Of a DNA stretch of 64,000 nucleotides, positions 1 through 64,000 are shown one piece after another. The DNA lies in contig CP070770.1 of the NCBI GenBank assembly GCA_020345765.1, positions 1,130,972 through 1,194,971 on the forward strand, in the 5' to 3' direction. The DNA comes from Deltaproteobacteria bacterium. GTDB taxonomy: Bacteria > Desulfobacterota > G020345765. Each line of letters begins with the position of its first letter. The first letter of the stretch is position 1. The position numbers and the translations under genes were made by a program. The notes under the pieces are model-generated. The model had not been told where the DNA came from. It searched no databases and saw nothing but the letters and a program-made list of their open reading frames with translations.

Positions 1-72
1 TTTAAATTTTAGCACAGTAAAGTTAAGTAGGTCTGTTTTACTATCAAATTTGACAAAAAGATATCCTCATAT

Positions 73-99
73 TTCCCTCTCCCCTGGTGGGAGAGGGAA
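73..99. repeat. GC-rich perfect hairpin (11-bp stem, 5-nt loop)
   Basis: ttccctctccc (73-83) / gggagagggaa (89-99). Confidence 0.8.
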
Positions 100-130
100 A
101 GGGTGAGGGGGAAAATTAATAGAATTTTCA

Positions 131-175
131 CCCCCACCTTAATCCTCCCCCATCAAGGGGGAGGAGGTTGTTAAG
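131..175. repeat. REP-like palindromic element, copy 1
   Basis: cccccaccttaat-CCTCCCCC-atcaa-GGGGGAGG. Core stem 144-151/157-164. Confidence 0.8.
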
Positions 176-192
176 ATGATAGGGGTTTAATT

Positions 193-1215
193 ATGAAGAA
201 AGACGGACTTTCGGTAGCCGTAGCAGGGGCCACTGGGGCAGTTGGGGAAGCAATGACCAAGATCCTGGAGGAAAGGGATTTCCCCGTAAGGGAGATCCGC
301 TATCTTGCCTCCGAGAGGTCGGAAGGGAAAGTGCTCAGCTTCAAGGGCAAAGAAGTAAAAGTAGGGAGATTAGCTGCTGATTCCTTCAAAGGAGTGGAGC
401 TTGCCCTGTTTTCTGCCGGGGCTGCCCGGAGCAAAGAGTTCGCTCCGGCAGCGGTGGAAGCCGGGGCAGTGGTAGTGGATAACAGCTCGGCCTTCCGGAT
501 GGAGCTAGATATCCCGCTGGTGGTTCCCGAGGTTAATCTGGAGGATATCGCTTTGTATAAAAACCGGGGGATTATTGCCAATCCCAACTGCACCACAATC
601 GTTGTTATTGTTCCCTTAAAACCCTTGCACGATTATGCCCGGGTCAAGAGAATGGTGGCCTCGAGCTACCAGGCGGTCTCCGGGGCCGGGGCCGCCGCAA
701 TGAGGGAACTGGAGGCCCAATCTAAGGCTTTTGTCAGGGGGGAAGAATTAAAGGTAGAGGCATTTCCCCACCAGATTGCCTTTAATCTTATCCCCCATAT
801 TGATGCATTTCTGGATAACGGTTACACCAAGGAGGAGCGAAAGCTAAGGGATGAGACCCGCAAGATGCTCCATGACGAGAGCATCCGGATTACCGCCACC
901 ACCGTCAGGGTTCCGGTGCTCCGGGCCCATTCGGTTTCGGTGAATATCGAGACCGAGCGGAAGATTACTTCGGACAAGGCCAGAGAGCTGCTTTCCCGGG
1001 CACCCGGGGTGCAGGTAGATGACGATCCTGCCAATAACCGCTATCCGATGCCAATATTTGTCGCCGGTCAGGACGACTGCTTTGTGGGTAGGATCCGGGA
1101 GGACGATTCGGTCGAGAACGGCCTGAACTTCTGGGTGGTGGGCGACCAGCTCCGCAAAGGAGCAGCCCTGAACGCCGTCCAGATCGCCGAGATCCTGGTG
1201 GAGAAATATCTGTAA
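193..1215 (+). CDS. asd: aspartate-semialdehyde dehydrogenase
   Basis: 340 aa. Rossmann 'GATGAVG' at the N-terminus, 'IANPNCTT' active-site Cys segment, and an Asd-type C-terminus 'GDQLRKGAALNAVQIAE'. Confidence 0.95.
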   Translation: MKKDGLSVAVAGATGAVGEAMTKILEERDFPVREIRYLASERSEGKVLSFKGKEVKVGRLAADSFKGVELALFSAGAARSKEFAPAAVEAGAVVVDNSSAFRMELDIPLVVPEVNLEDIALYKNRGIIANPNCTTIVVIVPLKPLHDYARVKRMVASSYQAVSGAGAAAMRELEAQSKAFVRGEELKVEAFPHQIAFNLIPHIDAFLDNGYTKEERKLRDETRKMLHDESIRITATTVRVPVLRAHSVSVNIETERKITSDKARELLSRAPGVQVDDDPANNRYPMPIFVAGQDDCFVGRIREDDSVENGLNFWVVGDQLRKGAALNAVQIAEILVEKYL

Positions 1216-1226
1216 TCATACTGTTT

Positions 1227-1260
1227 CCTCCCCCTTGATGGGGGAGGATTAAGGAGGGGG
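1227..1260. repeat. REP-like palindromic element, copy 2 (inverted relative to copy 1)
   Basis: CCTCCCCC-ttgat-GGGGGAGG-attaaggaggggg is the reverse complement of 131-164 with 1 mismatch. Confidence 0.8.
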
Positions 1261-1356
1261 TAAATAAGACCCATTGCAATTTCCTTGACCGATTTGAGAT
1301 TTAATGATATTTTATATTGAACTATTTGTAGTTTATATTTTCTAATAAATAAAACA

Positions 1357-3159
1357 ATGGATTTAACCAAAATTCGCCAGCAAATTATGTTTATTTTACT
1401 CCTGATAGCAGTCATCCTTGCTTTTCCTGGGATTAGTCTTGCCGATAAACCTGTAGTAAATATTATCTCCACAACCCGCACGGTGATAAATGACGACCCT
1501 GTAGATCTTGAAAATGATCCTGATGGAAGCGGGCATTCATTAATAGTATGGGATGCAGATTGGGAGGAAGCAAGTCAAAATGAAAAATACAAGATTGAAA
1601 GAGTAAACGGAACTGCAATTACAATTACAGCATCGACTACTTACAGTAAAGGTGAAGACATAACCACTGAGATTTTACCTGAGCATTTAGAAGAAGGTTC
1701 CAACACTATTAAGATTACAGTAACTGTGACCATTACCGACCCAACCGAAGGAGCAACATCGATAAATATTACTCTGGACACCGAAGATCCCCCGGTTCCC
1801 ACGGGTCTTACCGCTGAGCCCGGGGATGAAAAGGCATTCTTAAGCTGGGACTCAAAGGCTACCGACGATACCGATACTGCTGGTTACATTATATATTATG
1901 TAGAAGTCACCGATGCTACTTCGCTGGGCACGACCGATCCGAACGAATACAATTATGATAAAGATGTAGGAAATACCAATAATTACGAGATAACCGGCCT
2001 CAATAATGACACCGCTTATGCTTTTGCCATTTCTGCATATGATGAAGCAACCAATGAGGGTGGGCTTTACGCCGGCCAGTCTGGTGTAGGAATTGTTGTT
2101 GCCCCGGTGAACGCAGTGGGTTTAGGTGCCCTAACCGAAGAAGAGGGGGGTTGTTTTATTGCTACGGCAGCTTTTGGGTCTTACCAGTCCAGATATGTAA
2201 AGCCCCTCAGAGATTTCCGGGATAAATACCTGATAACTAATGAGTGGGGAAGAAATTTCGTCGATTGGTATTATCAATCCAGTCCATATCTGGCAAATCA
2301 TATCTCAAAGAGCGAGTTCCTTAAGTCTCTGGCAAGAATACTGCTTATCCCCTTTATTGCTCTGAGTCTATTTCTGACTAAGACTACCCTTATCCAGAAA
2401 TGTTTCTTACTATTATGCTTGTCATCTTTCTCACTAATCTGGCTGGTCAGGCGGAAAACCGCTTTGAAAAAGGCCTTAATTATTGTTACCCTTTCCTTTC
2501 TGCTGATATTTTTTTCTTCCCCCGCCTGGGCTCAACAATTTCAATCCCCCCAGCATTACTCCATTGAGCTGAAGGGGGCTTCCTACAGCGCCCAGGATGT
2601 CGATCCTGTCTACGAATTGATCTATGGAAGCGATAAAGGTTTTTTATTCGAGTTTGAATTGGGATGGCAGATCTTGGATCTGTTGGGGATCCTGGGAGTT
2701 GATGCCGGAGTCGGTTATTTTCAGCAGACCGGGAACGGCCTCGTCGTTCCGGAGACCTTTATCGATCCAGAGAATTGGGAAAAATCCAATGAGGAATATG
2801 TCTTCCGGATAGTTCCCGCTGAAGTCTCAATCGTATATCGGTTAGTCTATTTTAAAAATCAGGTTATCGTCCCCTTCGTCAAAGGAGGGGTTGACTATTA
2901 TTACTTCCGGGAAAGCCGCAAGGACGGCGAGGAGGTTTTCGACGGCGGGAAATGGGGCTATCATTTTAGCGGTGGTGGTCAGCTCCTGTTAGACTATTTT
3001 GATCTAAAACATGCTAATAAGATGGATACGGACTACGGAATCAATAATACCTATCTGATCTTTGAATACCGAAAGGCCGAGGTTGACGATTTCGGCGAAG
3101 AGGGAGGCTTTGATTTCAGCAACTCCACCTGGTTCGGTGGGTTGATGTTTGAATTTTAA
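1357..3159 (+). CDS. mosaic surface protein: signal peptide, FN3-like domain, CFIATAA (CFI-box-like) anchor module, second signal-peptide-like segment, C-terminal OMP-type beta-barrel
   Basis: 600 aa. N-terminal hydrophobic signal ending 'ISLA'. FN3-like 'PPVPTGLTAEPGDEKAFLSWD...YAFAISAYD'. 'GGCFIATAAFGS...LRDFRDKYL...WYYQSSP' followed by TM helices ending 'VRRK'. Then 'KKALIIVTLSFLLIFFSSPAWA|QQ' and alternating beta-strand sequence ending '...WFGGLMFEF'. Confidence 0.8.
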   Translation: MDLTKIRQQIMFILLLIAVILAFPGISLADKPVVNIISTTRTVINDDPVDLENDPDGSGHSLIVWDADWEEASQNEKYKIERVNGTAITITASTTYSKGEDITTEILPEHLEEGSNTIKITVTVTITDPTEGATSINITLDTEDPPVPTGLTAEPGDEKAFLSWDSKATDDTDTAGYIIYYVEVTDATSLGTTDPNEYNYDKDVGNTNNYEITGLNNDTAYAFAISAYDEATNEGGLYAGQSGVGIVVAPVNAVGLGALTEEEGGCFIATAAFGSYQSRYVKPLRDFRDKYLITNEWGRNFVDWYYQSSPYLANHISKSEFLKSLARILLIPFIALSLFLTKTTLIQKCFLLLCLSSFSLIWLVRRKTALKKALIIVTLSFLLIFFSSPAWAQQFQSPQHYSIELKGASYSAQDVDPVYELIYGSDKGFLFEFELGWQILDLLGILGVDAGVGYFQQTGNGLVVPETFIDPENWEKSNEEYVFRIVPAEVSIVYRLVYFKNQVIVPFVKGGVDYYYFRESRKDGEEVFDGGKWGYHFSGGGQLLLDYFDLKHANKMDTDYGINNTYLIFEYRKAEVDDFGEEGGFDFSNSTWFGGLMFEF

Positions 3160-3164
3160 AGGTT

Positions 3165-3899
3165 GTGCGCAGTATCAAGCTCGTTATTGAATATGAGGGC
3201 ACAAACTATCACGGCTGGCAGACTCAAAGAAACGCATCTACGATTCAGGAGGTCTTGGGGGATAAATTAAGGATAATTACCGACGAGGTAGTAAAGACTA
3301 CCGCCGCCAGCAGGACCGACGCCGGTGTTCACGCCCGGGGTCAGACAGTTAATTTTAAAACAAACAGCGGGATTGAGCCCGAGGCCCTGCAGCGGGGCTT
3401 GAATTCTCTTCTTCCCCCTGATATAGTCGTTAGATCCGTAAGCGAGGTAGAGGAAGATTTCAACTCCCGCCGGGATGCAAAAAGCAAGGTATACCAATAT
3501 ATCATTCTGAACCGGAAGATTCCTTCAACACTCTATCGGAGATTCTCCTGGTTCATCCCCGAGCAGTTGGATGTCAGGGCAATGAAGAAGGCTGCTGCCC
3601 TTTTGAAAGGGGAGCATGATTTCTCCTCATTTCGGGCTTCTGATTGCGATAGCAGCACCCCCTGGCGTCGGGTAAAGAGGATTTCGGTACGGAAGGAAAA
3701 GGATTTTATTAAAATTAACATCGAGGCTAACGCATTTCTTCGCTATATGGTGCGGAGTATCGTAGGCAGCCTGGTGGAGGTAGGAAGGGGTAAGATAACC
3801 GTAAATGAGTTCGGGCAGATTTTAGAAGCCCGGGACCGAACCCGGGCCGGCCCTACCGCCCCTGCCCAGGGGCTCTTTCTGGTAGAGGTTAAATACTAA
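3165..3899 (+). CDS. truA: tRNA pseudouridine(38-40) synthase
   Basis: 244 aa, GTG start. 'IEYEGTNYHGWQTQ' and the catalytic 'RTDAGVHA' motif of TruA. Confidence 0.93.
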   Translation: MRSIKLVIEYEGTNYHGWQTQRNASTIQEVLGDKLRIITDEVVKTTAASRTDAGVHARGQTVNFKTNSGIEPEALQRGLNSLLPPDIVVRSVSEVEEDFNSRRDAKSKVYQYIILNRKIPSTLYRRFSWFIPEQLDVRAMKKAAALLKGEHDFSSFRASDCDSSTPWRRVKRISVRKEKDFIKINIEANAFLRYMVRSIVGSLVEVGRGKITVNEFGQILEARDRTRAGPTAPAQGLFLVEVKY

Positions 3900-3917
3900 A
3901 AACATTGGTAACCGGAT

Positions 3918-4352
3918 ATGCGAAAAAAAACTTTCAGTGCGAAAAAGAGTGAAGTGGAAGAGAAATGGTGGCTGGTGGATGCCCAAAACAAGGTGCTGGG
4001 ACGGATGGCCAGTGAGATCGCCCAGGTTCTCCGGGGTAAAAATAAGCCCATCTTTACCCCCCATGTGGATACCGGCGATTTTGTCATTGTAGTTAATGCG
4101 GATAAGATCCGCTTTACTGGGAAGAAGCTGAAGGACAAGATCTACTATCGCCATAGCGGCTATCCCGGGGGTCTGAAAAGCATTACGGCCGAAAAGCTAA
4201 TGCAGAAGGACCCCACGGAAGTAGTGCGAAAAGCGGTAAAGGGGATGCTTCCCAAGAGTCGACTGGGAAGAAAGCTCATCATGAAGCTCAAGGTCTATGC
4301 CGGAGGGGAGCACCCCCATCAGGCCCAGCAGCCCGAGATTCTGAATATCTGA
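3918..4352 (+). CDS. rplM: 50S ribosomal protein L13
   Basis: 144 aa. '[39 protein letters not shown]' L13 signature. Ends with TGA at 4350-4352. Confidence 0.97.
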
Positions 4353-4365
4353 GAAAGGAGAGAGA

Positions 4366-4758
4366 ATGGCGGAGCAAAGATTCTATGCAACCGGAAAACG
4401 CAAGACCTCAATTGCCCGGGTCTGGCTGACACCGGGGGATGGAAAAATAATAGTAAATCGACGCAATATGGAAGAATATTTCTCCCGGGCTACCTCACGC
4501 ATGATCGTCCTTCAGCCCCTGAAACTAACAAATACCGAAGGCCAATACGATATCTTAGTCAATGTCCAAGGGGGAGGGCTTTCCGGTCAGGCCGATGCGA
4601 TCAAGCACGGAATCAGTAAGGCCCTGCTGGAGGTAAATAGCTCACTGCGGTCGACCTTGAAGAAGGCCGGCTTTATTACCCGGGATTCCCGGATCAAAGA
4701 GCGGAAGAAATACGGTCAGCCCGGAGCCCGCAAGCGCTTCCAGTATTCCAAGAGATAA
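4366..4758 (+). CDS. rpsI: 30S ribosomal protein S9
   Basis: 130 aa. RBS gaaaggagag upstream. S9 C-terminus '[11 protein letters not shown]'. Follows rplM as in the canonical operon. Confidence 0.97.
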
Positions 4759-4761
4759 AAA

Positions 4762-4800
4762 TAAATCAAATCCCAATGACCAAATCCCAAACTCCAAAGA
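4762..4800. repeat. AT-rich repeat family, partial (A-rich arm only)
   Basis: aaatcaaatcccaatgaccaaatcccaaactccaaag. Resembles the A-rich arms of the larger elements. Confidence 0.4.
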
Positions 4801-4848
4801 GGGATCTGGTGAAATTCGTGGTTTAGAAATTAATGCTGGTAAAATAGC

Positions 4849-6375
4849 TCACCCCGTTACCTCGAACTGCTCCTGATGATAGTCGTTTCTGGCCCGGATA
4901 ATTATCCGTTTTGAGTATTTCTTCTCTAGCTCTTCGATTCCCTCGCATTCCTCGTCATAGAGCAGGTCAGCAATATCGGGATGAACATTAACAAAGATTC
5001 TTTCGCTTTTCATCCTCGGGGCTTCCCGACGAATTTCCTGGAAGATCTCATAACAAAGGGTAGTCTTACTCTTGAGGAAACCCCTCCCCTCGCAGTAGGG
5101 ACAAGGCTCACTTAGAGTTCTGCCTATACTTTCACGGTTCCTTTCCCGGGTCATCTCTACTAAACCTAAACTGGAGATTTTCAGGATATTAGTTTTCGCC
5201 TTATCTGCTTTCAGGGTCTCTTTAAGGGCATTGAAGACCTTCTCCCGGTGGCGCTCCTTTTCCATATCGATAAAGTCAATGATGATGATCCCTCCAATAT
5301 TGCGCAACCGAAGCTGATAGACAATCTCCTTGACCGCCTCGAGGTTAGTCTGGAGGATGGTTTCCTCTAAACTCCTTTTGCCCACATACCGGCCGGTATT
5401 AACATCAATGGCGGTAAGTGCCTCCATCTGCTCGATAATAATATAGCCCCCGGATTTGAGCCATATCCTCCTTTTCAAAGCTTCATCGGTCTTTATTCCC
5501 AGGTAGTGGAATATCGGCTCATCCTCCTGATAGAGTTCAACGAGATGACGGCGCTGGGGCATAAAGGTATCAATAAACTCCATTACCTTTTCGTATTCTC
5601 CCGGGCAGTCAATGATCAGTTTCTCCACCTGAGCGGTGAAAAGGTCCCTCACGGCCCAGAGGGCAAGATTCAACTCGTGATGGATAACTGACGGAACGGG
5701 TGCTTGCTCTTTCTTTCTCTGGATGTCATCCCAGAGCTTTAACAGAAATTCCATATCGTTTTTAAGATCATCTTCACTGGCCCCCTCACTTGCGGTCCGG
5801 ACGATGAAACCGGTTCCGGGAACCTTAATATTACTGACTATTTCCTTCAAGCGGTGGCGCTCAGCTTCATTATGAATCCGCCGGGAGATACCTACATGAT
5901 CTACGGTGGGCATAAAGACTAAATACCGCCCCGGAAGGGTAATATGAGTGGTAACCCGGGCTCCTTTCGACCCCAGAGGTTCTTTGGAGATCTGAACCAG
6001 CAGATCCTGCCCCTCCCGAAGGAGATCCTGGATCTGGGAAGGAGGTACTGTATTATTCGGGGAATAACCGGTCTCCCCGACATCCTCAATACTGCCCCCG
6101 GCCTTGATTACCTCAATTTTACCCGGGAAAGGTTCGAACTCCTCGAAATCTTCATAGACATCAGAGACATAAAGGAAGGCGGCGCGCTCCAGCCCAATGT
6201 CTACGAAGGCAGCTTGCATCCCGGGAAGAACCCGGACCACCTTTCCTTTGAAAATGCTGCCAAGGATTCCCCGGTCCCGGGCGCGTTCGAAGTAGAGTTC
6301 GGCGATTACCCCATTCTCTATCAAGGCCACCCGGGTTTCCTGGAGGGTAACATTGATCACTAATTGATTAAGCAT
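4849..6375 (-). CDS. rng: Rne/Rng-family ribonuclease (RNase G-like)
   Basis: 508 aa. N-terminal S1-like domain ('GSIFKGKVVRVLPGMQAAFVDIG'), RNase E/G core ('GGIIIIDFIDM'), 'CPYCEGRG'. Confidence 0.9.
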   Translation of the reverse strand: MLNQLVINVTLQETRVALIENGVIAELYFERARDRGILGSIFKGKVVRVLPGMQAAFVDIGLERAAFLYVSDVYEDFEEFEPFPGKIEVIKAGGSIEDVGETGYSPNNTVPPSQIQDLLREGQDLLVQISKEPLGSKGARVTTHITLPGRYLVFMPTVDHVGISRRIHNEAERHRLKEIVSNIKVPGTGFIVRTASEGASEDDLKNDMEFLLKLWDDIQRKKEQAPVPSVIHHELNLALWAVRDLFTAQVEKLIIDCPGEYEKVMEFIDTFMPQRRHLVELYQEDEPIFHYLGIKTDEALKRRIWLKSGGYIIIEQMEALTAIDVNTGRYVGKRSLEETILQTNLEAVKEIVYQLRLRNIGGIIIIDFIDMEKERHREKVFNALKETLKADKAKTNILKISSLGLVEMTRERNRESIGRTLSEPCPYCEGRGFLKSKTTLCYEIFQEIRREAPRMKSERIFVNVHPDIADLLYDEECEGIEELEKKYSKRIIIRARNDYHQEQFEVTG

Positions 6376-6405
6376 TTATGATCCCATCCATTTAATTATA
6401 AGGAT

Positions 6406-8994
6406 TTAACCTCTAAGTAAGAGAGTCTCTCCGAAAAGCATATCGGTCTTTAATATTCTCAGGAGCGAGGCCTCTTCTTCACTCAGTTCGAAGACTTTTT
6501 TTAGCACCGTAGTTGGTTTAATGATACCTTCCTCTCCGGCTTTCAAGATAAGCTCAATCTTATTGTCCCGGAGGGACATACTCTTGACCAAACGGCGAAT
6601 ATCCCTTTTTTTAAACCGGCCTTTCTTCTCCTCATCAACCAAGACCTCGGGGGATTGAAGAAATCTTTCAATGGCTACCTCCGGTCCAATCCGGGAAGCT
6701 TCCTTCAACCCACTCAGGGGAATCTCATAGCTGGTCTGGATAACGCTGCTGAATATTGAGCTTGATTTCCACGGAATTTCTTTCGATTCCAGGATTTGCA
6801 GTCCCCCTGAGGATGATTGAGGCAGTTCCTGATTCAGTATCCTGGTGAAATCTTCCGGCTTTATTGACCCGTTAAGCTTAAAATCTACATACTCAGCCAT
6901 ACTCTCCATTCCTACCGGAAGAGGGGGGCCGAAGCTCATTTTGGGGAGGGGATGAAAACCACCCGAATATTCCAGAGGAAGCCCTGACCTCCGAATTGCC
7001 CGATAGAAACAGGAGATCAGCTCCAGGTGACTTAAGAACCGAGCCTCTCTTTGCTTGGAAAATCGGGAGCGGATCCTGGTTGTCCACTCGAACTTACGGG
7101 CTCGAGACCCTTTGGACTTTACTTCTTCCTCAAAAGACGCCAAGTCATCCGGTTTAGACATCTTTAGACTAATCGTTTCAAAGTCACAAACCCCACACTC
7201 GTGGCATCTGTCCTCGAGACACTCCGGAGTGGTCAGCCCCTGCCGTGCCCTCTCGGCCTCCTCCCACAGGAAGTCCTGGGAAACCCGGCAGTCGAGATGA
7301 TCCCAGGGAAATACCTCGGTGGGCTCCCGTCGGCGATTGGCGTAAAAATTCGGGTCAATACCATTTTCAATAAAGGCCTGTTTCCAGAGATCGAAGCAAA
7401 AGTGCTCACTCCAGGTATCAAGTCGGGCTCCCCGGCGAAAAGCAGCCAGGATCACCGGGGCTAATCTCCGATCCCCCCGCGCCAGGAAACCCTCCAGCAG
7501 GCTCAGGGCCGGATCTTGTCCCTTTACATTCAGCCTTATTTTACTAATCTCCCTTCGGAGAAATTCCCTCCGGGCCTCCATTTCATCCAGAGTAATCTGG
7601 GGTTCCCACTGGAAAGGAGTCATCGGTTTGGGGATAAAAGTGGAGAAGCTGAGATTAATCTTCTTCCCCTTACTGACCAATTTTATCCGCTGGGCCAGAT
7701 CGACAATCGCCTCAAGGTCTTCCTGGCCCTCGGTAGGCAGACCGATCATAAAGTAGAGCTTTATCGATTGCCACCCCAGTTGGAAGGCCAATCCCGCGAT
7801 CTTAAGGATCTCCTCATCGGTGTTCTTCTTATTAATGACATCACGCAACCGCTGGGTTCCCGCCTCGGGGGCGATGGTAAAGCCGGTCTTGCGCACTTTT
7901 TTTATCTCCTGGAGGAGGTGCTCACTGACCGAGCCCACCCGGAGCGAAGGCAGGGAGATCGCTATCTTTTCTCCCGCATATCTGCGGGTTAAGCAGGTAA
8001 GCAGCGAGTCGATCGCCCGGTAGTCTCCCGTGCTCAGGGACAGGAGGGAGAGCTCCTCATAACCCGTTGCCCTCAGTGCCTGCTCGGCAATCTGGGCAAT
8101 CTTTCGGGGAGAGCGTTCCCGGGTGGGGCGGTAAATAATCCCGGCCTGGCAGAAGCGGCATCCCCGGGTGCATCCCCGGGCAATCTCAATATTCAAGCGG
8201 TCATGGATTACATTCATAAAAGGGACGATTGGTTTATCGGGGAACGGTGCCTGATCGAGATCGGCTACAATCCTCTTCTCTACCTTCTGATAATCGGCAG
8301 AAAGCGGTATTATCTTCTCAATTTTTCCGTCAGGCAGGTATCTGGGCTCAAAGAAGGAGGGAATATAGACACCGGGAATACGGGAGAGACTCTTTAACAA
8401 ATCTTCCTTTTGCCCCGTAATCCTTTTCCCCTGAGTAACCGCCTCGGAAATCTCCAGGATAACCTCCTCTCCGTCTCCGAGGACAAAGGCATCGAAGAAA
8501 TCCGCCAGAGGTTCGGGGTTAAAAACACAAGATCCTCCTCCGATGACCAGAGGGTAGCGGGTATCCCTTTCCCGGGAATAAAGGGGCACCCCGGCCAGAT
8601 CGAGGATATTCAGGACGGTACTGTAGTTGAGTTCCGTCGGTAGCGTGAAACCCAAGATGTCGAACTCCCGGAGCGGCATACGAGATTCCTGGGAGAACAA
8701 AGGGATCTCTCTCTCGCGGAGAACCTGCTCCATATCCGCTCCCGGGGCATAGGCTCTCTCCGCAGCGATCTTAGGGTGCTGGTTCAGGATCTGGTAAAGT
8801 ATCTGGAGACCCAGGTGAGACATTCCCACCTCGTATAAGTCGGGAAATATCAGGGCAAACTTGAGTTCCACCCGGGACAGGTCTTTATGGATGGAGTTTA
8901 TCTCACTACCTAAATATCGGCTGGGCCTGCTAACCAGGTGCAGGATCTCTTCGACCATCTTCCCTTCGCTTCTGCTAATGTCTGCTCTCCCCAC
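6406..8994 (-). CDS. B12-domain radical SAM enzyme fused to a radical-SAM-linked C-terminal module (TIGR03960 + TIGR03936/DUF2344-like; family names from memory)
   Basis: 862 aa. 'ARGCTRGCRFCQAG' CxxxCxxC cluster motif. The C-terminal ~230 aa 'RIRSRFSKQREARFLSHLEL...' is typical of the linked module. The true start could be the internal Met at 8958. Confidence 0.85.
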   Translation of the reverse strand: MGRADISRSEGKMVEEILHLVSRPSRYLGSEINSIHKDLSRVELKFALIFPDLYEVGMSHLGLQILYQILNQHPKIAAERAYAPGADMEQVLREREIPLFSQESRMPLREFDILGFTLPTELNYSTVLNILDLAGVPLYSRERDTRYPLVIGGGSCVFNPEPLADFFDAFVLGDGEEVILEISEAVTQGKRITGQKEDLLKSLSRIPGVYIPSFFEPRYLPDGKIEKIIPLSADYQKVEKRIVADLDQAPFPDKPIVPFMNVIHDRLNIEIARGCTRGCRFCQAGIIYRPTRERSPRKIAQIAEQALRATGYEELSLLSLSTGDYRAIDSLLTCLTRRYAGEKIAISLPSLRVGSVSEHLLQEIKKVRKTGFTIAPEAGTQRLRDVINKKNTDEEILKIAGLAFQLGWQSIKLYFMIGLPTEGQEDLEAIVDLAQRIKLVSKGKKINLSFSTFIPKPMTPFQWEPQITLDEMEARREFLRREISKIRLNVKGQDPALSLLEGFLARGDRRLAPVILAAFRRGARLDTWSEHFCFDLWKQAFIENGIDPNFYANRRREPTEVFPWDHLDCRVSQDFLWEEAERARQGLTTPECLEDRCHECGVCDFETISLKMSKPDDLASFEEEVKSKGSRARKFEWTTRIRSRFSKQREARFLSHLELISCFYRAIRRSGLPLEYSGGFHPLPKMSFGPPLPVGMESMAEYVDFKLNGSIKPEDFTRILNQELPQSSSGGLQILESKEIPWKSSSIFSSVIQTSYEIPLSGLKEASRIGPEVAIERFLQSPEVLVDEEKKGRFKKRDIRRLVKSMSLRDNKIELILKAGEEGIIKPTTVLKKVFELSEEEASLLRILKTDMLFGETLLLRG

Positions 8995-9012
8995 TCTTTC
9001 TGATCCACGGGC

Positions 9013-9648
9013 TTAGGATGAGGCGGCAGTGAAACCTTCCTGATTGAGGGCGGTAATCACCGGCTCCAGCTTACGAACATTTATCCGGAAGTAATAGGTT
9101 CGCTTGCCCTTATTTTTTTCCGGGGAAATGCCTACACTGATCACAGAAGCCCCATGGTCTTCTATGATCTGACAGACACGCTCGAAGGTTCGGGGCCGGG
9201 TATCCATGGTCACATCGATCCTTTTATCCGACTCCAGGATCCCCAGTAGCTCGACGAAAACCCTCATGGTATCTTCCTCGGTGACAATCCCTACCAGTCT
9301 CCGTTTCTGGTCGACCACAGGGATACCCCCGATTTTATGCTCCAACATCAGTCGGGCTACCTGTTCGATGCGGGTATCGGGAGTTACCGTAATGGGATCA
9401 GAAGTCATTACATCTTCTACCTTCAGATCCTTGAGCTGAAAATTGAATTTCCCCTTTGTCTTGGGATCCTTTCGCGGAATGATAAAATGCCGGATATCCC
9501 GGTCGGTCACAATACCAACTATCCTGTCTTTCTCAACCACCGGAAGGTGGCGAATTTTATTGTCCTTTAAAAGAAGAAAGGCCTTATGCACCGGGTCCCT
9601 CCCGGAGAGAACAAGAGTGTTCTTAGTCATTATCTCCCTCACCAGCAT
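9013..9648 (-). CDS. CBS-pair domain protein with ACT-like C-terminal domain (AcuB-like)
   Basis: 211 aa. Two CBS repeats ('IRHLPVVEKDRIVGIVTDRDI', 'IGGIPVVDQKRRLVGIVTEED'), followed by a small regulatory-type domain. Confidence 0.85.
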   Translation of the reverse strand: MLVREIMTKNTLVLSGRDPVHKAFLLLKDNKIRHLPVVEKDRIVGIVTDRDIRHFIIPRKDPKTKGKFNFQLKDLKVEDVMTSDPITVTPDTRIEQVARLMLEHKIGGIPVVDQKRRLVGIVTEEDTMRVFVELLGILESDKRIDVTMDTRPRTFERVCQIIEDHGASVISVGISPEKNKGKRTYYFRINVRKLEPVITALNQEGFTAASS

Positions 9649-9714
9649 CGGAAAACCTCCTTTTTCTCCGCTATTATAGCTTAAACCAACTTACCGGTCA
9701 AGGTAAGCGCCTTA

Positions 9715-9743
9715 TTGACAGAGTCTGTTGTATTTGCTATAAA
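9715..9743 (+). promoter_or_regulatory. sigma70-type promoter
   Basis: TTGACA (9715-9720), 17 nt spacer, TATAAA (9738-9743). Upstream of the 9827 membrane-protein gene. Confidence 0.55.
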
Positions 9744-9753
9744 ATCTTTACTG

Positions 9754-9769
9754 TGTGATCATGATCACA
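9754..9769. promoter_or_regulatory. perfect CRP/FNR-family-type palindrome TGTGA-N6-TCACA
   Basis: TGTGATCATGATCACA, a 16/16 palindrome starting 11 nt after the -10 box. Confidence 0.55.
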
Positions 9770-9826
9770 GCAGAATAGTGAAAATATGTTATTTAATAGT
9801 TTGGGAAAATATTCTTACTCCCTTGC

Positions 9827-10780
9827 TTGGTTATGAAACAGAAGGTATGGAGCATTACCGAAGAGAAAAAAACTAAAAGGATGCCCGCGGGAACGGTTCC
9901 TCTTCCTTCCCTGCAACCCTCCCCCCGAAGTCCGTTATGGGCCGCTACCCTCTCCCTTTTCCTCTGGGGTCTGGGACAGCTCTATAACAAGCAATACCGG
10001 GAAGGTGTTCTCTTTTTTCTCCTGATGATGTTTTGGGCTTCGATCTTCTATTTCACCCTTAATCTCTGGAATCGGCTTCCGCTTGGCAGTCTCGCAATCT
10101 TTTTATCTCTTACCGGCCTTTCCCTGCTGGGGATATCGTTCTGGACTTACCAAATATTTGAGGCCTACCGGGCGGCTAATCGAAAAAAGAGTACAGAATT
10201 TTCCGGGATGGAGAATGCCTTGATTGCGGCAGTTGCCTCCATTCTTATCCCGGGCTGGGGACAGCTCATTAACGGTCAGCCGAAGAAGGCAACCTTCTTC
10301 CTGCCCTTCCATTTTCTCCGCTGCTGGCTGACAGGACTTTTCTGGCTCACACCCTTCCTCTGGCAGCACCTGTCCGTAGGACCGGAAAAAATCTTTTTTG
10401 AAAAGTTCCTCCTCGGAATCTCTCTCACAATCCCCCTGATAGTGATCTTTTGTTTGCTGAGCATCAGCGATGCTATTAAGATCGCCCAGCATCCGGGGAA
10501 GAGGGAGCCTCTACGGAAGCGGATAAAATACGCCTGGAACCGCTGGAGAATCAAGATGCCCCGGGTAAAGGTCAGCAAGCTCAGGAAGCGGAGGGTAGTC
10601 CTCCTGGTCTTGCTTCTGTTGGCTTTAGCTGCTGTCTACCTGAGCTCCATTTATTTCCCCGTCAAACAAGACTACTTGTCCAAAATGACTGAACTTGAGC
10701 AAAAGTTAGAGGATGCCGGCTTCGTGATCATCCCCGAATACCTGAAGAAAGTATCAACAATATTTACCTATTTAATATGA
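9827..10780 (+). CDS. hypothetical multi-pass membrane protein
   Basis: 317 aa. Several hydrophobic helices. Duplicated 'W/GLGQLYNKQ' / 'GWGQLINGQ' motif. Start uncertain (TTG 9827 or ATG 9833). No family recognised. Confidence 0.6.
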   Translation: MVMKQKVWSITEEKKTKRMPAGTVPLPSLQPSPRSPLWAATLSLFLWGLGQLYNKQYREGVLFFLLMMFWASIFYFTLNLWNRLPLGSLAIFLSLTGLSLLGISFWTYQIFEAYRAANRKKSTEFSGMENALIAAVASILIPGWGQLINGQPKKATFFLPFHFLRCWLTGLFWLTPFLWQHLSVGPEKIFFEKFLLGISLTIPLIVIFCLLSISDAIKIAQHPGKREPLRKRIKYAWNRWRIKMPRVKVSKLRKRRVVLLVLLLLALAAVYLSSIYFPVKQDYLSKMTELEQKLEDAGFVIIPEYLKKVSTIFTYLI

Positions 10781-10812
10781 GCCAGAAACTACCTTTAAGT
10801 TTTTGTATTTTC

Positions 10813-10841
10813 TTGACATCCAGGCGGTTTGGTATTATATT
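10813..10841 (+). promoter_or_regulatory. sigma70-type promoter of the hrcA operon
   Basis: TTGACA (10813-10818), 17 nt spacer, TATATT (10836-10841). The ATG at 10847 lies 6 nt downstream. Confidence 0.5.
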
Positions 10842-10846
10842 TTAAT

Positions 10847-11866
10847 ATGATGCTTTCCCCAAGAAATAAAAGAATTCTTCAGATAATCGTCGAACAGTAC
10901 ACGGCGACTGCCGAGCCGGTGGGCTCCAAGAAAATAGCCAAGATCTATAATCTTAATCTATCTCCTGCTACCATCCGCAATGCCATGTCGGAGCTGGAGG
11001 AGATGGGCTATCTCAACCAGCCCTATACCTCGGCAGGAAGGATTCCTACTGACAAGGGTTTCCGTTTATATGTGGATAGCCTTCTGGAAATCCGGGGCCT
11101 GAGCTACGCCGAGAAGGAAACCATTAAGACCCAGTACCAACAGGAGCAACTGGACATTAATGAGGTCATGAGGAATACCTCCCGCATCCTCTCGTTCCTG
11201 ACCCAATACACCGGATTGGTAATGGTTCCCCGATTAACCGACACCGTATTCAAGGATATTCATTTCATAAAGCTGAAAGAGCATCTCATCTTGGCGATCT
11301 TTGTCTCCAAGTCGGGGATCGTCCAGAACAAGGTTATTGAATTCCAGGAAACAGTGACTCAGGAGGAACTGGACAAAATTAGTAAATATATCAATGAATT
11401 GCTGACCGGCCTAACCCTGAGAGAATTAAGGGAAAAGATCATTCAGGAAATTAAAAAGGAAAAGGTTCTCTACGATAAACTCCTCTCCAAAGCCTTACGC
11501 TTGAGCAAGCAAGCCCTCGATATGGAAAAGGATACCGACATCTATATCGAAGGGAAGACCAATATTCTGGAGCAGCCCGAATTTTCCGATCGGGATAAAA
11601 TGAAGGCTATCTTGAAAGCCTTTGAGGAAAAGAGAATCCTCATTAAGCTGTTGGATCAGGCCATGGACCGGGAAGGAATTCAGGTCCTTATCGGATTCGA
11701 GAGCGAGTACGAAGAGATTCAGGACTGCAGTCTGGTGGCCTCCTCCTATGGAAGCAAGAGATACGGAATCGGTACCTTAGGGGTTATCGGGCCTACCCGG
11801 ATGGATTACTCAAGAGTAATTCCCTTAGTCAGATACACCGCTGAGTCAATCAGCCGGGTTTTTTGA
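10847..11866 (+). CDS. hrcA: heat-inducible transcription repressor HrcA
   Basis: 'MMLSPRNKRILQIIVEQYTATAEPVGSKKIAK' aligns with HrcA N-termini. The position upstream of grpE-dnaK-dnaJ fits. I moved the start from the track's TTG (10829) to ATG 10847/10850. Confidence 0.92.
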   Translation: MMLSPRNKRILQIIVEQYTATAEPVGSKKIAKIYNLNLSPATIRNAMSELEEMGYLNQPYTSAGRIPTDKGFRLYVDSLLEIRGLSYAEKETIKTQYQQEQLDINEVMRNTSRILSFLTQYTGLVMVPRLTDTVFKDIHFIKLKEHLILAIFVSKSGIVQNKVIEFQETVTQEELDKISKYINELLTGLTLRELREKIIQEIKKEKVLYDKLLSKALRLSKQALDMEKDTDIYIEGKTNILEQPEFSDRDKMKAILKAFEEKRILIKLLDQAMDREGIQVLIGFESEYEEIQDCSLVASSYGSKRYGIGTLGVIGPTRMDYSRVIPLVRYTAESISRVF

Positions 11867-11875
11867 GGATAAACT

Positions 11876-12553
11876 ATGAGTCCTAGGGCTAAAGGGAAGG
11901 GAAAGGAAACAAAGAAGAGGGAGGATGCCGAAAAACAGGAGAAGATTACCCAGGAGGAGGGAGAAGAATTAACCATTCAGGTGGAGGAGGCTGAGGCCGA
12001 GGGAAGTGAGCAGCTGAGTGAGCTCGAGCAGTTAAATAACAAGCTGGCGGAGAAGGATAAAGAGGCCGCGGAAAATTATGAAAAGATGCTCCGGGCCCAG
12101 GCTGACCTCGATAATTACAAGAAACGGATACTAAGAGAGAAAGCCGACCTGTTCAATTACCGCCACGAGGATCTCATCAAGGAGCTGCTCCCTATCATCG
12201 ATAACCTCGAGAGGGCAATTGACAATGCCGGGAAATCCTCGGATTGCTCGGCCTTAGTCGAAGGGGTCGAACTGATCTACAAGCAGTTCGTCAATTGTCT
12301 CGATAAGTTCGGAGTAAAAAGTGTCTCCTCCTTGGGGGAAAAATTCGACCCTGCCCTGCATGAGGCGATCAGCCAGGCCGAGAGCAGTGAACATGCTCCC
12401 AATACGGTCATGGAAGAAGCTCAAAAAGGGTATCTGCTCAAGGACCGCTTATTAAGACCATCACTGGTGGTTGTCTCTCGGCAGCCGGAGGATACTAAGG
12501 CGGCAGAGGGTATAGATATAGAAATAGAAGAGGAAATTCAGGAAGAAGATTAA
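11876..12553 (+). CDS. grpE: nucleotide exchange factor GrpE
   Basis: 225 aa. Acidic N-terminus, '[12 protein letters not shown]' coiled-coil signature, 'FDPALHEAI' C-terminal domain. Confidence 0.93.
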
Positions 12554-12564
12554 AGGACGATAGT

Positions 12565-14406
12565 ATGGGAAGGATCATCGGGATCGATTTAGGGACAACT
12601 AATTCGTGCGTATCGTTAATTGAGGGAGGGGAGCCGGTTGTAATCCCCAATGCCGAGGGGAGCCGCACCACTCCCTCAATGGTAGCTTTCACTGACAATG
12701 GAGAGAGGCTGGTAGGGCAGATCGCCAAACGTCAGGCGGTTACCAATCCGCTGAAAACCGTATTTGCCATCAAGCGCCTGGTCGGCCGGAGTTTCGATTC
12801 CCCGGAGGCAAAAAGGAGCGCGGAGATGTGCTCCTATAAAATCGTCAAGGCTCAAAACGGCGATGCCTGGGTGGAAGTCGGGGAGGAAAATTTCTCTCCC
12901 GCGGAAATATCTGCCATGATCCTTAAGCGGATGAGGGAAACCGCCGAGGAATATATCGGGGAGGAGGTTACCGATGTAGTGATTACCGTCCCCGCTTATT
13001 TCAACGATCGCCAAAGACAGGCTACCAAGGATGCCGGGCGTATCGCTGGTCTCAATGTGCTCCGGATAATCAATGAGCCTACTGCTGCCTCCCTGGCATA
13101 CGGTTTGGGGAAAGGTAAAAACGAGAAGATCGCGGTATTTGATCTGGGAGGCGGAACCTTTGATATCTCTATCCTAGAATTAGGTGAAGGGGTCTTCGAG
13201 GTTAAGTCAACCAACGGGGATACCTTCCTGGGAGGCGAGGATTTCGACCAGCAGGTTATTGATTACCTGGCCGATGAGTTCGAAAAGACCGAAGGTATTG
13301 ATCTCAGGAAGGACCGGATGGCCTTACAGAGACTCAAGGAAGCGGCAGAAAAATGCCGGCAGGAGCTTTCCTCGACGAAAGAAACCGATATTAACCTGCC
13401 CTTTATCACTGCTGATGAGTCGGGACCGAAGCATTTGAACATGAGACTCACCCGGACGGCACTCGAGGGCCTGGTAGAGAACCTAATTGAACGCCTTGAA
13501 GAACCCTGCCAGACAGCAATGAAAGATGCGGAGCTTACTGCCAAGGATATTGACCAGGTAGTTCTGGTAGGGGGAATGACCCGGATGCCTAAGATCCAGG
13601 AGAAGGTTAAGGAAATCTTTGGGAAGGAGCCAAATAAGGGAGTTAATCCCGATGAGGTGGTAGCTATTGGAGCAGCCATCCAGGGTGGAATTTTTAAGGG
13701 TACATTTGAGGATGTCGTCCTTCTGGACGTAACTCCCTTATCTTTGGGGGTCGAGACCCAAGGAGGTATTTTCACCAAGCTTATCGAGAAGAACACCACC
13801 GTTCCCACCCGGGCGCAAAAGGTCTTCTCCACGGTGGATGACAATCAGGAGTTTGTCAATATCCATGCCCTCCAGGGGGAAAGGGAGTTGGCCGCGGATA
13901 ACCGGACCCTGGGGAGGTTCCAGTTAGTGGGTATCCCGCCCGCACCCCGGGGGATTCCTCAGATCGAGGTGACCTTCGATATCGATGCAAACGGGATCGT
14001 CCATGTCTCCGCCAAGGATCTGGGAACCGGTAAGGAACAGTCAATAAGGATAACCGTTAGCAGTGGACTTACCGAAAAGGATATCCAGAAGATGATTCAG
14101 GATGCCGAACAGTATACCGAGGAGGATAAGAAGAAGAAGGAGCTGGTGGAGGTGCGCAATAATGCCGATGGCCTGGTTTATAGTACAGAGAGGTCTCTGC
14201 GGGAATACGGCCAGATACTTTCCGCTGCCGATCGGGAAAATATCGAGCAGGCCCTGGAAAAGACCCGTATTGCCCTCAAAGGTTCCAATTTGGAAGAGAT
14301 AAAATCAGTGGTTGAACAACTAAGTTTCGCCTCCCACAAGATAGCAGAGTTAATATACTCGAAGAGCTCTGGAGAGTCCTACAGCGAGGAAGATACCTCC
14401 GAATAG
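12565..14406 (+). CDS. dnaK: molecular chaperone DnaK (Hsp70)
   Basis: 613 aa. '[12 protein letters not shown]', '[12 protein letters not shown]', '[12 protein letters not shown]' Hsp70 signatures. Confidence 0.98.
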
Positions 14407-14497
14407 AACTTAACCAAGACGGGGCTCGGCCCTCCTTTGCTACCTTATTCTGAAGATATGGTAAATCCAGGAGATACATTTTAATAGCATTCCTGCC

Positions 14498-15613
14498 ATG
14501 AACAAGCGAGATTATTATGAGGTCTTAGGGGTTCCCCGCAATGCCGGCGAGCAGGAGATTAAAAAGGCATATCGACGCTTGGCAATCCAGTATCACCCGG
14601 ATCGCAATCCCGATAATAAGGATGCCGAGGAGAGATTCAAAGAGGCCTCCGAGGCTTATGAGGTATTAAGCAACCCCGAGAAGAGAGGCCTTTATGACCA
14701 ATTTGGGCACTCACTGGGGGGGAGAGGCTTTGGGGGCTTTTCCGATATCGATTTCGGCTTCGGAAGGGGTTTCGATGACCTGTTTGGAGATATATTCAAC
14801 GATCTTTTCGGCCGCCGGTCGACAAGAAGAAGATATGGGGAGCCGGGGGCGGATCTCCGATATAATTTGGAGTTATCCTTCAAGGAAGCGGTCTTCGGAA
14901 CGGATACCGATATCGAAGTGCCCCGGAAACAGGAGTGTGACCAGTGCCGGGGGAGCGGTGCCCGGCCCGGGAGCTCCTCGGAGGCATGTCCCACCTGCGG
15001 GGGGAGGGGCCAGGTAAGCTATCAACAGGGTTTCTTCAGTATTTCCCGCACCTGCAGCCACTGCCGGGGGGAAGGGAGGATCATCAAGGATCCCTGCCTG
15101 GATTGCCGCGGTGAGGGGCAGGTTATGGCAAAACACCGCTTATCGGTAAAGGTTCCTCCGGGAGTGGATAACGGAACCCGCCTGCGGCTTCAAGGGGAAG
15201 GTGAACCGGGGATTAACGGCGGCCCCCCGGGAGATTTGTATGTGGTAATTTCAGTTCATGAGCACCCCATTTTTAAAAGGGAAGGCACCGAGCTTCTCTG
15301 TGAGGTTCCGATAAACTTTGTTCAGGCTGCCTTGGGAGCGGATATTGAGGTTCCTACCCTGAATGGACTGAAAAAGTTGAAGATCCCGCCAGGCACTCAA
15401 TCCGGCGAGGAATTTGTCCTTAAAGGAGAGGGAATCCCCAGCCTTAACGGCTACCGACGAGGTGATCAGCATATAATGGTAACAGTGGAAACCCCCACTA
15501 AATTGAATGCTAAACAAAGAGAGCTTCTGGAAGAGTTTGCCCGAATCAGCGGCGATAAGGTCAATCCCCGGGCGAAAAGCTTCTTGGAGAAGGTAAAGGA
15601 GTTCTTTGGGTAG
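14498..15613 (+). CDS. dnaJ: molecular chaperone DnaJ
   Basis: 371 aa. J-domain with 'HPDRNP', a G/F-rich linker, and four CxxCxGxG zinc-finger repeats. Confidence 0.97.
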
Positions 15614-15627
15614 CGGGAGCAAGGACG

Positions 15628-16197
15628 ATGCCGAGTAGAGGATCTTCCCGGGCCTTTTGCCCCAGTTGCGGAGAAGAAGTAGAAGTCTTCGTAACCCTCA
15701 GCGGGGGTGCCGAGCGGGCCCACTGCTCTCTCTGCGGTTTGGCCCTCGAGGAGCTCTCCGAGCCACCCCGGGCTAAGCAACTGGATACCGTGCTGATCGC
15801 CGAGGACTCTGCCCTGCTCCGCCGGACGCTCTACGATATGTTAATAGAGAACAAACTGGCTAAAAGGGTTTATACCTACCGGGACGGAAAGGAATTCATC
15901 AGCAGCGTTACCGAAGAGATGAAGGAGGGCACCCCGGTTAGTCTGGTAATTCTCGATGTGAATATGCCCGGGGTGAACGGGATCGACGCCGCCCGGATCC
16001 TAAGGGCCCTGGAGGAAAGGCTCCAGAGACCCAAAAAGATTCCCATACTCTTCTTTACCGTGGTGAAATGCGATGAGAGATTCAGGAAGATGCTCGAGCT
16101 CTGTAAGCCGTCAGCTTATATGAATAAAAGTTCAAGCTCCACTCCCGAGCGATTAACCCAGAGGGTGCGCGAGGTAATCAAACGACTTCTGGAATAA
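15628..16197 (+). CDS. single-domain response regulator with N-terminal zinc ribbon
   Basis: 189 aa. 'CPSC'-x18-'CSLC'. The receiver domain has 'LIAEDS', phospho-acceptor context 'LVILDVNMPG', 'FFTV' and 'CKP'. No output domain. Starts 14 nt after dnaJ. Confidence 0.85.
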   Translation: MPSRGSSRAFCPSCGEEVEVFVTLSGGAERAHCSLCGLALEELSEPPRAKQLDTVLIAEDSALLRRTLYDMLIENKLAKRVYTYRDGKEFISSVTEEMKEGTPVSLVILDVNMPGVNGIDAARILRALEERLQRPKKIPILFFTVVKCDERFRKMLELCKPSAYMNKSSSSTPERLTQRVREVIKRLLE

Positions 16198-16300
16198 ACT
16201 CCATTAGCGGTTTCTGCGGGGCTTGTTAACGGGGAAAGCAGTCTCCTTCCTCAGTGCTTGCCTCCTTTAACGCCTCTGTTATCTCCAAAAAGGAGCATAG

Positions 16301-18175
16301 GTGTCGATAAGAACTCCAAAAGCTATCTATCTCATTATTGCCGGGGTAATCTGCGCATGCACTCCCGCCCCTTTGCTCCGGGAGGGAACTTTCATTGAGG
16401 GGATCAATGACCGGGAGGGGCTCCTAAATAGCGCTCTCCGAGCCCAGAAAATGTCTCGCCAGGACCTCTCGTTTAAGAAGGATTATGTGGAAAAAGACCC
16501 GTTCCGCTTGAATATTGTGGACACCTTGCTCTCGGAACCCCTAAAAAGTATCTCCGTTAGCGAACGTTGGCTGAATGAGCTATCACAATTATATGATTCC
16601 GGCCCGGAAACCGGTGTCCCGGCCGATGCATCGGGCGCTTCGCTTACGGAACTACTTCGGTTCACTGTCCGGGAACTGGAATCGGGGGTCGGGGAAAGCG
16701 AGTCTCCGCGCCCCTATTCCCGGAAATGGAAGGGATTGCCAACAGAGTTGAGGAAACCCCTGAATACCCTAATATCGGCCCTGAAAAAGGCCAACCTCAT
16801 GCTTAACGAATCATTAGCTATGCTTTCCCGGAAGGAAATCGAGTTTTTAAAGGAAAACGTCCCCCTTCTGATTACCGACGACGAGGACGAATTGGAGGAG
16901 GAGAAGTATGAGGAGGTTCTGGATTTAGCCGGGAAGGTTGACTGGAATAAGCTCTTCGCCTCCGGGAGGATTATGGCCGCCGGAGTGGACTCGGTTCTGC
17001 CCGAATTAATGAATATGACCTTTGAGAGGAAAGGGGTGGTTTTTGAAACCGAGACCCCTTGGGGTAAGGTAATTGTCGGGGGAGTGGGGGATAACACCTA
17101 CCACAGAGGGGCGGCGTTGATTATCGATCTCGGAGGTGACGACCGATACTTCGAGGAACGGAGAGAAGGAACTCCCATATCCGTTATCTTGGACCTTAAA
17201 GGCAATGACCTCTACCACGGCAGTGATAGCTACTGTCAAGGGACAGGGTTCTTCGGCGTTGGGATACTGGTGGATATAGCTGGAGATGACCAGTATCTGG
17301 CAAAGGATTTCTCCCAGGGTTGCGGTATCCTGGGGATAGGGCTCCTCCTCGACCGGGCCGGAGAGGACCAGTACTCTGGGGACAGTGTCCTACAGGGCGC
17401 CGGGATCTTCGGGATCGGAATTCTTGAGGATCGGGAGGGAAATGACCACTACCAGGCCGGCCGGTTCGCCCAGGGATTCGGGTTTACCCGGGGCTTCGGC
17501 CTCCTCCTGGACGGTGGGGGCACTGACCTTTATTACAGCGGGGGCAGATATACCGATTTCCGGGAAAAAAGACAGTATTACCAGAGCCTTTCCCAGGGAT
17601 TCGGTTATGGCCTGAGGCCAACTGCCTCGGGAGGGATCGGTCTTTTGGCCGACCTCAAGGGGAACGATACTTATATCGCGGATTACTTCTCCCAGGGCTC
17701 AAGCTACTGGTATGCCCTGGGTGTCCTCCTCGATAAGGAAGGCAACGATAAGTATCTGGCCCGGCGCTACTCGCAGGGGGCAGGGACCCATTTAACGGTT
17801 GGGATCCTCATGGATGCAATGGGGGACGATATCTATCGTTCCTGGGGGGTCTCCCAGGCATGCGGGCACGATCTGGCCGTGGGGATTCTCATTGACAAGG
17901 AGGGAGACGACCAGTACTCGGCGGACCTGCTCTCCCAGGGCGTCGGCCACGCTAACGGGCTGGGGATCATGATGGACTATTCCGGGAAGGACAGCTATCT
18001 GTCCCGACAGGACAGGATACTAGGATACGGTGCGACCTCCCGGGATTTCGGGAGTATCGGGATCTTTCTCGATGGCGGAGGAAAGGACATTTATTTGGGA
18101 AAAGGGAAAGACGATTCCATCTGGACCCAGAAAAACTACGGGGTGGGAATTGATGGGTTTAGCGACTCACAATAG
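16301..18175 (+). CDS. putative lipoprotein with ~13 tandem ~26-aa 'DxxGxDxY...SQGxG' repeats (predicted beta-solenoid), family unknown
   Basis: 624 aa. GTG start 5 nt after the aaggag RBS. 'LIIAGVICAC' lipobox-like signal. Repeats such as 'DLGGDDRY','DLKGNDLY','DIAGDDQY','DRAGEDQY','DREGNDHY' run from about nt 17072 to 18130. Confidence 0.8.
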   Translation: MSIRTPKAIYLIIAGVICACTPAPLLREGTFIEGINDREGLLNSALRAQKMSRQDLSFKKDYVEKDPFRLNIVDTLLSEPLKSISVSERWLNELSQLYDSGPETGVPADASGASLTELLRFTVRELESGVGESESPRPYSRKWKGLPTELRKPLNTLISALKKANLMLNESLAMLSRKEIEFLKENVPLLITDDEDELEEEKYEEVLDLAGKVDWNKLFASGRIMAAGVDSVLPELMNMTFERKGVVFETETPWGKVIVGGVGDNTYHRGAALIIDLGGDDRYFEERREGTPISVILDLKGNDLYHGSDSYCQGTGFFGVGILVDIAGDDQYLAKDFSQGCGILGIGLLLDRAGEDQYSGDSVLQGAGIFGIGILEDREGNDHYQAGRFAQGFGFTRGFGLLLDGGGTDLYYSGGRYTDFREKRQYYQSLSQGFGYGLRPTASGGIGLLADLKGNDTYIADYFSQGSSYWYALGVLLDKEGNDKYLARRYSQGAGTHLTVGILMDAMGDDIYRSWGVSQACGHDLAVGILIDKEGDDQYSADLLSQGVGHANGLGIMMDYSGKDSYLSRQDRILGYGATSRDFGSIGIFLDGGGKDIYLGKGKDDSIWTQKNYGVGIDGFSDSQ

Positions 18176-18176
18176 G

Positions 18177-19118
18177 ATGAAAAGGTTATCGGTATTAATA
18201 GCTATCGCTTGCCTGCTTTTTCTTAACCCTTCTTCAGCGGACTCGGAGATAGAAGATGAGACAGCCTCAGGGCTAAGAGAAAAAATAGATGCTTTGGTCG
18301 AAAAGGCCTCATCGGTTGATGCAAGCGGGGAAGAAACCAAGGCCGCGAAGGAGGAGTTGGTGGCCCTGGGCAAGGATGCCACCCCTATCCTAATCGCCCA
18401 GCTTGATACCATCAGTGTTCTTAAAAGTATTGCCCTGCTCGATGTCTTAACGGATATTGGCGAGGAAGCGGTTCCCGATCTGCTCCAGGCGCTGGAAAGT
18501 GAGGCCCCCCGAACCCGCCGTAACGCCGCCTATATTCTGGCAAAGATTAAGGATGAGCGAGCAATCCCGAGCCTGCTCGGCTTCCTGAACGATGAAAAGG
18601 CTGAGCTCCGCAGGATCGCCGCCATGGGCCTGGGCGATTTGGAATACCGGGAAGCGGTACCTCAGCTCATGAAGCTTAGCGATGATCTGGATGAAGGCGT
18701 CAGGCGACATATAGTTATCGCCCTAGGGAAGATCGAGGACGAAGAGGCTACCCCTACATTACTCCGAGCCCTGAAAGACAAATACTTCAGCGTTCGCTTT
18801 CCGGCCTCGGAGGCCCTGGTAAAGCTGGGATCGGCAGCGGTTGATCCCTTGATCTTGACCCTAAAGGATAAGGAATTCCTGACCCAATCCCTGGTCATCG
18901 AGACCCTGGGGAAAATAGGAGATGAAAGGGCGGTTAAACCCCTAATCGGATTCTTATCCAGCGAAGACTGGGGTCTGCGGGGCGTGGCAGTGGAGGCCCT
19001 GGGAAATATCGGGGGAAAGAAGGCAAGAAATTCAATCAAGAAATTATCGAAAAGGGAAAAGAACGGCTTCGTCCGGGAAAAGATCTTCCGGGCCCTGGAA
19101 GAATTAAACTCACAGTAA
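18177..19118 (+). CDS. secreted HEAT-repeat (PBS-lyase-type) protein
   Basis: Signal peptide 'MKRLSVLIAIACLLFLNPSSA'. Repeated 'xAVPxLxxxLxDxxxxVRxxAaxALGxIgD' HEAT-like units. The ATG at 18177 follows the upstream TAG (18173-18175) by 1 nt. The track's 18030 start overlaps the previous gene. Confidence 0.85.
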   Translation: MKRLSVLIAIACLLFLNPSSADSEIEDETASGLREKIDALVEKASSVDASGEETKAAKEELVALGKDATPILIAQLDTISVLKSIALLDVLTDIGEEAVPDLLQALESEAPRTRRNAAYILAKIKDERAIPSLLGFLNDEKAELRRIAAMGLGDLEYREAVPQLMKLSDDLDEGVRRHIVIALGKIEDEEATPTLLRALKDKYFSVRFPASEALVKLGSAAVDPLILTLKDKEFLTQSLVIETLGKIGDERAVKPLIGFLSSEDWGLRGVAVEALGNIGGKKARNSIKKLSKREKNGFVREKIFRALEELNSQ

Positions 19119-19182
19119 ACTTAGCTATATAGAGCGATAAAATAATTGCGTATAGGATGGTATGTAAATACAGACAAATATT

Positions 19183-19396
19183 AAAAATCCTAAGCACTAA
19201 ATTAATAGTTAAAGAGTTAAGGGTGGAGGGAAATAACCAATAAACAAATCTCAATGGCCAAATAATAATCAATAACCAAGTTCCAATAACCAACATAGTT
19301 CTTGTCTTGAGGTTAGTTTGGTTATTAGTTATTGGAATTTGGAATTTATTTGATGTTTGGAATTTGGTGATTGGTGTTTAGAGGATTTAGGATTTC
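19183..19396. repeat. AT-rich long imperfect hairpin element
   Basis: The A-rich arm (aaatcctaagcactaaat...aataaccaagttccaataaccaa) pairs with the T/G-rich arm (ttggttattagttattggaatttgg...ttaggattt). Confidence 0.7.
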
Positions 19397-19444
19397 TCGT
19401 TGATATTCGGGTTTTATCATTTTAATTTAAAAATTTATTAAACG

Positions 19445-20014
19445 ATGACAGTGTTCCTTATCATTCTCGCCTACCTGATGGGCTCGATCCCTACCGGGGT
19501 GATTCTGGCCCGCACCTACGGGAATATTGACCTGCGCAAGGTTGGCAGTGGCAATATCGGGGCCACTAATGTCGGCCGTATCCTGGGAAGAAAGTTTGGG
19601 GTAACAACCCTTTTGGGGGATATGGTCAAAGGTCTGGTTCCGGTGCTTTTGGCAAGATGGCTTATTGCATCCGAGCTTCTGCTACTAACGGTAGCCCTGG
19701 CTGCTTTCCTCGGTCATCTTTATCCCATCTTCTTGGAGTTCAAGGGGGGAAAGGGGATTGCTACTGCCTTGGGAGTGTTTTTAGGACTCACTCCCCTGGC
19801 GGCAATTTTGGCCTTCGGGTTATGGCTGGTTTGCTTTATTGTCTGGAGGATCTCCTCCCTCAGCTCCCTGATTGCGGCAACTGCAATGCCCATCATCGTC
19901 GGCCTGCTAAACGACTCCCGGCTTTACCTTGTCTTTTCCCTGATTATCACCGCCCTGATTTTTTACACCCACCGGGAGAATATCCAGAGGCTCGCCGCGG
20001 GAGAAGAAACTTAG
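19445..20014 (+). CDS. plsY: glycerol-3-phosphate acyltransferase PlsY
   Basis: 189 aa. 'YLMGSIPTGVILAR...GSGNIGATNVGR...GDMVKG...FKGGKGIAT' PlsY signatures. Confidence 0.93.
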   Translation: MTVFLIILAYLMGSIPTGVILARTYGNIDLRKVGSGNIGATNVGRILGRKFGVTTLLGDMVKGLVPVLLARWLIASELLLLTVALAAFLGHLYPIFLEFKGGKGIATALGVFLGLTPLAAILAFGLWLVCFIVWRISSLSSLIAATAMPIIVGLLNDSRLYLVFSLIITALIFYTHRENIQRLAAGEET

Positions 20015-20038
20015 CTTCTCAAAAACAACCCAATATTT

Positions 20039-21040
20039 CTATTCCCAGTTCTCGATGTCCGTTGATGTACAGTAGTCCGGGGCGGTCAGCGGATTGCAGC
20101 GGCAGGGTGCTCCCCCGGGAATGGTCACATAGTATTCGATCCCCTCGACCGGGTCGGGGAAATCGGTGCTGATGAAGTGTGCCCCCGAGGCCAGTGCCGC
20201 CTCCAAGCGCGTCCGGTCGTTCTCCAGTGCATAGGTGCAGCATACATCGGCCCGGGTGCGGACGATAAATCCCTCCCGCACCGCCGAGGCGATCCTTTCG
20301 GCATCCCCGATGGGATCGTTCATCGGCATGATCGCGGCAAACGAATCTTCGGGAGACGAATCGACGAACATCAGGGCCCCGGCCAGCTCCGGATATGCTT
20401 TGAGGTAATTGTCCCGGAAAGCCCCGTTGGCGTGGGCATGAAAGATTATTTTCCCCCGGGTATCGGCCAGGACCGGCCATCCCTCCGACCGGATCGCCTC
20501 GCCGAGAGTCGGGTAATCACCCCGGACCTCATCAGGGATGATAATCCGTTCGCGCGGAAAAACGGAAAGGATATCAGCCTCTATCTCCGGATATTTATCA
20601 GTCAATTTTATCGGGTTATAATCATCTGCGATCTCGAGAAGGACCAGCGGCGCCTGATGCTCACGGTGCCGGTCTGACCAGCTTTTAATCACAGCCAGAC
20701 AGTCTGTGAGGTATTCGCAGGTCGTCAGATCGTCAACTCCCGGTAAGTGATAGACCAAAATACCTTCTCCTTCGGCATAATGGATGTCCAGCTCGAACTG
20801 GCGGACGCCGTTATCGAGCTGGACATCAAGGGACTTATGGGTATAGCGGTGCTCGGGATGGCTTAATTCGGGTTCAATATGGTAGCTGTTATGGGTTCCC
20901 TTGGCCTGGATATGGTTATATCGTAACTCCCCGTCCAACGGGTAGTCGTGGGTCTTATCCTTTTCACTGACCTCGCTTCCGCAACCGGTCGTAAGCATTG
21001 CGGCCAATAAACCCGAAATACAGATTAATCTCACATTCAT
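20039..21040 (-). CDS. lipoprotein, PLC-like phosphodiesterase (Ca-dependent PI-PLC-like X domain)
   Basis: 'MNVRLICISGLLAAMLTTGC' lipobox. 'QAKGTHNSYH' motif. Start moved to ATG 21040, which has an aaggag RBS 7 nt upstream (the track starts at 21103). Confidence 0.78.
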   Translation of the reverse strand: MNVRLICISGLLAAMLTTGCGSEVSEKDKTHDYPLDGELRYNHIQAKGTHNSYHIEPELSHPEHRYTHKSLDVQLDNGVRQFELDIHYAEGEGILVYHLPGVDDLTTCEYLTDCLAVIKSWSDRHREHQAPLVLLEIADDYNPIKLTDKYPEIEADILSVFPRERIIIPDEVRGDYPTLGEAIRSEGWPVLADTRGKIIFHAHANGAFRDNYLKAYPELAGALMFVDSSPEDSFAAIMPMNDPIGDAERIASAVREGFIVRTRADVCCTYALENDRTRLEAALASGAHFISTDFPDPVEGIEYYVTIPGGAPCRCNPLTAPDYCTSTDIENWE

Positions 21041-21113
21041 ATAACGACTCCTTACATTATTTTCCTTGTATTTTAAATAACAGCGGCCTGATTCACTTTT
21101 CAAGCTCTAAACC

Positions 21114-22355
21114 TCAATTGGGGGGTTTTAAATATTGCATGGTCCCGTCCAGGACCACCGCGACCTTTGCCTCCGCGGGGTAGTCTTCCTGAAGTATAGC
21201 CAGAACCTCCGGCCAGGTTTTCACCACCGTGGCGTCGTCGATGTGGCAGAACCAATCGAGGCTGACCCGGTCGGGATAAGGGGCCATTACGATGAGTTTT
21301 TTCAATAGGTTCGACATAACTCCCTTCACCTTGGGAGCGAAGTGGCGGCCGCCGTAATCGGTCCCCCAGGACCGCATCACGTAATGGGGAACCTGACCTT
21401 CAGGAGCATCGGAAATCAGGACCACCGTCCCCTCTCCCAGCTTGACGAGCTGTAAGGCGACGACTAAGGAGATCCCTGATTCGTTGGCCTTGGCGTAGGA
21501 GTTTGCGATTACTATATCATACCCCGAGGCACAGGATGCTCCGTAGTGCTCCCTGCCCTCCTCCGCCCCGGCGATATGGGTGGCCCGGAAGGGTCCGGCA
21601 TAGAGATTGGTGATCTCCCTCCGGCGGTTAATCAGACAATCCACCTTGAACTCCAGACCCGCCGCCTCGCCGGCGGCATCGACCTCGGCCCGCATGATAT
21701 TGTTTTCGAAGTTTCCCAGTCCCGTGCTCTGCGGGTCCCGGTAGAATTGATTATGAAACTGATTGATACTTTCTATCCCAGCAACCCCGGGAAAGATAAT
21801 CTTGGCTCCTCCCCCGAATCCGACATGGACATGAGGGGTAATGCATCCGATCCCGATCCTCAAATCACAATCCATGAACTCGCGGTTAAACCAGAGCTCC
21901 ACCCCGGTGGAAGTCCTTCCGATCCCTACTGTGTTCTGGAAGGGGTCGTGGTTGTAAACGGCGTAATTCTCGACAATCTCATCTCCCAGTTTCTTGCGGG
22001 CGTTGATCATATCATAGGCCCCGTGGGAGCCGAGGCCCCAGATAAAGCGGATCTGGTCCCTCTGCATACCGGCCCGGTGGAGCGATTCGAGCACATGCGG
22101 GGCAACATCCTTGACGGGCGTCGGCCGGGTCATGTCGTCGAATACGATGACCGCCTGCTTTCTGCCTCTGGCGATTTCGTCAAGCGGTGGGCCCTGGCAG
22201 GGGCTATTTATCTTCTCCTTTATCTGTTCGGATGTGAGTCCGGGCTTATCAAAGCCAGGGGAGTTTATCGGATCAACTTCCCAGCGGTCCGGAAAATCCA
22301 GCTCCCGCTCCTCATTTTCGTACCAGCACCGGGAAGGGACTGTGACCTTCTTCAT
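21114..22355 (-). CDS. lactate-racemase-family (LarA-like / DUF2088) protein
   Basis: 413 aa. 'AVIVFDDMTRPTP' and 'GLGSHG' motifs of the LarA N-terminal domain. Substrate unknown. Confidence 0.82.
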   Translation of the reverse strand: MKKVTVPSRCWYENEERELDFPDRWEVDPINSPGFDKPGLTSEQIKEKINSPCQGPPLDEIARGRKQAVIVFDDMTRPTPVKDVAPHVLESLHRAGMQRDQIRFIWGLGSHGAYDMINARKKLGDEIVENYAVYNHDPFQNTVGIGRTSTGVELWFNREFMDCDLRIGIGCITPHVHVGFGGGAKIIFPGVAGIESINQFHNQFYRDPQSTGLGNFENNIMRAEVDAAGEAAGLEFKVDCLINRRREITNLYAGPFRATHIAGAEEGREHYGASCASGYDIVIANSYAKANESGISLVVALQLVKLGEGTVVLISDAPEGQVPHYVMRSWGTDYGGRHFAPKVKGVMSNLLKKLIVMAPYPDRVSLDWFCHIDDATVVKTWPEVLAILQEDYPAEAKVAVVLDGTMQYLKPPN

Positions 22356-22396
22356 TGAGCTTTCCTTTCTCTTACTTACACTGTCCTAAGGGTTAG

Positions 22397-22939
22397 TTAA
22401 CCTTCCTCACTCGAGTCTCTCCAGAAGCTATCCGGTCTTATTTTACCGAGAGTATATAAGACCGCCTTCCGTTCCTCCTCCTTCTCTTTCTGAGTATCTA
22501 CCATGTCTACCATTGTGATCCCGTAAGGTTTGGCGATCTCCAGGAAGTTTCTAAGCACATAAGCCAGGATGACGATTCCGGGTATAGTTAAAACACCGAT
22601 CAGGACATAATGAAACCCGGAGTATTTAATGTGAATAAAAACCCTTTCCCAGGAGAACCGTTCCAGCAAGGGCCAGACAATGGCAAGAGAAAGGTAAAGA
22701 TTACCAAATATCATTATTACCGAATCGCAAACGATAGACCAGAGCAATGTCGTCCTTAGCTGAATAATCCAGGCAGCAAGCAGGACAATCATTACCGCGA
22801 TCCTGACCGTCATGTAGTAAACAGGAAATATACCCAAAACGAACGGATAGCCGAGCTTTAATATTAGTATTAGCTGGACTATGCTGAGGATGAATATAAC
22901 AAAATAATACCAGCAGATAAAGGCAAGTGCCCTGGGCAT
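22397..22939 (-). CDS. hypothetical membrane protein
   Basis: 180 aa. About 5 hydrophobic helices plus a charged C-terminal tail. No family recognised. Confidence 0.6.
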   Translation of the reverse strand: MPRALAFICWYYFVIFILSIVQLILILKLGYPFVLGIFPVYYMTVRIAVMIVLLAAWIIQLRTTLLWSIVCDSVIMIFGNLYLSLAIVWPLLERFSWERVFIHIKYSGFHYVLIGVLTIPGIVILAYVLRNFLEIAKPYGITMVDMVDTQKEKEEERKAVLYTLGKIRPDSFWRDSSEEG

Positions 22940-22952
22940 TGACCCTCCTTGA

Positions 22953-23285
22953 TCATAGCTGTATCAGGTTTTCGTTACTCATATCTTTGCCGGGAAGCGA
23001 CAGGTTTAAGCCGAGGCCCGGGCCTGAATCACTTCCGGACAGGCACAATTGTATTAACTGATACCCACACCGACATACCCTATCAGCGTCATCAATACAA
23101 TACCGGCCGACGGATTGACCGGTCTTGGGATTATGTAATTCGGCACAATAAAGATCGCTCAGACAATCGCTGTCGTCCGCGCATTTTTCACAGACATCGG
23201 CTTTCGGCTCTTCCTCTCCGAAGACGGAGAGCACCGTCAGTCCTAACAGCATTCCAATCATTAACTTCTCCATTATCCATTTCAT
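22953..23285 (-). CDS. small secreted cysteine-rich protein
   Basis: 110 aa. Signal peptide 'LMIGMLLGLTVLSVFG', then 9 Cys within ~65 residues ('CEKCADDSDCLSDLYC...YCIDDADRVCRCG...LC'). Preferred over the overlapping + strand ORF, which has no signal or motif. Confidence 0.55.
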   Translation of the reverse strand: MKWIMEKLMIGMLLGLTVLSVFGEEEPKADVCEKCADDSDCLSDLYCAELHNPKTGQSVGRYCIDDADRVCRCGYQLIQLCLSGSDSGPGLGLNLSLPGKDMSNENLIQL

Positions 23286-23337
23286 TATGAAAATATGTCA
23301 GAATTGCTTATTCTGTGAACGGGACAGATAGAATTCT

Positions 23338-23374
23338 CACCCCCTCCTTTTTCTTCTTCCATCAAGGGGGAGGA
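23338..23374. repeat. degenerate third copy of the REP-like element
   Basis: caccccctcc...cttcttcc-atcaa-gggggagga. The left arm has decayed. Confidence 0.5.
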
Positions 23375-23461
23375 AATTATTTTGGGTTTTTTTTATCTTT
23401 CAAGACTTATTTTATCTTATTCCATTCCTTCGGGTTTTTCAACTATTTAGGATAAAAACCT

Positions 23462-23490
23462 TTGACAATAACTGATAAATCTGTTAAGAG
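23462..23490 (+). promoter_or_regulatory. promoter-like element with conserved 16-mer CTGATAAATCTGTTAA
   Basis: TTGACA (23462-23467) then the 16-mer at 23472-23487. The same arrangement recurs at 60162-60187. Confidence 0.45.
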
Positions 23491-23527
23491 TGCGTGAGGG
23501 GATATTTCGATTCAGGAGCTATGATAA

Positions 23528-24808
23528 ATGGTAAATATCGGTTCCCAGTCGGTCGATAAAGAAAGTCCTCCGGGGCGTCCCTTAAGGATATGCCTGCTTA
23601 CCTACCGGGGCAACCCGACCTGTGGGGGGCAGGGAGTGTATATCAAGCACCTCAGCCTTGCTCTCAGCGACCTCGGCCACCAGGTCGATGTCATCTCCGG
23701 ACCGCCGTATCCGGAATTGGACGGGAATATCACCCTGCATAGGATGCCGGGCCTGGATCTTTACAATCCCGAGCATCTATTTAAAGTCAAAAGGGTTCGC
23801 GACCTGAGATCGCCGATCAATCAATTGGAATTTATCGGCATGTGCCTGGGTATCTTCCCGGAGCCCTTTACCTTCGGTCTGAGGGCCTTTAACTTTCTCC
23901 GCACCAAACTGCCAGATTATGATATTATCCACGACAACCAGTGCCTTTCCTACGGCATCTGGGGAATTTCACGCCTTGGCTTCCCCACGGTGGCAACCGT
24001 CCACCACCCGATTACCGTCGACCGGGATGTGGAACTTAAGGCAGTGAAATCCTGGTTCCGGAAATTGATGGTCAGGAGATGGTATTCTTTCTTAGGGATG
24101 CAGAAGTGGGTCCTACGCCGTTTCTCCCATATCATCACGGTCTCCGAAAGCTCGAAAAAGGATATCAGCAATGACTTCAAGGTTCCTCTCCATAAATTCC
24201 GGGTCGTCCCGAACGGTATCAATACCGATATCTTCCGTCCCCTTCCCCATATTAAACGGGCACAGAATCAGATCCTAACAACCAACAGCGCCGATACCCC
24301 CCTGAAGGGGCTTAGTTATCTCCTGGAAGCAGTCGCTTCCCTAAGAAAGAGCAGGGATATCAGGCTCACCGTGATCGGCACACCGAAGAAGAACGGGTTT
24401 ATCAAGCGCCTTATCCGGGAACTGGGGATCCAAGATCATGTAAAATTTACCGGGCGCATTGAACACGAGGAGTTCGCCCGTTATTATGCCGAAACCACCG
24501 TTGCCGTCATCCCCTCCCTCTACGAGGGATTCGGTCTGCCTGCCGGTGAGGCCATGGCCTGTGGCATTCCGGTTATCAGTACCGCCGGAGGAGCGCTGCC
24601 CGAGGTGGTAGGTGATGCGGGCATTATTGTCCCGCCGGCAGATAAACAGGCACTGGAGAAAGCCATCCTCTCCCTGCTAAACGACCCGGAAAGGTGTCAG
24701 CGACTAGGACAGGCTGGCCGGGAGCGGGTAAGGAACCTTTTTACCTGGAAGCACGCCGCCCAAAGGACAGTAGCGGTATACCAGGAGGCAATCGATGCTA
24801 ACCGTTGA
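23528..24808 (+). CDS. glycosyltransferase family 4 (GT-B, group 1)
   Basis: 426 aa. 'GGQGVYIKHLSLAL' N-terminal domain and 'EGFGLPAGEAMACGIPVIST' C-terminal GT1/GT4 signature. Confidence 0.9.
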   Translation: MVNIGSQSVDKESPPGRPLRICLLTYRGNPTCGGQGVYIKHLSLALSDLGHQVDVISGPPYPELDGNITLHRMPGLDLYNPEHLFKVKRVRDLRSPINQLEFIGMCLGIFPEPFTFGLRAFNFLRTKLPDYDIIHDNQCLSYGIWGISRLGFPTVATVHHPITVDRDVELKAVKSWFRKLMVRRWYSFLGMQKWVLRRFSHIITVSESSKKDISNDFKVPLHKFRVVPNGINTDIFRPLPHIKRAQNQILTTNSADTPLKGLSYLLEAVASLRKSRDIRLTVIGTPKKNGFIKRLIRELGIQDHVKFTGRIEHEEFARYYAETTVAVIPSLYEGFGLPAGEAMACGIPVISTAGGALPEVVGDAGIIVPPADKQALEKAILSLLNDPERCQRLGQAGRERVRNLFTWKHAAQRTVAVYQEAIDANR

Positions 24809-25499
24809 TTTCCAGAAGCTGGAGATAAAACCCGGCAGCCGTATCCTCGATGCCGGCTGCGGCGGCGGTCGCCACCTCTGTGAGGCATTTCGATCCCAGG
24901 ATGCGGACGTCGTGGGTATCGACCTGAATTGGGAAGATCTGTGTAAAGCAAAGTACAACTTAAACTCGATAAATAACGGGAATGACGGCCTGCGGACGGT
25001 CTCGATGGCCGATGTCACCACGTTACCGTTTAAAACGGGTATTTTCGATATGGTCATCTGCTCGGAGGTCCTCGAGCACATCCCGGAGAACCGTACCGCC
25101 ATTGCCGAGCTGGTCAGGGTCCTTAAGCCGGGAAAGAACCTAGTGATAAGCGTGCCGAGATTCCTGCCGGAGCGGATCTGCTGGGCAATCTCCGAGAGTT
25201 ACCGTAACGAACCCGGCGGGCATATCAGGATCTACCGGAAGAAGGAACTGCGAAGACTGCTGGAGAACGCCGGCACCCGCTGTTGGAGCATCCGCTATAA
25301 ACATGCCCTGCATGCCCCCTACTGGTGGCTCAAGTGCCTGGTCGGCCCCAAGAATGAAAATTCCCGGTTAGTAAACTGGTACAAGTGGTTTCTCGAACGG
25401 GATATCATCAAGCCCTCGCCTCTGACCCGGGCGCTTGATAAGATGCTGATCCCTTTCATCGCCAAGAGTATCGTCTTCTATCTAAAAAAAGGAATTTAA
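24795..25499 (+). CDS. class I SAM-dependent methyltransferase
   Basis: 234 aa. 'ILDAGCGGGRH' motif I, 'FDMVICSEVLEHI'. Overlaps the GT4 gene by 14 nt. Confidence 0.9.
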   Translation: MLTVDFQKLEIKPGSRILDAGCGGGRHLCEAFRSQDADVVGIDLNWEDLCKAKYNLNSINNGNDGLRTVSMADVTTLPFKTGIFDMVICSEVLEHIPENRTAIAELVRVLKPGKNLVISVPRFLPERICWAISESYRNEPGGHIRIYRKKELRRLLENAGTRCWSIRYKHALHAPYWWLKCLVGPKNENSRLVNWYKWFLERDIIKPSPLTRALDKMLIPFIAKSIVFYLKKGI

Positions 25500-25500
25500 A

Positions 25501-26616
25501 ATGGAACTGGATATCTCGCGGAATGTTGCCGAATCGCCCGTCGATGTTGACATTGAAGCAGTAGCGGAGTTTATTGCCGGGCTGCAGAAAAATGATGGGG
25601 AGATCCCCTGGTCCGAAGGGGGAAAGACCGACCCCTGGGATCATGTTGAAAGCGCTATGGGGCTCGGTGTCGCTGGGTACTTAAAAGAGGTGGAGCGGGC
25701 CTATGAGTGGATGTCACGGACCCAGCTCAAGGACGGCAGCTGGTGGGCATATTACCGGGACGGAGTCCCGGAGGACAAGACGAAGGATACCAACTTCTCA
25801 TCCTATATTGCCGTCGGGGTTTTCCACTATTACCTGCTCACCGATGATGTCGCCTTCCTCAAACACATGTGGCCAACCCTGAAGGCGGGGGTTGACTTTG
25901 CGGTCAGCCTCCAGGCCCCAACCGGCGAGATCTACTGGGCAAAAAACCGTGACGACATCGTGGATCCCATGGCCCTCCTGACGGGCAGTAGTTCCGTTTA
26001 CCTTAGTATCAAGTGTGCTCTGGTCATTGCCTTCCTCCTGGGAAAGAGACAACCCGCCTGGAAAAAGGCGCTTAAAAAATTAGAACATGCCCTCCGGAAC
26101 CGACCCGACCTTTTTAACACGACGAAGTCCCGCTACTCCCTGGACTGGTATTATCCCGTCCTCTGCGGTGCCGTTACCGGTATCGATGCCCGCCGGCGGA
26201 TCGAAAAATACTGGGATAATTTCGTGGTACCCGGGTGGGGGGTACGCTGTGTCTCCGACCGGCCCTGGGTAACCATGGCGGAAACCTCGGAGCTGGTGTT
26301 GACGCTGGCGGCCATTGAGGAATACCAGCAGGCGGAGACGATTTTCAGTTGGCTAAATGACAAGAAGTATGAGGACGGTTCCTACTGGATGGGTGTTACC
26401 TTCCCCGATTCGGTTATCTGGCCTGAGGAGAAAACATCGTGGACTGCGGCCGCGGTACTTCTTGCTCACGACGCCCTCCATGAGATAACGCCGGCATGCT
26501 CACTGTTCAGTCACAGTTTCTGGAGTACCCCGGAGATCCTTTCCCGTACAAGAGATCTGTCCGACGCGATCCGAAAAGAAAAGACCGACGAGATCCCCAT
26601 CAATTTCAATAGCTGA
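25501..26616 (+). CDS. alpha/alpha-toroid protein (prenyltransferase/terpene-cyclase-like or GH15-like)
   Basis: 371 aa. Repeated aromatic-rich 'DGSWW/DGSYW' helical-hairpin pattern. The family assignment is tentative. Confidence 0.6.
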   Translation: MELDISRNVAESPVDVDIEAVAEFIAGLQKNDGEIPWSEGGKTDPWDHVESAMGLGVAGYLKEVERAYEWMSRTQLKDGSWWAYYRDGVPEDKTKDTNFSSYIAVGVFHYYLLTDDVAFLKHMWPTLKAGVDFAVSLQAPTGEIYWAKNRDDIVDPMALLTGSSSVYLSIKCALVIAFLLGKRQPAWKKALKKLEHALRNRPDLFNTTKSRYSLDWYYPVLCGAVTGIDARRRIEKYWDNFVVPGWGVRCVSDRPWVTMAETSELVLTLAAIEEYQQAETIFSWLNDKKYEDGSYWMGVTFPDSVIWPEEKTSWTAAAVLLAHDALHEITPACSLFSHSFWSTPEILSRTRDLSDAIRKEKTDEIPINFNS

Positions 26617-26637
26617 AGCGGTAAGGAGTCTGTCACA

Positions 26638-27351
26638 TTGAAGAAAGACCATCGTCCTTACATAGTCAAGCACTTGAGCGCCCAATTCCAGAACTGGTAT
26701 GTAAACTATTTCCTCCGTCCCCAATTCGAACATCTTGGCAAAGAGTTCATCTTCGTCGGGTCCCGGCACATAGAGATAACCGGATGGCCGATTACGCTGG
26801 GGGACTACGCAAATGTCGTCGCTACTCCGGACCGGAAAGTCAGGCTGACCGTCTGGTCCAACCGGGAAGACCGGGGGCGTATCCGGCTCGGGGACTACTG
26901 TCTGATCTGCCCGGGTGTGAGGATCAGTTCTGCCAGTGAGATCGTCATCGGGGACAATTGTATGATGGCCCAGGGCGTATATATTACCGATTCGGACTGG
27001 CATGACATTTATGACCGCAGCGTTATCATCGGGGAGAAGTCGGCACCGATCAGGATAGGAAATAATGTCTGGTTAGGTGACAGCGTCATTGTGTGCAAGG
27101 GAGTTACTATCGGGGATAACAGCGTGATAGGGGCCGGGGCGGTTGTCGTCAAAGAGATCCCGCCCAATGTCGTCGCGGCCGGTAACCCCGCGGTCGTCGT
27201 GAAGCATCTCGATCCGGAAAGAGAGCTGAAAACACGTTCCGAGTGGTTTACAAAATTAGCCGTATTAGATGAAATGGACCGGAAAGTGCGCAAGAAAAAT
27301 ACGATCTTCGGGTGGCTCCGGTCAAAGGTTTTCCCCGTCAGAGGAGACTAG
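26638..27351 (+). CDS. hexapeptide-repeat (LbH) acyl/acetyltransferase
   Basis: 237 aa, TTG start. 'IGNNVWLGDSVIVCKGVTIGDNSVIGAGAVV' left-handed beta-helix repeats. Confidence 0.85.
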   Translation: MKKDHRPYIVKHLSAQFQNWYVNYFLRPQFEHLGKEFIFVGSRHIEITGWPITLGDYANVVATPDRKVRLTVWSNREDRGRIRLGDYCLICPGVRISSASEIVIGDNCMMAQGVYITDSDWHDIYDRSVIIGEKSAPIRIGNNVWLGDSVIVCKGVTIGDNSVIGAGAVVVKEIPPNVVAAGNPAVVVKHLDPERELKTRSEWFTKLAVLDEMDRKVRKKNTIFGWLRSKVFPVRGD

Positions 27352-27373
27352 GCAAAGGATATCATCCGAAATA

Positions 27374-27495
27374 ATGTTAAATGTCAAAGCTCAAAGTTCA
27401 AATGAAATCCAAAGTCCAAATGATAAAAAATTTGATATTTGGATTTTAACATTTGTCATTCATTTGTCATTTGGATTTTGGTATTTGAACTTTTC
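27374..27495. repeat. AT-rich long imperfect hairpin element
   Basis: aaatgtcaaagctcaaagttcaaatgaaatccaaagtccaaatga pairs with tcatttggattttggtatttgaacttt. About 45 nt is shared with the 37664-37710 arm. Confidence 0.7.
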
Positions 27496-27562
27496 CCAGT
27501 CGAAACCTTTCATGTAATTCGGTTGTTCACACATAATCTGAGATTATCTTAGAGGCCTAATA

Positions 27563-29155
27563 ATGAGAGTTTTGATTGCTGCTCCCCCCTATCCCCTTGA
27601 GGAATCACCCGCACCGCCACTGGGTATCTCCTATGCCGCCGCTGCCTTCGAGGCGGCCGGGGCGGAAGTCAAGGTGATTGATTATATCGTATCCCGCTAT
27701 ACCCGGGAAAAATTGAAAAAGGAACTCGATACCTTCAGCCCGGATATCGTCGGGACCAACTCGGTCACGATGAACTTCCCGGCAGCCGTTGATATCATCC
27801 AAACTGCCAAAAGACATAATCCTTCCCTGATAACCATGATGGGTGGTCCCCATGTGTCGTTCGACGCCGTAAATACCCTGCAGAAATATCCCGAGATCGA
27901 TCTGCTCATGATCGGTGAGGGCGAGGGAACCATTATGGAGCTGGTGCCTTGCATCTCGGACCATCGCGATTGGGCAGGCATCAAGGGAATTACCTTCCGC
28001 CGGAACGGTGAGTTTGTGGTTACCGAACAAAGAGGGCTGATCGATGACCTTGATTCCCTCCCCTTACCGGCCCGGCACCTGCTACCCCTGTCCCGCTATC
28101 TTGCCCTCGGCTTTCCGGTCAGCATTATCACCAGCCGTGGATGTCCGCATTCATGCATCTTCTGCCTGGGAAGGCGTATGCTGGGAAACGGGAGCCGTTA
28201 CCGGAAACCCTCCCTCGTTGTCGACGAGATCGAACAGGTCCTCTCCTACGGCTTTCCCTGGATCAATATTACCGATGATCTTTTTACCTCCAGCAAGCCA
28301 AGGGTCCGCGAGATCTGCGAAGAGATCCGCCGCCGGAGACTTAATTTCTCCTGGAGCGCTTTTTCGCGGTGCAATAATGTTGACCGGGAGACCTTCGAAC
28401 TCATGCACAGTGCGGGATGCAACAGCGTCAGCTTCGGTATCGAATCCGGTAACCCGGAAATGCTTAAACGAATCAGGAAGGGGATAACCCCCGATCTTGC
28501 AAGGAAGGCGATCAGCGCCTGCCGGGAGGCAGGGATCACTCCCCATGCATCATTTATGGTAGGCCTCCCCGGGGAATCACCGGAAACCCTCAGGAATACC
28601 GCGGAGCTGGCAAAGAGCCTCGATATTCTGCACGGATATCATTTTCTGGCACCATTCCCCGGCACTACCGTGCGGGAGGAGATCGATAAATACGACCTTG
28701 AGATCCTGACCGACGACTGGGCCCAATATGATGCAAACCGCGCCATCGTGAGAACATCAAAGCTTTTCCCTGAAGACCTGGAGCGATTCGTCGCCGAGTA
28801 TGAAAATGAAATGAACGAGGCCTGGGAGGATCTGGTTCAGGGCTATCGGGAAAAGACCAATCTGCCGGAAGACGACCTCAAGGTAGAGGCACATTTCCGG
28901 CTTCAGCTCGTCTACCGGCTGCTGTCCGAGGATATAATTGAAACCTGTGGCTCTTTTCAGGTAAACAATCCCGGGTCTAACCCCGGTGACCCGGTCGATA
29001 TTCTCTGCCGGAAGATTGCGGAGGCAACCGGTTTCGATACCACCTTGGTTAATAAAACGATCAAAAGGTTTGTTGACTCCGGTTACCTCAAGTCAAGATC
29101 GGCAGAAGAAAATATTGTCTGGTACTGGACCCACAACCACCAGGTCGACTCTTAG
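27563..29155 (+). CDS. B12-binding-domain radical SAM enzyme
   Basis: 530 aa. N-terminal cobalamin-type domain. 'SRGCPHSCIFCLG' CxxxCxxC. Confidence 0.9.
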   Translation: MRVLIAAPPYPLEESPAPPLGISYAAAAFEAAGAEVKVIDYIVSRYTREKLKKELDTFSPDIVGTNSVTMNFPAAVDIIQTAKRHNPSLITMMGGPHVSFDAVNTLQKYPEIDLLMIGEGEGTIMELVPCISDHRDWAGIKGITFRRNGEFVVTEQRGLIDDLDSLPLPARHLLPLSRYLALGFPVSIITSRGCPHSCIFCLGRRMLGNGSRYRKPSLVVDEIEQVLSYGFPWINITDDLFTSSKPRVREICEEIRRRRLNFSWSAFSRCNNVDRETFELMHSAGCNSVSFGIESGNPEMLKRIRKGITPDLARKAISACREAGITPHASFMVGLPGESPETLRNTAELAKSLDILHGYHFLAPFPGTTVREEIDKYDLEILTDDWAQYDANRAIVRTSKLFPEDLERFVAEYENEMNEAWEDLVQGYREKTNLPEDDLKVEAHFRLQLVYRLLSEDIIETCGSFQVNNPGSNPGDPVDILCRKIAEATGFDTTLVNKTIKRFVDSGYLKSRSAEENIVWYWTHNHQVDS

Positions 29156-29160
29156 GGCCT

Positions 29161-29200
29161 CCGGCAGAAATAAGCGGCTGCGGACTTTCTCTTTTTCTAG
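29161..29200 (+). terminator. weak candidate intrinsic terminator after the B12-radical-SAM gene
   Basis: ccg(g)cag-N10-ctgcgg imperfect 6-bp stem, followed by the T-rich ctttctctttttct. Confidence 0.3.
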
Positions 29201-29317
29201 GCAAAGTACGGATCTATAGAATATTTAGGAGATTTCTGTCCCTATCTTCTTGATTTTTTAAGATAAAAATAGGATAATCAAAAAGGTGGTTGATTCTTAA
29301 ATTGAAGTGAGAAGCTG

Positions 29318-29599
29318 ATGGCAAAGAGGAAAAAAGGGACTAATAGATCTCGTCGACCAACCGGGAGAGCAACCTTTGATGAGATGGGATCTGAGAACAT
29401 CAATAAGGTTAAGGAGAAAGTTAGTGATTATAAGATTAGAAGCCCAATACAGGAAGCAATTGATTTCGGAATTGATGTTACCTTGTTATATGACACTCTC
29501 ACCTTAACTCCAACTGAAAGAATAGAATTGCACCAAAGAATGCTGGAAACAGCAGAAGAATTGAGAAAAGCCGGTAAAAGAAAGAATGCTAGATCTTAA
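29318..29599 (+). CDS. small hypothetical protein (putative partner of the downstream nucleotidyltransferase-fold protein)
   Basis: 93 aa. Basic N-terminus, 'LTLTPTERIELHQRMLE' C-terminal helix. Overlaps the next gene by 14 nt. Confidence 0.5.
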   Translation: MAKRKKGTNRSRRPTGRATFDEMGSENINKVKEKVSDYKIRSPIQEAIDFGIDVTLLYDTLTLTPTERIELHQRMLETAEELRKAGKRKNARS

Positions 29600-30086
29600 G
29601 GAAATATTGACAACATTAAGAAATAATAATGTTCATTTCGTCCTGATCGGCGGTCAGGCAGCTGTTATTCAGGGATCGGCATATTTGACTCGAGATGTAG
29701 ATATCTGTTATGCAAGAGATAAAGAAAATTTAGAGAATATTGTAAGAGCCCTTGCGCCTTTTCACCCATACCTAAGAGGCGCACCCAAGGACTTACCTTT
29801 TATTTTTGATGCCAAAACATTACATTTAGGGCTGAATTTTACATTTTCAACAGATATCGGAGATATTGATTTGATCGGAGAAGTCAAAGGTATCGGCAAT
29901 TATAACGACGTTCTAAACTACTCCGAGACCTTAGAAATTTACGAAATGCCCTGTGATGTTCTAAAAATAGAGGGGCTGATAAGGTCAAAAAAAGCAGTTG
30001 GGCGTCAAAAAGACCAGATTCACGTCAAAGAATTAGAGGCGCTCCGGGAAATACGTAAACAGCATGAGGAAAAGAAAAATATCTGA
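29586..30086 (+). CDS. nucleotidyltransferase-fold (Pol-beta-like) protein
   Basis: 166 aa. 'FVLIGGQAAVIQGSAYLTRDVDICY' (G-G/S ... D-x-D pattern). Confidence 0.62.
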   Translation: MLDLKEILTTLRNNNVHFVLIGGQAAVIQGSAYLTRDVDICYARDKENLENIVRALAPFHPYLRGAPKDLPFIFDAKTLHLGLNFTFSTDIGDIDLIGEVKGIGNYNDVLNYSETLEIYEMPCDVLKIEGLIRSKKAVGRQKDQIHVKELEALREIRKQHEEKKNI

Positions 30087-30115
30087 AAATAAGATTAACT
30101 TAAAAGGATACCGGA

Positions 30116-30781
30116 TCAGCCGAGCTCGCGCCACCTTTTTCTTGCCGTCTCCGTTATGTCCCCACCCGCAACCTTTTTTAGTATCCCTAGCGTATTGACC
30201 ATGGGCAACTCCTGAAAGAGACCGGAGGAGAGGGCCAGGTTATAAACGCAGTACGGGGCCTGTCCCCCCTGGGCAGGGTCGGAGAAAATATCATGGATCG
30301 CAAGGAACCCGCCGGGGATGAGATGGGGGGTCCAGCTGTTATAATCCGTAAAGACCGCCTCAAATGTATGACCGCCGTCGATGAAGACCATGCCGAGTGG
30401 AGTTGCCCAGGATCGGGCAACTACTTCTGACTTAGAGACAATCATGACCACCGTGTTTTCCAGTAATAGATCATTGATGGTTTTCCTGAATATCCCGAAG
30501 GTATCGATCAGTCCCGTCTCTTTATCGAGAAGCTCCGGATCAAAGTATTCCTGCCCGGGCTGTTGCTCTTCCGAGCCCCGGTGATGGTCGATGGAGAAAA
30601 GGACCGCGCCGTTCTCCTTACAGCCCATTCCCAGATAGGCGGATGATTTTCCGCAGTAACTGCCAATTTCCAGACAGGGGCCGAGCCTGTTTGCTTCTTT
30701 CGCCAGCTCATAAAGGCGAATGGCCTCGTCATCTTCCAGGAAACCCTTAAAAGACCTCGATTTCACATCCTCAATATCCAT
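30116..30781 (-). CDS. class I SAM-dependent methyltransferase
   Basis: 221 aa. 'CLEIGSYCGKSS' motif I and 'FIDGGHTFEAV...GGFLAIHD'. Confidence 0.8.
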   Translation of the reverse strand: MDIEDVKSRSFKGFLEDDEAIRLYELAKEANRLGPCLEIGSYCGKSSAYLGMGCKENGAVLFSIDHHRGSEEQQPGQEYFDPELLDKETGLIDTFGIFRKTINDLLLENTVVMIVSKSEVVARSWATPLGMVFIDGGHTFEAVFTDYNSWTPHLIPGGFLAIHDIFSDPAQGGQAPYCVYNLALSSGLFQELPMVNTLGILKKVAGGDITETARKRWRELG

Positions 30782-31011
30782 ACCCGCTTAGCCTTTCTTT
30801 ATCTAAGTTTTTTAAATCGAGATTTATAGACTACCAATTTCCGGGAATAGTCGTACAACAGAGATGGAAATGAATTTTCTTTAATTGCAGGAATATCTAT
30901 TTTCGATAATTAGTATGGGCAATCTCGGCACTTCGTCAGGCTCTGACCCAGTTTTTACTTGATTAATGCTCACTAACCATCTTGGTAATTCCGAGAGATT
31001 GCAGTGGTTTT

Positions 31012-31662
31012 TTATCTTCCTGAAGGTTCCTCGTAGTAAGGACCCGGAGGGAAACCAGACCCAGGATATTTAAGAGCTTTTTTATTCGCCTCTCTGGCTA
31101 AGGGGATATAATTCGGTTTTGCTTTTTCTACGGCCGCAGTAACTGCCGCAGCAATAAGATCTCCAAGTAAACTGCCGGTATTCGTTGATTGTGGTTCATA
31201 CGTCATTATTGCCCTTTCTTCCCAGAGGGTTTCACCCGTTTTCCCGTCTTTTATGATATAAGTTAGCTCCACCGTCACTATGGTTGACAAAACCAAATAT
31301 TGTGCATCCCAACGCTCGATAATGATATAGAGAACAGCATCGGCCCCGAAGAGCTCACAGAGCTTAGACGTCGGTGCGTTATGTACCAGATCTGCATCAG
31401 ACAAACCGTCATCTTCCAAAACACGTTTAACTAAGTTTACCGGGAATACATAATAACCACGTTCCGCTACCGGAATCGGTGTCGTAGTAAGGAAATAATC
31501 AGGGGCTGTGACTTCAACACTTCTATTTACAACCGGAACTATTAAAATTGAACGCGGACTGGCAGCATTGAATTTCGTATAATCCTTATCCTTATGAGTC
31601 ACGGCACATCCTGTGGCAATCGAAAGCGCTAAAACTATCAGAAATATTTTGGGATTCGCCAT
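31012..31662 (-). CDS. lipoprotein, DUF799/GNA1162-like
   Basis: 216 aa. 'LALSIATGC' lipobox. 'ILIVPVVNRS...' fold pattern. Last gene of the CsgG-like operon. Confidence 0.72.
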   Translation of the reverse strand: MANPKIFLIVLALSIATGCAVTHKDKDYTKFNAASPRSILIVPVVNRSVEVTAPDYFLTTTPIPVAERGYYVFPVNLVKRVLEDDGLSDADLVHNAPTSKLCELFGADAVLYIIIERWDAQYLVLSTIVTVELTYIIKDGKTGETLWEERAIMTYEPQSTNTGSLLGDLIAAAVTAAVEKAKPNYIPLAREANKKALKYPGSGFPPGPYYEEPSGR

Positions 31663-31663
31663 A

Positions 31664-32059
31664 CTATTCCTCAGATTTATTATCTTCGGGCGGTAAACTT
31701 TCCCTCGCTCTCTCGCTAAGAAACTTGGCGTTTCTAATCATTTTCGCCATAAGGATACGAGATTCCGGCCATTTATCGTATTCTTTTTGAAAGTAAGCTA
31801 CTGCTTCCGTAAAATTACCCTCCTCATACTGAGCATATCCATACTCCGCATATATTCCAGGCGGCACTCTACCTGACTCCTCAGCTTTTAGAATCGTTTC
31901 TTCCAGCGCCTCAATAAACTTAGCTCTTTCTGTTGGATTCTTATAATATTCGTATAAAGTGTTGTCATAATTATTCCAGACATAAAGATTTTGGGCACAG
32001 GCCGGTAATGTAAATGTAACCAGAACTAAAAAAATTAATATTATCCTCAAATCCTGCAC
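31664..32059 (-). CDS. lipoprotein, DUF4810-like
   Basis: 131 aa. 'TFTLPAC' lipobox. 'VPPGIYAEYGYAQYEEGNFTEAVAYFQKE...WPES'. Confidence 0.68.
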   Translation of the reverse strand: MQDLRIILIFLVLVTFTLPACAQNLYVWNNYDNTLYEYYKNPTERAKFIEALEETILKAEESGRVPPGIYAEYGYAQYEEGNFTEAVAYFQKEYDKWPESRILMAKMIRNAKFLSERARESLPPEDNKSEE

Positions 32060-32071
32060 TAATAGCCCGAA

Positions 32072-32377
32072 TCAATGACCTACAATAATCGTTTTTAATT
32101 CACTTTCAACGAATATCTCTTGCTTGTGGATTACCTCACCGCTTACATCTCTTATTACTATTAAGTGTATGCCTGGCTCAATCTTTAAAATATTGGGGTG
32201 GCCGTTGTAACTATTAGCCATTCCAATCCTAAGACCGTCAACATACAGCTCAGCTCCTTCAGGAGCCCCTTCTACTGCAATGCTGGGACGCGTATCCACC
32301 GTCTTGACAGTTGTCGCCGGCATAGTACAGCTTACTATTATAGTTAATAATACCAACAAGAGTAATAACTTCTTCAT
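32072..32377 (-). CDS. small lipoprotein with PEGA-like domain
   Basis: 101 aa. 'TIIVSC' lipobox. 'AELYVDGLRIG...LKIEPGIHLIVIRD'. Confidence 0.6.
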   Translation of the reverse strand: MKKLLLLLVLLTIIVSCTMPATTVKTVDTRPSIAVEGAPEGAELYVDGLRIGMANSYNGHPNILKIEPGIHLIVIRDVSGEVIHKQEIFVESELKTIIVGH

Positions 32378-33351
32378 TTCTCACCCACCTCAGTTACATA
32401 AAGTTTTTTTATCTCTGCTTCGGGTATGTTGCCCGCAGTCAATTCGCAGACCGAGCCCTCATTAATTTCGGAATCGCCGAACAAACTGACAACTCGCAAT
32501 GTTGCTATCTGTTTTGGAGGAAGCTCTATCGGAAAACCGGTTCTCTTACTATCAACAGTCTGACCTGGTTCCATAACCTGTAATACATCACCAACTTCTA
32601 ATCCTTGTCTTTCTCCCCCACTTATATATATTTGCTTGTCTTGTATCTCTAATATCTCCGTCCGCCAGGGGCGTTCTTCAAGGGTTGAAATTAACTTATC
32701 AATCATATCAGATATAGCCGCGGCTATGGCACGGTCATTTAAGGTTGCATCGTAAGCGGCATAGCTTCCAAATCCAGCGATTGCGCCCGATTCCGTACTT
32801 GCCTCCCCAGCACCAACTGCAGAGAAAAATGCATGTCCAGTATGTACATCCACGAGGCGAATGTCAACTTTAGCATGAGCCGATTGTACTTTCGTCTTAC
32901 TAAGAAATCCACGCTTGCCGCCTACTGATCTGCCAAACTCAGTAACAGACCCCACAATCAATACGTCAACTCCTATTAATTTTGAGTCACCGGCAAGATT
33001 TTGCTCACGCTCAATTTTTTTCAGGTCCGGTCGCTCAAAAACCAGGAATTTTCCAGATTTAATTAATCGACTAGCAAGCATGTCAGAGGCTTGTTTACCG
33101 ATGCGATCCAGGTCTTCGTCACTCATTAACGAACGTCCGTAGTTGGTCTCATTAGTGAACCTGGCAATAGCAATTTTTCGTTTATAACTTTTAGCTTCGG
33201 GAATGCTTAGCTCTTTTTGGGCTGCTATTTGTTCGGGTTTCGATACCGGGGCTTCAACTTCAACCGGTTTTTCCGAAACAGTTGCACATCCAGCAAGAAT
33301 TGCTAACGGCACGATGATTACTAACTTACAGTTTACCATTTTAGACCTCAT
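32374..33351 (-). CDS. CsgG/HfaB-family lipoprotein (curli-type secretion channel homologue) with C-terminal extension
   Basis: 325 aa. 'LAILAGC' lipobox. 'KIAIARFTNETNYGR...ASRLIKSGKFLVFERPDLKKIEREQ' CsgG core. About 90 extra C-terminal residues. Confidence 0.85.
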   Translation of the reverse strand: MRSKMVNCKLVIIVPLAILAGCATVSEKPVEVEAPVSKPEQIAAQKELSIPEAKSYKRKIAIARFTNETNYGRSLMSDEDLDRIGKQASDMLASRLIKSGKFLVFERPDLKKIEREQNLAGDSKLIGVDVLIVGSVTEFGRSVGGKRGFLSKTKVQSAHAKVDIRLVDVHTGHAFFSAVGAGEASTESGAIAGFGSYAAYDATLNDRAIAAAISDMIDKLISTLEERPWRTEILEIQDKQIYISGGERQGLEVGDVLQVMEPGQTVDSKRTGFPIELPPKQIATLRVVSLFGDSEINEGSVCELTAGNIPEAEIKKLYVTEVGEK

Positions 33352-33551
33352 AACATTTCAGATTTCTTAAGTTAAGAACGGTGGTGAGCTAATATAATCT
33401 CTAATTATTTTTAAACCAATATGGTCTGTCTGTCAAGCTATTTTGATGGGAAGAGATCCCGTACTATTAGAGGTATATATGGGGTAAGTAATTCAGACAA
33501 TCTTGCCGTTATGTATTATGTGGTTGAGTAAAGTTCCGACTTCTATTATCC

Positions 33552-33800
33552 TTAAATATGATCCGGTTTGTATCCATTCTCAGCCGGGCCGCCTAATTTT
33601 TCCATTGCTGCTTTGATGTATCTGCTTATCTCTTCCGAGAGTTGAATAACCTTCCTTAAATTCTCCGCTACCTCCTCAAGCCCGGCCTCCTCTACTTTCG
33701 CCAGCCATTTTCTGTCTTCTTCGATGTGTTCCCTGTTATGCTTAAGCCAATGGGACATTATTATCCTTAATCTCTTCAGGTCTTCCTCTGGGGTAGCCAT
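33552..33800 (-). CDS. hypothetical helical protein
   Basis: 82 aa. Its start abuts the stop of the upstream CooT-like gene. No family recognised. Confidence 0.55.
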   Translation of the reverse strand: MATPEEDLKRLRIIMSHWLKHNREHIEEDRKWLAKVEEAGLEEVAENLRKVIQLSEEISRYIKAAMEKLGGPAENGYKPDHI

Positions 33801-34001
33801 CTATTCATCCCCCCTGTTCCTCAGGACCAAAAAATTTTCGGTAAGATTGACCTCCTTGATGAAATAACCTTCCAACTCCTTCTCTTCGCCGAAGATCGTG
33901 TTAATCCTGATAGTTCCGTTATCGTCAATAACCTTGGCGACCTCTTCCGCCACAAGATCACTTTCGTCCCTTTTTTTCAGATATACCCTGGAGAGACACA
34001 T
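33801..34001 (-). CDS. CooT-like small nickel-binding protein
   Basis: 66 aa. Begins 'MC'. Size and the '...TIFGEE...G..IKEVNL' pattern match CooT of CO-dehydrogenase maturation. Confidence 0.62.
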   Translation of the reverse strand: MCLSRVYLKKRDESDLVAEEVAKVIDDNGTIRINTIFGEEKELEGYFIKEVNLTENFLVLRNRGDE

Positions 34002-34030
34002 TTTCGCCTCCTACTTCAAATGAATTGCCA

Positions 34031-34378
34031 TCATTTATATGCCGTAACTTTCTCCTCCACTGCCTTTTCCGGCATGGCGCCGATAATACCGTCCACGTTC
34101 TCCCCATTTTTAAAGATAAGCAGAGTGGGAATAGACCTGATCCCGAACCGAGCTGCAACATCCTGGCTTTCATCCACATTCAGCTTACCGAAGACGATCT
34201 CTCCTTTATACTTGTTGGCCAGTTTATCCACTATCGGAGCAATCATCCGGCAGGGAACACACCACTCGGCCCAGCAGTCAACCACTAGAAGAGGATATTT
34301 AGTCAGTGCCTGGTCGAAGCACTTACTGTCTAAACTAATCGGGCTATCCGGTTTGTCCAAAAGCTCTTTTGTTCCCAT
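34031..34378 (-). CDS. trxA: thioredoxin
   Basis: 115 aa. 'VVDCWAEWCVPCRMIAP' active site (CVPC variant), 'FGIRSIPTLLIFKNGE'. Confidence 0.9.
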   Translation of the reverse strand: MGTKELLDKPDSPISLDSKCFDQALTKYPLLVVDCWAEWCVPCRMIAPIVDKLANKYKGEIVFGKLNVDESQDVAARFGIRSIPTLLIFKNGENVDGIIGAMPEKAVEEKVTAYK

Positions 34379-34409
34379 GCTTTCCTCCTCTTCAAATAAT
34401 CACCTTATG

Positions 34410-34646
34410 TTACTGAAATACCTCAACATCACTTAGCTCAAGCAGCTTAATCCCCCCAGCCTGGTTCAGAGGGGTATAGATCTGAAAATGCCCTGATTCG
34501 AAGGACAGCCCCCGGAAGATCCCCAGGGAATCCAGGCAGAAACCGTCACTGAGTAAACCTATTAACCTACCTATTAATACACCTTGAGAGATGATATGTA
34601 AAGAGCTTATTCCGAGGCGGGAAGAATCTATCCTCTGTTCAAACAT
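34410..34646 (-). CDS. possible small hypothetical protein
   Basis: 78 aa from the ATG. It exactly fills the gap between the SPL-like gene and trx on the same strand, with aggaaaagg upstream. No recognisable motif. Confidence 0.3.
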   Translation of the reverse strand: MFEQRIDSSRLGISSLHIISQGVLIGRLIGLLSDGFCLDSLGIFRGLSFESGHFQIYTPLNQAGGIKLLELSDVEVFQ

Positions 34647-34667
34647 CAAACCTTTTCCTGGGATCAG

Positions 34668-35753
34668 CTATCCGAATAGAAAATCGAGGCTTCTTTCGGT
34701 ATCCGGGGTATACCCAAACACCCTCTCCCACACCTCTTTGGTTTCCATGCAGAGATAAACCGGGATCTTCGGACAGAAGCCCTTGATCCGATCAAGCAGT
34801 TTCCGGTAAGCCTCTACCCGGATGTGCTTGAGATAGCGCAGCTTCCCGTCGGCGCAAGGGACAAACTCGCCGCAGAGGATCTTGCTTCGGGGGAACCTTC
34901 TCCTGATAATCCGCTTCAGCAAGGGATAGTAGCGGAATCCTCCCAGGCTGATCCAGCTTACCCGGAGGGGGTCGACCACGGCAAATAGTTGATCGACAAC
35001 CCCCCGGTACTCTTTCTCCCAATCCGGGTAGATAATAATCGGGTCGAAATGAAAGCCCAATTGGTATCCGGCATCCTGACACCTCCGGGCGGCCTTCAAC
35101 CTCCGGGCAAGGGATGGGGTTTCTGCCTCGTCCTCGTCGATCACCCGTTGGGGACTGAGAGACCAGGAGACAATCACCCGGTCTCCGTGATCCAGTCCGA
35201 TAAGATTATCGACCAGATCGGTCTTGGTCTTCAGCTCCAGCACGGCATTTTTTTGCCGGGCAAAGAAGGGGACGATGTCTCTGGTGAACCCGGTAATGTT
35301 ATCGAGGACCAGGCTGTCGGCCAGCTCCCCGGTTCCGAGACGATAACTGCGCTCCCGGTTGGCATCCAAAAACCGTGTAATCTCATTTAACATATCCCCG
35401 GTATTGGCAAAAACCCTCATCAGGGGATTATTCTCCAGGTATCCCTGGAGAGCACAGTAGCTGCATTCCAGGGGACAGTTCGTGGCAGCATTGATTACAT
35501 AATAATTGCAGCAGATATGGATCTTGGTGCCCGGGCACTTTTTTACGAATGTGCCCGGGTGATTTGTTATCAGAAGTAGCTTCTTTCCGTCGCTAATGGG
35601 ATCCTGCGCTTTCGCTACCCTGCCCAACGCATCCTGAGGGTCTTCGATATATTCTACTGGCACCCCGGGAAGGTTCCCCAGGATCACCCGGGTCAGCTCC
35701 TTATCCTGCGCCTCTTTCTCGATAAAAATAGTCTCCGGACGATATTGTTCCAT
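34668..35753 (-). CDS. spore-photoproduct-lyase-family radical SAM enzyme
   Basis: 361 aa. 'KCPGTKIHICCNYYVINAATNCPLECSYCALQGY' matches the SplB-type architecture and carries a CxxxCxxC motif. Confidence 0.85.
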   Translation of the reverse strand: MEQYRPETIFIEKEAQDKELTRVILGNLPGVPVEYIEDPQDALGRVAKAQDPISDGKKLLLITNHPGTFVKKCPGTKIHICCNYYVINAATNCPLECSYCALQGYLENNPLMRVFANTGDMLNEITRFLDANRERSYRLGTGELADSLVLDNITGFTRDIVPFFARQKNAVLELKTKTDLVDNLIGLDHGDRVIVSWSLSPQRVIDEDEAETPSLARRLKAARRCQDAGYQLGFHFDPIIIYPDWEKEYRGVVDQLFAVVDPLRVSWISLGGFRYYPLLKRIIRRRFPRSKILCGEFVPCADGKLRYLKHIRVEAYRKLLDRIKGFCPKIPVYLCMETKEVWERVFGYTPDTERSLDFLFG

Positions 35754-35768
35754 AAATACTGACCTGAC

Positions 35769-36749
35769 TCAAATTATCTTCAAAATTTCTTTTATTTCCG
35801 GGGACTTAGAGAGTTCTAACAACCTCTCGGCCACCTTCTTAAGTTTCTTAGGATCACGGAATTGAAACTCTACCTTGAGCTCGTCCCCCTCAAAGTAGGG
35901 AGGGGGTGAAATCTTTAGCTCAGGAGGAAGATGCATTTGCTTTAATCCCTCCTCCACCTGTGCCTCAATCCCGGTCAACTGCGGATACCTCTTTTTTCTG
36001 AGGATATACCTGATTAACTCGACCTTCCTCGGCCGGGCGATCCCCTCATCATCGAGAACCGCCTCAATCTCACGATCACCAAGAAGTCCCTTAATCGGTA
36101 CCCCGTCCCGTTGCGAGGTCTCTTCCAGAAAATTAAGGAATTCCATTATCCGGTTCACGCCGAGATTCAGCCGGGAGATCAGCCGGAAGCTTGCCTGCCT
36201 GTCCTCCGGAGACAGTGTAAGTAACCGGGAGGGAACCCGAACCGGAAGATCCCTTTGGACGACATATTCCTTGATCTCCTCTTCCAGTTCAATCACTGGT
36301 AGATACTGGTGGAAAATTGCCTCCCCGGCCTCCAGGCCCAAAAGGGGGAGATACTCCCCGATAATCAGTGACTGGTCAAGACCAAATTGATTATGGAGCT
36401 TGCTTAAAACCATCGATCTCTCGATGTCGTTATAGTCACGGTGGCCCAGGTTTTCAAACAACCCCAACAAGAATCCCCCTTGATCACTGAGCTCCGCTTC
36501 GGGGTAAACCATGGCCTCGATTTTTTCAAAACCCAGCTCCCGGCAGGCCAATGCCCTCCGCAGGCCGCAGACTACCTGGTATTTTCCCGTTTTTTCCAGT
36601 TGCCGGACAATCAACGGCTGGATCAGGCCAATCCGGGCGATCGATTCCTTGATTCTCTCGCACTCAAGCGGATAGGTGGCGGAAAAGATCCTGTCTTCGA
36701 AATCGATCCTCTCGGTTTCCACCTTTTCCGGGTTTCTTCTCTTTAGCAT
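35769..36749 (-). CDS. ParB/Srx N-terminal-domain protein
   Basis: 326 aa. 'GLIQPLIVRQ...YQVVCGLRRALACRELG' ParB box. Uncharacterised helical C-terminal half. Confidence 0.8.
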   Translation of the reverse strand: MLKRRNPEKVETERIDFEDRIFSATYPLECERIKESIARIGLIQPLIVRQLEKTGKYQVVCGLRRALACRELGFEKIEAMVYPEAELSDQGGFLLGLFENLGHRDYNDIERSMVLSKLHNQFGLDQSLIIGEYLPLLGLEAGEAIFHQYLPVIELEEEIKEYVVQRDLPVRVPSRLLTLSPEDRQASFRLISRLNLGVNRIMEFLNFLEETSQRDGVPIKGLLGDREIEAVLDDEGIARPRKVELIRYILRKKRYPQLTGIEAQVEEGLKQMHLPPELKISPPPYFEGDELKVEFQFRDPKKLKKVAERLLELSKSPEIKEILKII

Positions 36750-36755
36750 AACCTC

Positions 36756-37586
36756 CTAATCCCCCTCGTATTTAAGCGGTAGTTCGGCAAACCGTTCCCC
36801 TTCCTCTTTTTTACCCCTGCGGTAGCAGCCCCGGGCAAGTATCTCGCACTTTTTCCTTAATACCCTTAATGTCTGCTCTTTTTGTTCCGCAGTCAGCTTG
36901 CCGTCATCCAGCAACTTCTCCAGGGCCCTCACCCGGAAGCGGTCCCTCCCCCAATATTTTTCGGAAAGCTGGTCAGGATGTCCCCCCCGCTTTATAATCA
37001 GCGGTTTATCGATCAGGCATACCGGTGTGGTGGAAGCGATTCGGAGCCAGAGGTCATAGTCCTCACAGACCGGCAGCTCTTCGTCGAAATCCCCGACCTC
37101 CCGGAGAAGCTCTTTCCGGATCATGACCGAAGAAGGGCTGATCGTGCAAAGCTCCAGTGCCCGCGCGAAGACCCAGCCCGAGTCCTTGCGGTGCTTCTTG
37201 CCGGGATTCACCCTGACTCCCCGGCGGATCCAGATCTCGTTGGTATAGCAGATCCGGGTTTCCGGATTGCTCTCCATGAAATCAACCTGACAGCGAAGCT
37301 TCTCTTTATCCCAGAGGTCATCCGAGTCCAGAAAGGTTATCAGCTCTGCCCGGGACAGTCTGATCCCCCGGTTCCGGGCCGCCGAGGCCCCCTTATTCTT
37401 CTGATAGAAGTAACGGAGCCGATCCGGGTATCGCCGGGCAATCCCGGCGGTATCATCCTCGGAACCGTCATCGACCACGATCAGCTCAAAATCCCGGTAG
37501 CTCTGGTTAAGAACCGATTCCACCGCCTCAATTAAGAAATGATACCGGTTATATGTCGGGATGATAACACTGACCCTGGGGACCAT
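36756..37586 (-). CDS. glycosyltransferase family 2
   Basis: 276 aa. 'VSVIIPTYNR...ELIVVDDGSEDDT...FLDSDD' GT-A signatures. Confidence 0.9.
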   Translation of the reverse strand: MVPRVSVIIPTYNRYHFLIEAVESVLNQSYRDFELIVVDDGSEDDTAGIARRYPDRLRYFYQKNKGASAARNRGIRLSRAELITFLDSDDLWDKEKLRCQVDFMESNPETRICYTNEIWIRRGVRVNPGKKHRKDSGWVFARALELCTISPSSVMIRKELLREVGDFDEELPVCEDYDLWLRIASTTPVCLIDKPLIIKRGGHPDQLSEKYWGRDRFRVRALEKLLDDGKLTAEQKEQTLRVLRKKCEILARGCYRRGKKEEGERFAELPLKYEGD

Positions 37587-37660
37587 GACAGGCTCTCCAC
37601 GAAATACAGTGGATAGATAGAATTCATCTACAATATTATCATTGTCATAGGAAGGTGAGC

Positions 37661-37920
37661 TAATGTCAAATACTAAAGCTCAAAGTTCAAACAAAGTCTA
37701 AAGTTCAAATGACAAAATTTATAAATAAATCCTAAGCACTAAATCCTAAATACAAAACATTCCTTTCTACTTCGCTCAAGACAGGGTTTTGAACATTTAA
37801 CATTAGGATTTGGGATTTGTTTGGGATTTAGGATTTGGAATTTAGTATTTCTCAGTTGATATTTGGCATTTAGTCATTTTTCATTCATTTGTAATTTGGA
37901 TTTTGACATTTGGATTTAAT
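37661..37920. repeat. AT-rich long imperfect hairpin element (largest copy)
   Basis: aatgtcaaa...aaagttcaaatga...aaatcctaagcactaaatcctaaat pairs with atttaggatttgg...tttgacatttggattt. The arms are built from ~7-8-nt GGATTTn/nAAATCC units. Confidence 0.72.
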
Positions 37921-38047
37921 TGTTTACCTACAACAATTCGGGATGAGCCTCATAACATTTTAGCCCAATAATTTATGGAATAATAAACTAAGGGGGGTAG
38001 GCAAGCCTTTTGTGAAGAATGCATAAGAAGGAGGCCGGGATAAAATG

Positions 38048-38431
38048 CTATCTTTGTTCCTCAACAAACCTTTCGTATTCTCCGAGGTCTAAAAGAGAAT
38101 CGAGCTCACCTGGCTTAGTCAGCTCAACCTCAATCAGCCAGCCCTCACCGTAAGGGTCATCGTTAACGATCGAAGGGTTAGTTTCCAGTTCCTCGTTGAC
38201 CCCGATAATAGTACCGCTTACCGGTGCGATTATCTCCGAAACGGTTTTGGATGATTCAACCTCCCCAAACGGCTCGTCTTTCTCTATCGTATCTCCTACT
38301 ATCGGGAGATCAATAAATAGAATTTCTCCCAGCTCCGACTGGGCATAATCGCTAATACCTATCTTACCTTTTTTCGCACTTACTTTGACCCAAATATGAT
38401 CTTCGTTGAATTTCAGATCCTCGGACTCCAT
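38048..38431 (-). CDS. gcvH: glycine cleavage system protein H
   Basis: 127 aa. 'FGEVESSKTVSEIIAPVSG' lipoyl-lysine motif. Confidence 0.93.
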   Translation of the reverse strand: MESEDLKFNEDHIWVKVSAKKGKIGISDYAQSELGEILFIDLPIVGDTIEKDEPFGEVESSKTVSEIIAPVSGTIIGVNEELETNPSIVNDDPYGEGWLIEVELTKPGELDSLLDLGEYERFVEEQR

Positions 38432-38526
38432 GATCCTCCCCTTAAATTTTAATAATAATCCAAATCTAACCGGATCTGACCTTGTTTATCGCAACAGAAA
38501 AGTTTTAAACTATGAAAAAATACTTG

Positions 38527-39786
38527 TCAAGACTTTTTTAAATACATTCGGACCCAGTCCAGGGCAATCTGTGAACTTAAGGCCTTGACCTGCTCGCGAT
38601 TCCCGCCGAAACAATAACCATCCACCTTCGTCCGTTCTTCATCGGCCAGGGCAATAAATACGGTCCCTACCGGCTTTTCCGGGCTGCCTCCGGAAGGTCC
38701 GGCGATCCCGGTTACCGCCAGACCAACAGTAGTTTTGTGTAATCTCCGAACCCCCACCGCCATCTCCACCGCCGCCTGCCGGCTCACTGCTCCGTATTCC
38801 CGCAGGGTATCGGGAAGGACATCGAGCAGATCGATCTTCGCCTGGTTACTGTAACAGATAACCCCTCCGATAAAGTATTCCGAGCTCCCCGGAACATCCG
38901 TCAGGCGATGCCCGATAAGCCCCCCGGTGCACGATTCCGCTACTGCGATGGTCGCCTGATTTTCCTTGAGCATCCTGCCGACCACCTCTTCCATGGTTTC
39001 CTCATCCCTCCCGTAGATATAGTCCCCCACTCTCCTTTCCAGTTCCTTTTCTACCTGAGAAAGCACCCGGAGCGCCTTTTCTTCACTGGAGTAGCGGGCA
39101 ACGATCCTGATCTGATTGGTCGGAAACTTGGGCAGAAACCCCATACTGACATTCTTCCACTTGCCGGTAGTACCCTTAAGCAGCTCATCCAGCTTCGATT
39201 CCGTAAGCCCGAAGGTATTTAACACCTTTGACTTTATATGTACCTTTCTTTTTATCTCCCTGCTCAAGAGAGGGATAACCTTCTCTTCCATCATTACTTC
39301 CAATTCCCGGGGAACCCCGGGCAGGAAAATAAGCAGGCTCCCTCGTTCCCGGAGAAAGAAACCCCAGGCGGTCCCCTGCGAATTGGGGATCAGTTCCGCC
39401 CGTAGGGGAAAGAATGCCTGCCTCTCGTTGTTAGGGGTCATCTCCAGACCACGCCGGGAAAAACGATCCTTGATCGAATCCAGAACCTCCTCATTCTTTA
39501 CCAGACGCTGACGGAACACCTCGGACGCCACCTCCCGGGTAATGTCATCAACGGTTGGACCCAGACCCCCGCAAATAACCGCAACCTGCGATCGGTTAAG
39601 GGCCTGCCTCAGAGCCCGGGAAATATCTTCTCTATTATCCCCAACCGATGTGTGATACCTGACCTCCAGACCGATAGCCGGAAGTCTCCGGGATATATAA
39701 GCGGAGTTGGTATCCACTACCTTCCCGGAGATCAACTCATCCCCGATGGTGATTATCTCCGCCCATTTTTTTTCAGGAGTAGTCAC
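38527..39786 (-). CDS. cinA: CinA-family protein (MoCF-type domain + nicotinamide-nucleotide amidase PncC domain)
   Basis: 419 aa. 'IITIGDELISGKVVDTNSAYI' N-terminal domain, 'AVAESCTGGLI' C-terminal domain. Confidence 0.92.
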   Translation of the reverse strand: MTTPEKKWAEIITIGDELISGKVVDTNSAYISRRLPAIGLEVRYHTSVGDNREDISRALRQALNRSQVAVICGGLGPTVDDITREVASEVFRQRLVKNEEVLDSIKDRFSRRGLEMTPNNERQAFFPLRAELIPNSQGTAWGFFLRERGSLLIFLPGVPRELEVMMEEKVIPLLSREIKRKVHIKSKVLNTFGLTESKLDELLKGTTGKWKNVSMGFLPKFPTNQIRIVARYSSEEKALRVLSQVEKELERRVGDYIYGRDEETMEEVVGRMLKENQATIAVAESCTGGLIGHRLTDVPGSSEYFIGGVICYSNQAKIDLLDVLPDTLREYGAVSRQAAVEMAVGVRRLHKTTVGLAVTGIAGPSGGSPEKPVGTVFIALADEERTKVDGYCFGGNREQVKALSSQIALDWVRMYLKKS

Positions 39787-40271
39787 TAAAATAATTCGAA
39801 TAAAAGAAGTACCTGAAGAACTATATTGGCATAAATCCCGGCCATCACATCATCCGCTACTACTGCGTACCCTCCCCCGAGCTTCCTCTCGAAAGCACCG
39901 ACAGGATATGGTTTGAGAATATCAAAAAAGCGGAAGCAAATAAATCCCAGGATAACATACTCGACCCGGGGAGGAAGGAAAGACATCGTTACTAAGTAGC
40001 CGACGATCTCGTCAATGACGATCTTCCGGCAGTCCTTCTGTTCAAAGATCCTCTCCGCCTCCGCTGCTAACCAGCTGGTTAAAAAAAATAGAGCGAGCAG
40101 GCTCAGAAGGTAAACGGAGACGGGAAAAATGCGCCGGGGCGGAACCTCCCCCAGTAAGAACCATAAAAATACATATATCCCCACCCCTACCAGGCTTCCT
40201 ACTGTTCCCGGGGCAAAAGGAAAATATCCGGTATAGCCTCCGGTAGCAAGGAATATAATTAATCCTCTCAA
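39786..40271 (-). CDS. pgpA: phosphatidylglycerophosphatase A
   Basis: 161 aa. 'GYFPFAPGTVGSL' and 'DILKPYP' PgpA motifs. Abuts the cinA start. Confidence 0.88.
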   Translation of the reverse strand: MRGLIIFLATGGYTGYFPFAPGTVGSLVGVGIYVFLWFLLGEVPPRRIFPVSVYLLSLLALFFLTSWLAAEAERIFEQKDCRKIVIDEIVGYLVTMSFLPPRVEYVILGFICFRFFDILKPYPVGAFERKLGGGYAVVADDVMAGIYANIVLQVLLLFELF

Positions 40272-40350
40272 AAATTCCTCCGATAGATGACTTAAAGAGA
40301 TTATAATTCCCTCCTTCCCCCTGTCAAGAGAAACTTAACCGAGGAACTTG

Positions 40351-43212
40351 CTATTCTTCGGAGACGGGAAATATTACGATCAGAAGAGGCACGAGGATAA
40401 GGTTCAGGATGGTGACAATCATGATCGCCATACCGTTGATCAGACCGAAATTAACCAGAGCGGTAATCTTTGAAGCTGCCAAAGAAAAAAGGCCTGCGGC
40501 GGTGGTGCAGCTCGCAGTGGTAATTGCCTTCCCGACCTCGGAGACGGTACGGGTGATCTCCTCCGGTTTTAATTTCGACCGGCGGAAGTGATAGATGAGA
40601 TGGATTACCCCATCCACTCCTAGCCCGATAATAAGGCCGCCGGTAAGAACGGTTCCGAAGTCGAGCGGTACCCCGGTAACTCCCATAAAGCCCAGGATAA
40701 GCGTAATTGAAGCCAAAACCGAGATGAGGGCAAAAGCTGCCCCCCGCACGATCTGCAGTCCCAGCCAGATCATGAGGAAGACCAATGCCGAGGCAATACT
40801 CAAGCTCTGGATCTGGCTCCGGTGGAGGAGCCGGTCGAGAATAGCAAAGAAAGTCGGCACCCCCATCTGTTTGATATAGATCGGGGTGCGGGATTCGACC
40901 GCTTCTTCCGGAAGGGAAAGATAGTCAATCTTTTTGGAAAAGAACGAAGGTGTTGGTGAATATAGCTCAGCCAAAACCCCATGCGTTCGTTTCCAGAAGT
41001 GGGGCCCGAGGTTATCCGGGAGGAGATCCGTCATTCCTCCGGCGGTTCGTTCGATCTTCTGCCGATGCACCTCCGCTTCTACCCAGGCTGCCAGGTCGGG
41101 GATAACGGCGTCTTTTTCATCGGCCGGCACACGGGTGATTAAAGCATTAAGCTCCGGGAGGATGTTCTCTGACCAGATATCCTTTCCTTGCTCAAGCTCC
41201 AGTACCCTGATCGCGGCAGACCGGACTTCACTAATTGTCTCCGGATCGTCTAAGAAAAGCTCCTCTTCGGCATAACGCCCGGCGCGGTCGGCGAGCTCTT
41301 CTATGTCCTGGGCAGTTAATGGCACGGAAATAATTTTTTGGAGATACTGCTCGATCTTACCCTCTAGTCCTTCCCCTACCGAGTGATCCGAGTAGTACAT
41401 TGCCAGCCAGGCAATCTCCTCTGCGACCTCACGGATCTTCAACTCCTGGATCTTTTCATCCAGGGATTCGCTAAGCTTTCGGCGGTTCACGGTAGTCAAT
41501 TCTGAGTTTGTTTCTTTTTCCAGGAATAGGTCGACGGCATCAGACACCTTCTCCATGTCCTCGCCTTCTTCCAGACTTGTATAGGCGTTGACAATTCCCT
41601 GCGACCGGTCCGAGGTAACCAGGTTACGAAGCGTCGGGTCACCTTCAAGGAGAAGCCAGAGGGATGCGACCCCTTCTTTAGTATCGGGAATGGAATACGA
41701 ACCGTTCATGATGTAGTTTTCCTCGGCGATGAGATCGGCGATGGAAGAATAGCCGGAGAACTCGGGGATGGACCGGTGATAGTTCTCGACCCGAATCATT
41801 GTTTTGAGCACTGCGGGATTGTCTACTGCCCCTTTTACATAGAGGGTCTGGGCGTAAGATCCCACGAAGTGATCCCGGAAGAGATAAGATGCCTTCCGGG
41901 GAAGGCTTTCCTCGGGGAGCATCTCCAGGTAATTTGAAGTGGTCTTTATTCTTGTGATTCCGAGCCCGGCGGCCGCCAGTGCCGCAACCAGGAACCCGAG
42001 GATGAGAAACCGGTAGCGGATTCCCCATCGCCCCAGACGAGAAACGACGGCGGAGAACCGGTCCGGACGGTCTTTTGGCGCCTGCCATTTTCTTGCCAGA
42101 CGGGAACCGAAGGAATGCATCACTGCCGGAAGAAGCGTAAGGGCAAGGAACATACAGACTCCCAGGCCGATGGCCATCTCGGCCCCAAACCACTTGATTA
42201 TCGGGATATCGGTAGTGGCGAAGGTGAGGAGACCGACGATGGTGGTAAGGGCAGACATAATCACCGGGGGGGCAATCTCCAGGCTGGGTTCGGTCCCCGA
42301 TTCCCGGCTGTGGAAACGCTTGAGGACATGGACGGAGTAGTCTGATCCCATGGCAAATAGCAAGATCGCTACCGATGGGGTCATTACATTCGCCGGCCAG
42401 CCGATGATGGCCTTGATCCCCATCGTCCAGATGATAGCGATTACGGACAGGGAGAGAGGAAGCAATATCCCCCATCCGCTGCGAAAGCTCACGAAAAGGA
42501 CGATAAAAATGAGTCCCAGGGCAATGGGACCGGTCCTGGTAAAATCCTCTTCCATATACTGATCGATGTATACGGTATATACCGGGTCGCCACCGAGGTA
42601 GATATTCTCTTTTTCCCATTCTTTCTCGAGGGTTTCCTTAATGACTTTCGATACCTCCACCTCATCGGCTTCGTCCCGGACATTCACGATGATATTGGCG
42701 TATCGGCCATCCCGGGATACGAAAATGCCGGAATAGTGCTCCCGACTGAGGACATAATCGCGGAACTCCCTCAGCCCTTCCGGGGTGGGCTCAAGGCGGT
42801 CCCCGAGCCGGGCGACCACCACGGTGCCCTCCTCGTCCCGGATATCAATGACATTGGTCAGACTCATCACGCTGTAGATGCCGGGGATCCCTTCCAGAAT
42901 TTCGGTGGCTTTCTGGATTTGGGAGATGCCTCCTTCCGTGAACACATCCTCCAGGTCGAGGGCTACCAGGACTACCGCGGCGGCGGAAAAGGTCTCGTTA
43001 ATCTCCTTATAGAGGATAGTGATCGGATCATTTTCCGGAAGCCAGGTGTCATAGTCGTTATTGACGGTAAGCTGGTTTGCCGCGATCCCAAACCCGACGG
43101 TGATAACCGCTATGGTAATGATAGAGAACCAGGGATACCGGGTGGAAATGGATAAAAGCCGGGATATCCCCGAGATAATAGCGTTTACCGGTTTCTGGAA
43201 CTGTGGGGGCAA
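40351..43212 (-). CDS. MMPL/RND-superfamily transporter
   Basis: 953 aa. Two 6-helix bundles separated by large soluble loops. 'GSDYSVH' and 'GLGVDGVIH' SSD/MMPL-type motifs. Confidence 0.88.
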   Translation of the reverse strand: MPPQFQKPVNAIISGISRLLSISTRYPWFSIITIAVITVGFGIAANQLTVNNDYDTWLPENDPITILYKEINETFSAAAVVLVALDLEDVFTEGGISQIQKATEILEGIPGIYSVMSLTNVIDIRDEEGTVVVARLGDRLEPTPEGLREFRDYVLSREHYSGIFVSRDGRYANIIVNVRDEADEVEVSKVIKETLEKEWEKENIYLGGDPVYTVYIDQYMEEDFTRTGPIALGLIFIVLFVSFRSGWGILLPLSLSVIAIIWTMGIKAIIGWPANVMTPSVAILLFAMGSDYSVHVLKRFHSRESGTEPSLEIAPPVIMSALTTIVGLLTFATTDIPIIKWFGAEMAIGLGVCMFLALTLLPAVMHSFGSRLARKWQAPKDRPDRFSAVVSRLGRWGIRYRFLILGFLVAALAAAGLGITRIKTTSNYLEMLPEESLPRKASYLFRDHFVGSYAQTLYVKGAVDNPAVLKTMIRVENYHRSIPEFSGYSSIADLIAEENYIMNGSYSIPDTKEGVASLWLLLEGDPTLRNLVTSDRSQGIVNAYTSLEEGEDMEKVSDAVDLFLEKETNSELTTVNRRKLSESLDEKIQELKIREVAEEIAWLAMYYSDHSVGEGLEGKIEQYLQKIISVPLTAQDIEELADRAGRYAEEELFLDDPETISEVRSAAIRVLELEQGKDIWSENILPELNALITRVPADEKDAVIPDLAAWVEAEVHRQKIERTAGGMTDLLPDNLGPHFWKRTHGVLAELYSPTPSFFSKKIDYLSLPEEAVESRTPIYIKQMGVPTFFAILDRLLHRSQIQSLSIASALVFLMIWLGLQIVRGAAFALISVLASITLILGFMGVTGVPLDFGTVLTGGLIIGLGVDGVIHLIYHFRRSKLKPEEITRTVSEVGKAITTASCTTAAGLFSLAASKITALVNFGLINGMAIMIVTILNLILVPLLIVIFPVSEE

Positions 43213-43297
43213 GAGGCCGAATCTCCTTTCTTTTAGATCCCGTTAAGGGGTTTATAATAGAAGGGCTGAACTCAGGGAAGTCATTTAAGAGGGATAC

Positions 43298-43909
43298 TTA
43301 GTCCTGAAACATGGTAAATTCGCAATCTAAATCAGGGGTGGGTTTGAATTTTATTTCTATCCGTAAATTAAAACCGCTAACAATTTGAGAAGCTCGCTCT
43401 ATCCAACCGGCAATAAGGAGGCAACACGCTTCGATTACTTCGGGGAAACCTGTAAGTTTGAGCTTAGTTTCTTTGCCTATTTCAATGGTCTCAACTTCGA
43501 TCTTACCTTTATTATACGCCTGAGACCAAATTACAGGAGTAGCTCGGTGAAGCACGGTTCGATCTCCTTTGTAAGCATCTTTGGTATAAAATTTCAGGAG
43601 CCCTTTCTTGGGATCTAAGTCTTTTTCCGCGCCCCAATGGCCTATATCTCGGGCCAGATTCACATCCCCTTTTCCGATTTCCTTAATAACAGCGTTCAAG
43701 AAATTCTTGAATGCCTTGTAAGAATACCATTCGGTCATTGAGATCTTTTTCGCTTCGGAGCAATCAGCAGATTTGCAAAATACTGCCCGGTCTTCATAAT
43801 CAAGGCTTTTCAACAGGTTCCCTCTTCCTTCAGCACCAAGCTTTTCCCCGGTATATTTGAGCAAACCGAGGAAATGAGAACCCAAAACCAGAATTTCTTC
43901 TTCAGACAT
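43298..43909 (-). CDS. hypothetical soluble protein
   Basis: 203 aa. Clean ORF directly upstream of the MMPL gene. No family confidently recognised. Confidence 0.6.
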   Translation of the reverse strand: MSEEEILVLGSHFLGLLKYTGEKLGAEGRGNLLKSLDYEDRAVFCKSADCSEAKKISMTEWYSYKAFKNFLNAVIKEIGKGDVNLARDIGHWGAEKDLDPKKGLLKFYTKDAYKGDRTVLHRATPVIWSQAYNKGKIEVETIEIGKETKLKLTGFPEVIEACCLLIAGWIERASQIVSGFNLRIEIKFKPTPDLDCEFTMFQD

Positions 43910-44017
43910 TTCTTCTAACTATAAGGTAGGCTCAGAAAAACCAACGAAAATTACCTCTTCCTATCATCTTTTCCCTGAGAAGTCAAATACTTTTTCGGAT
44001 TCATGGGACATTTAGAT

Positions 44018-44440
44018 CTAAAGCAACTCATCCGGGGGGATCTTGGCGGAGCGGAGCTTCTTTTTCCGGGACTGGATTCTTTTCCCCTCAAGGATCTTCG
44101 CCTTGGCCCTCTTTGATCGCTTTCGCTTCTGCCGCCGGATTTTCTCGATCCGCTGTTCTTCCTCCTTAAGCTTCCCCAGGATGCTTCGCTCAATCTTGTC
44201 CGCCAGGAGCCGGCGGGCCAGAAAGCGGTTGAGGGCCTGGTACCTTTCCCTCTGGCACTTTACTTCAATCCCGGTGGGGAGGTGTTTCAGGTAGACGCAG
44301 GTAGAGGCCTTATTTACCTTCTGCCCCCCCTTACCGCTGGAACGCACAAATTTCTCGACAATATCCTTCTCCGAGATACCAAGACGTTCCATTCTCTCCC
44401 GGAGGGCCTTCTGCTTCTCCGAACTTACAGTTTCAGCCAA
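44018..44440 (-). CDS. stand-alone GGQ-domain peptidyl-tRNA hydrolase (release-factor-like, ArfB/RF-H class)
   Basis: 140 aa. 'SSGKGGQKVNKAST...HLPTGIEVKCQRERYQ' plus a strongly basic C-terminal tail. Confidence 0.85.
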   Translation of the reverse strand: MAETVSSEKQKALRERMERLGISEKDIVEKFVRSSGKGGQKVNKASTCVYLKHLPTGIEVKCQRERYQALNRFLARRLLADKIERSILGKLKEEEQRIEKIRRQKRKRSKRAKAKILEGKRIQSRKKKLRSAKIPPDELL

Positions 44441-44524
44441 ATCCGATACCCATCTATCTACTATTCACCCGAAGGGAAAATTGTTGCAGCGACCATTTTA
44501 TCTTTAATTCAATCTGCTGTATTA

Positions 44525-45706
44525 TTAGTCGACCACGGCAGCGACGACCATGTCCGACAGTTTCTGAAAACGGATTATATTATCACCGTCCTCGATGAGA
44601 CCGGCCGTTAAGCATACGAAAGTGAGGTCGCGCTCCGGGTCTACCCAAAATATCGTTGAGCCGGTGCCCTGTCCGGAGAACGTTCCCGGAGATGCGTTGA
44701 GTCCCATCGGTGTCGGGAATTCTCCCTCGCCGCGCAGGAAGAAAGTAAGTCCGATATAAGCCGGCCATTCCGGCCAGCCACGCATCTCCCGGGCATAATC
44801 AAAAATATCGTTGGGAAGGGAGCCCGTTTGATTGGTAATGGCAGTCTTCACGATCTCCGGGGATAGAATCCGAACCCCATCAAGCTCTCCCCCCCGCCTT
44901 AACATCTCGGCAAAACGAAATATATCCGAAGCAGTCCCAATCGCTCCTCCCGAGGGAGACTCGGTTTCCTCCGTATAGAGAAGGTTCATCGATTCAATCA
45001 TCGCGGGATCGAAGAGCCCGGGGGTGGCATAACGAGTCACTATGGGAACCCTGCGATCAGCAAGATCCGGGTACAGTGTCAGTGAAGTATCATTCATCCC
45101 CAGCGGCTTGAAGAGATCATCGGCCATTATCTGGCGGAACGGACGCCTGCCCGCATCCAGGCGGCAGACCATCTCCGCCAGAATAGCGTGGGCCGTCAGG
45201 GCATTGTACGAAACCACCTTCCCCGGGAGGCGGAACAGACGATCATTACTGACGGCTTTGACCAGTTCGTGGATATTTACGGCCTGATTTGGCGGCAGTA
45301 AAAACGGTAATTCGGTATTCAGCCCGCTCGTATGGGTCAGGATATGTTGGACGGTTACGTTTTGCTTGCCCTTTACCCCGAATTCCGGGATCACCTCACT
45401 GACCTTTGTCGTGAGTGAAAAATCACCCCGGTCAATGGCTGCGAGAACTATAACGGTAGTCAACTTCTTGGTTATCGACATAAGGTGGAATATATCATCT
45501 TTCTTGGCAACGCGCTTGTTGGCCAGGTCGGTATGACCGATTGCCTCATGCATCGTAATGTTACCGTGGCGTGCCACAATAAATACCGCCCCATCATAGA
45601 GCCCCTGGGCAATATCTTTCTCGATAGTCTCAGCCAGGCGACCAAGGGCTTTTGGGTCAAGTCCCGAGTCCTTATGATCGTGATTTTTACCTTTACTTTT
45701 TCTCAT
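44525..45706 (-). CDS. serine hydrolase, beta-lactamase/transpeptidase-like family
   Basis: 393 aa. 'LMSITKKL' S-x-x-K nucleophile motif in a class-C-like scaffold. Confidence 0.86.
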   Translation of the reverse strand: MRKSKGKNHDHKDSGLDPKALGRLAETIEKDIAQGLYDGAVFIVARHGNITMHEAIGHTDLANKRVAKKDDIFHLMSITKKLTTVIVLAAIDRGDFSLTTKVSEVIPEFGVKGKQNVTVQHILTHTSGLNTELPFLLPPNQAVNIHELVKAVSNDRLFRLPGKVVSYNALTAHAILAEMVCRLDAGRRPFRQIMADDLFKPLGMNDTSLTLYPDLADRRVPIVTRYATPGLFDPAMIESMNLLYTEETESPSGGAIGTASDIFRFAEMLRRGGELDGVRILSPEIVKTAITNQTGSLPNDIFDYAREMRGWPEWPAYIGLTFFLRGEGEFPTPMGLNASPGTFSGQGTGSTIFWVDPERDLTFVCLTAGLIEDGDNIIRFQKLSDMVVAAVVD

Positions 45707-45809
45707 TTTCCTGACTCCTTATTTACTGGTTTTATCGTTTAATAGGGGATATTTTTACTTTTAGCTTCTCCACAATCTGATCCAAGGACTGCCCGTTAAC
45801 GCAGTTGGT

Positions 45810-45903
45810 CCATTTAGTCATTTGAACTTTGGATTTTATTTGGTATTTGGGTTTTGTAATTTGGTATTTATTTAGGATTTAGTGCTTCGTGCTTAGGATT
45901 TGT
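45810..45903. repeat. AT-rich repeat family, T/G-rich arm only
   Basis: catttagtcatttgaactttggattttatttgg...tttaggatttagtgcttcgtgcttaggattt. Shares 'catttagtcattt' and the reverse complement of 'aaatcctaagcac' with the other copies. Confidence 0.6.
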
Positions 45904-45927
45904 CCTATAAATATACTCCTTCGCCAC

Positions 45928-46887
45928 CTATATCCACCTCACCCTCGCCGGATTGCGCTTGACCAGGCGGGTGTACTTTACATTCGGGTAACCGAGCGTC
46001 ATGGCACCGTAGCACTTCTGGGTTTTGGGAATACCCATCCACTTCTTCAGCTTCTTATTGAAGTTTACCGATGTCTGGAGAAAACCGTTAAAGCAACACC
46101 CGATACCCAGCGTATGGGCCATCAGCGAGCAGTTGTAGAGCGCCGCGGCGCACGAGAAAGCCTGAGTCTCGTCATACTTCTCCCCGGTAACCAGCATGAT
46201 CGCAGGGGCGTCGTAAAAGATCCGGTCCTCTCCCTGCATCTGCCGCTCGTAGAGGAGCTGCATTCCCGGCACGTACCTATTTTTCATCCGCTCCCTGACC
46301 TCATCCCCCATCAAGTGCGAAGAGAACGGCATCGAAACAACCTTCCCGATAAAGGCAAACATCTTCATCACCACCGGGAGGGCGATGGTGCGGAGCTCAT
46401 CGATCTTTTCCGGGTCGGTAATCACGATGTAGTTGATGGTCTGGGCGTTAGTGCCGGTAGCGGTATACCGTCCCGCCTCGAGGATCTTTTCGAGGTCCTC
46501 CCGGGCCAGTGGTTGCTTTTTATATCTGCGCACCGACCGCCGCGAGCGAAAAAGCAGCTGCAGGGCGTTGGGGAACGACGGGGAATCGAGGTGGGAAGCG
46601 GGGATTCCCTCGGGTACGGAAAAAGACTCGATAATAGCATTCGCGGGACACGTTGCCCCGCAATGCCCGCATTTGATACACATTTCCGACCTGACGATAA
46701 CAACCTGGTCGTCCCGCATCTCGTATGCCATCGTCGGGCAGACCTTCAGGCAGATACCGCACTTGGTGCACTTATCCTGGACAATACTCGGGTAGTCCTT
46801 ACCGGGAATACCACTGCTCTGCTGGGTTGAAGTTTTATCATTCATCTGTCGGTTTCCTTTGGTTTTGGGCTCTCCCCATTCTATCAC
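45928..46887 (-). CDS. 2x[4Fe-4S] ferredoxin domain fused to nitroreductase-family domain
   Basis: 319 aa. 'CTKCGICLKVCP' and 'CIKCGHCGATCP', then 'RRSVRRYK...' nitroreductase fold. Confidence 0.88.
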   Translation of the reverse strand: MIEWGEPKTKGNRQMNDKTSTQQSSGIPGKDYPSIVQDKCTKCGICLKVCPTMAYEMRDDQVVIVRSEMCIKCGHCGATCPANAIIESFSVPEGIPASHLDSPSFPNALQLLFRSRRSVRRYKKQPLAREDLEKILEAGRYTATGTNAQTINYIVITDPEKIDELRTIALPVVMKMFAFIGKVVSMPFSSHLMGDEVRERMKNRYVPGMQLLYERQMQGEDRIFYDAPAIMLVTGEKYDETQAFSCAAALYNCSLMAHTLGIGCCFNGFLQTSVNFNKKLKKWMGIPKTQKCYGAMTLGYPNVKYTRLVKRNPARVRWI

Positions 46888-46948
46888 AACAACTCATTAC
46901 TCTCAGTTCCGAAAAGATTAATAGTAAGTCCAAAATAAGGGTCACTCG

Positions 46949-47227
46949 TTATGTTCCTGTTTTGAGTTCTTCTTTTACCTTCTCGGCAAGATAGATTTTC
47001 ATCAGAGATTGGTAGGGGACATCTTTTTGACGGGCAATATTCCTCAATTGCTCGAATAGTCTTTCGGGCAGCCTGATCGAAATGTGTCGGGAAGAAGGCC
47101 GCAGGTTGGGGAAGTATGCTCTTTCTGCTTTTGACCAGTCAATATATTCGGTAGAGTCATGGGTACTCCAAAATTCACGTTCCTCATCCTCGTTTTTAAA
47201 CTTTGGTATCCTCTTCAATTTTTTCAT
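46949..47227 (-). CDS. brnA: BrnA-type antitoxin (CopG/RHH)
   Basis: 92 aa. 'EEREFWSTHDSTEYIDW...ISIRLPERLFEQLRNIARQKDVPYQSLMKIYL'. Confidence 0.85.
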   Translation of the reverse strand: MKKLKRIPKFKNEDEEREFWSTHDSTEYIDWSKAERAYFPNLRPSSRHISIRLPERLFEQLRNIARQKDVPYQSLMKIYLAEKVKEELKTGT

Positions 47228-47510
47228 GGTACACCTTTCTTTCTTTTTTATTCATATTCCGCGCAGAAATAACCCTTATCCTCCCCTTTCGGATAGTGAA
47301 AACAACAAAAAGGAAACGACCCTCGTTTGTTACACCCAAAACAGAAAAACGCTCTTCTTGGGGAGTTCCTCTTTTTTCAATTTTTGTTACTATTGGTTCG
47401 TTAAAGAAGACTTCTTCGCATTCAAGGTGATGGACTTTGTGTTTATCCCAGTTTTTGTCAATATTGCTCTCGTCCCAATCGAAACTTTTACATTCAGTAA
47501 AGGTCTTCAT
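47196..47510 (-). CDS. brnT: BrnT-type ribonuclease toxin
   Basis: 104 aa. 'FDWDESNIDKNWDKHKV...ECEEVF...RIRVISARNMNKKERKVY'. Overlaps brnA by 32 nt. Confidence 0.88.
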   Translation of the reverse strand: MKTFTECKSFDWDESNIDKNWDKHKVHHLECEEVFFNEPIVTKIEKRGTPQEERFSVLGVTNEGRFLFVVFTIRKGRIRVISARNMNKKERKVYHEKIEEDTKV

Positions 47511-47598
47511 TATTGTATATCTATATTATATACATTTCTTCAGGGTCGGTCAAACTTTTTTTACCCATATCCATAATTTATCGTTTTCTACTACTTGG

Positions 47599-48675
47599 CT
47601 AATCATTCTCTGCTAATCTAAGGATAACCTTGACAAGCCCTGCTACTACACGGGCGGTACGGTCATAGTTTACTTTATCAGGGGTGTCGTTAGGGCTGTG
47701 GTAGTAGGAATAGCGGAACGGGGCAGTGTCGGTTACCATTATACCCTTAAAACCTTCCTGCCAGAAAGACCAGTGGTCAGACCAGTCTATACCTACAATC
47801 CAGCCAGGCATGACTGCGCCTTCGCAGGGAAACTCTGTACTTGCCCGAAATAGCTTTACACATCGGCGGACAAGGGAGCCGGAGCCTATATTGCCCACAA
47901 ATGCGACGAAGTTGCCCCTATCCGGGTAGAATAAGCTTATTCCTGGGGGATATCTTTGGCTGCCCGGATTGTCCGAGTAGTAGCCAATCGTCTCTAAGGC
48001 GAGCATAGCCACTACATTTTCGTTGCGCTCGGCACATCTCTTTGCGTAGCGCATACTGCCCATATCGTCAGTTTTAAAGTAAGGCGGCTCTTCATTGACG
48101 AACGCAACAAAGCGTACTGAGCGCGCTGGCCTGTCATCCCTCATCAGACGCGCCAACTCTAGCAATGCCGCAACACCACTGGCGTTGTCGTTAGCACCCG
48201 GAGTACCCATGGCAGAATCGTAGTGCGCGCCGATAACGATTATCTCATCTGCAAGGTCACTGCCGACCTTTACTGCCTCAATGTTACGAACCTCCCGACC
48301 TCTCACCCTGTAGCCCTGGGAGGATACTTCGTAACCCTGCCTGACAAGGTATTGCTCGATGTAATGGGCTGCCTCTTGGAGCTCGGTATATTTCAAGTAT
48401 AAATTGCGTTCACCGATTTTGCTTGCGAGTATATTTACATGTTCTTGAAGCCTGCTCCGCAAAAACTGCTCTTCTTCAGTCATCTGCGGTAGAGGCCCTT
48501 TGAAAGATTTGCCTGGCATCTTAACCATACATCCGATCCCAACTGCTATAACCAGAAGCGGCAATAGAACAGTAATTAATACACGGATCCATTCTTTTTT
48601 CCTTCTTGGTAACACTGTAAAGTTATATTTTTTATTATTCATACCGGATCCGGGATCCATATTTTTATATGTCAT
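47599..48675 (-). CDS. M28-family metallopeptidase (aminopeptidase), membrane-anchored
   Basis: 358 aa. N-terminal TM helix. 'GAHYDS...GANDNASGVAALLELAR' zinc-site motifs. Confidence 0.88.
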   Translation of the reverse strand: MTYKNMDPGSGMNNKKYNFTVLPRRKKEWIRVLITVLLPLLVIAVGIGCMVKMPGKSFKGPLPQMTEEEQFLRSRLQEHVNILASKIGERNLYLKYTELQEAAHYIEQYLVRQGYEVSSQGYRVRGREVRNIEAVKVGSDLADEIIVIGAHYDSAMGTPGANDNASGVAALLELARLMRDDRPARSVRFVAFVNEEPPYFKTDDMGSMRYAKRCAERNENVVAMLALETIGYYSDNPGSQRYPPGISLFYPDRGNFVAFVGNIGSGSLVRRCVKLFRASTEFPCEGAVMPGWIVGIDWSDHWSFWQEGFKGIMVTDTAPFRYSYYHSPNDTPDKVNYDRTARVVAGLVKVILRLAEND

Positions 48676-48712
48676 TTATTATTTAAATTGTTTTCTCAAA
48701 CCACCCATCTTC

Positions 48713-49954
48713 TTACTTAAACCTTTTTGCCCGGGGGCCGGTTATATGGATAGGATTAATTTTTGCTAACAGGCGGGTGACTCCCAGGCTCAGCCGGGGC
48801 AGTATGTCATTTTCCCTGCCCTTAAGCTCGAAATACCGATGGAGCCAGAACTCGGCCATATTATCCGCAGGGGGCTTATGCACCTTCCGCTCCCGTAAGG
48901 TGATGGCCTTTAACTTTTCGCACTTAATGACGCATACCCCTCAGCCGCTACAGCGTTTATAATCTATAACCGCCTCCTTGTCCTTCATGGTAATCGCACC
49001 CATTGGACAAAAATCGAGGCATATCTTAAACCCCTTACACTTCTCCGGGTCAATGACTGCCTCAAAGTGGCTTTGGGTCAGGATATTGGGGCTGTTAAAC
49101 TGTTTCAGTGTGCGCATAATAGCACAGCAGCAGCTACAGCAGGAACAGACGAGTATGGGGTCCCGGGTATTCTCGGTCATGTGGACCAGGCCCGACTCGG
49201 TTGCCCGCATTTTGGCTTCGAGAAACTCCTCTTTGGACACCCTTCGGCCCATTCCCGCTTTAATTGCCCCCTCCGCCGGCAGGCCCATCGTCGAGCAGGT
49301 ATTCTCAAGCCTTCCGCAACCTTTCCCGAGCAGGACCATCCCTTGCCGGCAGGCACAGACATTTATCAGGCATAGGCTTTTCTTACTCCGCTCAACCATC
49401 TCGGAATATATATCGGTAGGAAACGCTATCACCCCCAGCCCGGGTGAGGCCTCAATAGCGCGCTCGACCGAGATGATCCGGCCGTACGGCACCCCGAAGA
49501 TCTGATACCTCTTCGCCACTTCCTGGGAGCACAGCCACTGGTTAAACTCCTCCCAAAACTCCTTGAAAAGCCGGGTGAACTCTTTGTAGAATTCTCCACT
49601 ATCACCCTCCCGCATCTTCTTATCACTCATGAGCATCTGGGCATCATATACCATCGGATACAGGGGCATGAGCCCGTAGAGGGAAACCCCTTTCACGGTA
49701 AAGCCGATGATCAGGACCCGTTCGGCGAGCGACTGCAAGATCGGCTGGACCTCATCCACCGGACGGTTCACCTTTTTCGCAATTGATTTGGGGGACTGCA
49801 TCTTCATCCCGAGCTGGTTGATGATCTCCGCCTCCTCCTCGGTAAAGGTGTAGGCAAGCACATTTAAGAGAGAATCAAGGACGATTATTTCTTTAAATGT
49901 GTCCTTGTGCAGGTATTTTTCAGCCAAGGCTCGGTGGGCAGGGCCTATTTGCAT
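48713..49954 (-). CDS. Cys-rich Fe-S protein with an in-frame TGA at 48941-48943 (selenocysteine candidate or pseudogene); the track ORF is 48941-49954
   Basis: 'CACRQG', 'CSCCSCCC' and 'CKGFKICLDFCP', then 'C-S-G-TGA-G-V-C-V-I-K-C'. The same frame stays open 75 codons to TAA 48713-48715. Confidence 0.6.
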
Positions 49955-50001
49955 CTCGAGTTCCTCTTACTACTTCTGCATTATATTTTGCATTATTTTT
50001 C

Positions 50002-50030
50002 TTGACAAACAGTCGCTTCTTCTCTATATT
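50002..50030 (+). promoter_or_regulatory. sigma70-type promoter
   Basis: TTGACA (50002-50007), 17 nt spacer, TATATT (50025-50030). Upstream of the SnoaL-like gene. Confidence 0.55.
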
Positions 50031-50074
50031 CTCTCTGCGGTTATCTATTAACTTATAAACGAGGAGAATAATTT

Positions 50075-50500
50075 ATGGATGAGAAAAAACTGCAAACACT
50101 CTTAGACCGAATGGATATCATTGACACGAGCATCCGTTACGCCACGGGCGTGGATATGCGCGACTGGGAAATCTATCGTTCCTGTTTCACCGATGAGCTG
50201 GAAGTGGATTTTACGGGGACTCCCGAAACGCAAAATGCTGACGACTGGGTCAACACCGCACGCCAATTAGTGAGTCCTTATACCGCCACTCAGCATATCA
50301 TCACCAACCATAATATAACCATTGACGGTGATGAAGCCACTTGTATTGCCTATCTCCAGGCCCAGCATTACCGTTCCGACGATACCGGTGTCAGTGCCCT
50401 CACCGTCGGAGGCTACTACACGAACAAGTTGGTTCGGACCCCCGAGGGCTGGAAGATCTGTAAATTGAAGCTTACGATCACCTGGACCTTGAACAGCTAA
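50075..50500 (+). CDS. SnoaL-like / NTF2-fold protein
   Basis: 141 aa. 'LLDRMDIIDTSIRYATGVDMRDWEIYRSCFTDE' typical of the SnoaL_4 type. Good RBS gaggag. Confidence 0.8.
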   Translation: MDEKKLQTLLDRMDIIDTSIRYATGVDMRDWEIYRSCFTDELEVDFTGTPETQNADDWVNTARQLVSPYTATQHIITNHNITIDGDEATCIAYLQAQHYRSDDTGVSALTVGGYYTNKLVRTPEGWKICKLKLTITWTLNS

Positions 50501-50520
50501 AACCTTTTTTAGACTGCCCG

Positions 50521-52032
50521 TTAAAGCTTCTGGTAATCCTCCATAACAAGATCTGCCGTGATCCCCCCTCCCGCGATAACCATCGGGACTCCTCCTCCCG
50601 GATGGGTAGAGGCTCCGACCAAATAAAGCCCCTCGATGCATTTCGAGCGATTGGCGGGGCGGAAAACCATGGTCGAAAGAATATCGTTCTTGAGGGCATA
50701 AATCGCCCCCTCGGGGCTGAGCAGCCTGCGTTCGAAGTCCATCGGTGTGGATAAATTCTTGTAAACGATCTGACTTGATATGCCCGGCCATAAGGTTTCT
50801 TCCACAAACCCCAATACCCTATCCATGAATTCATCCCGCCGCTCGTCCCAGGTTCCATGGTCCAGCTTATAGGATCCCATAGCTCCCAGGTTCAGGGCAT
50901 GGTGGCCTTCGGGGGCCAGGGACGGGTCGGTTTCGGTCGGCCAGCACATCAAACAGATCGGCTTTTCGGGGAATTTCCCCGTGAGGAAATACTTGTCCCA
51001 GATATCGTTATGTTCCTGATAGTGTCCCAGCTGGAGGGAGTGATGTGCCCTCAGAGGAACATCGCCCTTGATTCCTAAATAAATCATGGGCATACACATG
51101 GATAGCTCGTAGCTTTTTATGCCTTTTATCACCCTCCGGGGCAGATTCTCTTCCCCGATTAATTTTAAGTATAAAGGCTGAGCATTAATATTGGAGACTA
51201 CCAGCTTGGAGGAAAGCTTGGTGCCATCCTTAAGCACTACCCCCCGAACTTTTCTATTCTCCACGATAACCTTGGTCACCTCGGTATTGAGCCTCAGCTC
51301 CAGGCCGTTTTCCTGACCCACGGCAAGAATTCCTTTGGGGATCGAGATCATGCCGCCCATGGGATAATAGATCCCCTCATGCTCGGAATAGGAGATCGCC
51401 GCATAGAGGCCGGGGCAGAGCTTTGGGGGTAGGCCGATCCAATACGACTGAAAACCCATGATATTCAAAGCGGTCTCCGATTTAAACCATTTTCTAATCA
51501 TGAGTTCGTAATTCAGATAAAAAGCCGGCAGGTATTTACCCATTCCGGACGAACCGGAAGCCATCTTGAGGAAACTTCTCCACGATTGCATGTCGTTGTG
51601 GAGGTATTGAACCATTCCCTGTTCTGCGTTCTGTTTCCAGAATTCACAATAATCGAGCCAGGCCTCCGCGTCTTCGGGACAAACCTTCTTGAAAACCTCG
51701 TAAGTTTCATGAATGTCTCTCGGGATCTCTAAATATTCACCACTTGGGTAACGGAAGGAATAGATTGGGTCGCAGAGGCGGAGGTCGATATAGTCTTCCC
51801 TCTTTTTTCCCAAGCGCTCAAAGATAGCATCTAAGGCGGGTACAAACATCACGATGGAGGCCCCAGTATCGAAATGGAAGCCCTGATCCTCAAAGGTGGA
51901 GCAACATCCACCGATAATGTCACTCTGTTCCAGGATCAGGGTCTTTAAGCCCCTTTTTGCCAGGATAGAGGCGCATGATACCCCTCCACCGCCGGCCCCG
52001 ATTACAATAGCATCATAACTGGATTCACTCAT
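50521..52032 (-). CDS. FAD-dependent oxidoreductase, phytoene-desaturase (CrtI) family
   Basis: 503 aa. 'YDAIVIGAGGGGVSCASILAKRG...LEQSDIIGGC' dinucleotide fold. C-terminal 'GASTHPGGGV'. Confidence 0.88.
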   Translation of the reverse strand: MSESSYDAIVIGAGGGGVSCASILAKRGLKTLILEQSDIIGGCCSTFEDQGFHFDTGASIVMFVPALDAIFERLGKKREDYIDLRLCDPIYSFRYPSGEYLEIPRDIHETYEVFKKVCPEDAEAWLDYCEFWKQNAEQGMVQYLHNDMQSWRSFLKMASGSSGMGKYLPAFYLNYELMIRKWFKSETALNIMGFQSYWIGLPPKLCPGLYAAISYSEHEGIYYPMGGMISIPKGILAVGQENGLELRLNTEVTKVIVENRKVRGVVLKDGTKLSSKLVVSNINAQPLYLKLIGEENLPRRVIKGIKSYELSMCMPMIYLGIKGDVPLRAHHSLQLGHYQEHNDIWDKYFLTGKFPEKPICLMCWPTETDPSLAPEGHHALNLGAMGSYKLDHGTWDERRDEFMDRVLGFVEETLWPGISSQIVYKNLSTPMDFERRLLSPEGAIYALKNDILSTMVFRPANRSKCIEGLYLVGASTHPGGGVPMVIAGGGITADLVMEDYQKL

Positions 52033-52125
52033 AGCCTGCTCCCTTTCTTAGAGTTTAGGTGATAGTCATAAGTATTTGCCCAACTAATTACTACTACTTT
52101 TCCCGACAATTCTTCAGGAAATACT

Positions 52126-55100
52126 CTACCTGGCATTCTCCTTATTGTCAATAATATCATCACTCCGAAATCGGCGCCTGACCCGCTGGACGGAAGATTC
52201 CATGAGGACGAACAGAGCCGGGATGGTAAACAGGGTAAACAAGGTGGATACGGCCACCCCGCCCATAGTAGCCGCGGCAATCGGGATCATGAACTCGGAG
52301 CCGGAGCCGCCGGTAACCTGGGGGAAGATTCCGGCGATGATGGCTAGATTGGTTATCAGGATAGCCCGGAACTTCACCACCGCCGCGTCCTGCACACACC
52401 ATTTGAGGTCTCCGGCGGAGGATCGAAGGTTCTGCAGAGCATAATCGATAATCAGGATAGCGTTATTGACCACGATCCCCACCAGCATCACGATGGCCAT
52501 CATTGACATGATGTTAAAACTTATCCCGGAAAAAAAGAGGGTGAAAAGCACGCCCACCAGGCCCAGCGGGACCGTTACCATAATCGTGAGGGGATGGACA
52601 AAAGAGTTCAGGATCGCCGCCAGCAGCATATAGGTAAGAATAATGGCCAGGATAAAGGCTTCCATGATGTTGGAACTGGTCTCCTCCTGCATCTGCACAT
52701 TTCTGCCGTACCCGTAGCGGTACCCGGGAGGAAACTCGATCTCATCCAGTTTTTTATCTAACAACGCAACATTTTCCATCTGCGATTTTTCCGAGATAAA
52801 GCACTCCATCCCGATATAGCGCTCTTTGTTCTTTCGCTCCAGGCTGGCGATGCCCTTGGTGCGCTCCATGGTCCCGAGGGTGGAGAGTGGTACCAACCCC
52901 CGCATCGTGGGCACCTTGTAGGTCTTTAGGTCCTGGATGGAGTTACGCGCCTCCTCTTCCAGTCGTACCTTGATATCGTATTCCTCCCCGCCCATGCGGA
53001 GTACCCCTCCGTCTTCTCCCTCGATCGAGTTCCGCATCACCATACCTAAAAGAGCATTGGGAACTCCATAATCCGCCCGGCGATAGGCGTCCGGGATAAA
53101 ATGTACCTCATCCTTGGGAACCCGGTATTTATTAAATACCGCCCGGAAGTTACCGATCTCCATGGCCGCATTTCTGACCTTCTGGGAGAGCTCGGCCATT
53201 ATGTTATAATCCGTTCCGTAAACCTCGATATCTATATCCCCCCGCGAACCGGCCTCACCCTCACCATGAGTAACGATCTCCGCTCCCGGGATCTTTGCCA
53301 GTTCTGGCTGGATGTCATACATTATCTCCCGGTCGGAGCGCTGTCTCTCATCCGTGTTTACCAGACGCACGTTGACCGAGGCCCGATCAAAGCCCACGTT
53401 TTCCCCCCCCGCCCGGGCGGTATAATCCCGCATTTCCGGGATTTTGGCCTTTACTACATCCTCAATCTCGGATAAAACCTGGGAAGCTGACTGTTCGGTG
53501 GACCCTTTGGGGAGCTGGGCGGAGATCCGGATAATATTCTGGTCGGTCGCAGGAAATAATTCGGCACCGATAAATTTAAAAAGACCAAAGGAACCGATAA
53601 AAACCGCCAGGGTTGCCAATGAAGTAAAGACCGGGTGGCTCAGCACCCACTTAAGTGAGTTCGAATATCTCTCCTGAGCAGAGTTAATTATCTGTTTAAA
53701 CCGTAAAAGCGGGGCGCGCAGGATCCGGATTAAAAAATTCATATTGCTTTCATCATGCTTTTCTTTCCGAATAAAAATCCCGGAGAGCATAGGAGTTAGG
53801 GAGAAGGAGGCAACGATCGAGAAGATCGTGGCAAAGACGACCGCCAGGCCGAACTGGAAAAAGAACTTGCCCACCATACCGCTCATAAAGGCAATCGGGG
53901 TAAAAACGACGATGTTTGTGCCGGCGGAGGCTAATACAGCAACGGCAATTTCCTTGGTGCCGCCCACCGCAGCCTCCCGGGGAGATTCGCCCTTCTCCAC
54001 ATACCGGGTGATGTTCTCCAAAACCACGATCGCATTAGCTACCAAGGTACCGATGGATATGCCCAAGGCCGACAGGGTCAGGACATTGATCGAGAACCCC
54101 GAGAAGTCCATGAGCAGGAACGCCGAGATAATCGACGTGGGAATCACCACCGCGGCCACAAAGGTGATCCGGATATCCATTAAAAATACCCAGAGCAGGA
54201 GGGCGCAGAGGAAGACACCAAGAACAATATTACTCCGGGCATTAGCGACGGCGTCGCGGATAAATGTGGATACATCCTCGGCAATAAAGAGCCTTGTCCC
54301 TTCCGGGAGAATCTGATTAAGTTCCTCCATCTTAGCATAGGTGCCGTCGGCCACCGCAACCGTGTTGCCGTCGGAGCGTTTATAGATGTCCAGCAAAACC
54401 GCACTCTCCCCGTTATAGCGTACCAGGGATTCGATCTCCTTGCTGCCGTCCTCCACCCGGGCTACATCGGCGATACGAATAACACCGCGCCCGGGTGCGT
54501 TGAAGGTAAGATTGGCTATATCCTCAACGCTCCTTACCTCTCCTTTAAAGCGGACACCAATCTCCCGGGTCTTTTGCTTGATATCACCGGCCGGGATATC
54601 CAGACTCTGCTGCCCCACTGTCGTGAGGAGGTCCATAACCGTAAGGCCGTACTGGGCCATCTTTTCGAGCTTGGCCCAGATATTGATCTGGCGCTGGGCG
54701 CCACCGAGGACCTCGACCTTGGCCACTCCCGAGACCTGACCGAACTGGTCCTTCAGCTTTTTATCCGCCAGCTCGAAGAGCTCGAGACCACTCATTTCAT
54801 CCGACATCAAGGCCACTTTCACTATCGGGAAGCTTAAGGGGTCAAACTTGACTACTATCGGGTCCTCCGCGGCCTCCGGCAGTTCGTGCTTGATCTGCTC
54901 CACCTTATCCTTCACATCGAGGGCCTTGATATCTACATCGGCGTCCAGGTTGAATTCAACGATCGTCCAGGCAAAGCCCTCGTGGATTTCCGAAAAAATG
55001 TCCTCGATATCGGAAATGTTCGAGATCTCATCCTCGATCTTTTCAACGATCTGGCTCTCGATCTCCTCGGGCCCCGCCCCCGGGTATACCGCAATAATCT

Positions 55101-55236
55101 GCACCAAGGGGAAGTCCAGCTCCGGGAAGAGATCGAGCACCATCCGGCGGGCAGATACCAGACCGAGGACCACGAAGACCAGGACCATCATCGCCGTCGT
55201 AACCGGCCTCTGGACAAATGTTTTAATCAATCCCAT
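52126..55236 (-). CDS. RND efflux transporter permease (AcrB/HAE1-type)
   Basis: 1036 aa. 12-TM AcrB architecture. N-terminus 'FVQRPVTTAMMVLVFVVLG'. Confidence 0.95.
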   Translation of the reverse strand: MGLIKTFVQRPVTTAMMVLVFVVLGLVSARRMVLDLFPELDFPLVQIIAVYPGAGPEEIESQIVEKIEDEISNISDIEDIFSEIHEGFAWTIVEFNLDADVDIKALDVKDKVEQIKHELPEAAEDPIVVKFDPLSFPIVKVALMSDEMSGLELFELADKKLKDQFGQVSGVAKVEVLGGAQRQINIWAKLEKMAQYGLTVMDLLTTVGQQSLDIPAGDIKQKTREIGVRFKGEVRSVEDIANLTFNAPGRGVIRIADVARVEDGSKEIESLVRYNGESAVLLDIYKRSDGNTVAVADGTYAKMEELNQILPEGTRLFIAEDVSTFIRDAVANARSNIVLGVFLCALLLWVFLMDIRITFVAAVVIPTSIISAFLLMDFSGFSINVLTLSALGISIGTLVANAIVVLENITRYVEKGESPREAAVGGTKEIAVAVLASAGTNIVVFTPIAFMSGMVGKFFFQFGLAVVFATIFSIVASFSLTPMLSGIFIRKEKHDESNMNFLIRILRAPLLRFKQIINSAQERYSNSLKWVLSHPVFTSLATLAVFIGSFGLFKFIGAELFPATDQNIIRISAQLPKGSTEQSASQVLSEIEDVVKAKIPEMRDYTARAGGENVGFDRASVNVRLVNTDERQRSDREIMYDIQPELAKIPGAEIVTHGEGEAGSRGDIDIEVYGTDYNIMAELSQKVRNAAMEIGNFRAVFNKYRVPKDEVHFIPDAYRRADYGVPNALLGMVMRNSIEGEDGGVLRMGGEEYDIKVRLEEEARNSIQDLKTYKVPTMRGLVPLSTLGTMERTKGIASLERKNKERYIGMECFISEKSQMENVALLDKKLDEIEFPPGYRYGYGRNVQMQEETSSNIMEAFILAIILTYMLLAAILNSFVHPLTIMVTVPLGLVGVLFTLFFSGISFNIMSMMAIVMLVGIVVNNAILIIDYALQNLRSSAGDLKWCVQDAAVVKFRAILITNLAIIAGIFPQVTGGSGSEFMIPIAAATMGGVAVSTLFTLFTIPALFVLMESSVQRVRRRFRSDDIIDNKENAR

Positions 55237-55275
55237 TAATCACCTCAGATTATGCGTAAGCACCCTAATTAGAGT

Positions 55276-55383
55276 AAAAATCAAAAATCAAATATTAAAA
55301 TTACAAAGCAAAATTTAAAAATACTAAGACATTTTGAATTTTAATATGTCGTTTTGATTTTTGCATTTTGATATTTGATATTA
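55276..55383. repeat. AT-rich hairpin element between the MFP and RND genes
   Basis: aaaaatcaaaaatcaaatattaaaattacaaa pairs with ttttgaattttaatatgtcgttttgattttt. Confidence 0.65.
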
Positions 55384-55412
55384 ATGTAACTACTTTTCTA
55401 TATTGAACGGCA

Positions 55413-56483
55413 TTATTCGGTTTCACCCTTTTCGTTCAAGATCAGCAGTTTGGCTCCGTCCTTAAGCAGGCTCTTGCCGCTCAAGACCACCGGGAGTTTC
55501 GAGTCCAAACCCTTAAGGAAGGAGAAATCCTCGTTTTCCGCTACCATTTCTACGATTACCTTCTTTGCCCGGTCGCTATTCGCCTGGAAAACAAAGTCAT
55601 TGCCGTCAAAATCCCTTAATACACAGCGGGAATCAATATAAGTAGCATCCTCTTGATGAAAGACCCGGACCCGCGCGGTCACATAAGCACCAACCTTTAG
55701 TTCACGATCCGGGTTATCCAGTACCATCTCCAGGTCGAAAAGGCCCGTATCGGGGTTGGCTCCCAGAGAGAGTCGGTCAACCCGGCCCTCATATTCCTTC
55801 CCTGCTATAGAGGTAAGCTTTACCGGTTGTCCTGCCTCAAGCTCCACTACATCTCGGTCGCTCACCGCGGCCACCACCCGTACCTGGTCCAGGGACGATA
55901 CCATCGCTAGGGTCTTCTCCTTTTCCGCTCTTTCTCCAACCCTCACATAAAGTGACATCAATGTCCCGTCAATCGGACTTGTTAAATGAACGGTCGAGCG
56001 CGCCATCTCCAGGTTGGTTTTCGCCAATTTCAGCTTTAGCCGTATCTTGTCCATGACATCCTGTGAGATGCCGCCGGATTCAAAAAGACTCTCATAGCGC
56101 TCGTATTCTTTCAGGGCATCCTCGTATACCGAGCGGAGAAGCTTCACCTGGGAGATATTTTTCGGATCGTCCTCGTCCAGGCTGATGATGGGTGTATCCG
56201 CCTCGACAAAATCACCGACCTTATACCTGATCGCCGCCACCCGGGCCTCATCCGGGGTGGAGATAAAGGCCTGGCGGTAGCCTTCCACCTTGCCCTGGAT
56301 CTCCCTCCAGACCTCAAACGGTCCGATATTCACGGGGGTGAGTTTTACCGGGAAGCCCTCGCGCATCTGGATGCTCTCAATACCCTCCCGCTTATCTCCT
56401 TCCGGACCCTTTTTCGATCTGACCCTGCCGATCACGATAAAGACAACAACGATTAACAGGACTGCGACGACTATCTTCTTCAT
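55413..56483 (-). CDS. RND efflux periplasmic adaptor (MFP/HlyD family)
   Basis: 356 aa. N-terminal anchor, lipoyl/hairpin/beta-barrel adaptor pattern. Overlaps the tolC-like stop by 4 nt. Confidence 0.9.
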   Translation of the reverse strand: MKKIVVAVLLIVVVFIVIGRVRSKKGPEGDKREGIESIQMREGFPVKLTPVNIGPFEVWREIQGKVEGYRQAFISTPDEARVAAIRYKVGDFVEADTPIISLDEDDPKNISQVKLLRSVYEDALKEYERYESLFESGGISQDVMDKIRLKLKLAKTNLEMARSTVHLTSPIDGTLMSLYVRVGERAEKEKTLAMVSSLDQVRVVAAVSDRDVVELEAGQPVKLTSIAGKEYEGRVDRLSLGANPDTGLFDLEMVLDNPDRELKVGAYVTARVRVFHQEDATYIDSRCVLRDFDGNDFVFQANSDRAKKVIVEMVAENEDFSFLKGLDSKLPVVLSGKSLLKDGAKLLILNEKGETE

Positions 56484-57880
56484 TGCTCACTCCTTGAATC
56501 ATCTGAGATGTAGCTTTGGATCTTGTAGAGATTAAGGTTTACATCCCGCTTGGTTTTAGAATGGAGGAGCTTGGCCTGGGTGAGGGCAAGCTCCGCATCC
56601 TGCAGTTCGGTCAAATTACCGAGGCCGGTTTTGTAACGCAGCTTCGCTAAATCATATGCCTTCTCGGCAAGCTTTACGGTCTCCCGGGCGGAATCCATTT
56701 CCTTTCGCGCGGCAAGATAAGCCAGATATGCATTTTGCAGATCCAGAGTCAATAGTTTCCGTATCTTAACGAGCTCCAATTCGGTTTTATTCAGATCCCG
56801 GAGTGCCCGGTTCTTTTTGGCGCTTTTAACGCCTCCCTCATAAATAGGGATTGTTACCTGAATCCCGGCCAGCAGCGTTTCGGAAAAATCGTCGCTTTCA
56901 GGAATGAACTGGTCCGAGTTCCCCGAATACTGCAAACTGCCGAATGCGGCTACGATCGGGTAAAAATCGGCTTTGTAGGCTTTTAACATATATTTGCTGG
57001 CCTCGACGGTTTTATCCAGGGCCTTAAGTGACGGCTCGTCTTTCAGCATGGCCTGCCGGATCTCCTCAAATTCAAACTCGGGAAAGCTCTCGCTATATGA
57101 GTCCGTAAGAACGATCTCCTCCTCTAAGTCAATACCGATGGTCACCTTGAGATAGTTCTTGGCCAGGGTCAGATTGTTCTCCGCGGTAATCAGGCCGGTC
57201 CGGCGGTTATTTACCTCGACCTCATGCTGCATCAACTCAAATTCCGAACCCAGGCCCTCTTTGAATTTCTGGGATATGATTTCATGATCCTTCAAGGTGT
57301 TATTTAGTGAAGCCTGGGCGATATCAAGGGCTTCCCGGGCCATCAGCGAGTTAAGATACGCCTCCTGAACTTGAAGGATAAGCTGGTGTCTTTGGCGGTT
57401 ATACATGTAATCTGCTCCCGCACTCCCGGCCTTGGCCGCCCGGTAGTAATTCCTGACGCGCCCGGAGGTAAAAAGCGCCTGTGATGCCGTCAGGCTGAAT
57501 ACATGCTCGTTCTCATTCATTGCCGGAAAATCCTGGGTCATCAGAAACCACGGGTTGTCCGGCCCCGGCGGGTTCTGCCCATCCCCGCCCAGAAGGTTTC
57601 CATCGGAATCAGTTGCCGGGGCTACCGCCACGGGGACAGTCATATCCGGGATCAGGAAGTAATGGTTATAACCGTAGGAGGCCCCGAGGGTCGGGAATAC
57701 GGCACCCCGCGCCTCTTTCACCCGCTCCCGGGCGGAGATTCTCTCCTCCCCGGCTTGCTTCAGGCTTTCATTGTTGTTTAGGGCCATCTCAATCGCCTGC
57801 TCCAGGGATAGCTCCACCGCTCCGTAAGCAGGACATGCTGCCCAGATAAATATTAACAGGAAAAAATAACACCTTTTCAT
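56480..57880 (-). CDS. TolC-family outer-membrane efflux protein
   Basis: 466 aa. Signal peptide. Duplicated coiled-coil/beta repeat typical of OEP/TolC. Confidence 0.9.
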   Translation of the reverse strand: MKRCYFFLLIFIWAACPAYGAVELSLEQAIEMALNNNESLKQAGEERISARERVKEARGAVFPTLGASYGYNHYFLIPDMTVPVAVAPATDSDGNLLGGDGQNPPGPDNPWFLMTQDFPAMNENEHVFSLTASQALFTSGRVRNYYRAAKAGSAGADYMYNRQRHQLILQVQEAYLNSLMAREALDIAQASLNNTLKDHEIISQKFKEGLGSEFELMQHEVEVNNRRTGLITAENNLTLAKNYLKVTIGIDLEEEIVLTDSYSESFPEFEFEEIRQAMLKDEPSLKALDKTVEASKYMLKAYKADFYPIVAAFGSLQYSGNSDQFIPESDDFSETLLAGIQVTIPIYEGGVKSAKKNRALRDLNKTELELVKIRKLLTLDLQNAYLAYLAARKEMDSARETVKLAEKAYDLAKLRYKTGLGNLTELQDAELALTQAKLLHSKTKRDVNLNLYKIQSYISDDSRSEQ

Positions 57881-58527
57881 CCAATTGCCTCCTTATTCCT
57901 GATCATTTTGATTCCGGCAACCGAAAAATCTGCGATGTGCCTCGCGATCGTATCAATCACCCCTGAGGTCATCTCGATCTTGTCGTCCTCAGGCATTGGT
58001 GAGTGAGGTGAATGCATGGCGAAATAGAAAGTGAACTGGCTTATTATACTGAAGGAGCATAACTTGATCATTTCCGGGGTTGCCTCGGGACCAAGCAATT
58101 CGGAAACGATCTGCATCATTATTGCTTGTACTTTACCGATGCGTTCTATAATATGCGAGCGGACCAACCCGTCTGATTCAATCATGTGTTGGGCAAATAG
58201 TTTCATTTCCCATTCAGAGGGCTTTGGGCTGAACCTGTGGAGTAGCATTATTCTCACTAACTCATGAAGGCGATCCTCGGGCGAATAAATCTTCTCCAGA
58301 ATGCTTTCGAGAGGAATCTCTTTAATTTTATTCACAATATACGAAATTACCTCTTCATGAAGCTTATCTTTGTCTCCGAAATAATAATTGACTGCAGCGA
58401 CATTCGCACCCGCAAGCTCGCATATATCGCGAACGGTTGTTTCCTTAAAGCCCTTGTCTGCAAAAAGCTTCCCCGCTGCCTCAATCAGACGTTCCTTGGT
58501 TGACTTTTCTGTTGGTTCATTTGACAT
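57877..58527 (-). CDS. TetR/AcrR-family transcriptional regulator
   Basis: 216 aa. 'TKERLIEAAGKLFADKGFKETTVRDICELAGANVAAVNYYFGDK' HTH. Confidence 0.9.
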   Translation of the reverse strand: MSNEPTEKSTKERLIEAAGKLFADKGFKETTVRDICELAGANVAAVNYYFGDKDKLHEEVISYIVNKIKEIPLESILEKIYSPEDRLHELVRIMLLHRFSPKPSEWEMKLFAQHMIESDGLVRSHIIERIGKVQAIMMQIVSELLGPEATPEMIKLCSFSIISQFTFYFAMHSPHSPMPEDDKIEMTSGVIDTIARHIADFSVAGIKMIRNKEAIG

Positions 58528-58547
58528 TTCCCTCTTCCTTTTTAAAC

Positions 58548-58564
58548 ATTTGTTTAAAACAAAT
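58548..58564. promoter_or_regulatory. candidate TetR operator 2 (17-nt palindrome)
   Basis: ATTTGTTT-A-AAACAAAT lies between the promoter and the tetR start. It shares the AAACAA/TTGTTT half-site with operator 1. Confidence 0.5.
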
Positions 58565-58576
58565 CATTTAAACTTA

Positions 58577-58605
58577 AACATAAAACAATTGTTTTAATTT
58601 GTCAA
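58577..58605 (-). promoter_or_regulatory. sigma70-type promoter of the tetR-tolC-MFP-RND operon
   Basis: On the minus strand: TTGACA (58605-58600), 17 nt spacer, TATGTT (58582-58577). Confidence 0.55.
58582..58595. promoter_or_regulatory. candidate TetR operator 1 (14-nt perfect palindrome)
   Basis: AAAACAATTGTTTT lies in the -35/-10 spacer. Confidence 0.5.
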
Positions 58606-58740
58606 GGATTTATTTTAACAGGACTTATCCCGTCTTTTAGATACAGAGCATATTGATAATCGGGAGGTTCGGGGCCCGGTATTTGGAGGCGAACCGGAAG
58701 TTAAGTCAAAGTTTATTGAAGGTTTTACTCTGAATTGTTT

Positions 58741-59274
58741 TTATAATATACTATTAATGATTTCTATTATTGGTTCCGGCAATTTTGATTTCATTTCAGG
58801 AAACGACTCTATTATCCGAATAATATCTGCTAAATCTTTCTGTCGCTTACTTCCTCTTCTCTGTTCATCAGAATATGCCCAGACCTTACCAATTAATACA
58901 TCTTCTAAAGACGCAACCATCATTTTATAACCCATAACATTCTTGATAGATGCTCTCTTAATGAAATCCTGGTATCTTTCATCTATTTGTATTTGAATAC
59001 GGATATCCGAATTTTTACTTCCTAAATTAATACTATGAGGAAATTTCTCAATTGTGAATTTATCCCTCGTTGATTCAATAAGTTTATCTATGCCATCAAC
59101 TATAACTACGACATCTAAATCTAAGCTTATAACTGGTTCTACATATGCATTTACTGCAAGCCCACCAATAACACAATATTCAATATTTTTTTGTTCCATC
59201 AAATCAATAATCTCTTGAATTACATCTTCTTCTCCGTGACTAACACAGTTTAGAAATGATTTTTGATTCATCAT
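58741..59274 (-). CDS. nucleotidyltransferase-fold protein (orphan)
   Basis: 177 aa. 'YCVIGGLAVNAYVEPVISLDLDVVV' G-G...D-x-D pattern. The gene is visibly AT-rich. Confidence 0.6.
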   Translation of the reverse strand: MMNQKSFLNCVSHGEEDVIQEIIDLMEQKNIEYCVIGGLAVNAYVEPVISLDLDVVVIVDGIDKLIESTRDKFTIEKFPHSINLGSKNSDIRIQIQIDERYQDFIKRASIKNVMGYKMMVASLEDVLIGKVWAYSDEQRRGSKRQKDLADIIRIIESFPEMKSKLPEPIIEIINSIL

Positions 59275-59363
59275 TCTCCCCTTTAGATCTTCTATTTCCT
59301 CTGCCTTACTATTTGTTTATATTATACTTGAGCATCCCATTTTATCAACTAATTTACGATTTT

Positions 59364-59984
59364 TTAAAGGTTTGATAATTCTCCTCCCTGATTTTGCCCC
59401 TGATAACCCCTGCCGATAAGGTAGAGTTCGCGGGAAGCCTTCCTGGTAGCCTCGGGCCGGGTGGCCTTTACCGTTTGAAACGCTGCTTCTATCTCCTTCT
59501 TAAAAGAACCGAAATCGGGACCAAGAAATGTCTTGACTAAAAAGTTTCCTTTCTGCTTCAAGACTCTCTTGGCCAGCCTAAAGGCATCTTGGGAGAGCTG
59601 GATCGAGTGATGGTGATCCGCATGCCTTATTCCGGTGAGATTGGGAGAAAGATCGGACATTACCATATCTGCCCGCCCGCCCAGCTTCTCCCGGATCGAC
59701 TCGGCAACCCGTTCCTCCCGGATATCCCCCTGGAGGAAGGCCATATTTTTGCCTTCCAGATTCTCGATTGGGATCATGTCAATCCCCAAGACATATCCCT
59801 CCTCTCCAACCAGTTCCCGGGCCACCTGCATCCAGCCTCCCGGGGCACAGCCTAAGTCGACTACCCGATCTCCCCGTTTAATCAGGTGATAATCCTGGTT
59901 AAGCTGCTTGAGCTTAAAAGCTGCCCGGGAGCGATAGCCCTTGAGCTTGGCCTGCCGATAAAAACCGTCTTTTCTCTTATACAT
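59364..59984 (-). CDS. rlmE: 23S rRNA (uridine2552-2'-O)-methyltransferase RlmE/FtsJ
   Basis: 206 aa. 'YRSRAAFKLKQL...VVDLGCAPGGWMQVA...VMSDLSPNLTG'. Confidence 0.93.
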   Translation of the reverse strand: MYKRKDGFYRQAKLKGYRSRAAFKLKQLNQDYHLIKRGDRVVDLGCAPGGWMQVARELVGEEGYVLGIDMIPIENLEGKNMAFLQGDIREERVAESIREKLGGRADMVMSDLSPNLTGIRHADHHHSIQLSQDAFRLAKRVLKQKGNFLVKTFLGPDFGSFKKEIEAAFQTVKATRPEATRKASRELYLIGRGYQGQNQGGELSNL

Positions 59985-60086
59985 ATTCTATCTCTTTTTT
60001 AAGCGATAATATATCACTATCTCATAAGGACTGTAAACCATATTAGATGTGGAGCTTCCCCTAAGATTCCACAAGTTCCCTGCCCG

Positions 60087-60118
60087 GGATAGGTGGGGCA
60101 GGAAGGCCCCACCTATCC
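60087..60118. repeat. GC-rich perfect hairpin (13-bp stem, 6-nt loop) in a divergent intergenic region
   Basis: ggataggtggggc (60087-60099) / gccccacctatcc (60106-60118). Confidence 0.8.
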
Positions 60119-60161
60119 ACACTTTGCTTAAAAAACAGGGAAATTTCTGGATTAAATAAAA

Positions 60162-60190
60162 TTGACGGAGTCTGATAAATCTGTTAAACT
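60162..60190 (+). promoter_or_regulatory. promoter-like element with conserved 16-mer CTGATAAATCTGTTAA
   Basis: TTGACG (60162-60167), 16-mer at 60172-60187, possible -10 TAAACT (60185-60190). Upstream of the TPR gene. Confidence 0.45.
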
Positions 60191-60224
60191 GATTCTCAGT
60201 TTTGTCGATTGAACCGGAGGATAA

Positions 60225-61976
60225 GTGCTTTTTAGAAACCTGAATTCTCTTTTCTGTATTGCTCTGCTATTCCTTCTCTCCGCCTGCACCAGCTTACCTA
60301 AAAGACAGGTCCTCCCTTCCCCTACCCTCCCGGAGATGGCAGAGAGAAGGGTCAGCTCGGAGGCTTACTACCACTACATGCTTGCCCAGCTTTATAACTA
60401 CGACGGTAAAACTGCGGATGCGATTGAGCATTACCAGAAGGCGGTATCCTCCGATCCGTATTCTCCTCTTCTGCTCACGGAACTGGCCGTGCTCTATGCT
60501 AACCTGGGCAAGATTGATCCTGCAATCCAGTATTGCCAGACCGCGCTGAGTCTTGATCCCGATTATCTTCAGGCCCATCTCCTTTTAGGAATGATATACT
60601 CGGTTAGCGAGGACCCCGCCCCGGCGATTAAGCATTACCGGAGGGCCCTGGAGATAGATGAATCCAATGAGGAGGCTTTCCTATCATTAAGCCTGCTCTA
60701 CAGTATGCATGATGATTACCGGAAGGCAAAAGAAACTTTAGAGAAATTCCTGGAGCGTTCCCAACAGCCATTTTTAGTATATTACCATCTCGCCCGCATT
60801 GCCGCTGAGCACGATCACTACGAAGAAGCGGAAGTATCATACCTAAAGGCTCTCCAGTTAAATCCCCTCTTTCCTACCGCCCTTGAGGAACTGGGGGTAG
60901 TCTATGAAAGGCAAGGAAAATTCGATCAGGCAATCGATTGCTACCAAGGCGTGCTCCAGCTCAACCCATATTCCATATCTGCCCGGGAACACTTAGGGCA
61001 GGTTTACCTCTCTCAAGAGAAAACAGAAGAGGCGCTGAGGGAGTTCGAGGAATTGCAGAAGCTGGATCCAGAGAACCTGAATGTCCGGGTTAATCTGGGA
61101 AGGATCTACTTTATCCGCAGGCAGCACCAGCAAGCCTTAAAGGAGTTTCAGTTTGTCCTGTCATCTCGTCCCGAGTTCCACCTGATCCGGTATTATCTTG
61201 GGATAGTCTATTCCGAGATGGAGAATCTCGATAAGGCTAAAGAGGAGTTGGCCCGGATCCCCCCGGAGGCTTCCGTATATACCGATTCCGTGATTCAATT
61301 GGCCTATATCATTAATAAGGAGGGCGATCCGGAGGGAGCCCAAAGAACTTTGCGAAAGGCCATGAAGCTCAAGCCCGACAGCCATACCATTATCGAAGCC
61401 TTGAGTTCTCTCTACCGTGAGGAAAAGAGATATAACGAGGCAATTAGAGTCCTGAAGGAAGCCCTTAGCCAATTCCCGAATAATGATAAACTCCATTATC
61501 ATCTGGGTGTCGTTTACGAGCAGGACGGGCGGACTGACGAGAGCCTGGCGGTGATGCAAAAGGCGCTTGAGATAAATCCGGAAAATGCCGATGCACTCAA
61601 TTACATAGGTTACAGCTATGCGGATAAAGGGATTAAACTGGATGAGGCGGAGAAGCTGATCAGGAGGGCTCTGGAGCTGAAGCCCGGGGATGGCTATATC
61701 ACCGACAGCTTAGGCTGGGTATATTATAAAAAGGGGAATATCCCCGAAGCGGTTCAGCTACTGGAGGAGGCAATCAGGTTAGTTCCGGAGGATCCCCTGA
61801 TTACCGAGCATCTGGGAGATGCCTATCTAAGGAATAAATGCCGGCAAAAAGCATTGGAATTTTATCGTCAGGCCCTCGAATTCGAACCCGATGGGGAGGG
61901 ATCAAAGGAGCGGCTGGAGAAAAAGATTAAAGACTTGCTCGGAGAAGAAAGTCAAGGATTAAATAGGGGAAGGTAA
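60225..61976 (+). CDS. TPR-repeat lipoprotein
   Basis: 583 aa, GTG start. 'LLFLLSAC' lipobox. More than 10 TPR units ('A..Y..AL.L.P....A...LG.'). Confidence 0.88.
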   Translation: MLFRNLNSLFCIALLFLLSACTSLPKRQVLPSPTLPEMAERRVSSEAYYHYMLAQLYNYDGKTADAIEHYQKAVSSDPYSPLLLTELAVLYANLGKIDPAIQYCQTALSLDPDYLQAHLLLGMIYSVSEDPAPAIKHYRRALEIDESNEEAFLSLSLLYSMHDDYRKAKETLEKFLERSQQPFLVYYHLARIAAEHDHYEEAEVSYLKALQLNPLFPTALEELGVVYERQGKFDQAIDCYQGVLQLNPYSISAREHLGQVYLSQEKTEEALREFEELQKLDPENLNVRVNLGRIYFIRRQHQQALKEFQFVLSSRPEFHLIRYYLGIVYSEMENLDKAKEELARIPPEASVYTDSVIQLAYIINKEGDPEGAQRTLRKAMKLKPDSHTIIEALSSLYREEKRYNEAIRVLKEALSQFPNNDKLHYHLGVVYEQDGRTDESLAVMQKALEINPENADALNYIGYSYADKGIKLDEAEKLIRRALELKPGDGYITDSLGWVYYKKGNIPEAVQLLEEAIRLVPEDPLITEHLGDAYLRNKCRQKALEFYRQALEFEPDGEGSKERLEKKIKDLLGEESQGLNRGR

Positions 61977-61981
61977 AAAGG

Positions 61982-62776
61982 ATGAGGAAAACCGGAATAA
62001 GTTTTTTCATCCTTGCCCTCACTCTATTAATTGGATGTGCCCTTTTCAAAAAGCCCGCTCCGCCAATCGCTTTGACAATCGATTCCCCCGAGATTCTGCT
62101 GAAAAAAATAAGGGAGAGCAACAACCGGGTCACATCCTTAAGAGCACTGGCTAAAATTCAGCTCAATATCCCCGAGGGGAACTCCCGTTTCTCCGAAGTA
62201 GTTATCGCCCAAGAGCCCGGGCGGATCCGCATGGAAATCCTCAGCTTTTTCGGTCACTTAGTGGCCTTGCTGGTTACCGATTCCTCCCGGCTTCAGGCCC
62301 TTTTCATAAACGAAGGATGCCTGTATGAGGGAGCGGCCACGACTTATAATCTTTCCCAATTTCTCCCGGTTCCTCTGCCCCCTGAGGAAATAGTTGCCTT
62401 GCTTCTGGGAAAGGTCTCTTTAATCGATTTTGACACCACCAATCTCGAGCTCCGGCAAGAAAACAATCAGTATATTCTTAAGCTCACTTCCTTAAGTGGC
62501 TGGAAGATCCAGCGGCTCTGGATTGATCCGGTATATTTCCGGATTATCAGAAGCGAGATTTATACCCCGGAAGATATAACCCTGCTCTCTGCTGAGTTCC
62601 TGGATTTTAATGATCTAAATGGAGTCTGGTTTCCCTCAAACATCTTTATCCAGATACCTTCGGAGACCATTGAAGTAAAGCTCAAATATCGCAGCCTGGA
62701 GCTCAATCCGGCGCTGGATTTGAGCCTCTTTTCCATTACTCCCCCGCCCGGGATTACCCTGGTTGAGCTGGATTGA
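61982..62776 (+). CDS. LolB-like / DUF4292-like outer-membrane lipoprotein
   Basis: 264 aa. 'LTLLIGC' lipobox. LolA/LolB-type beta pattern. Follows the TPR gene by 5 nt. Confidence 0.7.
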   Translation: MRKTGISFFILALTLLIGCALFKKPAPPIALTIDSPEILLKKIRESNNRVTSLRALAKIQLNIPEGNSRFSEVVIAQEPGRIRMEILSFFGHLVALLVTDSSRLQALFINEGCLYEGAATTYNLSQFLPVPLPPEEIVALLLGKVSLIDFDTTNLELRQENNQYILKLTSLSGWKIQRLWIDPVYFRIIRSEIYTPEDITLLSAEFLDFNDLNGVWFPSNIFIQIPSETIEVKLKYRSLELNPALDLSLFSITPPPGITLVELD

Positions 62777-62812
62777 CTTTAAGGAGGAAGAACGTTGGAT
62801 AAGATACCAAAA

Positions 62813-64000
62813 ATGAAAATCACAATTCTTTCCGCTTTTCTAACTCTGCTTCTTTTAATGTTGGGAAGCTGTGATAGTTGTCAGGAGCGAAAGGAAACGG
62901 TCAAGGAGCCCGCTCTCGAAGAACCGGGCGAGCCCGCCTACGGCGATACTATTGTGGTGGGGTCGATCGGCGACGCCAGCAACCTCCTTCCCCCGCTGGC
63001 CTCGGACAGCGCCTCCTTTGATATCATCGGCCTGGTCTATAACGGCATCGTCAAATACGATAAGGATCTGAAGATCGTGGGGGACCTGGCCGAATCCTGG
63101 GATATCTCCCCGGACGGCCTGGAAATCATCTTTCATTTGAGAAAAGGGGTGAAATGGCATGATGGGGTGGAGTTTACCGCCGAGGACGTGATGTTCGGCT
63201 ACCGGAAGATCATCGATCCCAACACCCCTACCGCCTATGCCAGCTCTTTTGAGGAGGTCAAGGAGGCCGAGATCCTGGATAAATACACATTCAAGGTCAC
63301 CTACAAGGAGCCCTTCGCCCCGGGGCTTGCGAGCTGGGGAAATCTGGTAGTTCTCCCCCAACATCTGTTAGAGGGAGAAGACATAACTAAAAGTCCCCTC
63401 ACCCGCTCCCCGGTGGGCACCGGGCCCTATCGGTTTGTCGAGTGGAAGACCGGGGAAAAGATCGTCCTCGAGTATAATCCCGACTATTTCGAAGGCCGGC
63501 CTCATATTGACCGATATCTCTACCGGTTCATTCCGGAACAGGCCACGATGTTCCTGGAATTGAAGGCCGAGAGGATTGACGAGATGGGTCTTACCCCTCT
63601 CCAGTATCGCCGCCAGACCAACTCTCCAGATTTCTTGCAGAAATTCAATAAATATCGCTACCTTTCTTTCGGCTATACCTATCTGGGATATAACCTGCTC
63701 GAGCCCAAGTTTCAGGATATAAGGGTCCGTCATGCAATCTCTTCGGCGATCAATAAGCAGGATATTGTTGATGGGGTACTTCTCGGCCTGGGAAGGGTTG
63801 CCACCGGACCCTTCAAGCCCGATACCATCTGGTATAATCCTGAGGTTAAACGCTACCCCTACGATCCGGAGAAAGCCCGGGCCCTGCTTGAGGAAGCCGG
63901 TTGGGTAGATACCGATGGAGACGGGATACTGGATAAGGAAGGCGAACCTTTTTCCTTCACCATTATCACCAACCAGGGGAATGAGCAGAGGAAAAAATCG
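62813..64000 (+). CDS. ABC transporter substrate-binding protein, family 5 (peptide/nickel type), 3'-truncated by the window end
   Basis: Absent from the ORF track because there is no stop in the window. From ATG 62813 the frame is open for 396 codons. 'MKITILSAFLTLLLLMLGSC' lipobox. 'LAESWDISPDGLEIIFHLRKGVKWHDG', 'PVGTGPYRFVEW'. Confidence 0.9.
   Translation, partial: MKITILSAFLTLLLLMLGSCDSCQERKETVKEPALEEPGEPAYGDTIVVGSIGDASNLLPPLASDSASFDIIGLVYNGIVKYDKDLKIVGDLAESWDISPDGLEIIFHLRKGVKWHDGVEFTAEDVMFGYRKIIDPNTPTAYASSFEEVKEAEILDKYTFKVTYKEPFAPGLASWGNLVVLPQHLLEGEDITKSPLTRSPVGTGPYRFVEWKTGEKIVLEYNPDYFEGRPHIDRYLYRFIPEQATMFLELKAERIDEMGLTPLQYRRQTNSPDFLQKFNKYRYLSFGYTYLGYNLLEPKFQDIRVRHAISSAINKQDIVDGVLLGLGRVATGPFKPDTIWYNPEVKRYPYDPEKARALLEEAGWVDTDGDGILDKEGEPFSFTIITNQGNEQRKKS

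Follow-up and report, generated by a model that had tools for sequence, protein, structure and literature searches.

A predicted beta-solenoid of fixed architecture and its HEAT-repeat partner, a widespread gene pair of a probable bacterial envelope module

Introduction

Beta-solenoids with one G-N-D type turn per coil are known from Region IV of the Marinomonas primoryensis antifreeze (ice-binding) adhesin, MpAFP RIV (PDB code: 3p4g), which its PDB title describes as a Ca2+-dependent beta-helix. It binds one Ca2+ per turn and is located outside the cytoplasm. The repeat is 19 residues long, and the region belongs to a giant adhesin, secreted through T1SS, whose ice-binding face is flat. A related turn is found in the RTX nonapeptide GGxGxDxUx (PF00353 HemolysinCabind), which is repeated in tandem in proteins that carry a C-terminal T1SS signal. 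Among alpha-solenoids, the HEAT_PBS/alphaRep type (PF13646, PF03130) includes CpcE/F and NblB.

In this study, a gene pair is described in which a solenoid protein resembling the first group, here called REP, is encoded next to a protein of the second. REP shares with MpAFP RIV a beta-solenoid (predicted in the case of REP) and one G-N-D type turn per coil, and its motif D-x-x-G-x-D-x-Y matches positions 4, 6, and 8 of the RTX nonapeptide. However, its repeat is 26-27 residues long with a single turn in about 27 residues, and it is a protein of only 624 residues that has an N-terminal signal peptide and a putative route through Sec, a predicted helical domain, a putative pocket of invariant residues, and a HEAT-repeat partner.

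Results

The window is a stretch of 64,000 nucleotides from contig CP070770.1 (assembly GCA_020345765.1) of a Deltaproteobacteria bacterium. The REP gene occupies 16301..18175 (+ strand, stop codon included) and encodes a 624-aa solenoid protein that appears to be exported. The open reading frame starts with GTG, six nucleotides behind a GGAG (ribosome-binding site GGAG-N6-GTG), and ends with TAG at 18173-18175. The protein matches cluster P0001 at 100% identity, and its full-length homologues number in the thousands.

The hydrophobic N-terminus (aa 1-20; 16301..16360, + strand) resembles a signal peptide ending in the lipobox-like I-C-A-C20, and the string GVICAC is identical in clusters P0002 and P0004. 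It fits the lipobox [LVI][ASTVI][GAS]C loosely, with Cys at position -2. In the AlphaFold2 model, a helix (aa 7-19) is followed by a disordered stretch (aa 21-34). The string ...AGVICAC, noticed as a lipoprotein-like signal in the sequence-only reading, is present and is the same in the three homologues nearest to REP of the window, which are 72-74% identical to it; however, it is a trait of a small clade and not of the family. While 220 of 240 REP proteins have hydrophobic, signal-peptide-like N-termini, a lipobox-like string is found in only 19 of the 240 and most carry plain signal peptides. REP of the window's clade is probably lipid-anchored at Cys20, with cleavage and lipidation suggested by the N-terminal sequence. 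Export may proceed through Sec; the Tat pathway was rejected because an RR motif occurs in only 5 of the 240 N-termini, despite tatC lying directly upstream of REP in Zixibacteria.

The anatomy of the repeats can be read directly from the protein. The consensus unit of 26-27 residues is G-x-L-x-D-x-x-G-x-D-x-Y-x5-S-Q-G-x-G-x3, and twelve strict copies of its core (regular expression D..G.D.[YF]) start at aa 276, 298, 325, 351, 377, 404, 451, 478, 505, 532, 559, and 591, with spacings of 22, 27, 26, 26, 27, 47, 27, 27, 27, 27, and 32. In 2000 shuffled versions of the protein, used to gauge chance, the mean was 0.06 copies and the maximum 2. At aa 260-267 lies a degenerate first copy, GGVGDNTY, so that the thirteen repeats counted from the sequence become twelve strict units plus this one, and the extent given for them (nt 17072-18130, equal to aa 258-610) agrees with the motif positions. 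The repeat at coil 6 is 47 residues long owing to a conserved insertion of about 20 residues (aa 412-444; 17534..17632, + strand), in which D419, Q432, R439, and S443 are conserved. This 47-residue spacing recurs in all eight of the commonest spacing patterns, and both coil number and spacing are fixed throughout the family. Therefore, an adhesin or a variable repeat array was rejected. The repeats are a domain of about 375 aa with a fixed architecture and a unique invariant site, and not a free repeat array.

The fold of REP is an AlphaFold2 prediction (pLDDT 88.4, pTM 0.90). It comprises an all-helical N-terminal domain (aa 38-237; 16412..17011, + strand), in which L46, D55, D66, R69, and P80 are conserved, and a beta-solenoid of 13-14 coils (aa 246-618; 17036..18154, + strand) with pLDDT mostly above 90, which bears out with high confidence the solenoid that had been proposed from the letters. 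No fold match by Foldseek, and no match of a sequence profile to PDB sequences, was obtained for the helical domain. For the model as a whole, Foldseek against the PDB returned nothing at E < 1e-3. The best match was 3p4g, a weak one (E 0.047, prob 0.94, TM 0.44-0.47); its alignments with REP range over E 0.047-1.2, prob 0.28-0.94, and TM (target) 0.42-0.47, with an rmsd of 8-10 A and 12-14% identity.

Sequence comparisons were equally sparse, in line with the earlier remark that the repeat belongs to no named family. Against Pfam (hmmscan, E <= 1) only DUF6440 appeared, at E 0.051 and below the cut-off; NCBIfam gave no match, and among PDB sequences both phmmer and a profile built from 73 sequences gave only coiled-coil noise on the helical domain. 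Profile and structure searches together yielded no confident match to any characterised family. PF00353 did not match REP even at E <= 1. The left-handed beta-helix hexapeptide family (PF00132; [LIV]-G-x4, 18 aa per coil) was rejected for want of a Pfam match, LbH acetyltransferases being found by Foldseek only at prob <= 0.06, and so were the right-handed parallel beta-helix enzymes (PF13229 Beta_helix, PF05048 NosD, and pectate lyases), with neither a Pfam nor a Foldseek match. Literature searches for the motif and for Zixibacteria, HEAT, and beta-helix returned nothing relevant.

Conservation was counted directly in 303 family members, PDZ forms included. Apart from the repeat itself, an invariant site extends over coils 6-11 (17555..18043, + strand) and contains D419, R439, D461, Y469, W470, Y490, H497, C521, H523, D524, N552, and R581. 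Ten of these residues (R439, Y469, W470, Y490, H497, C521, H523, D524, N552, and R581) are 86-99% conserved. Since most of the site residues occupy repeat positions 23-27, they should stack along one edge of the solenoid; this stacking is inferred from the repeat register. Within the turn, conservation of both Asp residues reaches 94% or more in nearly every coil and is 86% at D404 of coil 6.

The partner gene (18177..19118, + strand) starts with ATG one nucleotide after the REP stop, whose TAG ends at 18175, as was noticed at the outset. It encodes a protein of 313 aa that appears to be exported, the N-terminus MKRLSVLIAIACLLFLNPSSA/DS resembling a Sec signal peptide, and 51 of 54 such partners have a signal-peptide-like N-terminus. 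Its initial description as a HEAT/PBS-lyase-type repeat protein is correct: Pfam HEAT_2 (PF13646) matches at 6e-42 over three stretches, scoring 142 bits where the cut-off is 27.7, and HEAT_PBS matches at 2e-28. It is thus a bona fide HEAT_2/HEAT_PBS repeat protein; unlike CpcE/F and NblB, however, it is probably exported and is not cyanobacterial. Identity with the phycobilin lyase CpcE/CpcF or with NblB was rejected, since the scores of 80-91 bits lie far below the NCBIfam equivalog cut-offs of 220-330, and a generic binding scaffold rather than a bilin lyase is therefore indicated. A model of a fused homologue has a pTM of 0.87 despite a disordered linker of 40 residues; its HEAT domain matches alphaRep and importin-alpha structures (Foldseek, E 1e-9 to 1e-5), and for this part only such generic alphaRep and importin structures were returned.

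Pairing and fusion were observed directly in related genomes. By tblastn, a HEAT gene is adjacent to REP in about 64 of 80 loci. With an HMM, 11 of the HEAT-linked loci among the 80 are resolved as true fusions and about 58 as adjacent genes, and thus the gene pair, whose conservation the sequence-only reading had left to be surveyed, is kept. Where the locus is informative, HEAT lies directly downstream of REP or is fused to it in about 69 of 76 cases. Among 54 long homologues, HEAT is the fused domain in 44 and PDZ in 8; the latter represent a sister subfamily in which PDZ stands in place of HEAT, and at three loci PDZ-solenoid proteins are encoded without HEAT. Hence the pairing of the solenoid with HEAT is much stronger than the earlier reading could tell.

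The family, by direct count, comprises 3,727 clusters at 50% identity and occurs in more than 572 species genomes; most of the bacteria that carry the pair, adjacent or fused, are uncultured. It is present in 60 of 61 Zixibacteria genomes sampled and is common in Eisenbacteria, TA06, WOR-3, Latescibacterota, and Nitrospinota, while it is rare in the window's own phylum (7 of 121 genomes). REP of the window shares the signature of the family, that is, 12-13 coils with spacings ...27, 26, 26, 27, 47, 27, 27, 27, 27, 32-33, the site R439/Y469/W470/Y490/H497/H523/D524, and an adjacent HEAT gene. The two genes represent, in split form, a putative envelope module that is widespread yet undescribed; here it is located behind the dnaK operon and bears the clade-specific lipobox-like string. 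HEAT aside, a census of neighbours found no gene that is conserved near REP beyond one lineage or across phyla; tatC, nrdR, and other neighbours follow the Zixibacteria clade only. The upstream Zn-ribbon receiver, for which co-occurrence with the pair had been raised, adjoins REP only within the same genus and was dropped as a part of the module. Rfam gave no matches on the whole window.

Discussion

Each coil of about 27 residues would supply one D-x-x-G-x-D turn, and stacked Asp residues, as in RTX-like proteins, imply cation binding. It is rather likely that two stacked Asp ladders bind one Ca2+ per coil in the manner of RTX rolls and the MpAFP beta-helix, a geometry that would follow from the repeat register and from analogy. 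The suggestion of Ca binding made from the sequence gains a sole structural neighbour that is itself a Ca2+-bound RTX-like beta-helix; however, the match is weak and the RTX model of Pfam is silent. A rod of this kind would fold and stiffen with Ca2+ only outside the cytoplasm.

The strip of polar and aromatic residues on coils 6-11 is kept with either HEAT or PDZ as the partner, and therefore it may be the solenoid's own functional pocket rather than a HEAT-docking surface. The cluster of His, His, and Asp, perhaps with Cys, suggests a metal or acid-base site; alternatively, a third partner could bind to the strip, which would then be no active site. Overall, the explanation that we favour, somewhat more probable than the contrary, is an envelope solenoid stabilised by Ca2+, which has a single functional pocket and HEAT or PDZ for its client-binding arm. 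Against it, the RTX model finds no match at E <= 1, the similarity to 3p4g is weak (E 0.047), the association with PDZ or HEAT is circumstantial for a protein client, and beta-helix enzymes usually act on glycans. Going further, the pair may tentatively be assigned a client, a protein or peptide of the envelope, which it would bind or process.

In the favoured explanation, the helical domain of REP would precede a beta-solenoid of constant length, with about 13 coils, and the exported HEAT protein would bind REP 1:1, consistent with the fusions in many lineages and with the confident placement of HEAT in the model of a fused form. HEAT would then act as the client-binding arm, and PDZ would take the same role in the sister subfamily.

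A quite different reading is that REP is purely structural, namely a Ca2+-rigid rod of ~6 nm, anchored by lipid or by the helical domain, with HEAT as an adaptor, which serves as a periplasmic spacer, tether, or scaffold without catalysis, the conserved strip being a protein-protein contact. The fixed length of the rod, its status as a core gene in Zixibacteria, the lack of any match to an enzyme family or fold, and the binding nature of both HEAT and PDZ would fit such an element. However, contact surfaces rarely hold His/His/Asp/Arg/Trp at 98-99% over phyla and with differing partner domains, and no conserved third gene hints at a tethered object; we regard the structural role as unlikely, though worth serious consideration. 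The same strip may be read as catalytic on sugars, since its residues (R, Y, W, Y, H, H, D, N, R) resemble in type those established for beta-helix lyases and C5-epimerases among PL and AlgG/AlgE enzymes, and REP is a predicted exported beta-solenoid. Its substrate would then be an acidic polysaccharide, either of the envelope or extracellular, on which REP would work as a lyase, epimerase, or hydrolase, with the carboxylate neutralised by Ca2+, Arg, and Asn, the roles of base and acid taken by His and Tyr, and Trp stacked on the sugar. This is improbable, as Pfam Beta_helix, NosD, Pec_lyase, and epimerase models are silent at E <= 1, Foldseek finds no pectate-lyase-like fold, genes of glycan synthesis or export are not conserved nearby, and CAZymes do not typically have PDZ or HEAT partners.

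Two further readings draw on the setting and on the turn motif. The heat-shock operon upstream and the Zn-ribbon receiver could have the pair as their lineage-specific output; REP and HEAT would then be stress-regulated periplasmic proteostasis factors under the control of the receiver. The gap of 103 nt after the receiver gene holds no promoter-like or terminator-like site by consensus scans, the sole strong promoter match of such scans lies upstream of hrcA, at 10813, and the order dnaJ-RR-REP-HEAT-plsY is shared with a genome of the same genus. Yet consensus scans are weak evidence, a search for RNA-seq runs returned only DNA metagenomes from sediment, and the receiver and dnaJ adjoin REP in the window's genus only, with tatC, nrdR, and others found elsewhere, which leaves this output role very improbable. 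Lastly, the GND-type turn and the best fold match, 3p4g, might recommend an RTX-type secreted adhesin, ice-binding protein, or toxin-like repeat protein. This is hardly credible for a protein whose period is 26-27 aa rather than 9 or 19, which PF00353 does not match, which has an N-terminal Sec signal in place of a C-terminal T1SS signal, and which is encoded without T1SS genes nearby by a single-copy, core-like gene with a fixed and not a variable number of repeats.

Conclusion

The REP family has neither a Pfam nor an NCBIfam model, nor a solved structure, and it would add a new beta-solenoid architecture with 27 residues per coil and one RTX-like turn. The fixed architecture, the near-invariant site, and the HEAT or PDZ arm speak for a specific role in the envelope, one absent from model organisms. 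A bolder possibility, which we hold with considerable doubt, is that REP founds a new periplasmic enzyme or client-processing class: the cluster His497/His523/Asp524(/Cys521), flanked by Arg439, Tyr469, Trp470, Tyr490, Asn552, and Arg581, might be a metal or acid-base active site, supplied with protein or peptide clients of the envelope by interchangeable HEAT or PDZ arms. If so, Zixibacteria and many lineages of FCB/PVC would possess a core envelope function for which model bacteria offer no equivalent. Defining the function of REP and HEAT would annotate a recurrent "hypothetical" pair over much of uncultured bacterial diversity.

Repeat architecture and predicted fold

The putatively exported repeat protein (REP, 624 aa) is encoded by an ORF at 16301..18175 (+) with a GTG start and GGAG six bases upstream. 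The motif D-x-x-G-x-D-x-[YF] occurs twelve times, at aa 276, 298, 325, 351, 377, 404, 451, 478, 505, 532, 559, and 591, with spacings of 22, 27, 26, 26, 27, 47, 27, 27, 27, 27, and 32 residues; shuffled REP sequences contained a mean of 0.06 and a maximum of 2 copies. Together with a degenerate copy, GGVGDNTY, ahead of them (aa 260-267), these account for the approximately thirteen repeats of about 26 residues described in the sequence-only reading, and in register the unit is G-x-L-x-D-x-x-G-x-D-x-Y-x5-S-Q-G-x-G-x3. The REP stop ends at 18175 and the ATG of the partner gene (HEAT, 18177..19118, +) is at 18177, the 1-nt interval that had been noted. The 313-aa partner matches HEAT_2 (6e-42) and HEAT_PBS (2e-28) in Pfam, and its N-terminus, MKRLSVLIAIACLLFLNPSSA/DS, is that of a typical signal peptide, as the sequence-only reading had noted. 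It is a genuine HEAT_2 protein, and its assignment as a CpcE, CpcF, or NblB equivalog was rejected.

The AlphaFold2 model of REP, built with a 73-sequence alignment, has a mean pLDDT of 88.4 and a pTM of 0.90. From N- to C-terminus, it shows a helix for the signal peptide (aa 7-19), disorder over aa 21-34, a domain made up entirely of helices (aa 38-237), and an uninterrupted beta-solenoid (aa 246-618) of 13-14 coils with two to three short strands each, in agreement with the solenoid that had been predicted. No match to REP was found in Pfam or NCBIfam, or among PDB sequences with either the single sequence or a 73-sequence profile, consistent with the earlier remark that the repeat resembles no recognised named family; literature searches also returned nothing on it. 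In a Foldseek search of the model against the PDB, no structure was matched at E < 1e-3. The top match was 3p4g (E 0.047, prob 0.94, target TM 0.44-0.47), a Ca2+-dependent beta-helix from the antifreeze adhesin of Marinomonas primoryensis (MpAFP), and RTX blocks and left-handed beta-helices were listed with negligible probability only. Therefore, as modelled, REP appears to be a beta-solenoid of a kind so far without a representative among solved structures, and it could be assigned neither to RTX proteins nor to PbH1-type or left-handed beta-helices.

Fixed coils and aspartate ladders

Exactly 12 motifs are present in 237 of 303 family members and 11-13 in 294, and the spacing ...27,26,26,27,47,27,27,27,27,33, including a 47-residue coil 6 with a conserved insertion, recurs across the commonest patterns. 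Since motif number and spacing are constant, each coil has its own orthologues across members, and the solenoid amounts to a ~375-aa domain; a variable repeat array or adhesin-like stalk was rejected on the same grounds. Across 263 diverse members, conservation of the two Asp residues in the D-x-x-G-x-D turn reaches 94% or more in almost all coils, an exception being D404 in coil 6 (86%). Two ladders of ~12 stacked carboxylates, one coil apart, would need counter-ions. RTX rolls and MpAFP are Ca2+-bound solenoids, and REP probably works alike. By this analogy, REP would most likely bind one Ca2+ per coil and fold only after export.

Association with HEAT and PDZ modules

In tblastn with the window HEAT protein, ~64 of 80 related loci gave a same-strand match immediately following REP. 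Sorting these loci with an HMM built from their own HEAT partners gave ~58 with an adjacent HEAT gene, 11 with true single-ORF REP-HEAT fusions (894-1003 aa), 4 in which the contig ends short of the partner position, and ~6 in which no HEAT was found. The survey suggested earlier thus shows the pair to be kept across genomes. Signal-peptide-like N-termini are present in 51/54 HEAT partners and 220/240 REP proteins. In the model of P0127, a fused homologue of 982 aa (pLDDT 87.8, pTM 0.87), disorder is seen in a linker of 40 residues (aa 639-677); the pTM suggests that the HEAT domain, which resembles alphaRep and importin-alpha binders, is confidently placed on the solenoid.

Among 54 long family representatives, 44 have a C-terminal HEAT_2 domain and 8 have PDZ domains, one of the 54 combining PDZ with an N-terminal Ntn-hydrolase (AAT/C45) domain. 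Three loci without HEAT (L080, L082, and L083) also encode PDZ-solenoid proteins. Therefore, judged from domain content, HEAT and PDZ look like alternative accessory modules of the solenoid. Two fusions are unusual: P0137 (1198 aa) joins Ntn-hydrolase (AAT/C45), PDZ, and helical domains to the solenoid, and P0240 (1265 aa) joins RibD deaminase/reductase, solenoid, and HEAT. In the latter, the RibD part may stem from faulty gene calling or assembly.

Invariant site

Several residues outside the repeat consensus are nearly invariant among the 303 members: D419 (278), R439 (298), Y469 (292), W470 (300), Y490 (299), H497 (300), C521 (261), H523 (297), D524 (302), N552 (270), and R581 (287). By register, most lie at repeat positions 23-27 of coils 6-11 and should therefore stack along one solenoid edge. 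PDZ-type proteins, which have no HEAT partner, also keep most of them; therefore, the strip is not simply a HEAT-docking surface and is the solenoid's own putative functional site. Arg, Tyr, and Trp flank a His/His/Asp(/Cys) cluster, and the combination is reminiscent of a metal or acid-base pocket.

Genomic neighbourhood

Besides HEAT, the census of related loci found no REP neighbour kept beyond single lineages; tatC, nrdR, and other neighbours track the Zixibacteria clade. tatC is directly upstream of REP in locus L001 (5255-6004, overlapping the REP start) and in ~20 other loci of this clade. Export of REP by Tat was rejected since a twin-arginine motif is present in only 5/240 N-termini, and the adjacency therefore represents synteny rather than an export route. 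L001 also carries a ParE-type toxin-antitoxin cassette between REP and HEAT. In L098 (G121:C1:1212000-1221000), on a complete Zixibacteria chromosome, a second REP paralogue (675 aa, no Pfam match) has a UDP-GlcNAc 2-epimerase gene upstream; in place of HEAT, genes for a 227-aa protein and a PorV/OMP beta-barrel-like protein come after it.

In the window, which comes from a sediment organism, a receiver gene (15628-16197, +) lies between dnaJ and REP. Its 189-aa product combines a CxxC...CxxC zinc ribbon at the N-terminus with a receiver domain (Response_reg, 3.5e-12) and has no output domain. Its co-occurrence with REP/HEAT, which the earlier reading proposed to survey, did not hold beyond a same-genus genome; receiver and dnaJ precede REP in the window genus only. 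The genes hrcA-grpE-dnaK-dnaJ-receiver-REP-HEAT form one same-strand string (10813-19118, +), in which the sole strong sigma-70-like promoter match is at 10813-10841, upstream of hrcA. Neither promoter-like nor terminator-like sites were seen in the 103-nt gap between receiver and REP, which leaves room for co-transcription with the heat-shock operon, possibly as a single stress-regulated transcript. Past the HEAT gene, an AT-rich 326-nt gap (19119-19444) is predicted to fold as an extended, imperfect hairpin (MFE -67 kcal/mol), which at a z-score of -1.65 against shuffles is not clearly beyond a composition effect.

Distribution and evolution

In an exhaustive HMMER search, the family comprises 3,727 representative clusters (50% identity) when the cut-off is E <= 1e-3 and 1,938 when it is E <= 1e-30; a word-indexed search gave >3,400 clusters at 90% identity, the named ones all being "hypothetical protein". 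Relatives were confirmed in at least 572 matched stretches of species-representative genomes, and the organism labels among the matches listed include Zixibacteria, Eisenbacteria, TA06, WOR-3, Latescibacterota, Nitrospinota, Planctomycetota, Gemmatimonadota, Stahlbacteria, and Acidobacteriota. The family is present in 60/61 sampled genomes of a Zixibacteria genome's phylum, usually in 1-4 copies, and in only 7/121 genomes of the window's own phylum; it is single-copy in the window's genome.

A quick maximum-likelihood tree separates the window REP and its same-genus relative (from a MAG labelled "Deltaproteobacteria bacterium") from the remaining same-phylum sequences and places them among split-form sequences from other phyla. 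The remaining sequences form their own clade (SH-aLRT 93) with long open frames of ~850-950 aa; these are probably HEAT fusions, and a weak HEAT match was found in only two of them. This topology is compatible with, and not proof of, the split pair having arisen separately in the window genus, and may reflect lateral acquisition or old paralogy.

Proposed function

The favoured mechanism is as follows. REP would be exported by Sec. A lipid anchor, as in the earlier proposal of a lipoprotein, is possible in the window clade, but the lipobox-like string is clade-specific rather than family-wide. REP would form a Ca2+-stiffened solenoid displaying one specific pocket and act as a 1:1 complex or fusion with the exported HEAT alpha-solenoid, client binding being supplied by HEAT or, in the sister subfamily, by PDZ. 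PDZ domains in bacterial envelopes mostly accompany proteases and quality-control factors, and in one family member an Ntn/C45 peptidase-like domain is part of a fusion; both observations tentatively favour a protein or peptide as the client.

A non-catalytic scaffold or tether is a somewhat weaker candidate. Glycan lyase or epimerase action, the activity of most beta-helix enzymes, is improbable here. A role specific to the stress operon, in association with the dnaK operon and receiver that lie upstream, is very unlikely. An RTX-like secreted adhesin or toxin is the least credible, because REP has a period of 27 aa, no PF00353 match, an N-terminal signal peptide, and a fixed coil number.

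Overall, the initial observation is confirmed and its interpretation supported: REP belongs to a novel family of beta-solenoids in which a HEAT or PDZ arm is obligate, and the window copy is one of its ordinary split-form members, in a phylum that seldom carries the family.

Follow-up and report, generated by a model that had tools for sequence, protein, structure and literature searches.

Background

The sole characterised member of the spore photoproduct lyase (SPL) family of radical SAM enzymes acts on thymines in DNA via a thymine allylic radical (PMC3467042). Thymine is also the target of dioxygenases whose commonest gene neighbours encode glycosyltransferases (31 %) and ParB proteins (27 %), and it was experimentally demonstrated that a ParB-like protein activates a thymine dioxygenase on dsDNA (PMC13229309). 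Likewise, a radical SAM enzyme (MftC), a small dedicated partner (MftB), and a family-2 glycosyltransferase (MftF) belong to the conserved mycofactocin set (PMC3023750), a composition shared with the locus described here. The latter is located within a stretch of 64,000 nucleotides from a Deltaproteobacteria bacterium (contig CP070770.1; hereafter the window) and encodes a family-2 glycosyltransferase (GT2), a ParB-like partner, and an SPL-like radical SAM enzyme. Across lineages, gains and losses of the SPL-like enzyme coincide with those of the X domain (the C-terminal part of the partner) and of one specific GT2 orthologue, and linked copies keep the order GT2, X, radical SAM; the three genes are one conserved chromosomal system.

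Organisation of the locus

A preliminary description of this DNA had noted three tightly spaced minus-strand genes, which is confirmed by the ORF list with gaps of 6 nt (GT2/ParB-like) and 15 nt (ParB-like/SPL-like); the strings cited therein for the ParB-like and radical SAM proteins, VVCGLRRALACRELG and NCPLECSYCALQGY, were both found. No transmembrane segments were detected in the GT2, ParB-like, and SPL-like proteins, all three of which are soluble. A consensus scan revealed a promoter candidate approximately 55 nt upstream of the GT2 start codon (Table 1), and no terminator-like sites were found on the minus strand within positions 33300-38100. The promoter candidate partly coincides with the border of an AT-rich hairpin element that was inserted there.

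Table 1. Features of the locus, in positions of the window.
Feature	Position	Strand	Description or basis
GT2 gene	36756-37586	minus	276 aa; first of trio; soluble family-2 (GT-A) glycosyltransferase
ParB-like partner gene	35769-36749	minus	326 aa
SPL-family radical SAM gene	34668-35753	minus	361 aa
ParB/Srx-type NBD of partner	36435..36749	minus	residues ~1-105; PF02195 and Foldseek
Helical middle (HTH-like) domain of partner	36168..36434	minus	residues ~106-194; aligns with Noc/ParB DNA-binding domain
X domain of partner	35769..36167	minus	residues ~195-326; homology to stand-alone X proteins
Radical SAM cluster motif C93-x3-C97-x2-C100	35454..35477	minus	aligned with SPL; invariant in 57 orthologues
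Sigma-70-like promoter candidate TTGACA-17-GACAAT	37641..37669	minus	consensus scan only
Downstream co-directional neighbours	33552..34649	minus	ORF list and Pfam; outside conserved module
Kinase-gene remnant ('78-aa ORF')	34410-34649	minus	79-aa ORF; 78 aa counted from ATG
Thioredoxin gene	34031-34378	minus	ORF list and Pfam
CooT-like gene	33801-34001	minus	ORF list and Pfam
82-aa protein gene	33552-33800	minus	ORF list

Downstream of the SPL-like gene, the string continues with gaps of 18, 31, 29, and 0 nt, and these genes are probably co-transcribed with the trio in this genome. While their co-directional arrangement with gaps of at most 31 nt was thus correctly described, they do not belong to the conserved module: the thioredoxin/CooT/82-aa string is retained within the same genus only, no homologues of it were found beside the trio in other families, and the thioredoxin/CooT string is lineage-specific. 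The '78-aa ORF', listed earlier as a possible ORF, is what a deletion has left of a Clp1-type kinase gene.

Co-inheritance and distribution

Of 301 genomes from the phylum, 180 carry the SPL-like gene and 166 the GT2 orthologue. The two coincide in 162 genomes, with the SPL-like gene alone in 18, the GT2 gene alone in 4, and neither in 117 (Fisher test, 6e-58, uncorrected for phylogeny), a linkage far beyond chance. In a sample of 40 families, the genomes with the GT2 orthologue and those with the ParB/X gene are the identical 19, a match that holds even with the genes on different contigs or ~1 Mb apart; 17 of these 19 also encode the SPL-like enzyme, leaving two, one with a contig end and one from a genome of 79 % completeness. 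Around the SPL-like gene itself, an X or ParB-X gene is directly adjacent (often overlapping) in 25 of 40 loci and a GT2 gene in 10 of 40. The same succession of GT2, partner, and SPL-like genes is found in contigs of Binatia, in Udaeobacter- and Schekmanbacteria-labelled contigs, and in 'Pseudomonadota' contigs. Conservation of the neighbourhood beyond this genome had been set as a test of the preliminary proposal, and the linkage clearly recurs. An exception is one family (f45), most members of which have an SPL-like gene but lack the GT2 orthologue.

The module is chromosomal, single-copy, and located among housekeeping genes, with a vertical distribution; ~60 % of the phylum's genomes carry the SPL-like gene, and the hosts of the trio are non-sporulating, mostly uncultured lineages. 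At 90 % identity, the SPL-like enzymes form >2500 clusters and the GT2s >7600 (at least 7656 matching at E <= 1e-60). No relatives of the SPL-like/trio clade were found in IMG/VR viral contigs, and two 'phage' GenBank hits considered as viral copies were rejected, as they look bacterial. Moreover, PADLOC-DB 2.0 gave no matches for the GT2, ParB-X, SPL-like, or stand-alone X proteins, and neither a precursor peptide, peptidase, transporter, or further biosynthetic gene nor a dioxygenase recurs near the trio. Genes for NifU-like, SDR, and PNP_UDP_1 proteins are occasional neighbours. The trio was described in no paper found by literature searches, in line with the earlier statement that no system of this composition was known.

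The partner and its X domain

What is conserved as partner of the SPL-like enzyme is the X domain alone, comprising the C-terminal ~130 residues, and not the ParB N-domain that had originally been emphasised and that many lineages lack. The X domain is homologous to stand-alone 141-144-aa proteins of other phyla (BLASTP 1e-18 and 2e-21), which are encoded between the GT2 and SPL-like genes, and its profile retrieves 4144 representatives (50 % identity) that are either ~320 aa or ~140-195 aa long. It consists of five helices followed by a beta-beta-alpha-alpha arrangement and carries a nearly invariant RYP...FEG motif (P256, F286, E287), with an overall conservation of 25-30 % and with G288 only 63 % conserved. 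Pfam, NCBIfam, and PHROG contain no match to it, and the best Foldseek E values are only 0.9 (PDB) and 0.6 (BFVD). A resemblance of its C-terminal beta-beta-alpha unit to the ParB CTD is suggestive only.

The N-terminal domain of the partner matches PF02195 (ParB_N) at residues 31-101 with 44 bits (threshold 26.3) and ParB, Noc, and KorB structures in Foldseek with E values of about 1e-8, while the middle domain (AF2 model, pLDDT 92.8) corresponds in alignments to the DNA-binding domain seen in structures of Noc and ParB. Across the family, G62 and R65 are 100 %, N100 87 %, and R104 95 % conserved. The Q position of the ParB QP motif is variable (Q44 here, N in 37 %) and the E position of the GERR motif is L63 here and F in most members; judged by these alignments, the partner family does not conserve the residues used by canonical ParB for CTP hydrolysis. 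An assignment as ParB/Spo0J or Noc proper was rejected, since the protein scores below both NCBIfam cut-offs (TIGR00180, 51.1 vs 58.45; TIGR04285, 64.6 vs 315) and its neighbours are GT2 and radical SAM genes instead of parA. A separate canonical ParB with GERR/ENIQR motifs is encoded elsewhere in the genome, which contains one parS (at C1:2293837). In most members, as in this genome, the ParB NBD and HTH are fused to X; carriers of X without the ParB part occur in at least 7 of the 40 sampled families and in Binatia, and the NBD+HTH portion is dispensable to the module.

The radical SAM enzyme and the glycosyltransferase

The SPL-like enzyme clearly belongs to the SPL family in the broad sense (PF20903, 119.8 bits vs a gathering threshold of 27), and its family profile aligns over residues 4-296 with the SPL of G. 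thermodenitrificans (4FHC; E value 5e-42). The cysteines C93/C97/C100 correspond to SPL C90/C94/C97 and are invariant in 57 orthologues; the SAM-binding residues K174/S195/R273 of SPL are found as K177/S198/R274 (motif and SAM residues 93-100 % conserved in these orthologues), and Y96 is retained as Y99. While the residues for cluster and SAM binding are kept, the H-donor Cys140, for which a check had been proposed, is replaced by a 98 % conserved E143. Furthermore, SPL Y98 is A101 here (mostly I in the family) and A234 is D237. The substitutions in the active site are mostly acidic (E143, D146, E209, D237, D302), which by itself is no pointer to DNA binding. Three extra cysteines (C73, C82, C335) are conserved to at least 96 %, and C81/C82 lie ~3-6 residues past the position of the Clostridium H-donor Cys77, so that a cysteine near the site is possible. 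A DGKxRY motif (D302, K304, R306, Y307) is conserved in the region corresponding to the lesion-flipping beta-hairpin of SPL (R304/Y305 and K309); the HMMER alignment ends before this region, at residue 296, and the C-terminal piece searched alone gave no match. As the TIGR04070 equivalog cut-off is missed by far (134.4 vs 400 bits) and Cys140 and Tyr98 are replaced, a true spore photoproduct lyase was rejected, and the original label 'SplB-type' does not apply in the strict sense; the enzyme belongs to a branch of the SPL family distinct from true SPL.

The GT2 matches PF00535 (Glycos_transf_2) at 125.8 bits, and its D87/D89/D90 (DxD) and E175/D176 (acidic ED motif) residues are at least 95 % conserved. 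It shares 48-61 % identity with orthologues across the phylum and 56 % with that of Binatia; the orthologues are consistently basic (median pI 8.9). All named equivalogs tried (TuaG, EpsD, MftF, WcaA, PgaC, arsenosugar GT, and others) remained below their curated cut-offs, with TuaG scoring best (102.9 vs 400); MftF reached 72.5 vs 280 bits and TIGR04283 64.6 vs 182. A role as membrane glycosyltransferase in cell-wall synthesis is argued against, because all three proteins are soluble and devoid of transmembrane segments. In agreement with the preliminary description, no protein of the trio could be assigned to a characterised polysaccharide or cofactor pathway, given NCBIfam equivalog scores far below cut-off and no match in PADLOC or the literature.

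Possible functions

The earlier idea of a nucleic-acid repair or modification module holds insofar as the trio is a conserved functional unit, while the nucleic-acid target is one that we infer. Our favoured yet tentative proposal, which we consider possible but would not call probable, is a ParB-assisted DNA base modification that is initiated by the radical SAM enzyme and completed by glycosylation. The ParB-like protein would serve as a DNA-bound adaptor or activator that brings or opens dsDNA for the SPL-like enzyme, which could then abstract a hydrogen from a pyrimidine, most simply from the C5-methyl group of thymine, the radical of which is also an intermediate of SPL. The extra cysteines (as ligands of an auxiliary Fe-S cluster or as thiol) may help to functionalise the base, for example, to a hydroxymethyl-pyrimidine, onto which the basic, soluble GT2 would transfer a sugar from a UDP-sugar. 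The whole system would be a cellular equivalent, not dependent on oxygen, of the phage cassettes that combine a 5-methylpyrimidine dioxygenase with ParB and a glycosyltransferase. We lean towards DNA because the partner is mostly fused to a ParB NBD+HTH, because the sole characterised SPL-family enzyme acts on DNA thymines and its SAM-binding residues are kept, because ParB-like activation of a dioxygenase has precedent (PMC13229309), and because the GT2 orthologues are consistently basic and soluble. New chemistry is preferred over SPL-type repair owing to the exchanges of C140 (E143), Y98 (A/I), and A234 (D237) together with the conserved C73/C82/C335. Against a DNA target count the X-only families, in which ParB NBD+HTH is dispensable, the unconserved ParB CTP-hydrolysis residues, the family with mostly no GT2 beside the SPL-like gene, and the nature of the module as a chromosomal, single-copy set found in ~60 % of the phylum and absent from IMG/VR and PADLOC; to our knowledge, the known DNA hypermodification systems are not chromosomal, single-copy, and housekeeping-like.

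A bolder version, which we regard as unlikely, holds that a glycosylated hydroxymethyl-pyrimidine similar to base J is placed as a mark on the chromosomal DNA of many mostly anaerobic bacteria by their own SPL-like, GT2, and X/ParB proteins, through a route that needs no oxygen. Here, the SPL-like enzyme would abstract a methyl hydrogen of thymine or 5-methylcytosine, water would add once the radical had been oxidised by an auxiliary Fe-S cluster bound to C73/C82/C335, the dedicated GT2 would glycosylate the hydroxymethyl product, and the X-domain/ParB protein would be the DNA-loaded activator deciding the site.

Alternatively, the target may not be DNA at all, which appears somewhat unlikely: together, the radical SAM enzyme and the GT2 would make or alter another compound, such as a glycosylated small molecule or cofactor, an RNA base, or a lipid-free metabolite, with X as a carrier or chaperone for substrate or enzyme and the fused ParB NBD+HTH as a ligand-responsive DNA-binding regulator like KorB. 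In hopanoid side-chain synthesis, a radical SAM enzyme, a nucleosidase, and a GT2 indeed cooperate (HpnH/HpnG/HpnI). The X-only forms render the ParB part optional, the vertical, single-copy distribution over 60 % of the phylum comes with no signal of mobile elements, phages, or defence, and the GT2 is very highly conserved (~55 % identity across phyla), a level typically seen in primary or cofactor metabolism; the acidic active-site residues and the occasional NifU-like, SDR, and PNP_UDP_1 neighbours also fit. However, no gene for a precursor peptide, peptidase, or transporter and no other biosynthetic gene is found repeatedly around the trio, the GT2 stays below the cut-off of each equivalog (MftF and the arsenosugar GT among them), the full ParB NBD+HTH fusion as majority architecture would be odd for a simple metabolite sensor, and no substrate other than DNA is known for the SPL family.

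Another reading is DNA repair, in which the SPL-like enzyme would directly reverse a thymine-dimer-type or related radical-repairable lesion in non-sporulators, the ParB-like clamp would scan DNA and present the lesion, and the GT2 would be only loosely related. Spore photoproduct arises in the dry, A-form DNA of spores and is not expected in the hosts of the trio, and a strictly co-occurring, dedicated GT2 has no role in lesion reversal. Despite SPL-family membership over nearly the full length, retained SAM-binding residues and Y96 (Y99 here), a chromosomal, vertical distribution as in repair genes, and the occurrence of SplB-like radical SAM genes in other bacterial repair neighbourhoods (PMC3765255), we consider repair quite improbable, as the H-atom donor Cys140 is Glu, Tyr98 is lost, and the equivalog score is 134 vs 400 bits. 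Least likely, and indeed very improbable, is that the X-domain protein itself is the substrate, with the radical SAM enzyme modifying a residue of the invariant FEG loop, much as activases act on their partner proteins, and the GT2 glycosylating it to give a modified DNA-binding or regulatory protein. We know of no precedent for such an arrangement; a glycyl-radical-type motif is missing (cf. the poorly conserved G288), and X is conserved at a low 25-30 % compared to 45-55 % for the enzymes. This scenario would nonetheless account for the adjacent, often overlapping X and SPL-like genes and for a single nearly invariant Glu (E287) in an otherwise poorly conserved domain, and SPL is structurally close to the PFL-activating enzyme (PMC3467042).

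The module is large and old, yet unnamed, and its X domain, SPL-family branch, and GT2 orthologue group are all without name or tested function. If the proposed DNA modification is true, it would imply an oxygen-independent functionalisation and glycosylation of DNA bases, a second, independent recruitment of a ParB-type protein to activate an enzyme, and the use of such chemistry by cells instead of viruses; a base-J-like mark would be a new epigenetic mark of bacteria, formed by an enzymatic route to hydroxymethyl-pyrimidines that is likewise new. Should the target be something other than DNA, a strictly co-inherited set of this size, with radical SAM enzyme, adaptor, and GT2, would still represent a hitherto undescribed part of anaerobe core metabolism.

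Comparison with known systems

With SplB (TIGR04070; G. thermodenitrificans 4FHC-4FHG), the SPL-like enzyme has in common the Pfam family PF20903, the CxxxCxxC motif, Y96, and K174/S195/R273 (PMC3467042). It differs by its obligate X-domain partner and co-inherited GT2, by E143 for C140, A/I for Y98, D237 for A234, and the extra C73/C82/C335, as well as by its non-sporulating, mostly uncultured hosts. The partner shares the NBD and HTH folds and the GxxR and N...R motifs with canonical ParB/Spo0J and Noc (7NFU, 7OL9, 6SDK), whereas it has no parA neighbour and no conserved catalytic Q and E, and its X domain represents a helical insert of ~90 residues plus the FEG motif. In contrast to mycofactocin, the trio comprises neither a SPASM domain nor a precursor peptide or peptidase, its partner is fused to ParB instead of being a PqqD-like RRE, and its GT2 reaches 72.5 of the 280 bits required for MftF.

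The phage 5mYOX/TET-JBP cassettes (PMC13229309, PNAS 2026) differ from the trio in that the oxidising enzyme of the latter is a radical SAM protein and not an Fe(II)/2-oxoglutarate dioxygenase, that its ParB-like protein keeps the HTH and carries the X domain, and that it is chromosomal, widespread, and vertically distributed instead of residing in phages or beside a terminase. Nevertheless, both follow the same three-part logic of an enzyme attacking the pyrimidine C5-methyl group, a non-segregation ParB-like activator, and a glycosyltransferase, with the DNA substrate being putative in case of the trio. In both, moreover, the canonical ParB NTP-hydrolysis residues appear dispensable or unconserved, and ParB-containing variants exist side by side with ParB-free ones (PMC13229309).

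Co-Inheritance and Gene Order

The genes for the family 2 glycosyltransferase (GT2), the ParB-like partner and the SPL-like radical SAM enzyme form a strictly co-inherited, order-conserved three-component set, in which the partner is represented by its unnamed C-terminal ~130 residues (residues ~195–326, here termed the X domain). In a sample of 40 families of the phylum with one genome each, 19 genomes encode a full-length homologue of the ParB-like protein, and GT2 orthologues (E ≤ 1e-55; 48–60 % identity along the entire protein) are found in those 19 and in no others. The SPL-like orthologue is confined to 17 of them; of the two genomes without it, one has a contig ending at the gene and the other is 79 % complete. 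Co-occurrence persists without linkage, for example, in G039 (GT2 at 1.108 Mb, SPL-like gene at 0.144 Mb) and in three genomes that carry the trio genes on separate contigs (G010, G014, G025).

Across 301 genomes of the phylum, the SPL-like gene, nearly always in single copy, is present in 180 and the GT2 orthologue in 166; both occur in 162 and neither in 117, leaving 18 genomes with only the former and 4 with only the latter (Fisher test 6e-58, uncorrected for phylogeny). Many of the 18 are fragmented assemblies and 7 of them belong to a single family, f45. In this family, 7 of 8 sampled genomes (e. g., G045, G082, G116, G149, G210, G240, and G296) encode the SPL-like enzyme without a GT2 orthologue at E ≤ 1e-60, and f45 may truly lack GT2 and may represent a naturally occurring form of the system without it.

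Among 40 SPL-centred loci taken from different families, 25 have the partner next to the SPL-like gene, often overlapping its start, and 10 have GT2 adjacent. Loci that hold all three genes together invariably keep them on one strand, with GT2 first, then the partner, then the SPL-like gene. The trio is also present in several complete genomes of the sample, among them G109, G111, G205, and G263. This arrangement of the three genes recurs beyond the phylum in contigs with the labels Binatia, Udaeobacter, Schekmanbacteria, and Pseudomonadota, and contigs of KSB3 carry the partner and SPL-like genes as a pair. The linkage first noticed in one genome is conserved in the phylum and in other phyla, and the trio goes beyond a chance neighbourhood.

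The Locus and Its Neighbours

The ORF list agrees exactly with the preliminary description of three minus-strand genes with gaps of 6 and 15 nt, and both peptide strings quoted there are present. The co-directional string downstream of the trio is likewise real (79-aa ORF, thioredoxin, CooT-like protein, 82-aa protein; gaps of 18, 31, 29, and 0 nt). A consensus scan found no minus-strand terminator inside 33300–38100 and one candidate sigma-70-like site ~55 nt upstream of the GT2 start. Transmembrane segments are absent from all three trio proteins.

Features of the locus and related sites in the genome (C1, contig of the window's genome; L080, locus of the congener; other positions are window coordinates)
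Feature	Position	Strand	Description
GT2	36756–37586	−	276 aa; Pfam Glycos_transf_2, 125.8 bits
ParB-like protein	35769–36749	−	326 aa; Pfam ParB_N, 44 bits, residues 31–101 only
SPL-like radical SAM enzyme	34668–35753	−	361 aa; Pfam SPL, 119.8 bits
Kinase remnant (79-aa ORF)	34410–34649	−	residues 1–10 joined to 285–354 of a Clp1_P-type kinase; ~840 nt missing
Hairpin element	37660–37921		AT-rich, imperfect, ~260 nt; between gcvH and GT2 gene
Clp1_P-type kinase of congener	L080 8109–9173		354 aa; P-loop kinase, intact
Third ParB_N-domain protein	C1:285698–286471		257 aa; GFRR motif; outside window
Perfect palindrome TCCCGCGTTAACGCGGGA	C1:1036551, C1:1395950, C1:3311329		18 bp; outside window
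Canonical parS (TGTTTCACGTGAAACA)	C1:2293837		only one found

The hairpin element is built from GGATTT/AAATCC-like units, has a MITE-like look and is regarded as an insertion because the congener has only 93 nt at this place; its edge overlaps the best candidate promoter of the trio.

The downstream string is kept only within the same genus, and the thioredoxin, CooT-like and 82-aa proteins were rejected as parts of the module, since no homologues lie beside the trio in 19 other families. The first ORF of the string, preliminarily described as a possible ORF of 78 aa, is really an in-frame deletion remnant of a polynucleotide-kinase-like Clp1_P-type enzyme, which the congener (the only match of a single-sequence query against the genome contigs) encodes at the same position between the SPL-like and thioredoxin genes; the window's genome holds no further copy. 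A role of this kinase as fourth component ("DNA kinase") was rejected as well, since most of the kinase-bearing genomes in the 40-family sample lack the trio and most of those with the trio lack the kinase. Among 65 loci, no other recurrent neighbours were found (purC 6, SecA 5, MiaB-like 5, NifU-like 4, SDR 3), and one contig has a PNP_UDP_1 nucleosidase next to the trio.

The trio shows no sign of mobile elements, phages, or defence: it gave no matches to PADLOC defence models, and a scan of IMG/VR with the family alignment returned no relatives of this clade. A phage link was rejected: a tblastn search of a phage collection matched two records named "UNVERIFIED: Bacteriophage sp." (L038, MT835514.1; L039, MT835770.1), which carry transporters and look bacterial, and none of their small ORFs is X-like. 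Both harbor a distant SPL-like gene amid cation-efflux, sulfate-permease, SDR, and PNP_UDP_1-like genes, with the SDR reductase and the nucleosidase-like gene flanking it instead of X or GT2.

The Partner Protein and Its X Domain

In the Binatia- and Udaeobacter-labelled contigs, the gene flanked by those for GT2 and the SPL-like enzyme codes for just 141–144 residues, which align to residues 194–326 of the window protein (BLASTP 1e-18 and 2e-21). Hence it is the C-terminal X domain that is conserved as the partner, and the ParB nucleotide-binding domain together with the middle DNA-binding-like (HTH) domain is an optional N-terminal fusion to it. X-only proteins also exist in at least seven families inside the phylum. 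Searched against 1.84 billion representatives, the X-domain profile retrieved 4144, of which 2861 at E ≤ 1e-10; the best 150 matches fall into two length classes of ~320 aa and ~140–195 aa, and none of these 150 carries a fused radical SAM or GT2 domain.

The 326-aa protein yielded a confident AF2 model (pLDDT 92.8), with which Foldseek matched only the N-terminal and DNA-binding domains of ParB, Noc, and KorB. Modelled alone (pLDDT 88), the X domain consists of five helices followed by a beta-beta-alpha-alpha arrangement; it has no significant structural neighbour in the PDB (best E 0.9) or BFVD (best E 0.6) and no match in Pfam, NCBIfam, PHROG, or PADLOC. Almost no variation is seen at P256 (RYP motif) and F286–E287 (FEG motif). 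The last ~50 residues are arranged like the canonical ParB C-terminal dimerisation domain (CTD), that is, a helix, a "KVxI" strand, a glycine turn, an "IEIEFxS" strand, and an "EELERI" helix, and hhalign picks the expected CTD register against both the genome's own ParB and a 21-sequence ParB profile. As the statistics are weak (E 0.03–0.08, probability <2 %), this likeness is taken as suggestive only of a possible homology between the X domain and the ParB CTD.

The ParB domain of the partner conserves G62, R65 (GxxR), N100, and R104, and does not conserve the canonical CTP-hydrolysis residues (Q of the QP motif, E of GERR). No repeated palindrome that could serve as a specific ParB loading site was found near the operon. 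Elsewhere, the 18-bp element is the sole perfect palindrome of at least 16 bp with at least three copies in the 3.4-Mb genome. The third ParB_N-domain protein of this genome has a glutamate-rich, very acidic C-terminal half and is neither the canonical ParB nor the X-domain protein.

The Two Enzymes

As a typical inverting GT-A enzyme, GT2 conserves the DxD and ED motifs; its best solved relatives are UDP-sugar transferases of polysaccharide and teichoic-acid synthesis (K4CP, TarP, SpsA); its scores against named equivalogs are all far below cut-off. The protein is soluble, consistently basic (median pI 8.9) and unusually conserved (56 % identity to the Binatia orthologue), and at least 7656 GT2 clusters were counted at E ≤ 1e-60.

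The radical SAM enzyme had been described as SplB-type, which holds for the family but not for SPL in the strict sense. A family profile, which aligns with G. thermodenitrificans SPL over residues 4–296 (E 5e-42), places it in the SPL family, but the 134 bits that it scores against TIGR04070 (cut-off 400 bits) show that it is no SPL. Residues named in the SPL structure paper (PMC3467042) were mapped via HMMER alignments and counted in 57 orthologues. The cluster cysteines (C90/C94/C97 in SPL, C93/C97/C100 here) and Y96 (Y99) are kept in 100 % and the SAM ligands K174/S195/R273 (K177/S198/R274) in 93–100 %. The H-atom donor C140 is replaced by E143 (Glu in 98 %). Y98 corresponds to A101 (mostly Ile in the orthologues) and A234 to D237 within an HFDP motif (100 %). 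Additional cysteines are C73, C82, and C335 (at least 96 % conserved) as well as C81 (89 %), and the CPGT...CCGY segment adjoins the position of Cys77, the alternative donor in Clostridium SPL. A conserved DGKxRY motif is located in the region of the SPL base-flipping hairpin, where it could not be aligned. The enzyme hence falls within the SPL family as a non-SPL protein with additional cysteines; its residues suggest that SPL-like SAM chemistry is combined with a different substrate pocket and with either a putative auxiliary Fe–S cluster or a putative active-site thiol. Open frames of 524–806 aa that suggested SPL-like fusions were rejected as spurious high-GC N-terminal extensions.

Possible Function

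We tentatively favor a trio that acts on DNA, although we would not call this reading probable. DNA would be bound by the ParB-like/X protein, which would act as an adaptor or activator. A pyrimidine would be activated by the radical SAM enzyme, in the simplest case at the methyl group of thymine (the radical of which is an SPL intermediate), and GT2 would glycosylate the product. The optional nature of the ParB part, the housekeeping-like vertical distribution, and the acidic pocket all weigh against a DNA target. A target other than DNA, with X as carrier and ParB–HTH as regulator, is considered somewhat less likely.

True lesion repair has a precedent in SplB-like radical SAM genes of other repair neighbourhoods, where they occur with DUF4130/UDG and ImuB-C (PMC3765255), and appears improbable for an enzyme with glutamate at the H-donor position. 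That the X protein is itself the substrate is more improbable still.

Relation to Known Systems

In the literature library searched, no paper links SPL or SplB to ParB, none brings ParB together with radical SAM, glycosyltransferase, and DNA modification, and none describes the trio; radical SAM or GT partners are absent from the main text of the 2025 ParB-fold survey (PMC12704722). The closest experimental analogue is the phage thymine dioxygenase/ParB system, for which ParB-dependent and ParB-independent subclasses were shown in 2026.(PMC13229309) There, ParB is needed on dsDNA, mutations of its NTP site have little effect, and the commonest neighbours of the dioxygenases are GTs (31 %) and ParBs (27 %).(PMC13229309) The proposed system would represent an oxygen-free cellular analogue of such dioxygenase/ParB/GT cassettes. 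Summed up, the parts of the trio come from known superfamilies and its logic resembles a known kind of system, while this SPL branch, the X domain, and the GT2 orthologue group are, like their association, undescribed and very widespread.

Follow-up and report, generated by a model that had tools for sequence, protein, structure and literature searches.

What are the long AT-rich hairpins that recur between genes in this deltaproteobacterial genome, and how did they come to be there? The question is raised by positions 37661-37920 of the window, by which we mean the whole 64-kb stretch of DNA that was analysed. The genome behind it (G000; 3.417 Mb) is 85% complete and stitched by 368 spacers of 100 N. 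It was compared with a single genome of a sister species from the same genus (G001), a fragmented bin like G000, orthologous genes being about 80-88% identical between the two.

The initial annotation had noted related AT-rich elements at six intergenic sites and had interpreted them as a MITE/REP-like family or as a lineage-specific RNA hairpin. All six sites do hold such elements, and the sequence blocks quoted for them lie where they had been placed. We consider it likely, with a probability of roughly 0.8, that the hairpins are non-autonomous, gene-less derivatives of small selfish cassettes which carry a gene of the PF05635/TIGR02436 family, named '23S rRNA intervening-sequence protein' in Pfam and 'four helix bundle protein' in NCBIfam.

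Element families and heptamer arms

A BLAST comparison of the window elements with G000 revealed separate dispersed families with sharp ends. What had been taken for a single family comprises at least four distinct ones with defined ends across the six sites, here called A to D:

4762..4800, plus strand: solo A-rich arm of the AAATCCCAATGACCAAATCCCAAA type, with many 30-nt matches elsewhere in G001
19184..19394, plus strand: family C element of about 211 nt; left end AAATCCTAAGCAC; sharp ends in the alignment
27372..27495, plus strand: complete family A hairpin of about 122 nt; fold z -6.4
37591..37660, plus strand: outer left module, which moves with the element in several G001 copies; BLAST hits begin at query positions 1591-1592 (window position 37591)
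37661..37717, plus strand: family A 5' arm, (NNNCAAA)n starting TAATGTCAAA; 82% identical to 27372-27428; pairs with 37860-37919 in the minimum-energy fold
37727..37850, plus strand: family B miniature occupying the family A loop; left end AAATCCTAAGCAC, right end ...GGAATTTAGTATTT
37860..37919, plus strand: 3' arm of family A, composed of (TTTGNNN)n and ending TTTGACATTTGGATTTAA; agrees with a consensus built from 28 family A copies
37921..37953, plus strand: outer right module, TTTACCYACAAYAATYCRGGATGAGCC; seen again on the right-hand side of family A copies, of cassette L163 and of cassette L166
45810-45868, plus strand: family A-like T-rich solo arm, the 5' part of 45810..45903
45871-45899, minus strand: family B left end adjoining the solo arm (genome position 1176872)
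55246..55389, plus strand: family D hairpin, located between the genes for the efflux adaptor and the pump; fold z -3.1

The locus at 37661-37920 is a composite in which a family B element is nested in the loop of a family A hairpin. Two of the similarities originally reported for it were recovered: the 18-mer AAATCCTAAGCACTAAAT occurs at 19185-19202 and 37727-37744, and the sites at 27374 and 37661 share the 82% match between 27372-27428 and 37661-37717. Its outer left module contains a promoter-like -10 hexamer as well as the ribosome-binding site of a glycosyltransferase gene on the minus strand, and is also found beside cassettes L163 and L166 of the sister species. The G001 BLAST hits to the locus reach query positions 1950-1954, in the right module.

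Characteristic sizes are about 122 nt for family A, 125-140 nt for family B and 211 nt for family C. The complete hairpin at 27372..27495 gave more than 40 BLAST hits with 72-93% identity on other G001 contigs, and has full-length copies in G000. About 28 family B left ends were found in G000 within one mismatch, family C copies in this genome are 94, 87, 81, 78 and 78% identical over query positions 15-225, and family D has G001 copies with up to 93% identity. After merging of BLAST hits and heptamer chains, the total for G000 is about 110 loci, 86% of them outside the ORF map that underlies all gene context statistics given here (a crude, greedy map covering 89% of G000).

Several arm lineages (A to D) are co-resident in this genome and nest in one another's loops; a further example, near genome position 1,561,900, is a C element located in an A loop. 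Insertion into existing hairpin loops as a rule was considered and rejected, as the flank duplexes of 28 family A copies gave -6.5 kcal/mol, compared with -6.9 kcal/mol after permutation. Nesting in the loops of other elements is frequent all the same. A small GC-rich hairpin module (CCTGTCCTGAGC ... CGAAGG, at window positions 37759-37786), with about 84 core matches in G000, is found within B-element loops and surrounds some A copies as well (flanks of the G001 loci L183 and L187-L190), so that three or four levels of nesting can be distinguished.

The arms are built from tandem degenerate heptamers, arranged as (NNNCAAA)n in the 5' arm followed by (TTTGNNN)n in the 3' arm, and it is this degenerate heptamer, rather than GGATTT as first proposed, that represents the repeat unit. 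Sequence identity at a lag of 7 nt is 0.52-0.59 in the six window elements (0.42-0.55 at a lag of 14 nt), compared with 0.27 in 928 other intergenic regions of G000. Chains of at least three TTTG or CAAA words at 6-8 nt spacing number 64 and 61, respectively, in G000, while the permuted words GTTT, AAAC, TTGT, ACAA, TGTT and AACA gave only 0-4 each in the same search. Both comparisons go well beyond what AT bias would produce. A tandem 7-nt periodicity of the STRR type is present; the units are mixed and the arms mirrored, however, unlike in descriptions of STRR arrays. The STRR2 unit TT(G/T)GTCA fits the TTTGNNN unit.

Where both arm types were detected in G000, the A-rich arm comes first at 16 loci and second at none, and looser two-unit patterns yielded 17-38 matches per gap class in the A-then-T order and none in the reverse order. 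That this order is universal was rejected, although it is absolute in G000: on putative viral contigs, 23 A-then-T stretches were accompanied by 6 reversed ones, which makes arm order a lineage trait and not a rule. One of the reversed contigs also has a PF05635 gene.

Folding of individual loci, evaluated as z against dinucleotide shuffles, produced long imperfect hairpins at four of the six window sites, namely at 37655-37925 (-66.3 kcal/mol, z -4.9), 27365-27500 (-41.6 kcal/mol, z -6.4), 55265-55390 (z -3.1) and 19170-19405 (z -2.1). Of 96 loci folded throughout G000, 41 were no more stable than their shuffles. An 82-aa ORF at 27269-27517 is a mere translation of the repeat and exemplifies the spurious ORF calls which such elements yield during annotation.

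Heptamer repeats might have grown in place by replication slippage, as in cyanobacterial STRR arrays, which would make the elements simple and immobile. The 7-nt period is compatible with this, as are the arm lengths, which differ between copies, and heptamers are reported to be the commonest long simple-sequence repeat class in bacteria, for which slippage was proposed (Mrazek 2007, as cited in PMC4679880). We nevertheless regard this origin as extremely unlikely. Unrelated loci share a non-repetitive order of units over 120-210 nt with sharp ends, identity is, for example, 94% for a stretch of 214 nt in G000 and 93% for one of 136 nt when the species are compared, and empty and filled orthologous sites differ by a whole element. 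Slippage as the sole mechanism is already contradicted by these observations, but it may have lengthened arms after insertion.

Cassettes carrying a PF05635 gene

The full cassette form, which was found in relatives and in metagenomes and not in G000, has a PF05635/TIGR02436 gene between complementary heptamer arms. Genes scoring over the PF05635 cut-off number 6 in G001 and 5, 3 and 4 in three further genomes (G008, G012 and G039). Most of the 17 genes that were inspected have inverted heptamer arms on either side, and the heptamer words vary by cassette. L163 (61 bits) and L159 (64 bits) exceed the PF05635 cut-off of 33.8 bits, and both score about 78 bits to TIGR02436; the protein of metagenome contig L265 reaches 53 bits for PF05635.

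The arm families of the window recur on such cassettes. In G001, L163 and L166 have family B arms, with the ORF starting inside the A-rich arm (MTKIQNTKHYDLEERT...), and the miniature at 37727..37850 matches both of their ends. Cassette L159 from the same genome has family D arms, and its adjacent hairpin matches the family D element of the window at 81% over 118 nt. Family A arms flank PF05635 genes in the metagenome contigs L265 and L343, and in L265 the gene is preceded by an arm like that at 37661..37717. For family C the similarity is weak (76% over 82 nt) and concerns the inner arms of the element and the arms of L160, a cassette from another family of the phylum (G012). In real cassettes, the reading frame of the PF05635 protein can be extended N-terminally into the A-rich arm (L265: MSNVKAQSSNKIQNPNVQIYDLEE). 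In L159 (1849-1966) and L343 (about 3265-3465), a complete two-arm hairpin follows the gene instead of a single right arm, which suggests tandem or nested forms.

How a cassette loses its gene can be seen at an orthologous site. L154 in G001 is an intact cassette, while the corresponding site in G000 (1989560-1989830) lacks 295 nt of the gene; both arms remain there, together with 26 nt from the 3' end and about 30 nt from the 5' end of the gene. Remnants of coding sequence are also preserved elsewhere. In the family B copy at 473000-473210 of G000, a segment matching the left arm and initial codons of L163 (97%, 72 nt) is fused to the right arm of this cassette (88%), and the G001 orthologue of the 37661 element retains YDLEERTA codons after its A arm. 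A small lipoprotein-like gene (MSKKINLVIVGIASIVLFGC...) lies beside the decayed cassette in G000 (G000:C1, about 1989395-1989660) and is absent at the orthologous site of G001.

Recent insertions are represented by L159 (547 nt) and L169 (508 nt), at whose positions the G000 spacers are just 1 nt and 17 nt long; each cassette fits exactly between a stop codon and the ribosome-binding site or start codon that follows. L163 and L166, which are composites, are located at the start codon of the downstream gene, where a short duplication restores the start codon. When filled and empty sites are compared, 0-3 nt are duplicated for L159, 4 nt for L166 and an ambiguous 9 to 29 nt for L163, while L169 replaces the 17-nt spacer. 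No target-site duplication is visible in six family C copies, and none is consistent overall.

The following course of events emerges from these data. The full form has a gene for a four-helix bundle of about 120 residues, placed between complementary heptamer arms and starting in the A-rich 5' arm. Such cassettes enter tiny spacers between genes, as the filled and empty sites show, and internal deletion of the gene leaves the two arms as a long imperfect hairpin, as shown by the L154 site. The arms later decay, as is seen from the many loci that fold poorly and from the loss of one arm at an orthologous copy.

The MITE-like part of the original interpretation, a dispersed family, is borne out by defined ends, many copies in both species, nesting, occupancy differences and an origin by internal deletion. 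In being short, non-coding and numerous, with terminal inverted repeats, the elements fit the description of MITEs; a fixed-length target-site duplication and a transposase-encoding parent, which are also characteristic of MITEs, were not found among the copies and loci examined. The elements could be classical MITEs derived from an insertion sequence with a DDE transposase, the PF05635 gene being a frequent passenger. Terminal inverted arms, small size, nesting and high copy number would all be compatible with this, as would composites that move together with the outer modules (37591-37660 and 37921-37953). We consider it highly improbable for several reasons: PF05635 is the only gene found between matching arms at the loci examined, none of which has a transposase in this position; pairing of left and right ends at a distance of 1-9 kb in G000 yielded no candidate; and the target-site duplications are inconsistent. 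To our knowledge, no transposition or transposase activity has been attributed to PF05635 proteins.

A cassette-type PF05635 gene or pseudogene was not detected by tblastn in G000, an assembly that is 85% complete, and the miniatures of this genome are without a visible parent or helper there. Its sole PF05635 hit, a weak one, is the bAvd protein of a diversity-generating retroelement, encoded between an FGE-sulfatase-fold gene and a reverse transcriptase gene. This retroelement (G000:C1:2047497-2049973; L156 400-2876, minus strand) is canonical, with an FGE-sulfatase-fold target gene, bAvd (71 bits) and reverse transcriptase (88 bits).

The second part of the MITE/REP-like designation did not hold up. 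REP or REPIN elements that are moved in trans by a RAYT (Y1/HUH) transposase resemble the hairpins in size, shape and intergenic placement, with REP doublets as the closest parallel, and PF01797 hits occur in each of the genomes G000, G001, G008, G012 and G039. The only RAYT of G000 is the following:

about G000:C1:1843720-1844394 (L150 1432-2106): RAYT-like Y1 transposase (224 aa), whose match to NF047646 does not reach the cut-off

The gene is bordered on both sides by TAGGGACAGCGCCCGTTTT in inverted orientation, and not by heptamer arms. This GC-rich repeat represents a REP family of its own, with about 46 copies in the genome. Furthermore, the arms themselves do not form short palindromes with a conserved tetranucleotide at the 5' end, and the parent form carries PF05635 instead of a RAYT. 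It is therefore extremely improbable that a RAYT moves the hairpins, and we return to PF05635 cassettes as their source.

Gene context and turnover between sister species

Copies of families A, B and D number dozens in G001, with 72-93% identity. Some sites are common to both species. The composite at 37661-37920 is found at the orthologous site of G001 as well, where most of the right A arm is missing, and the solo arm at 4762-4800 is also shared, the G001 segment aligning straight through at 83%. At other sites, orthologous gaps are occupied by different families:

gap between a HEAT-repeat gene and plsY (upstream of plsY): family C in G000, family A in G001
gap before a B12/radical-SAM gene: family A in G000, family B in G001
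gap between the efflux adaptor and pump genes: family D in G000, family B in G001

These comparisons show that there has been turnover of families between the sister species and that elements are reduced to solo arms.

An entirely different explanation is that the hairpins are signals kept by the host at gene boundaries, where they would serve as terminators, insulators, mRNA stabilisers or processing sites. The elements do lie in spacers that are probably transcribed, including the efflux adaptor/pump gap, and in tandem spacers those of families B and C are co-oriented with the host genes in 13 cases versus 3, a small sample based on a crude gene map. The TTGACA words at the arm ends face outward, and a promoter-like site with 10 of 12 matches leads from the left arm of the composite toward the glycosyltransferase gene. 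Co-orientation and outward TTGACA words may hint at a regulatory role. The promoter-like site (37669-37641, minus strand) is the best match of the region, with TTGACA in the left arm and GACAAT 17 nt on in the outer module, and points at the glycosyltransferase gene at 36756-37586.

Against a host signal, no terminator-like stem with a T-run overlaps 19184-19394, 27372-27495 or 37661-37919 in a scan of 19000-38500. The claim that each copy sits at a gene or operon boundary has to be modified, since elements occur in any intergenic spacer and also inside operons; the numbers for tandem, convergent and divergent gaps (61/15/12) resemble the background (942/197/267). Orthologous gaps hold another family or a one-armed copy, and the loci that are no more stable than shuffles (41 of 96) also speak against it. 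In 21 family A copies the covariation term is -0.15, with almost no compensatory change, and a search of the 64-kb window against Rfam gave 0 matches at the gathering threshold. There is no sign of host selection on structure or position of the elements. We conclude that maintenance as host signals is very unlikely, and the lineage-specific RNA hairpin, terminator or stabiliser originally considered is further contradicted by the occurrence of the elements in many phyla.

RNase III excises stem-bounded intervening sequences carrying a PF05635 ORF from 23S rRNA (PMC4990558), and a PF05635 ORF has also been recorded in rRNA insertions of CPR bacteria (PMC11270868). By analogy with these intervening sequences, the long stems described here are probably substrates of RNase III when transcribed. 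The stem of an element in an operon would form double-stranded RNA, and cutting by RNase III would sever the transcript at the element, making the insertion tolerable. The gene for RNase III (rnc) is present in G000. A heptamer arm was not found in the 23S gene of G039, and the 23S genes of G000 and G001 are unassembled. Binding of CspB-type cold-shock proteins to T-rich heptamers, with one protein per unit, has been reviewed (PMC4679880); that it might be linked to the period of 7 nt is offered purely as an idea.

Distribution and relation to known systems

A scan of species genomes for stretches in which three A-units are followed, after 30-60 nt, by three T-units gave at least 119 of them. 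The phyla among the matches listed include Acidobacteriota, Planctomycetota, many CPR lineages, Gammaproteobacteria-labelled MAGs, Bacteroidota, Verrucomicrobiota, Chloroflexota, Nitrospirota, Thermodesulfobacteriota, Omnitrophota and one cyanobacterium. HIP1 (GCGATCGC) has 0 occurrences in the 64-kb window, which argues against a cyanobacterial origin of this DNA. Family A (27372-27495) matches over its full length, at 72-80%, loci in MAGs from CPR, Gammaproteobacteria and Thermodesulfobacteriota, on contigs whose genes are not close to those of G000. Since periodic low-complexity sequence inflates BLAST significance, we regard homology of family A across phyla as likely and not as proven. 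In one MAG labelled Gammaproteobacteria (L031), a cassette and its gene-less twin are found on the same contig.

An association between hairpins and cassette genes was also observed within the phylum, in a sample of 40 genomes that each represent a different family except for the sister species. All 8 genomes with at least 10 hits carry PF05635. Hits are lacking in 11 of the 12 genomes that do not have PF05635, and the 3 hits in the twelfth represent one simple tandem array. The hypergeometric probability of this co-occurrence, computed by hand, is about 0.014, a value that treats related genomes as if they were independent.

Among the systems most closely resembling the one described here are the intervening sequences in 23S rRNA with an S23p/PF05635 ORF, known from Coxiella burnetii, Leptospira and Xanthomonas (PMC4990558). 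These have the same protein family between complementary termini that form a long stem, a sporadic and seemingly horizontal spread, short forms without an ORF, and ORF decay; they have also been considered selfish DNA, and their mobility is likewise unexplained. The elements of the present study differ in being located between protein-coding genes and not in an rRNA helix, in having degenerate heptamer arms of 40-60 nt where the intervening sequence has a plain 28-bp stem, and in reaching about 100 mostly gene-less copies per genome, with excision by RNase III suggested by analogy only.

Bacterial MITEs (Correia/NEMIS, ERIC, RUP, Nezha) are also short, non-coding, palindromic, intergenic, nested and polymorphic between relatives, and originate from a longer gene-carrying element via internal deletion. 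They differ from our elements, in which the parent gene is no known transposase, target-site duplications are inconsistent and the arms are periodic. REP/REPIN sequences with their RAYT are likewise abundant hairpins of about 100 nt, located between genes and passed on with the genome, although the RAYT found here belongs with a different repeat and a heptamer arm by itself does not constitute a short palindrome. The heptameric repeats described as cyanobacterial STRR and as TAACTGA repeats of Beggiatoaceae, Cyanobacteria and Bacteroidetes (PMC4679880) have in common the 7-nt period, the intergenic location and a patchy spread that suggests transfer. Those are mostly direct arrays of a single unit, whereas the elements here have ordered, mixed units, two mirrored, family-specific arms and a link to cassettes.

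The class is present in many bacterial phyla and barely described. In the accessible parts of the sparse literature that names the PF05635 protein family, no mention was found of dispersed heptamer-armed copies. New here are the deletion at an orthologous site, the clean empty and filled sites of the sister species, and the assignment of four co-resident families to cassette lineages. A more far-reaching interpretation, which we put forward tentatively and consider rather doubtful, is that heptamer-armed cassettes and their miniatures constitute a pan-bacterial mobile class with undescribed mobility, possibly involving an Avd-like pentameric protein and a nucleic-acid hairpin intermediate. Such elements would survive in operons and rRNA via cutting by RNase III, as a counterpart of harmless intron-like passengers, and some copies may have been co-opted as operon punctuation or outward promoters.

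The link to PF05635 cassettes provides a concrete handle on the origin of rRNA intervening sequences and the role of their ORF, and points to a mobility mechanism that can be tested with cloned cassettes. In many uncultured bacteria, an appreciable part of the intergenic DNA consists of such elements, which also fragment assemblies: in G000, 19 of the 368 N-spacers are no more than 250 nt away from a heptamer cluster, indicating that these repeats break the assembly as well. A second hairpin repeat in the window, at 127-165, 1226-1264 and 23339-23376, is GC-rich and consists of TCCTCCCCCATCAAGGGGGAGGA with ACCCCC flanks; its core has about 32 matches genome-wide, and copies abut several N-spacers.

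Follow-up and report, generated by a model that had tools for sequence, protein, structure and literature searches.

In a 64-kb stretch of a Deltaproteobacteria bacterium metagenome-assembled genome (MAG; the whole stretch is called the window below), a minus-strand reading frame stops at a TGA that stands where a ferredoxin-type motif should have a cysteine, and the same frame then continues for 75 sense codons. Is this UGA decoded as selenocysteine (Sec), or is it an ordinary stop in a gene that was broken recently or misread in the assembly? An earlier note made from the sequence left both answers standing. We examined the protein family, the ferredoxin motifs, the RNA downstream of the UGA and the occurrence of similar TGA codons in relatives.

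The interrupted reading frame

The ORF as deposited (48941..49954, minus strand) encodes 337 aa with the C-terminal end IDYKRCSG, followed by the TGA. Its product is identical to GenBank UCD85634.1, annotated as 'hypothetical protein JSU92_05440' in the 3,416,995-bp record of the MAG. The in-frame TGA (48941..48943) takes the place of residue 338. The post-TGA frame (48713..48940, minus strand) starts with GVCVIKCEKLKAITLRER and contains 75 sense codons and a TAA at 48715-48713; one predicted peptide C-terminal to residue 338 is, for example, VHKPPADNMAEFWLHR. Read through, the product is 413 aa long. All of these coordinates agree with the earlier note. It had also observed that the extension reduces the gap before the M28 peptidase gene (start 48675), and we measured 265 nt from the TGA and 37 nt from the TAA. 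TGA terminates 18 of the 60 long ORFs in the window, in line with the earlier remark that it is an ordinary stop elsewhere in this DNA, and an alternative genetic code was ruled out on this ground. Upstream of the ATG at 49954 there is a sigma-70-like promoter match, TTGTCA-17-TATAAT (49980..50008, minus strand), with 11 of 12 consensus positions; this consensus match suggests that the ORF may have its own promoter. The exact 337-aa protein is on record just once, with no independent assembly.

Protein family and domain architecture

In a search of 5.8 billion proteins, we found 95 homologues, nearly all of 400 to 456 aa, which span 99 to 100% of the read-through product with E-values of 1e-196 to 1e-100. 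The best non-self homologue, P0002, shows 69% identity, and no relative with more than 70% identity to the read-through protein was found in the collections searched. A full HMMER scan of 1.84 billion representatives gave 1,010 clusters at E<=1e-30. The read-through protein is a member of this family by full-length homology and by the invariant cysteines of CxCR..C..C and CSCCxCC. The winged-helix/poly-Cys/ferredoxin family (P0002-P0095; 1,010 clusters) is large and uncharacterised, and it has no curated model beyond Fer4. Two truncated homologues (P0042 and P0079) were rejected as natural truncations; both are frameshifted in a Lys-rich insert and the P0079 contig comes from a frameshift-rich assembly.

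AlphaFold2 prediction with the alignment gave a mean pLDDT of 83.6 and a model composed of a winged-helix-like part, a helical and central poly-Cys part, a ferredoxin fold and a C-terminal helical extension. The N-terminal winged-helix-like domain (49670..49876, minus strand; approximately residues 27-95) is predicted from the AlphaFold2 secondary structure and from Foldseek matches to MarR/ArsR-type wHTH proteins. The central poly-Cys region (49124..49357, minus strand) carries the invariant C200, C202, C213, C220, C270, C272, C273, C275 and C276 (CxCR..C..C and CSCCxCC). No Pfam model matches this region, and modelling the central domain alone (pLDDT 78) produced no PDB match with E<1. PDB searches with the full protein, by fold and by sequence profile, returned relatives only for the winged-helix and ferredoxin parts.

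With Cys modelled at residue 338, two-cluster ferredoxin models match residues 296-355. Under this substitution Fer4_10 scored 30.7 bits (gathering score 25.5) and Fer4 scored 29.2 bits (gathering score 21.1), both above threshold. The NCBIfam models of the PorD/KorD, RnfB and HdrA type match the ferredoxin domain only and far under their cut-offs. The 75 post-TGA codons encode the remainder of the ferredoxin fold and a conserved C-terminal extension (..KPPADNMAEFW..RYFELKG..LGVTRLL..INPIHITGPRA). In the model, pLDDT is 73 to 91 across residues 331-380, and residues 338-380 are confidently placed in the ferredoxin fold. The domain resembles, in both models and structures, the 2x[4Fe-4S] domains of Fer4/Fer4_10, PorD/KorD delta subunits, the HdrA C-terminal ferredoxin domain and RnfB. 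Two things set it apart from those proteins: it encodes only six of the eight canonical Cys ligands, with Phe at residue 309 and TGA at codon 338, and the N-terminal 295 residues are related to none of them.

Ferredoxin motifs and conservation around the TGA

Ferredoxin motif 2 (48920..48952, minus strand; residues 335-345) reads C-S-G-[TGA]-G-V-C-V-I-K-C. Alignment places the TGA at the second Cys of the second CxxCxxCxxxC motif, a column that holds Cys in essentially all homologues (C-I-G-C-G-V-C-V-x-K-C); the earlier note had deduced the slot from the motif. Residue 336 is Ser instead of a near-invariant Ile. Ferredoxin motif 1 (49004..49039, minus strand; residues 306-317) reads C-K-G-F-K-I-C-L-D-F-C-P, also as noted before, and Phe309 (TTT at 49030-49028) fills the second-Cys slot. 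The earlier note took this Phe as a possible sign of decay, a view that we do not share. The pattern CxxFxxC(x)nCP has been recognised as a motif of [3Fe-4S] type, found for example in Mycobacterium marinum Fdx6, and the studied members all bind [3Fe-4S] (PMC6237146). Motif 1 has a non-Cys second slot and keeps the other three Cys and the CP, as in the [3Fe-4S]-type pattern CxxXxxC(x)nCP. Because this pattern is a recognised one, Phe309 is poor evidence of decay and would fit a [3Fe-4S]-type motif. The likeness to the [3Fe-4S]-type ferredoxins is exact at the level of the motif (CxxFxxCxxxCP); motif 1 differs from theirs in lying within a two-cluster domain of a 413-aa multidomain protein, and its cluster type is predicted from the motif.

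We called a column near-invariant when at most one of 24 full-length sequences departed from it, and there are 74 such columns. The read-through protein deviates at three: C309F (the second Cys of motif 1), I336S and C338 to TGA. All three fall within the 18 near-invariant columns of the ferredoxin domain (hypergeometric p = 0.013), and the 56 columns elsewhere are unaltered; the N-terminal 295 residues are fully conserved. Both motifs lack Cys at the same second slot, which is the known 3Fe/4Fe switch position. This shared loss, together with the Ile to Ser change two codons before the TGA, hints at directed remodelling of cluster ligation. In P0002, the closest relative, Ser takes the place of the first Cys of motif 1, which means that cluster-I ligation is labile in this small clade.

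The downstream frame shows no drift. Over 23 intact homologues, mean identity is 0.559 before the TGA and 0.587 after it, a downstream/upstream ratio of 1.05, which is at the top of the range of the intact members (0.76 to 1.06). Three accounts fit this: the stop is decoded and the 75 codons are translated, the interruption happened very recently, or there is no real interruption. The earlier note had named, as observations that would speak against Sec, homologues that truly end at this point and a downstream frame lacking conservation. Neither was found: the frame is fully conserved, and no homologue that terminates at the TGA column or lacks motif 2 was seen among the database homologues, the genomic loci or the best 150 of the 1,010 clusters.

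SECIS search and RNA structure

A consensus bSECIS element has an apical loop of 3 to 9 nt, an upper stem of 4 to 16 bp, a G in loop positions 1-2, a spacing of 16 to 37 nt and an MFE <= -7.5 kcal/mol; a subset of genuine elements deviates from this consensus (PMC13188914). We enumerated every hairpin with at least 4 contiguous bp after the UGA and used constrained folding as a second approach. By exhaustive enumeration and by constrained folding, UGA-338 failed the bSECIS consensus, whereas the same strict test was passed by 33% of 1,500 random in-frame positions from genes in the window. The only candidate with G as the first loop base at an allowed spacing is UUAA-GUGCGAAAAG-UUAA, which has a 10-nt loop and a stem that is unstable when taken alone (+2.8 kcal/mol). 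It forms the apical part of a weak imperfect hairpin (48898..48939, minus strand; 5-46 nt past the U of the UGA, -10 kcal/mol), a near-miss to bSECIS. This 42-nt hairpin was found by a relaxed test. It begins 4 nt past the UGA, and its loop lies approximately 20 to 22 nt downstream and opens with G. A hairpin at least equally stable was present at 28% of random in-frame coding positions.

The earlier note had pointed out another hairpin and was cautious about its distance. That hairpin, CACCUU-ACGGGAGCGG-AAGGUG (48881..48902, minus strand), exists and has 6 bp and a stability of -4.6 kcal/mol. The caution was justified: its loop starts 47 nt from the UGA, comprises 10 nt and opens with AC, with no G at either of the first two positions, so this hairpin fails the consensus as well.

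Compared with dinucleotide shuffles, the 54- and 87-nt segments that follow the UGA have no advantage in folding (z = -1.0 and -0.57, respectively). The equivalent segment in seven Cys-encoding homologues gave -9.3 to -14.4 kcal/mol, compared with -11.6 kcal/mol at the TGA gene. Site-specific RNA structure at UGA-338 is absent, because Cys-encoding homologues fold equally well. An Rfam search of 48700-49000 at E<=10 gave no match. The lack of conserved RNA structure, which the earlier note had listed as evidence against Sec insertion, was thus seen in the shuffles, the consensus test, Rfam and the Cys homologues.

As a positive control we used an AhpC/TSA-like (Prx-like) gene with an in-frame TGA (..LLRGFG-TGA-PYARRHL..), found on contigs carrying the Cys homologue P0004. 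It passed the SECIS test with a hairpin GGCACC-UGGA-GGUGCU located 22 nt past the UGA (-15 kcal/mol). This control shows what a real SECIS looks like in this organism group.

Recurrence of the TGA and chance expectation

None of the 95 database homologues has TGA at this column. A tblastn search of 80 genome and 4 metagenome loci detected no TGA homologue; the 98 HSPs contained one stop, which aligned to a gap and not to Cys. A regex scan of approximately 1 Mb of ferredoxin-rich loci found no TGA inside any CxxCxxCxxxC motif, and no TGA-bearing or truncated member was present among the best 150 of the 1,010 representative clusters. Under published Sec/Cys-pair pipelines, a singleton of this kind counts as a possible sequencing error (PMC2398784).

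Of the 413 codons of the gene, 19 encode Cys. The Cys codons are the source of 39 to 56% of the single-nucleotide routes to TGA, the range depending on transition bias, and of 9 to 12.5% of the routes to any stop. Once an in-frame TGA has been observed, its landing on Cys is a near coin flip under the null, and it is weak evidence for Sec because Cys codons supply so many of the routes. The earlier note was right that the TGA sits exactly on the Cys slot; in a gene so rich in Cys, this position says less than it seems to.

Genomic neighbourhood

The neighbouring genes are functionally unrelated: the M28 peptidase, a BrnT/BrnA toxin-antitoxin pair, a ferredoxin-nitroreductase fusion, a SnoaL-like protein, a FAD amine-oxidase-like protein and RND efflux components. 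No conserved gene neighbourhood was found, as the neighbours vary in every homologue locus examined. Elsewhere the window carries ordinary chromosomal genes (asd, truA, RNase G, hrcA-grpE-dnaK-dnaJ and others). Neither sel genes nor further selenoprotein candidates were found within the 64-kb window, ARAGORN detected no tRNA or tRNA-Sec in it, and Rfam gave no match over the entire window at gathering thresholds. Two more TGA-separated in-frame ORF pairs, at 25501-27351 (plus strand) and 34668-36749 (minus strand), turned out to be merely adjacent genes.

Interpretation of the in-frame TGA

The TGA is best explained as an ordinary undecoded stop that resulted from a very recent nonsense change or from a consensus or base-call error, a reading to which we give a probability of about 0.68, with nonsense change and error at roughly 2:1. 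An otherwise intact gene for a conserved Fe-S protein would be interrupted by a single third-position change from a Cys codon (TGY in all homologues) to TGA, and the change would be very recent. It may be a real nonsense mutation in the sampled population, either a young pseudogene or a segregating allele, or it may be a consensus or base-call error in the assembly. Translation would end at residue 337 and leave half of the ferredoxin fold, without three cluster II ligands and the remote cluster I ligand C345; because of these losses the 337-aa product is probably non-functional in electron transfer. The intact and conserved downstream frame fits a very young lesion or an error. The locus is similar to a nonsense-interrupted MAG gene in having a single in-frame stop one base from the ancestral codon, intact flanks and no recoding signal. 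It differs from such a gene in that the stop falls on a metal-ligand Cys, the sister motif also lacks the equivalent Cys, and downstream decay is absent. Some observations count against an ordinary stop: the three deviations among 74 columns are all in the ferredoxin domain and two are at equivalent slots, which looks more like directed remodelling than a random hit, and neither the rest of the protein nor the 75 downstream codons show any decay. Against an error, no other broken gene was seen in the 64-kb window and the assembly is not obviously error-rich. On balance, the site behaves as a plain interrupted gene and most probably is one. The earlier note offered Sec on the one hand and a nonsense mutation or assembly error on the other; the evidence now leans clearly towards the latter branch.

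Insertion of Sec (or of SelB-delivered Cys) at UGA-338 via a non-consensus SECIS would produce the full-length 413-aa protein with an Se ligand of cluster II at the second-Cys position. We consider this unlikely. The UGA is aligned with a near-invariant Cys and the frame is conserved on both sides of it, as expected for a bacterial selenoprotein, but a consensus bSECIS is missing and the TGA does not recur in relatives, which reach at most 69% identity. The imperfect 42-nt hairpin has roughly the right geometry and a G-first loop; against this, shuffles, random sites and Cys homologues do just as well, its UUAA/UUAA upper stem does not hold by itself, and one random site in three satisfies the consensus that this site fails. 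Sec is in use in the relatives' genomes; in the window itself there is neither a tRNA-Sec nor a sel gene, and no further selenoprotein candidate. Roughly one in two random hits that create a TGA would fall on a Cys, and a singleton, with no TGA homologue anywhere in the sets searched, may be a sequencing error by the pipeline rule cited above. Fe-S-associated selenoproteins are known (RnfB-like PRK07118/NF005503, with UxxC), and some bSECIS elements break the consensus (PMC13188914). The present site shares with NF005503/PRK07118 a Cys-aligned UGA in a CxxC-type Fe-S context, a conserved downstream frame and a Deltaproteobacteria-type host, and differs from it in lacking a consensus SECIS and a second Sec homologue. 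Membership in NF005503 was rejected (31.8 bits against a cut-off of 252, with the ferredoxin domain alone matching). The clustering of the deviations in the Fe-S motifs also speaks for Sec. It is slightly less probable again that this is the first Sec member of the winged-helix/poly-Cys/ferredoxin family, in which Se at the 3Fe/4Fe switch slot beside the CxxFxxC sister cluster would represent a deliberate retuning of both clusters.

The TGA could also be real and tolerated, either through leaky near-cognate read-through by a Trp or Cys tRNA or as the end of a functional 337-aa winged-helix and poly-Cys protein without the ferredoxin domain. Trp at residue 338 would make a second [3Fe-4S]-type motif, CxxWxxC, parallel to CxxFxxC in motif 1, where the second Cys is already Phe in the recognised 3Fe-type pattern (PMC6237146). 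TGA is one transition from TGG, the loss of a different motif 1 Cys in P0002 indicates that cluster ligation is labile in the clade, and the full conservation of the N-terminal 295 residues would suit a shortened protein. Every homologue examined, however, runs past this point and keeps motif 2, and a long-tolerated truncation should have let the 75 downstream codons decay, which they have not. With motif 2 kept by all family members and an undecayed downstream frame, a tolerated stop is disfavoured, and we regard it as the most doubtful of the readings discussed here. Truncation would also cut away half of a ferredoxin fold that is confidently modelled. UGA followed by G is not known to be a leaky context, and this counts against read-through. 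The remodelling pattern keeps both the Sec and the read-through readings alive, yet it is outweighed by the negative SECIS evidence.

Should the stop be an ordinary one, JSU92_05440 would be a truncated annotation of a 413-aa gene, and its entry should flag the interruption or be checked against reads. The locus also calls for caution in Sec/Cys-pair screens: in Cys-rich Fe-S proteins about half of the point-mutational TGAs hit Cys codons, and a TGA on a conserved Cys carries little weight by itself. If Sec insertion were true, the protein would define a new selenoprotein family with Se ligating a ferredoxin-type cluster and a SECIS outside the consensus, which would be of interest to selenium and Fe-S biochemists. 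The more interesting object here is arguably the uncharacterised family, with a central poly-Cys domain that has no counterpart in the PDB.

Cysteine motifs of the ferredoxin domain

The nearest relative of the window protein, P0002 (L085:1719-2963, 69% identity), also departs from the canonical ferredoxin pattern. In its motif 1, S-K-G-C-K-T-C..C-P, the first Cys is replaced by Ser, whereas in motif 1 of the window protein the second Cys is replaced by Phe. Cluster-I ligation thus appears relaxed or remodelled in the clade of these two proteins. In some homologues (P0003, P0006, P0021, P0029 and others) the two ferredoxin motifs are separated by a Lys/Ala/Thr-rich low-complexity insert of 30 to 45 aa (columns about 441-490 of the family alignment A1). 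Two database entries, P0042 and P0079, carry frameshifts within this insert. On L089, the contig encoding P0079, several genes are broken into neighbouring fragments (Formyl_trans_N/Formyl_trans_C, and DUF2889 twice), which is typical of a long-read assembly rich in frameshifts. The truncated family members on L089 are therefore artefacts rather than biology.

A probable selenoprotein gene in relatives' genomes and a possible restart

An AhpC/TSA-like gene (L086:2683-3147, minus strand, with counterparts in L087 and L088) served as the positive control for the bSECIS test. It is split by an in-frame TGA into two pieces of 43 and 102 aa. The TGA occupies the peroxidatic-Cys position (..LLRGFG-TGA-PYARRHL..), and a bSECIS of textbook form (GGCACC-UGGA-GGUGCU, -15 kcal/mol) begins at UGA +22 nt. 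We consider it a genuine-looking selenoprotein gene. P0004, the target homologue in genomes bearing this split gene, retains Cys.

Past the target TGA, a GTG at 48883 (minus strand; 48860-48883) is preceded by GGGAG with a 6-nt spacer and opens the 56-aa rest of the frame. It is a possible reinitiation site, but the start signal derives from the conserved R-E-R-K codons and is probably a coincidence.

Promoters and neighbouring genes

The target and the divergent SnoaL-like gene are separated by 120 nt, in which two near-consensus sigma-70-like promoters lie back to back (49980-50030, both strands). The minus-strand match is TTGTCA-17-TATAAT and the plus-strand match is TTGACA-17-TATATT (11/12 each). 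Two genes downstream of the target is a type II toxin-antitoxin pair (46949-47510, minus strand): the toxin (47196-47510) is a ribonuclease of the BrnT family, and the antitoxin, whose gene (46949-47227) overlaps that of the toxin, is of the CopG/BrnA type. Less than 2 kb from the target, another Fe-S redox protein is encoded (45928-46887, minus strand), in which a two-cluster ferredoxin domain is fused to a nitroreductase-family domain; the linkage of this gene to the target is not conserved at other loci.

The central poly-Cys domain

The target family (P0002-P0243) is large, with 1,010 clusters (50% identity, E<=1e-30), and has no Pfam or NCBIfam model apart from Fer4. Its central domain (49124-49666, minus strand, in the target) contains nine invariant Cys, arranged as CxCR..C..C plus CSCCxCC. 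A PDB fold search with this domain gave no match at E<1. The domain is uncharacterised, and is probably a multi-cluster Fe-S domain joined to the winged-helix domain.
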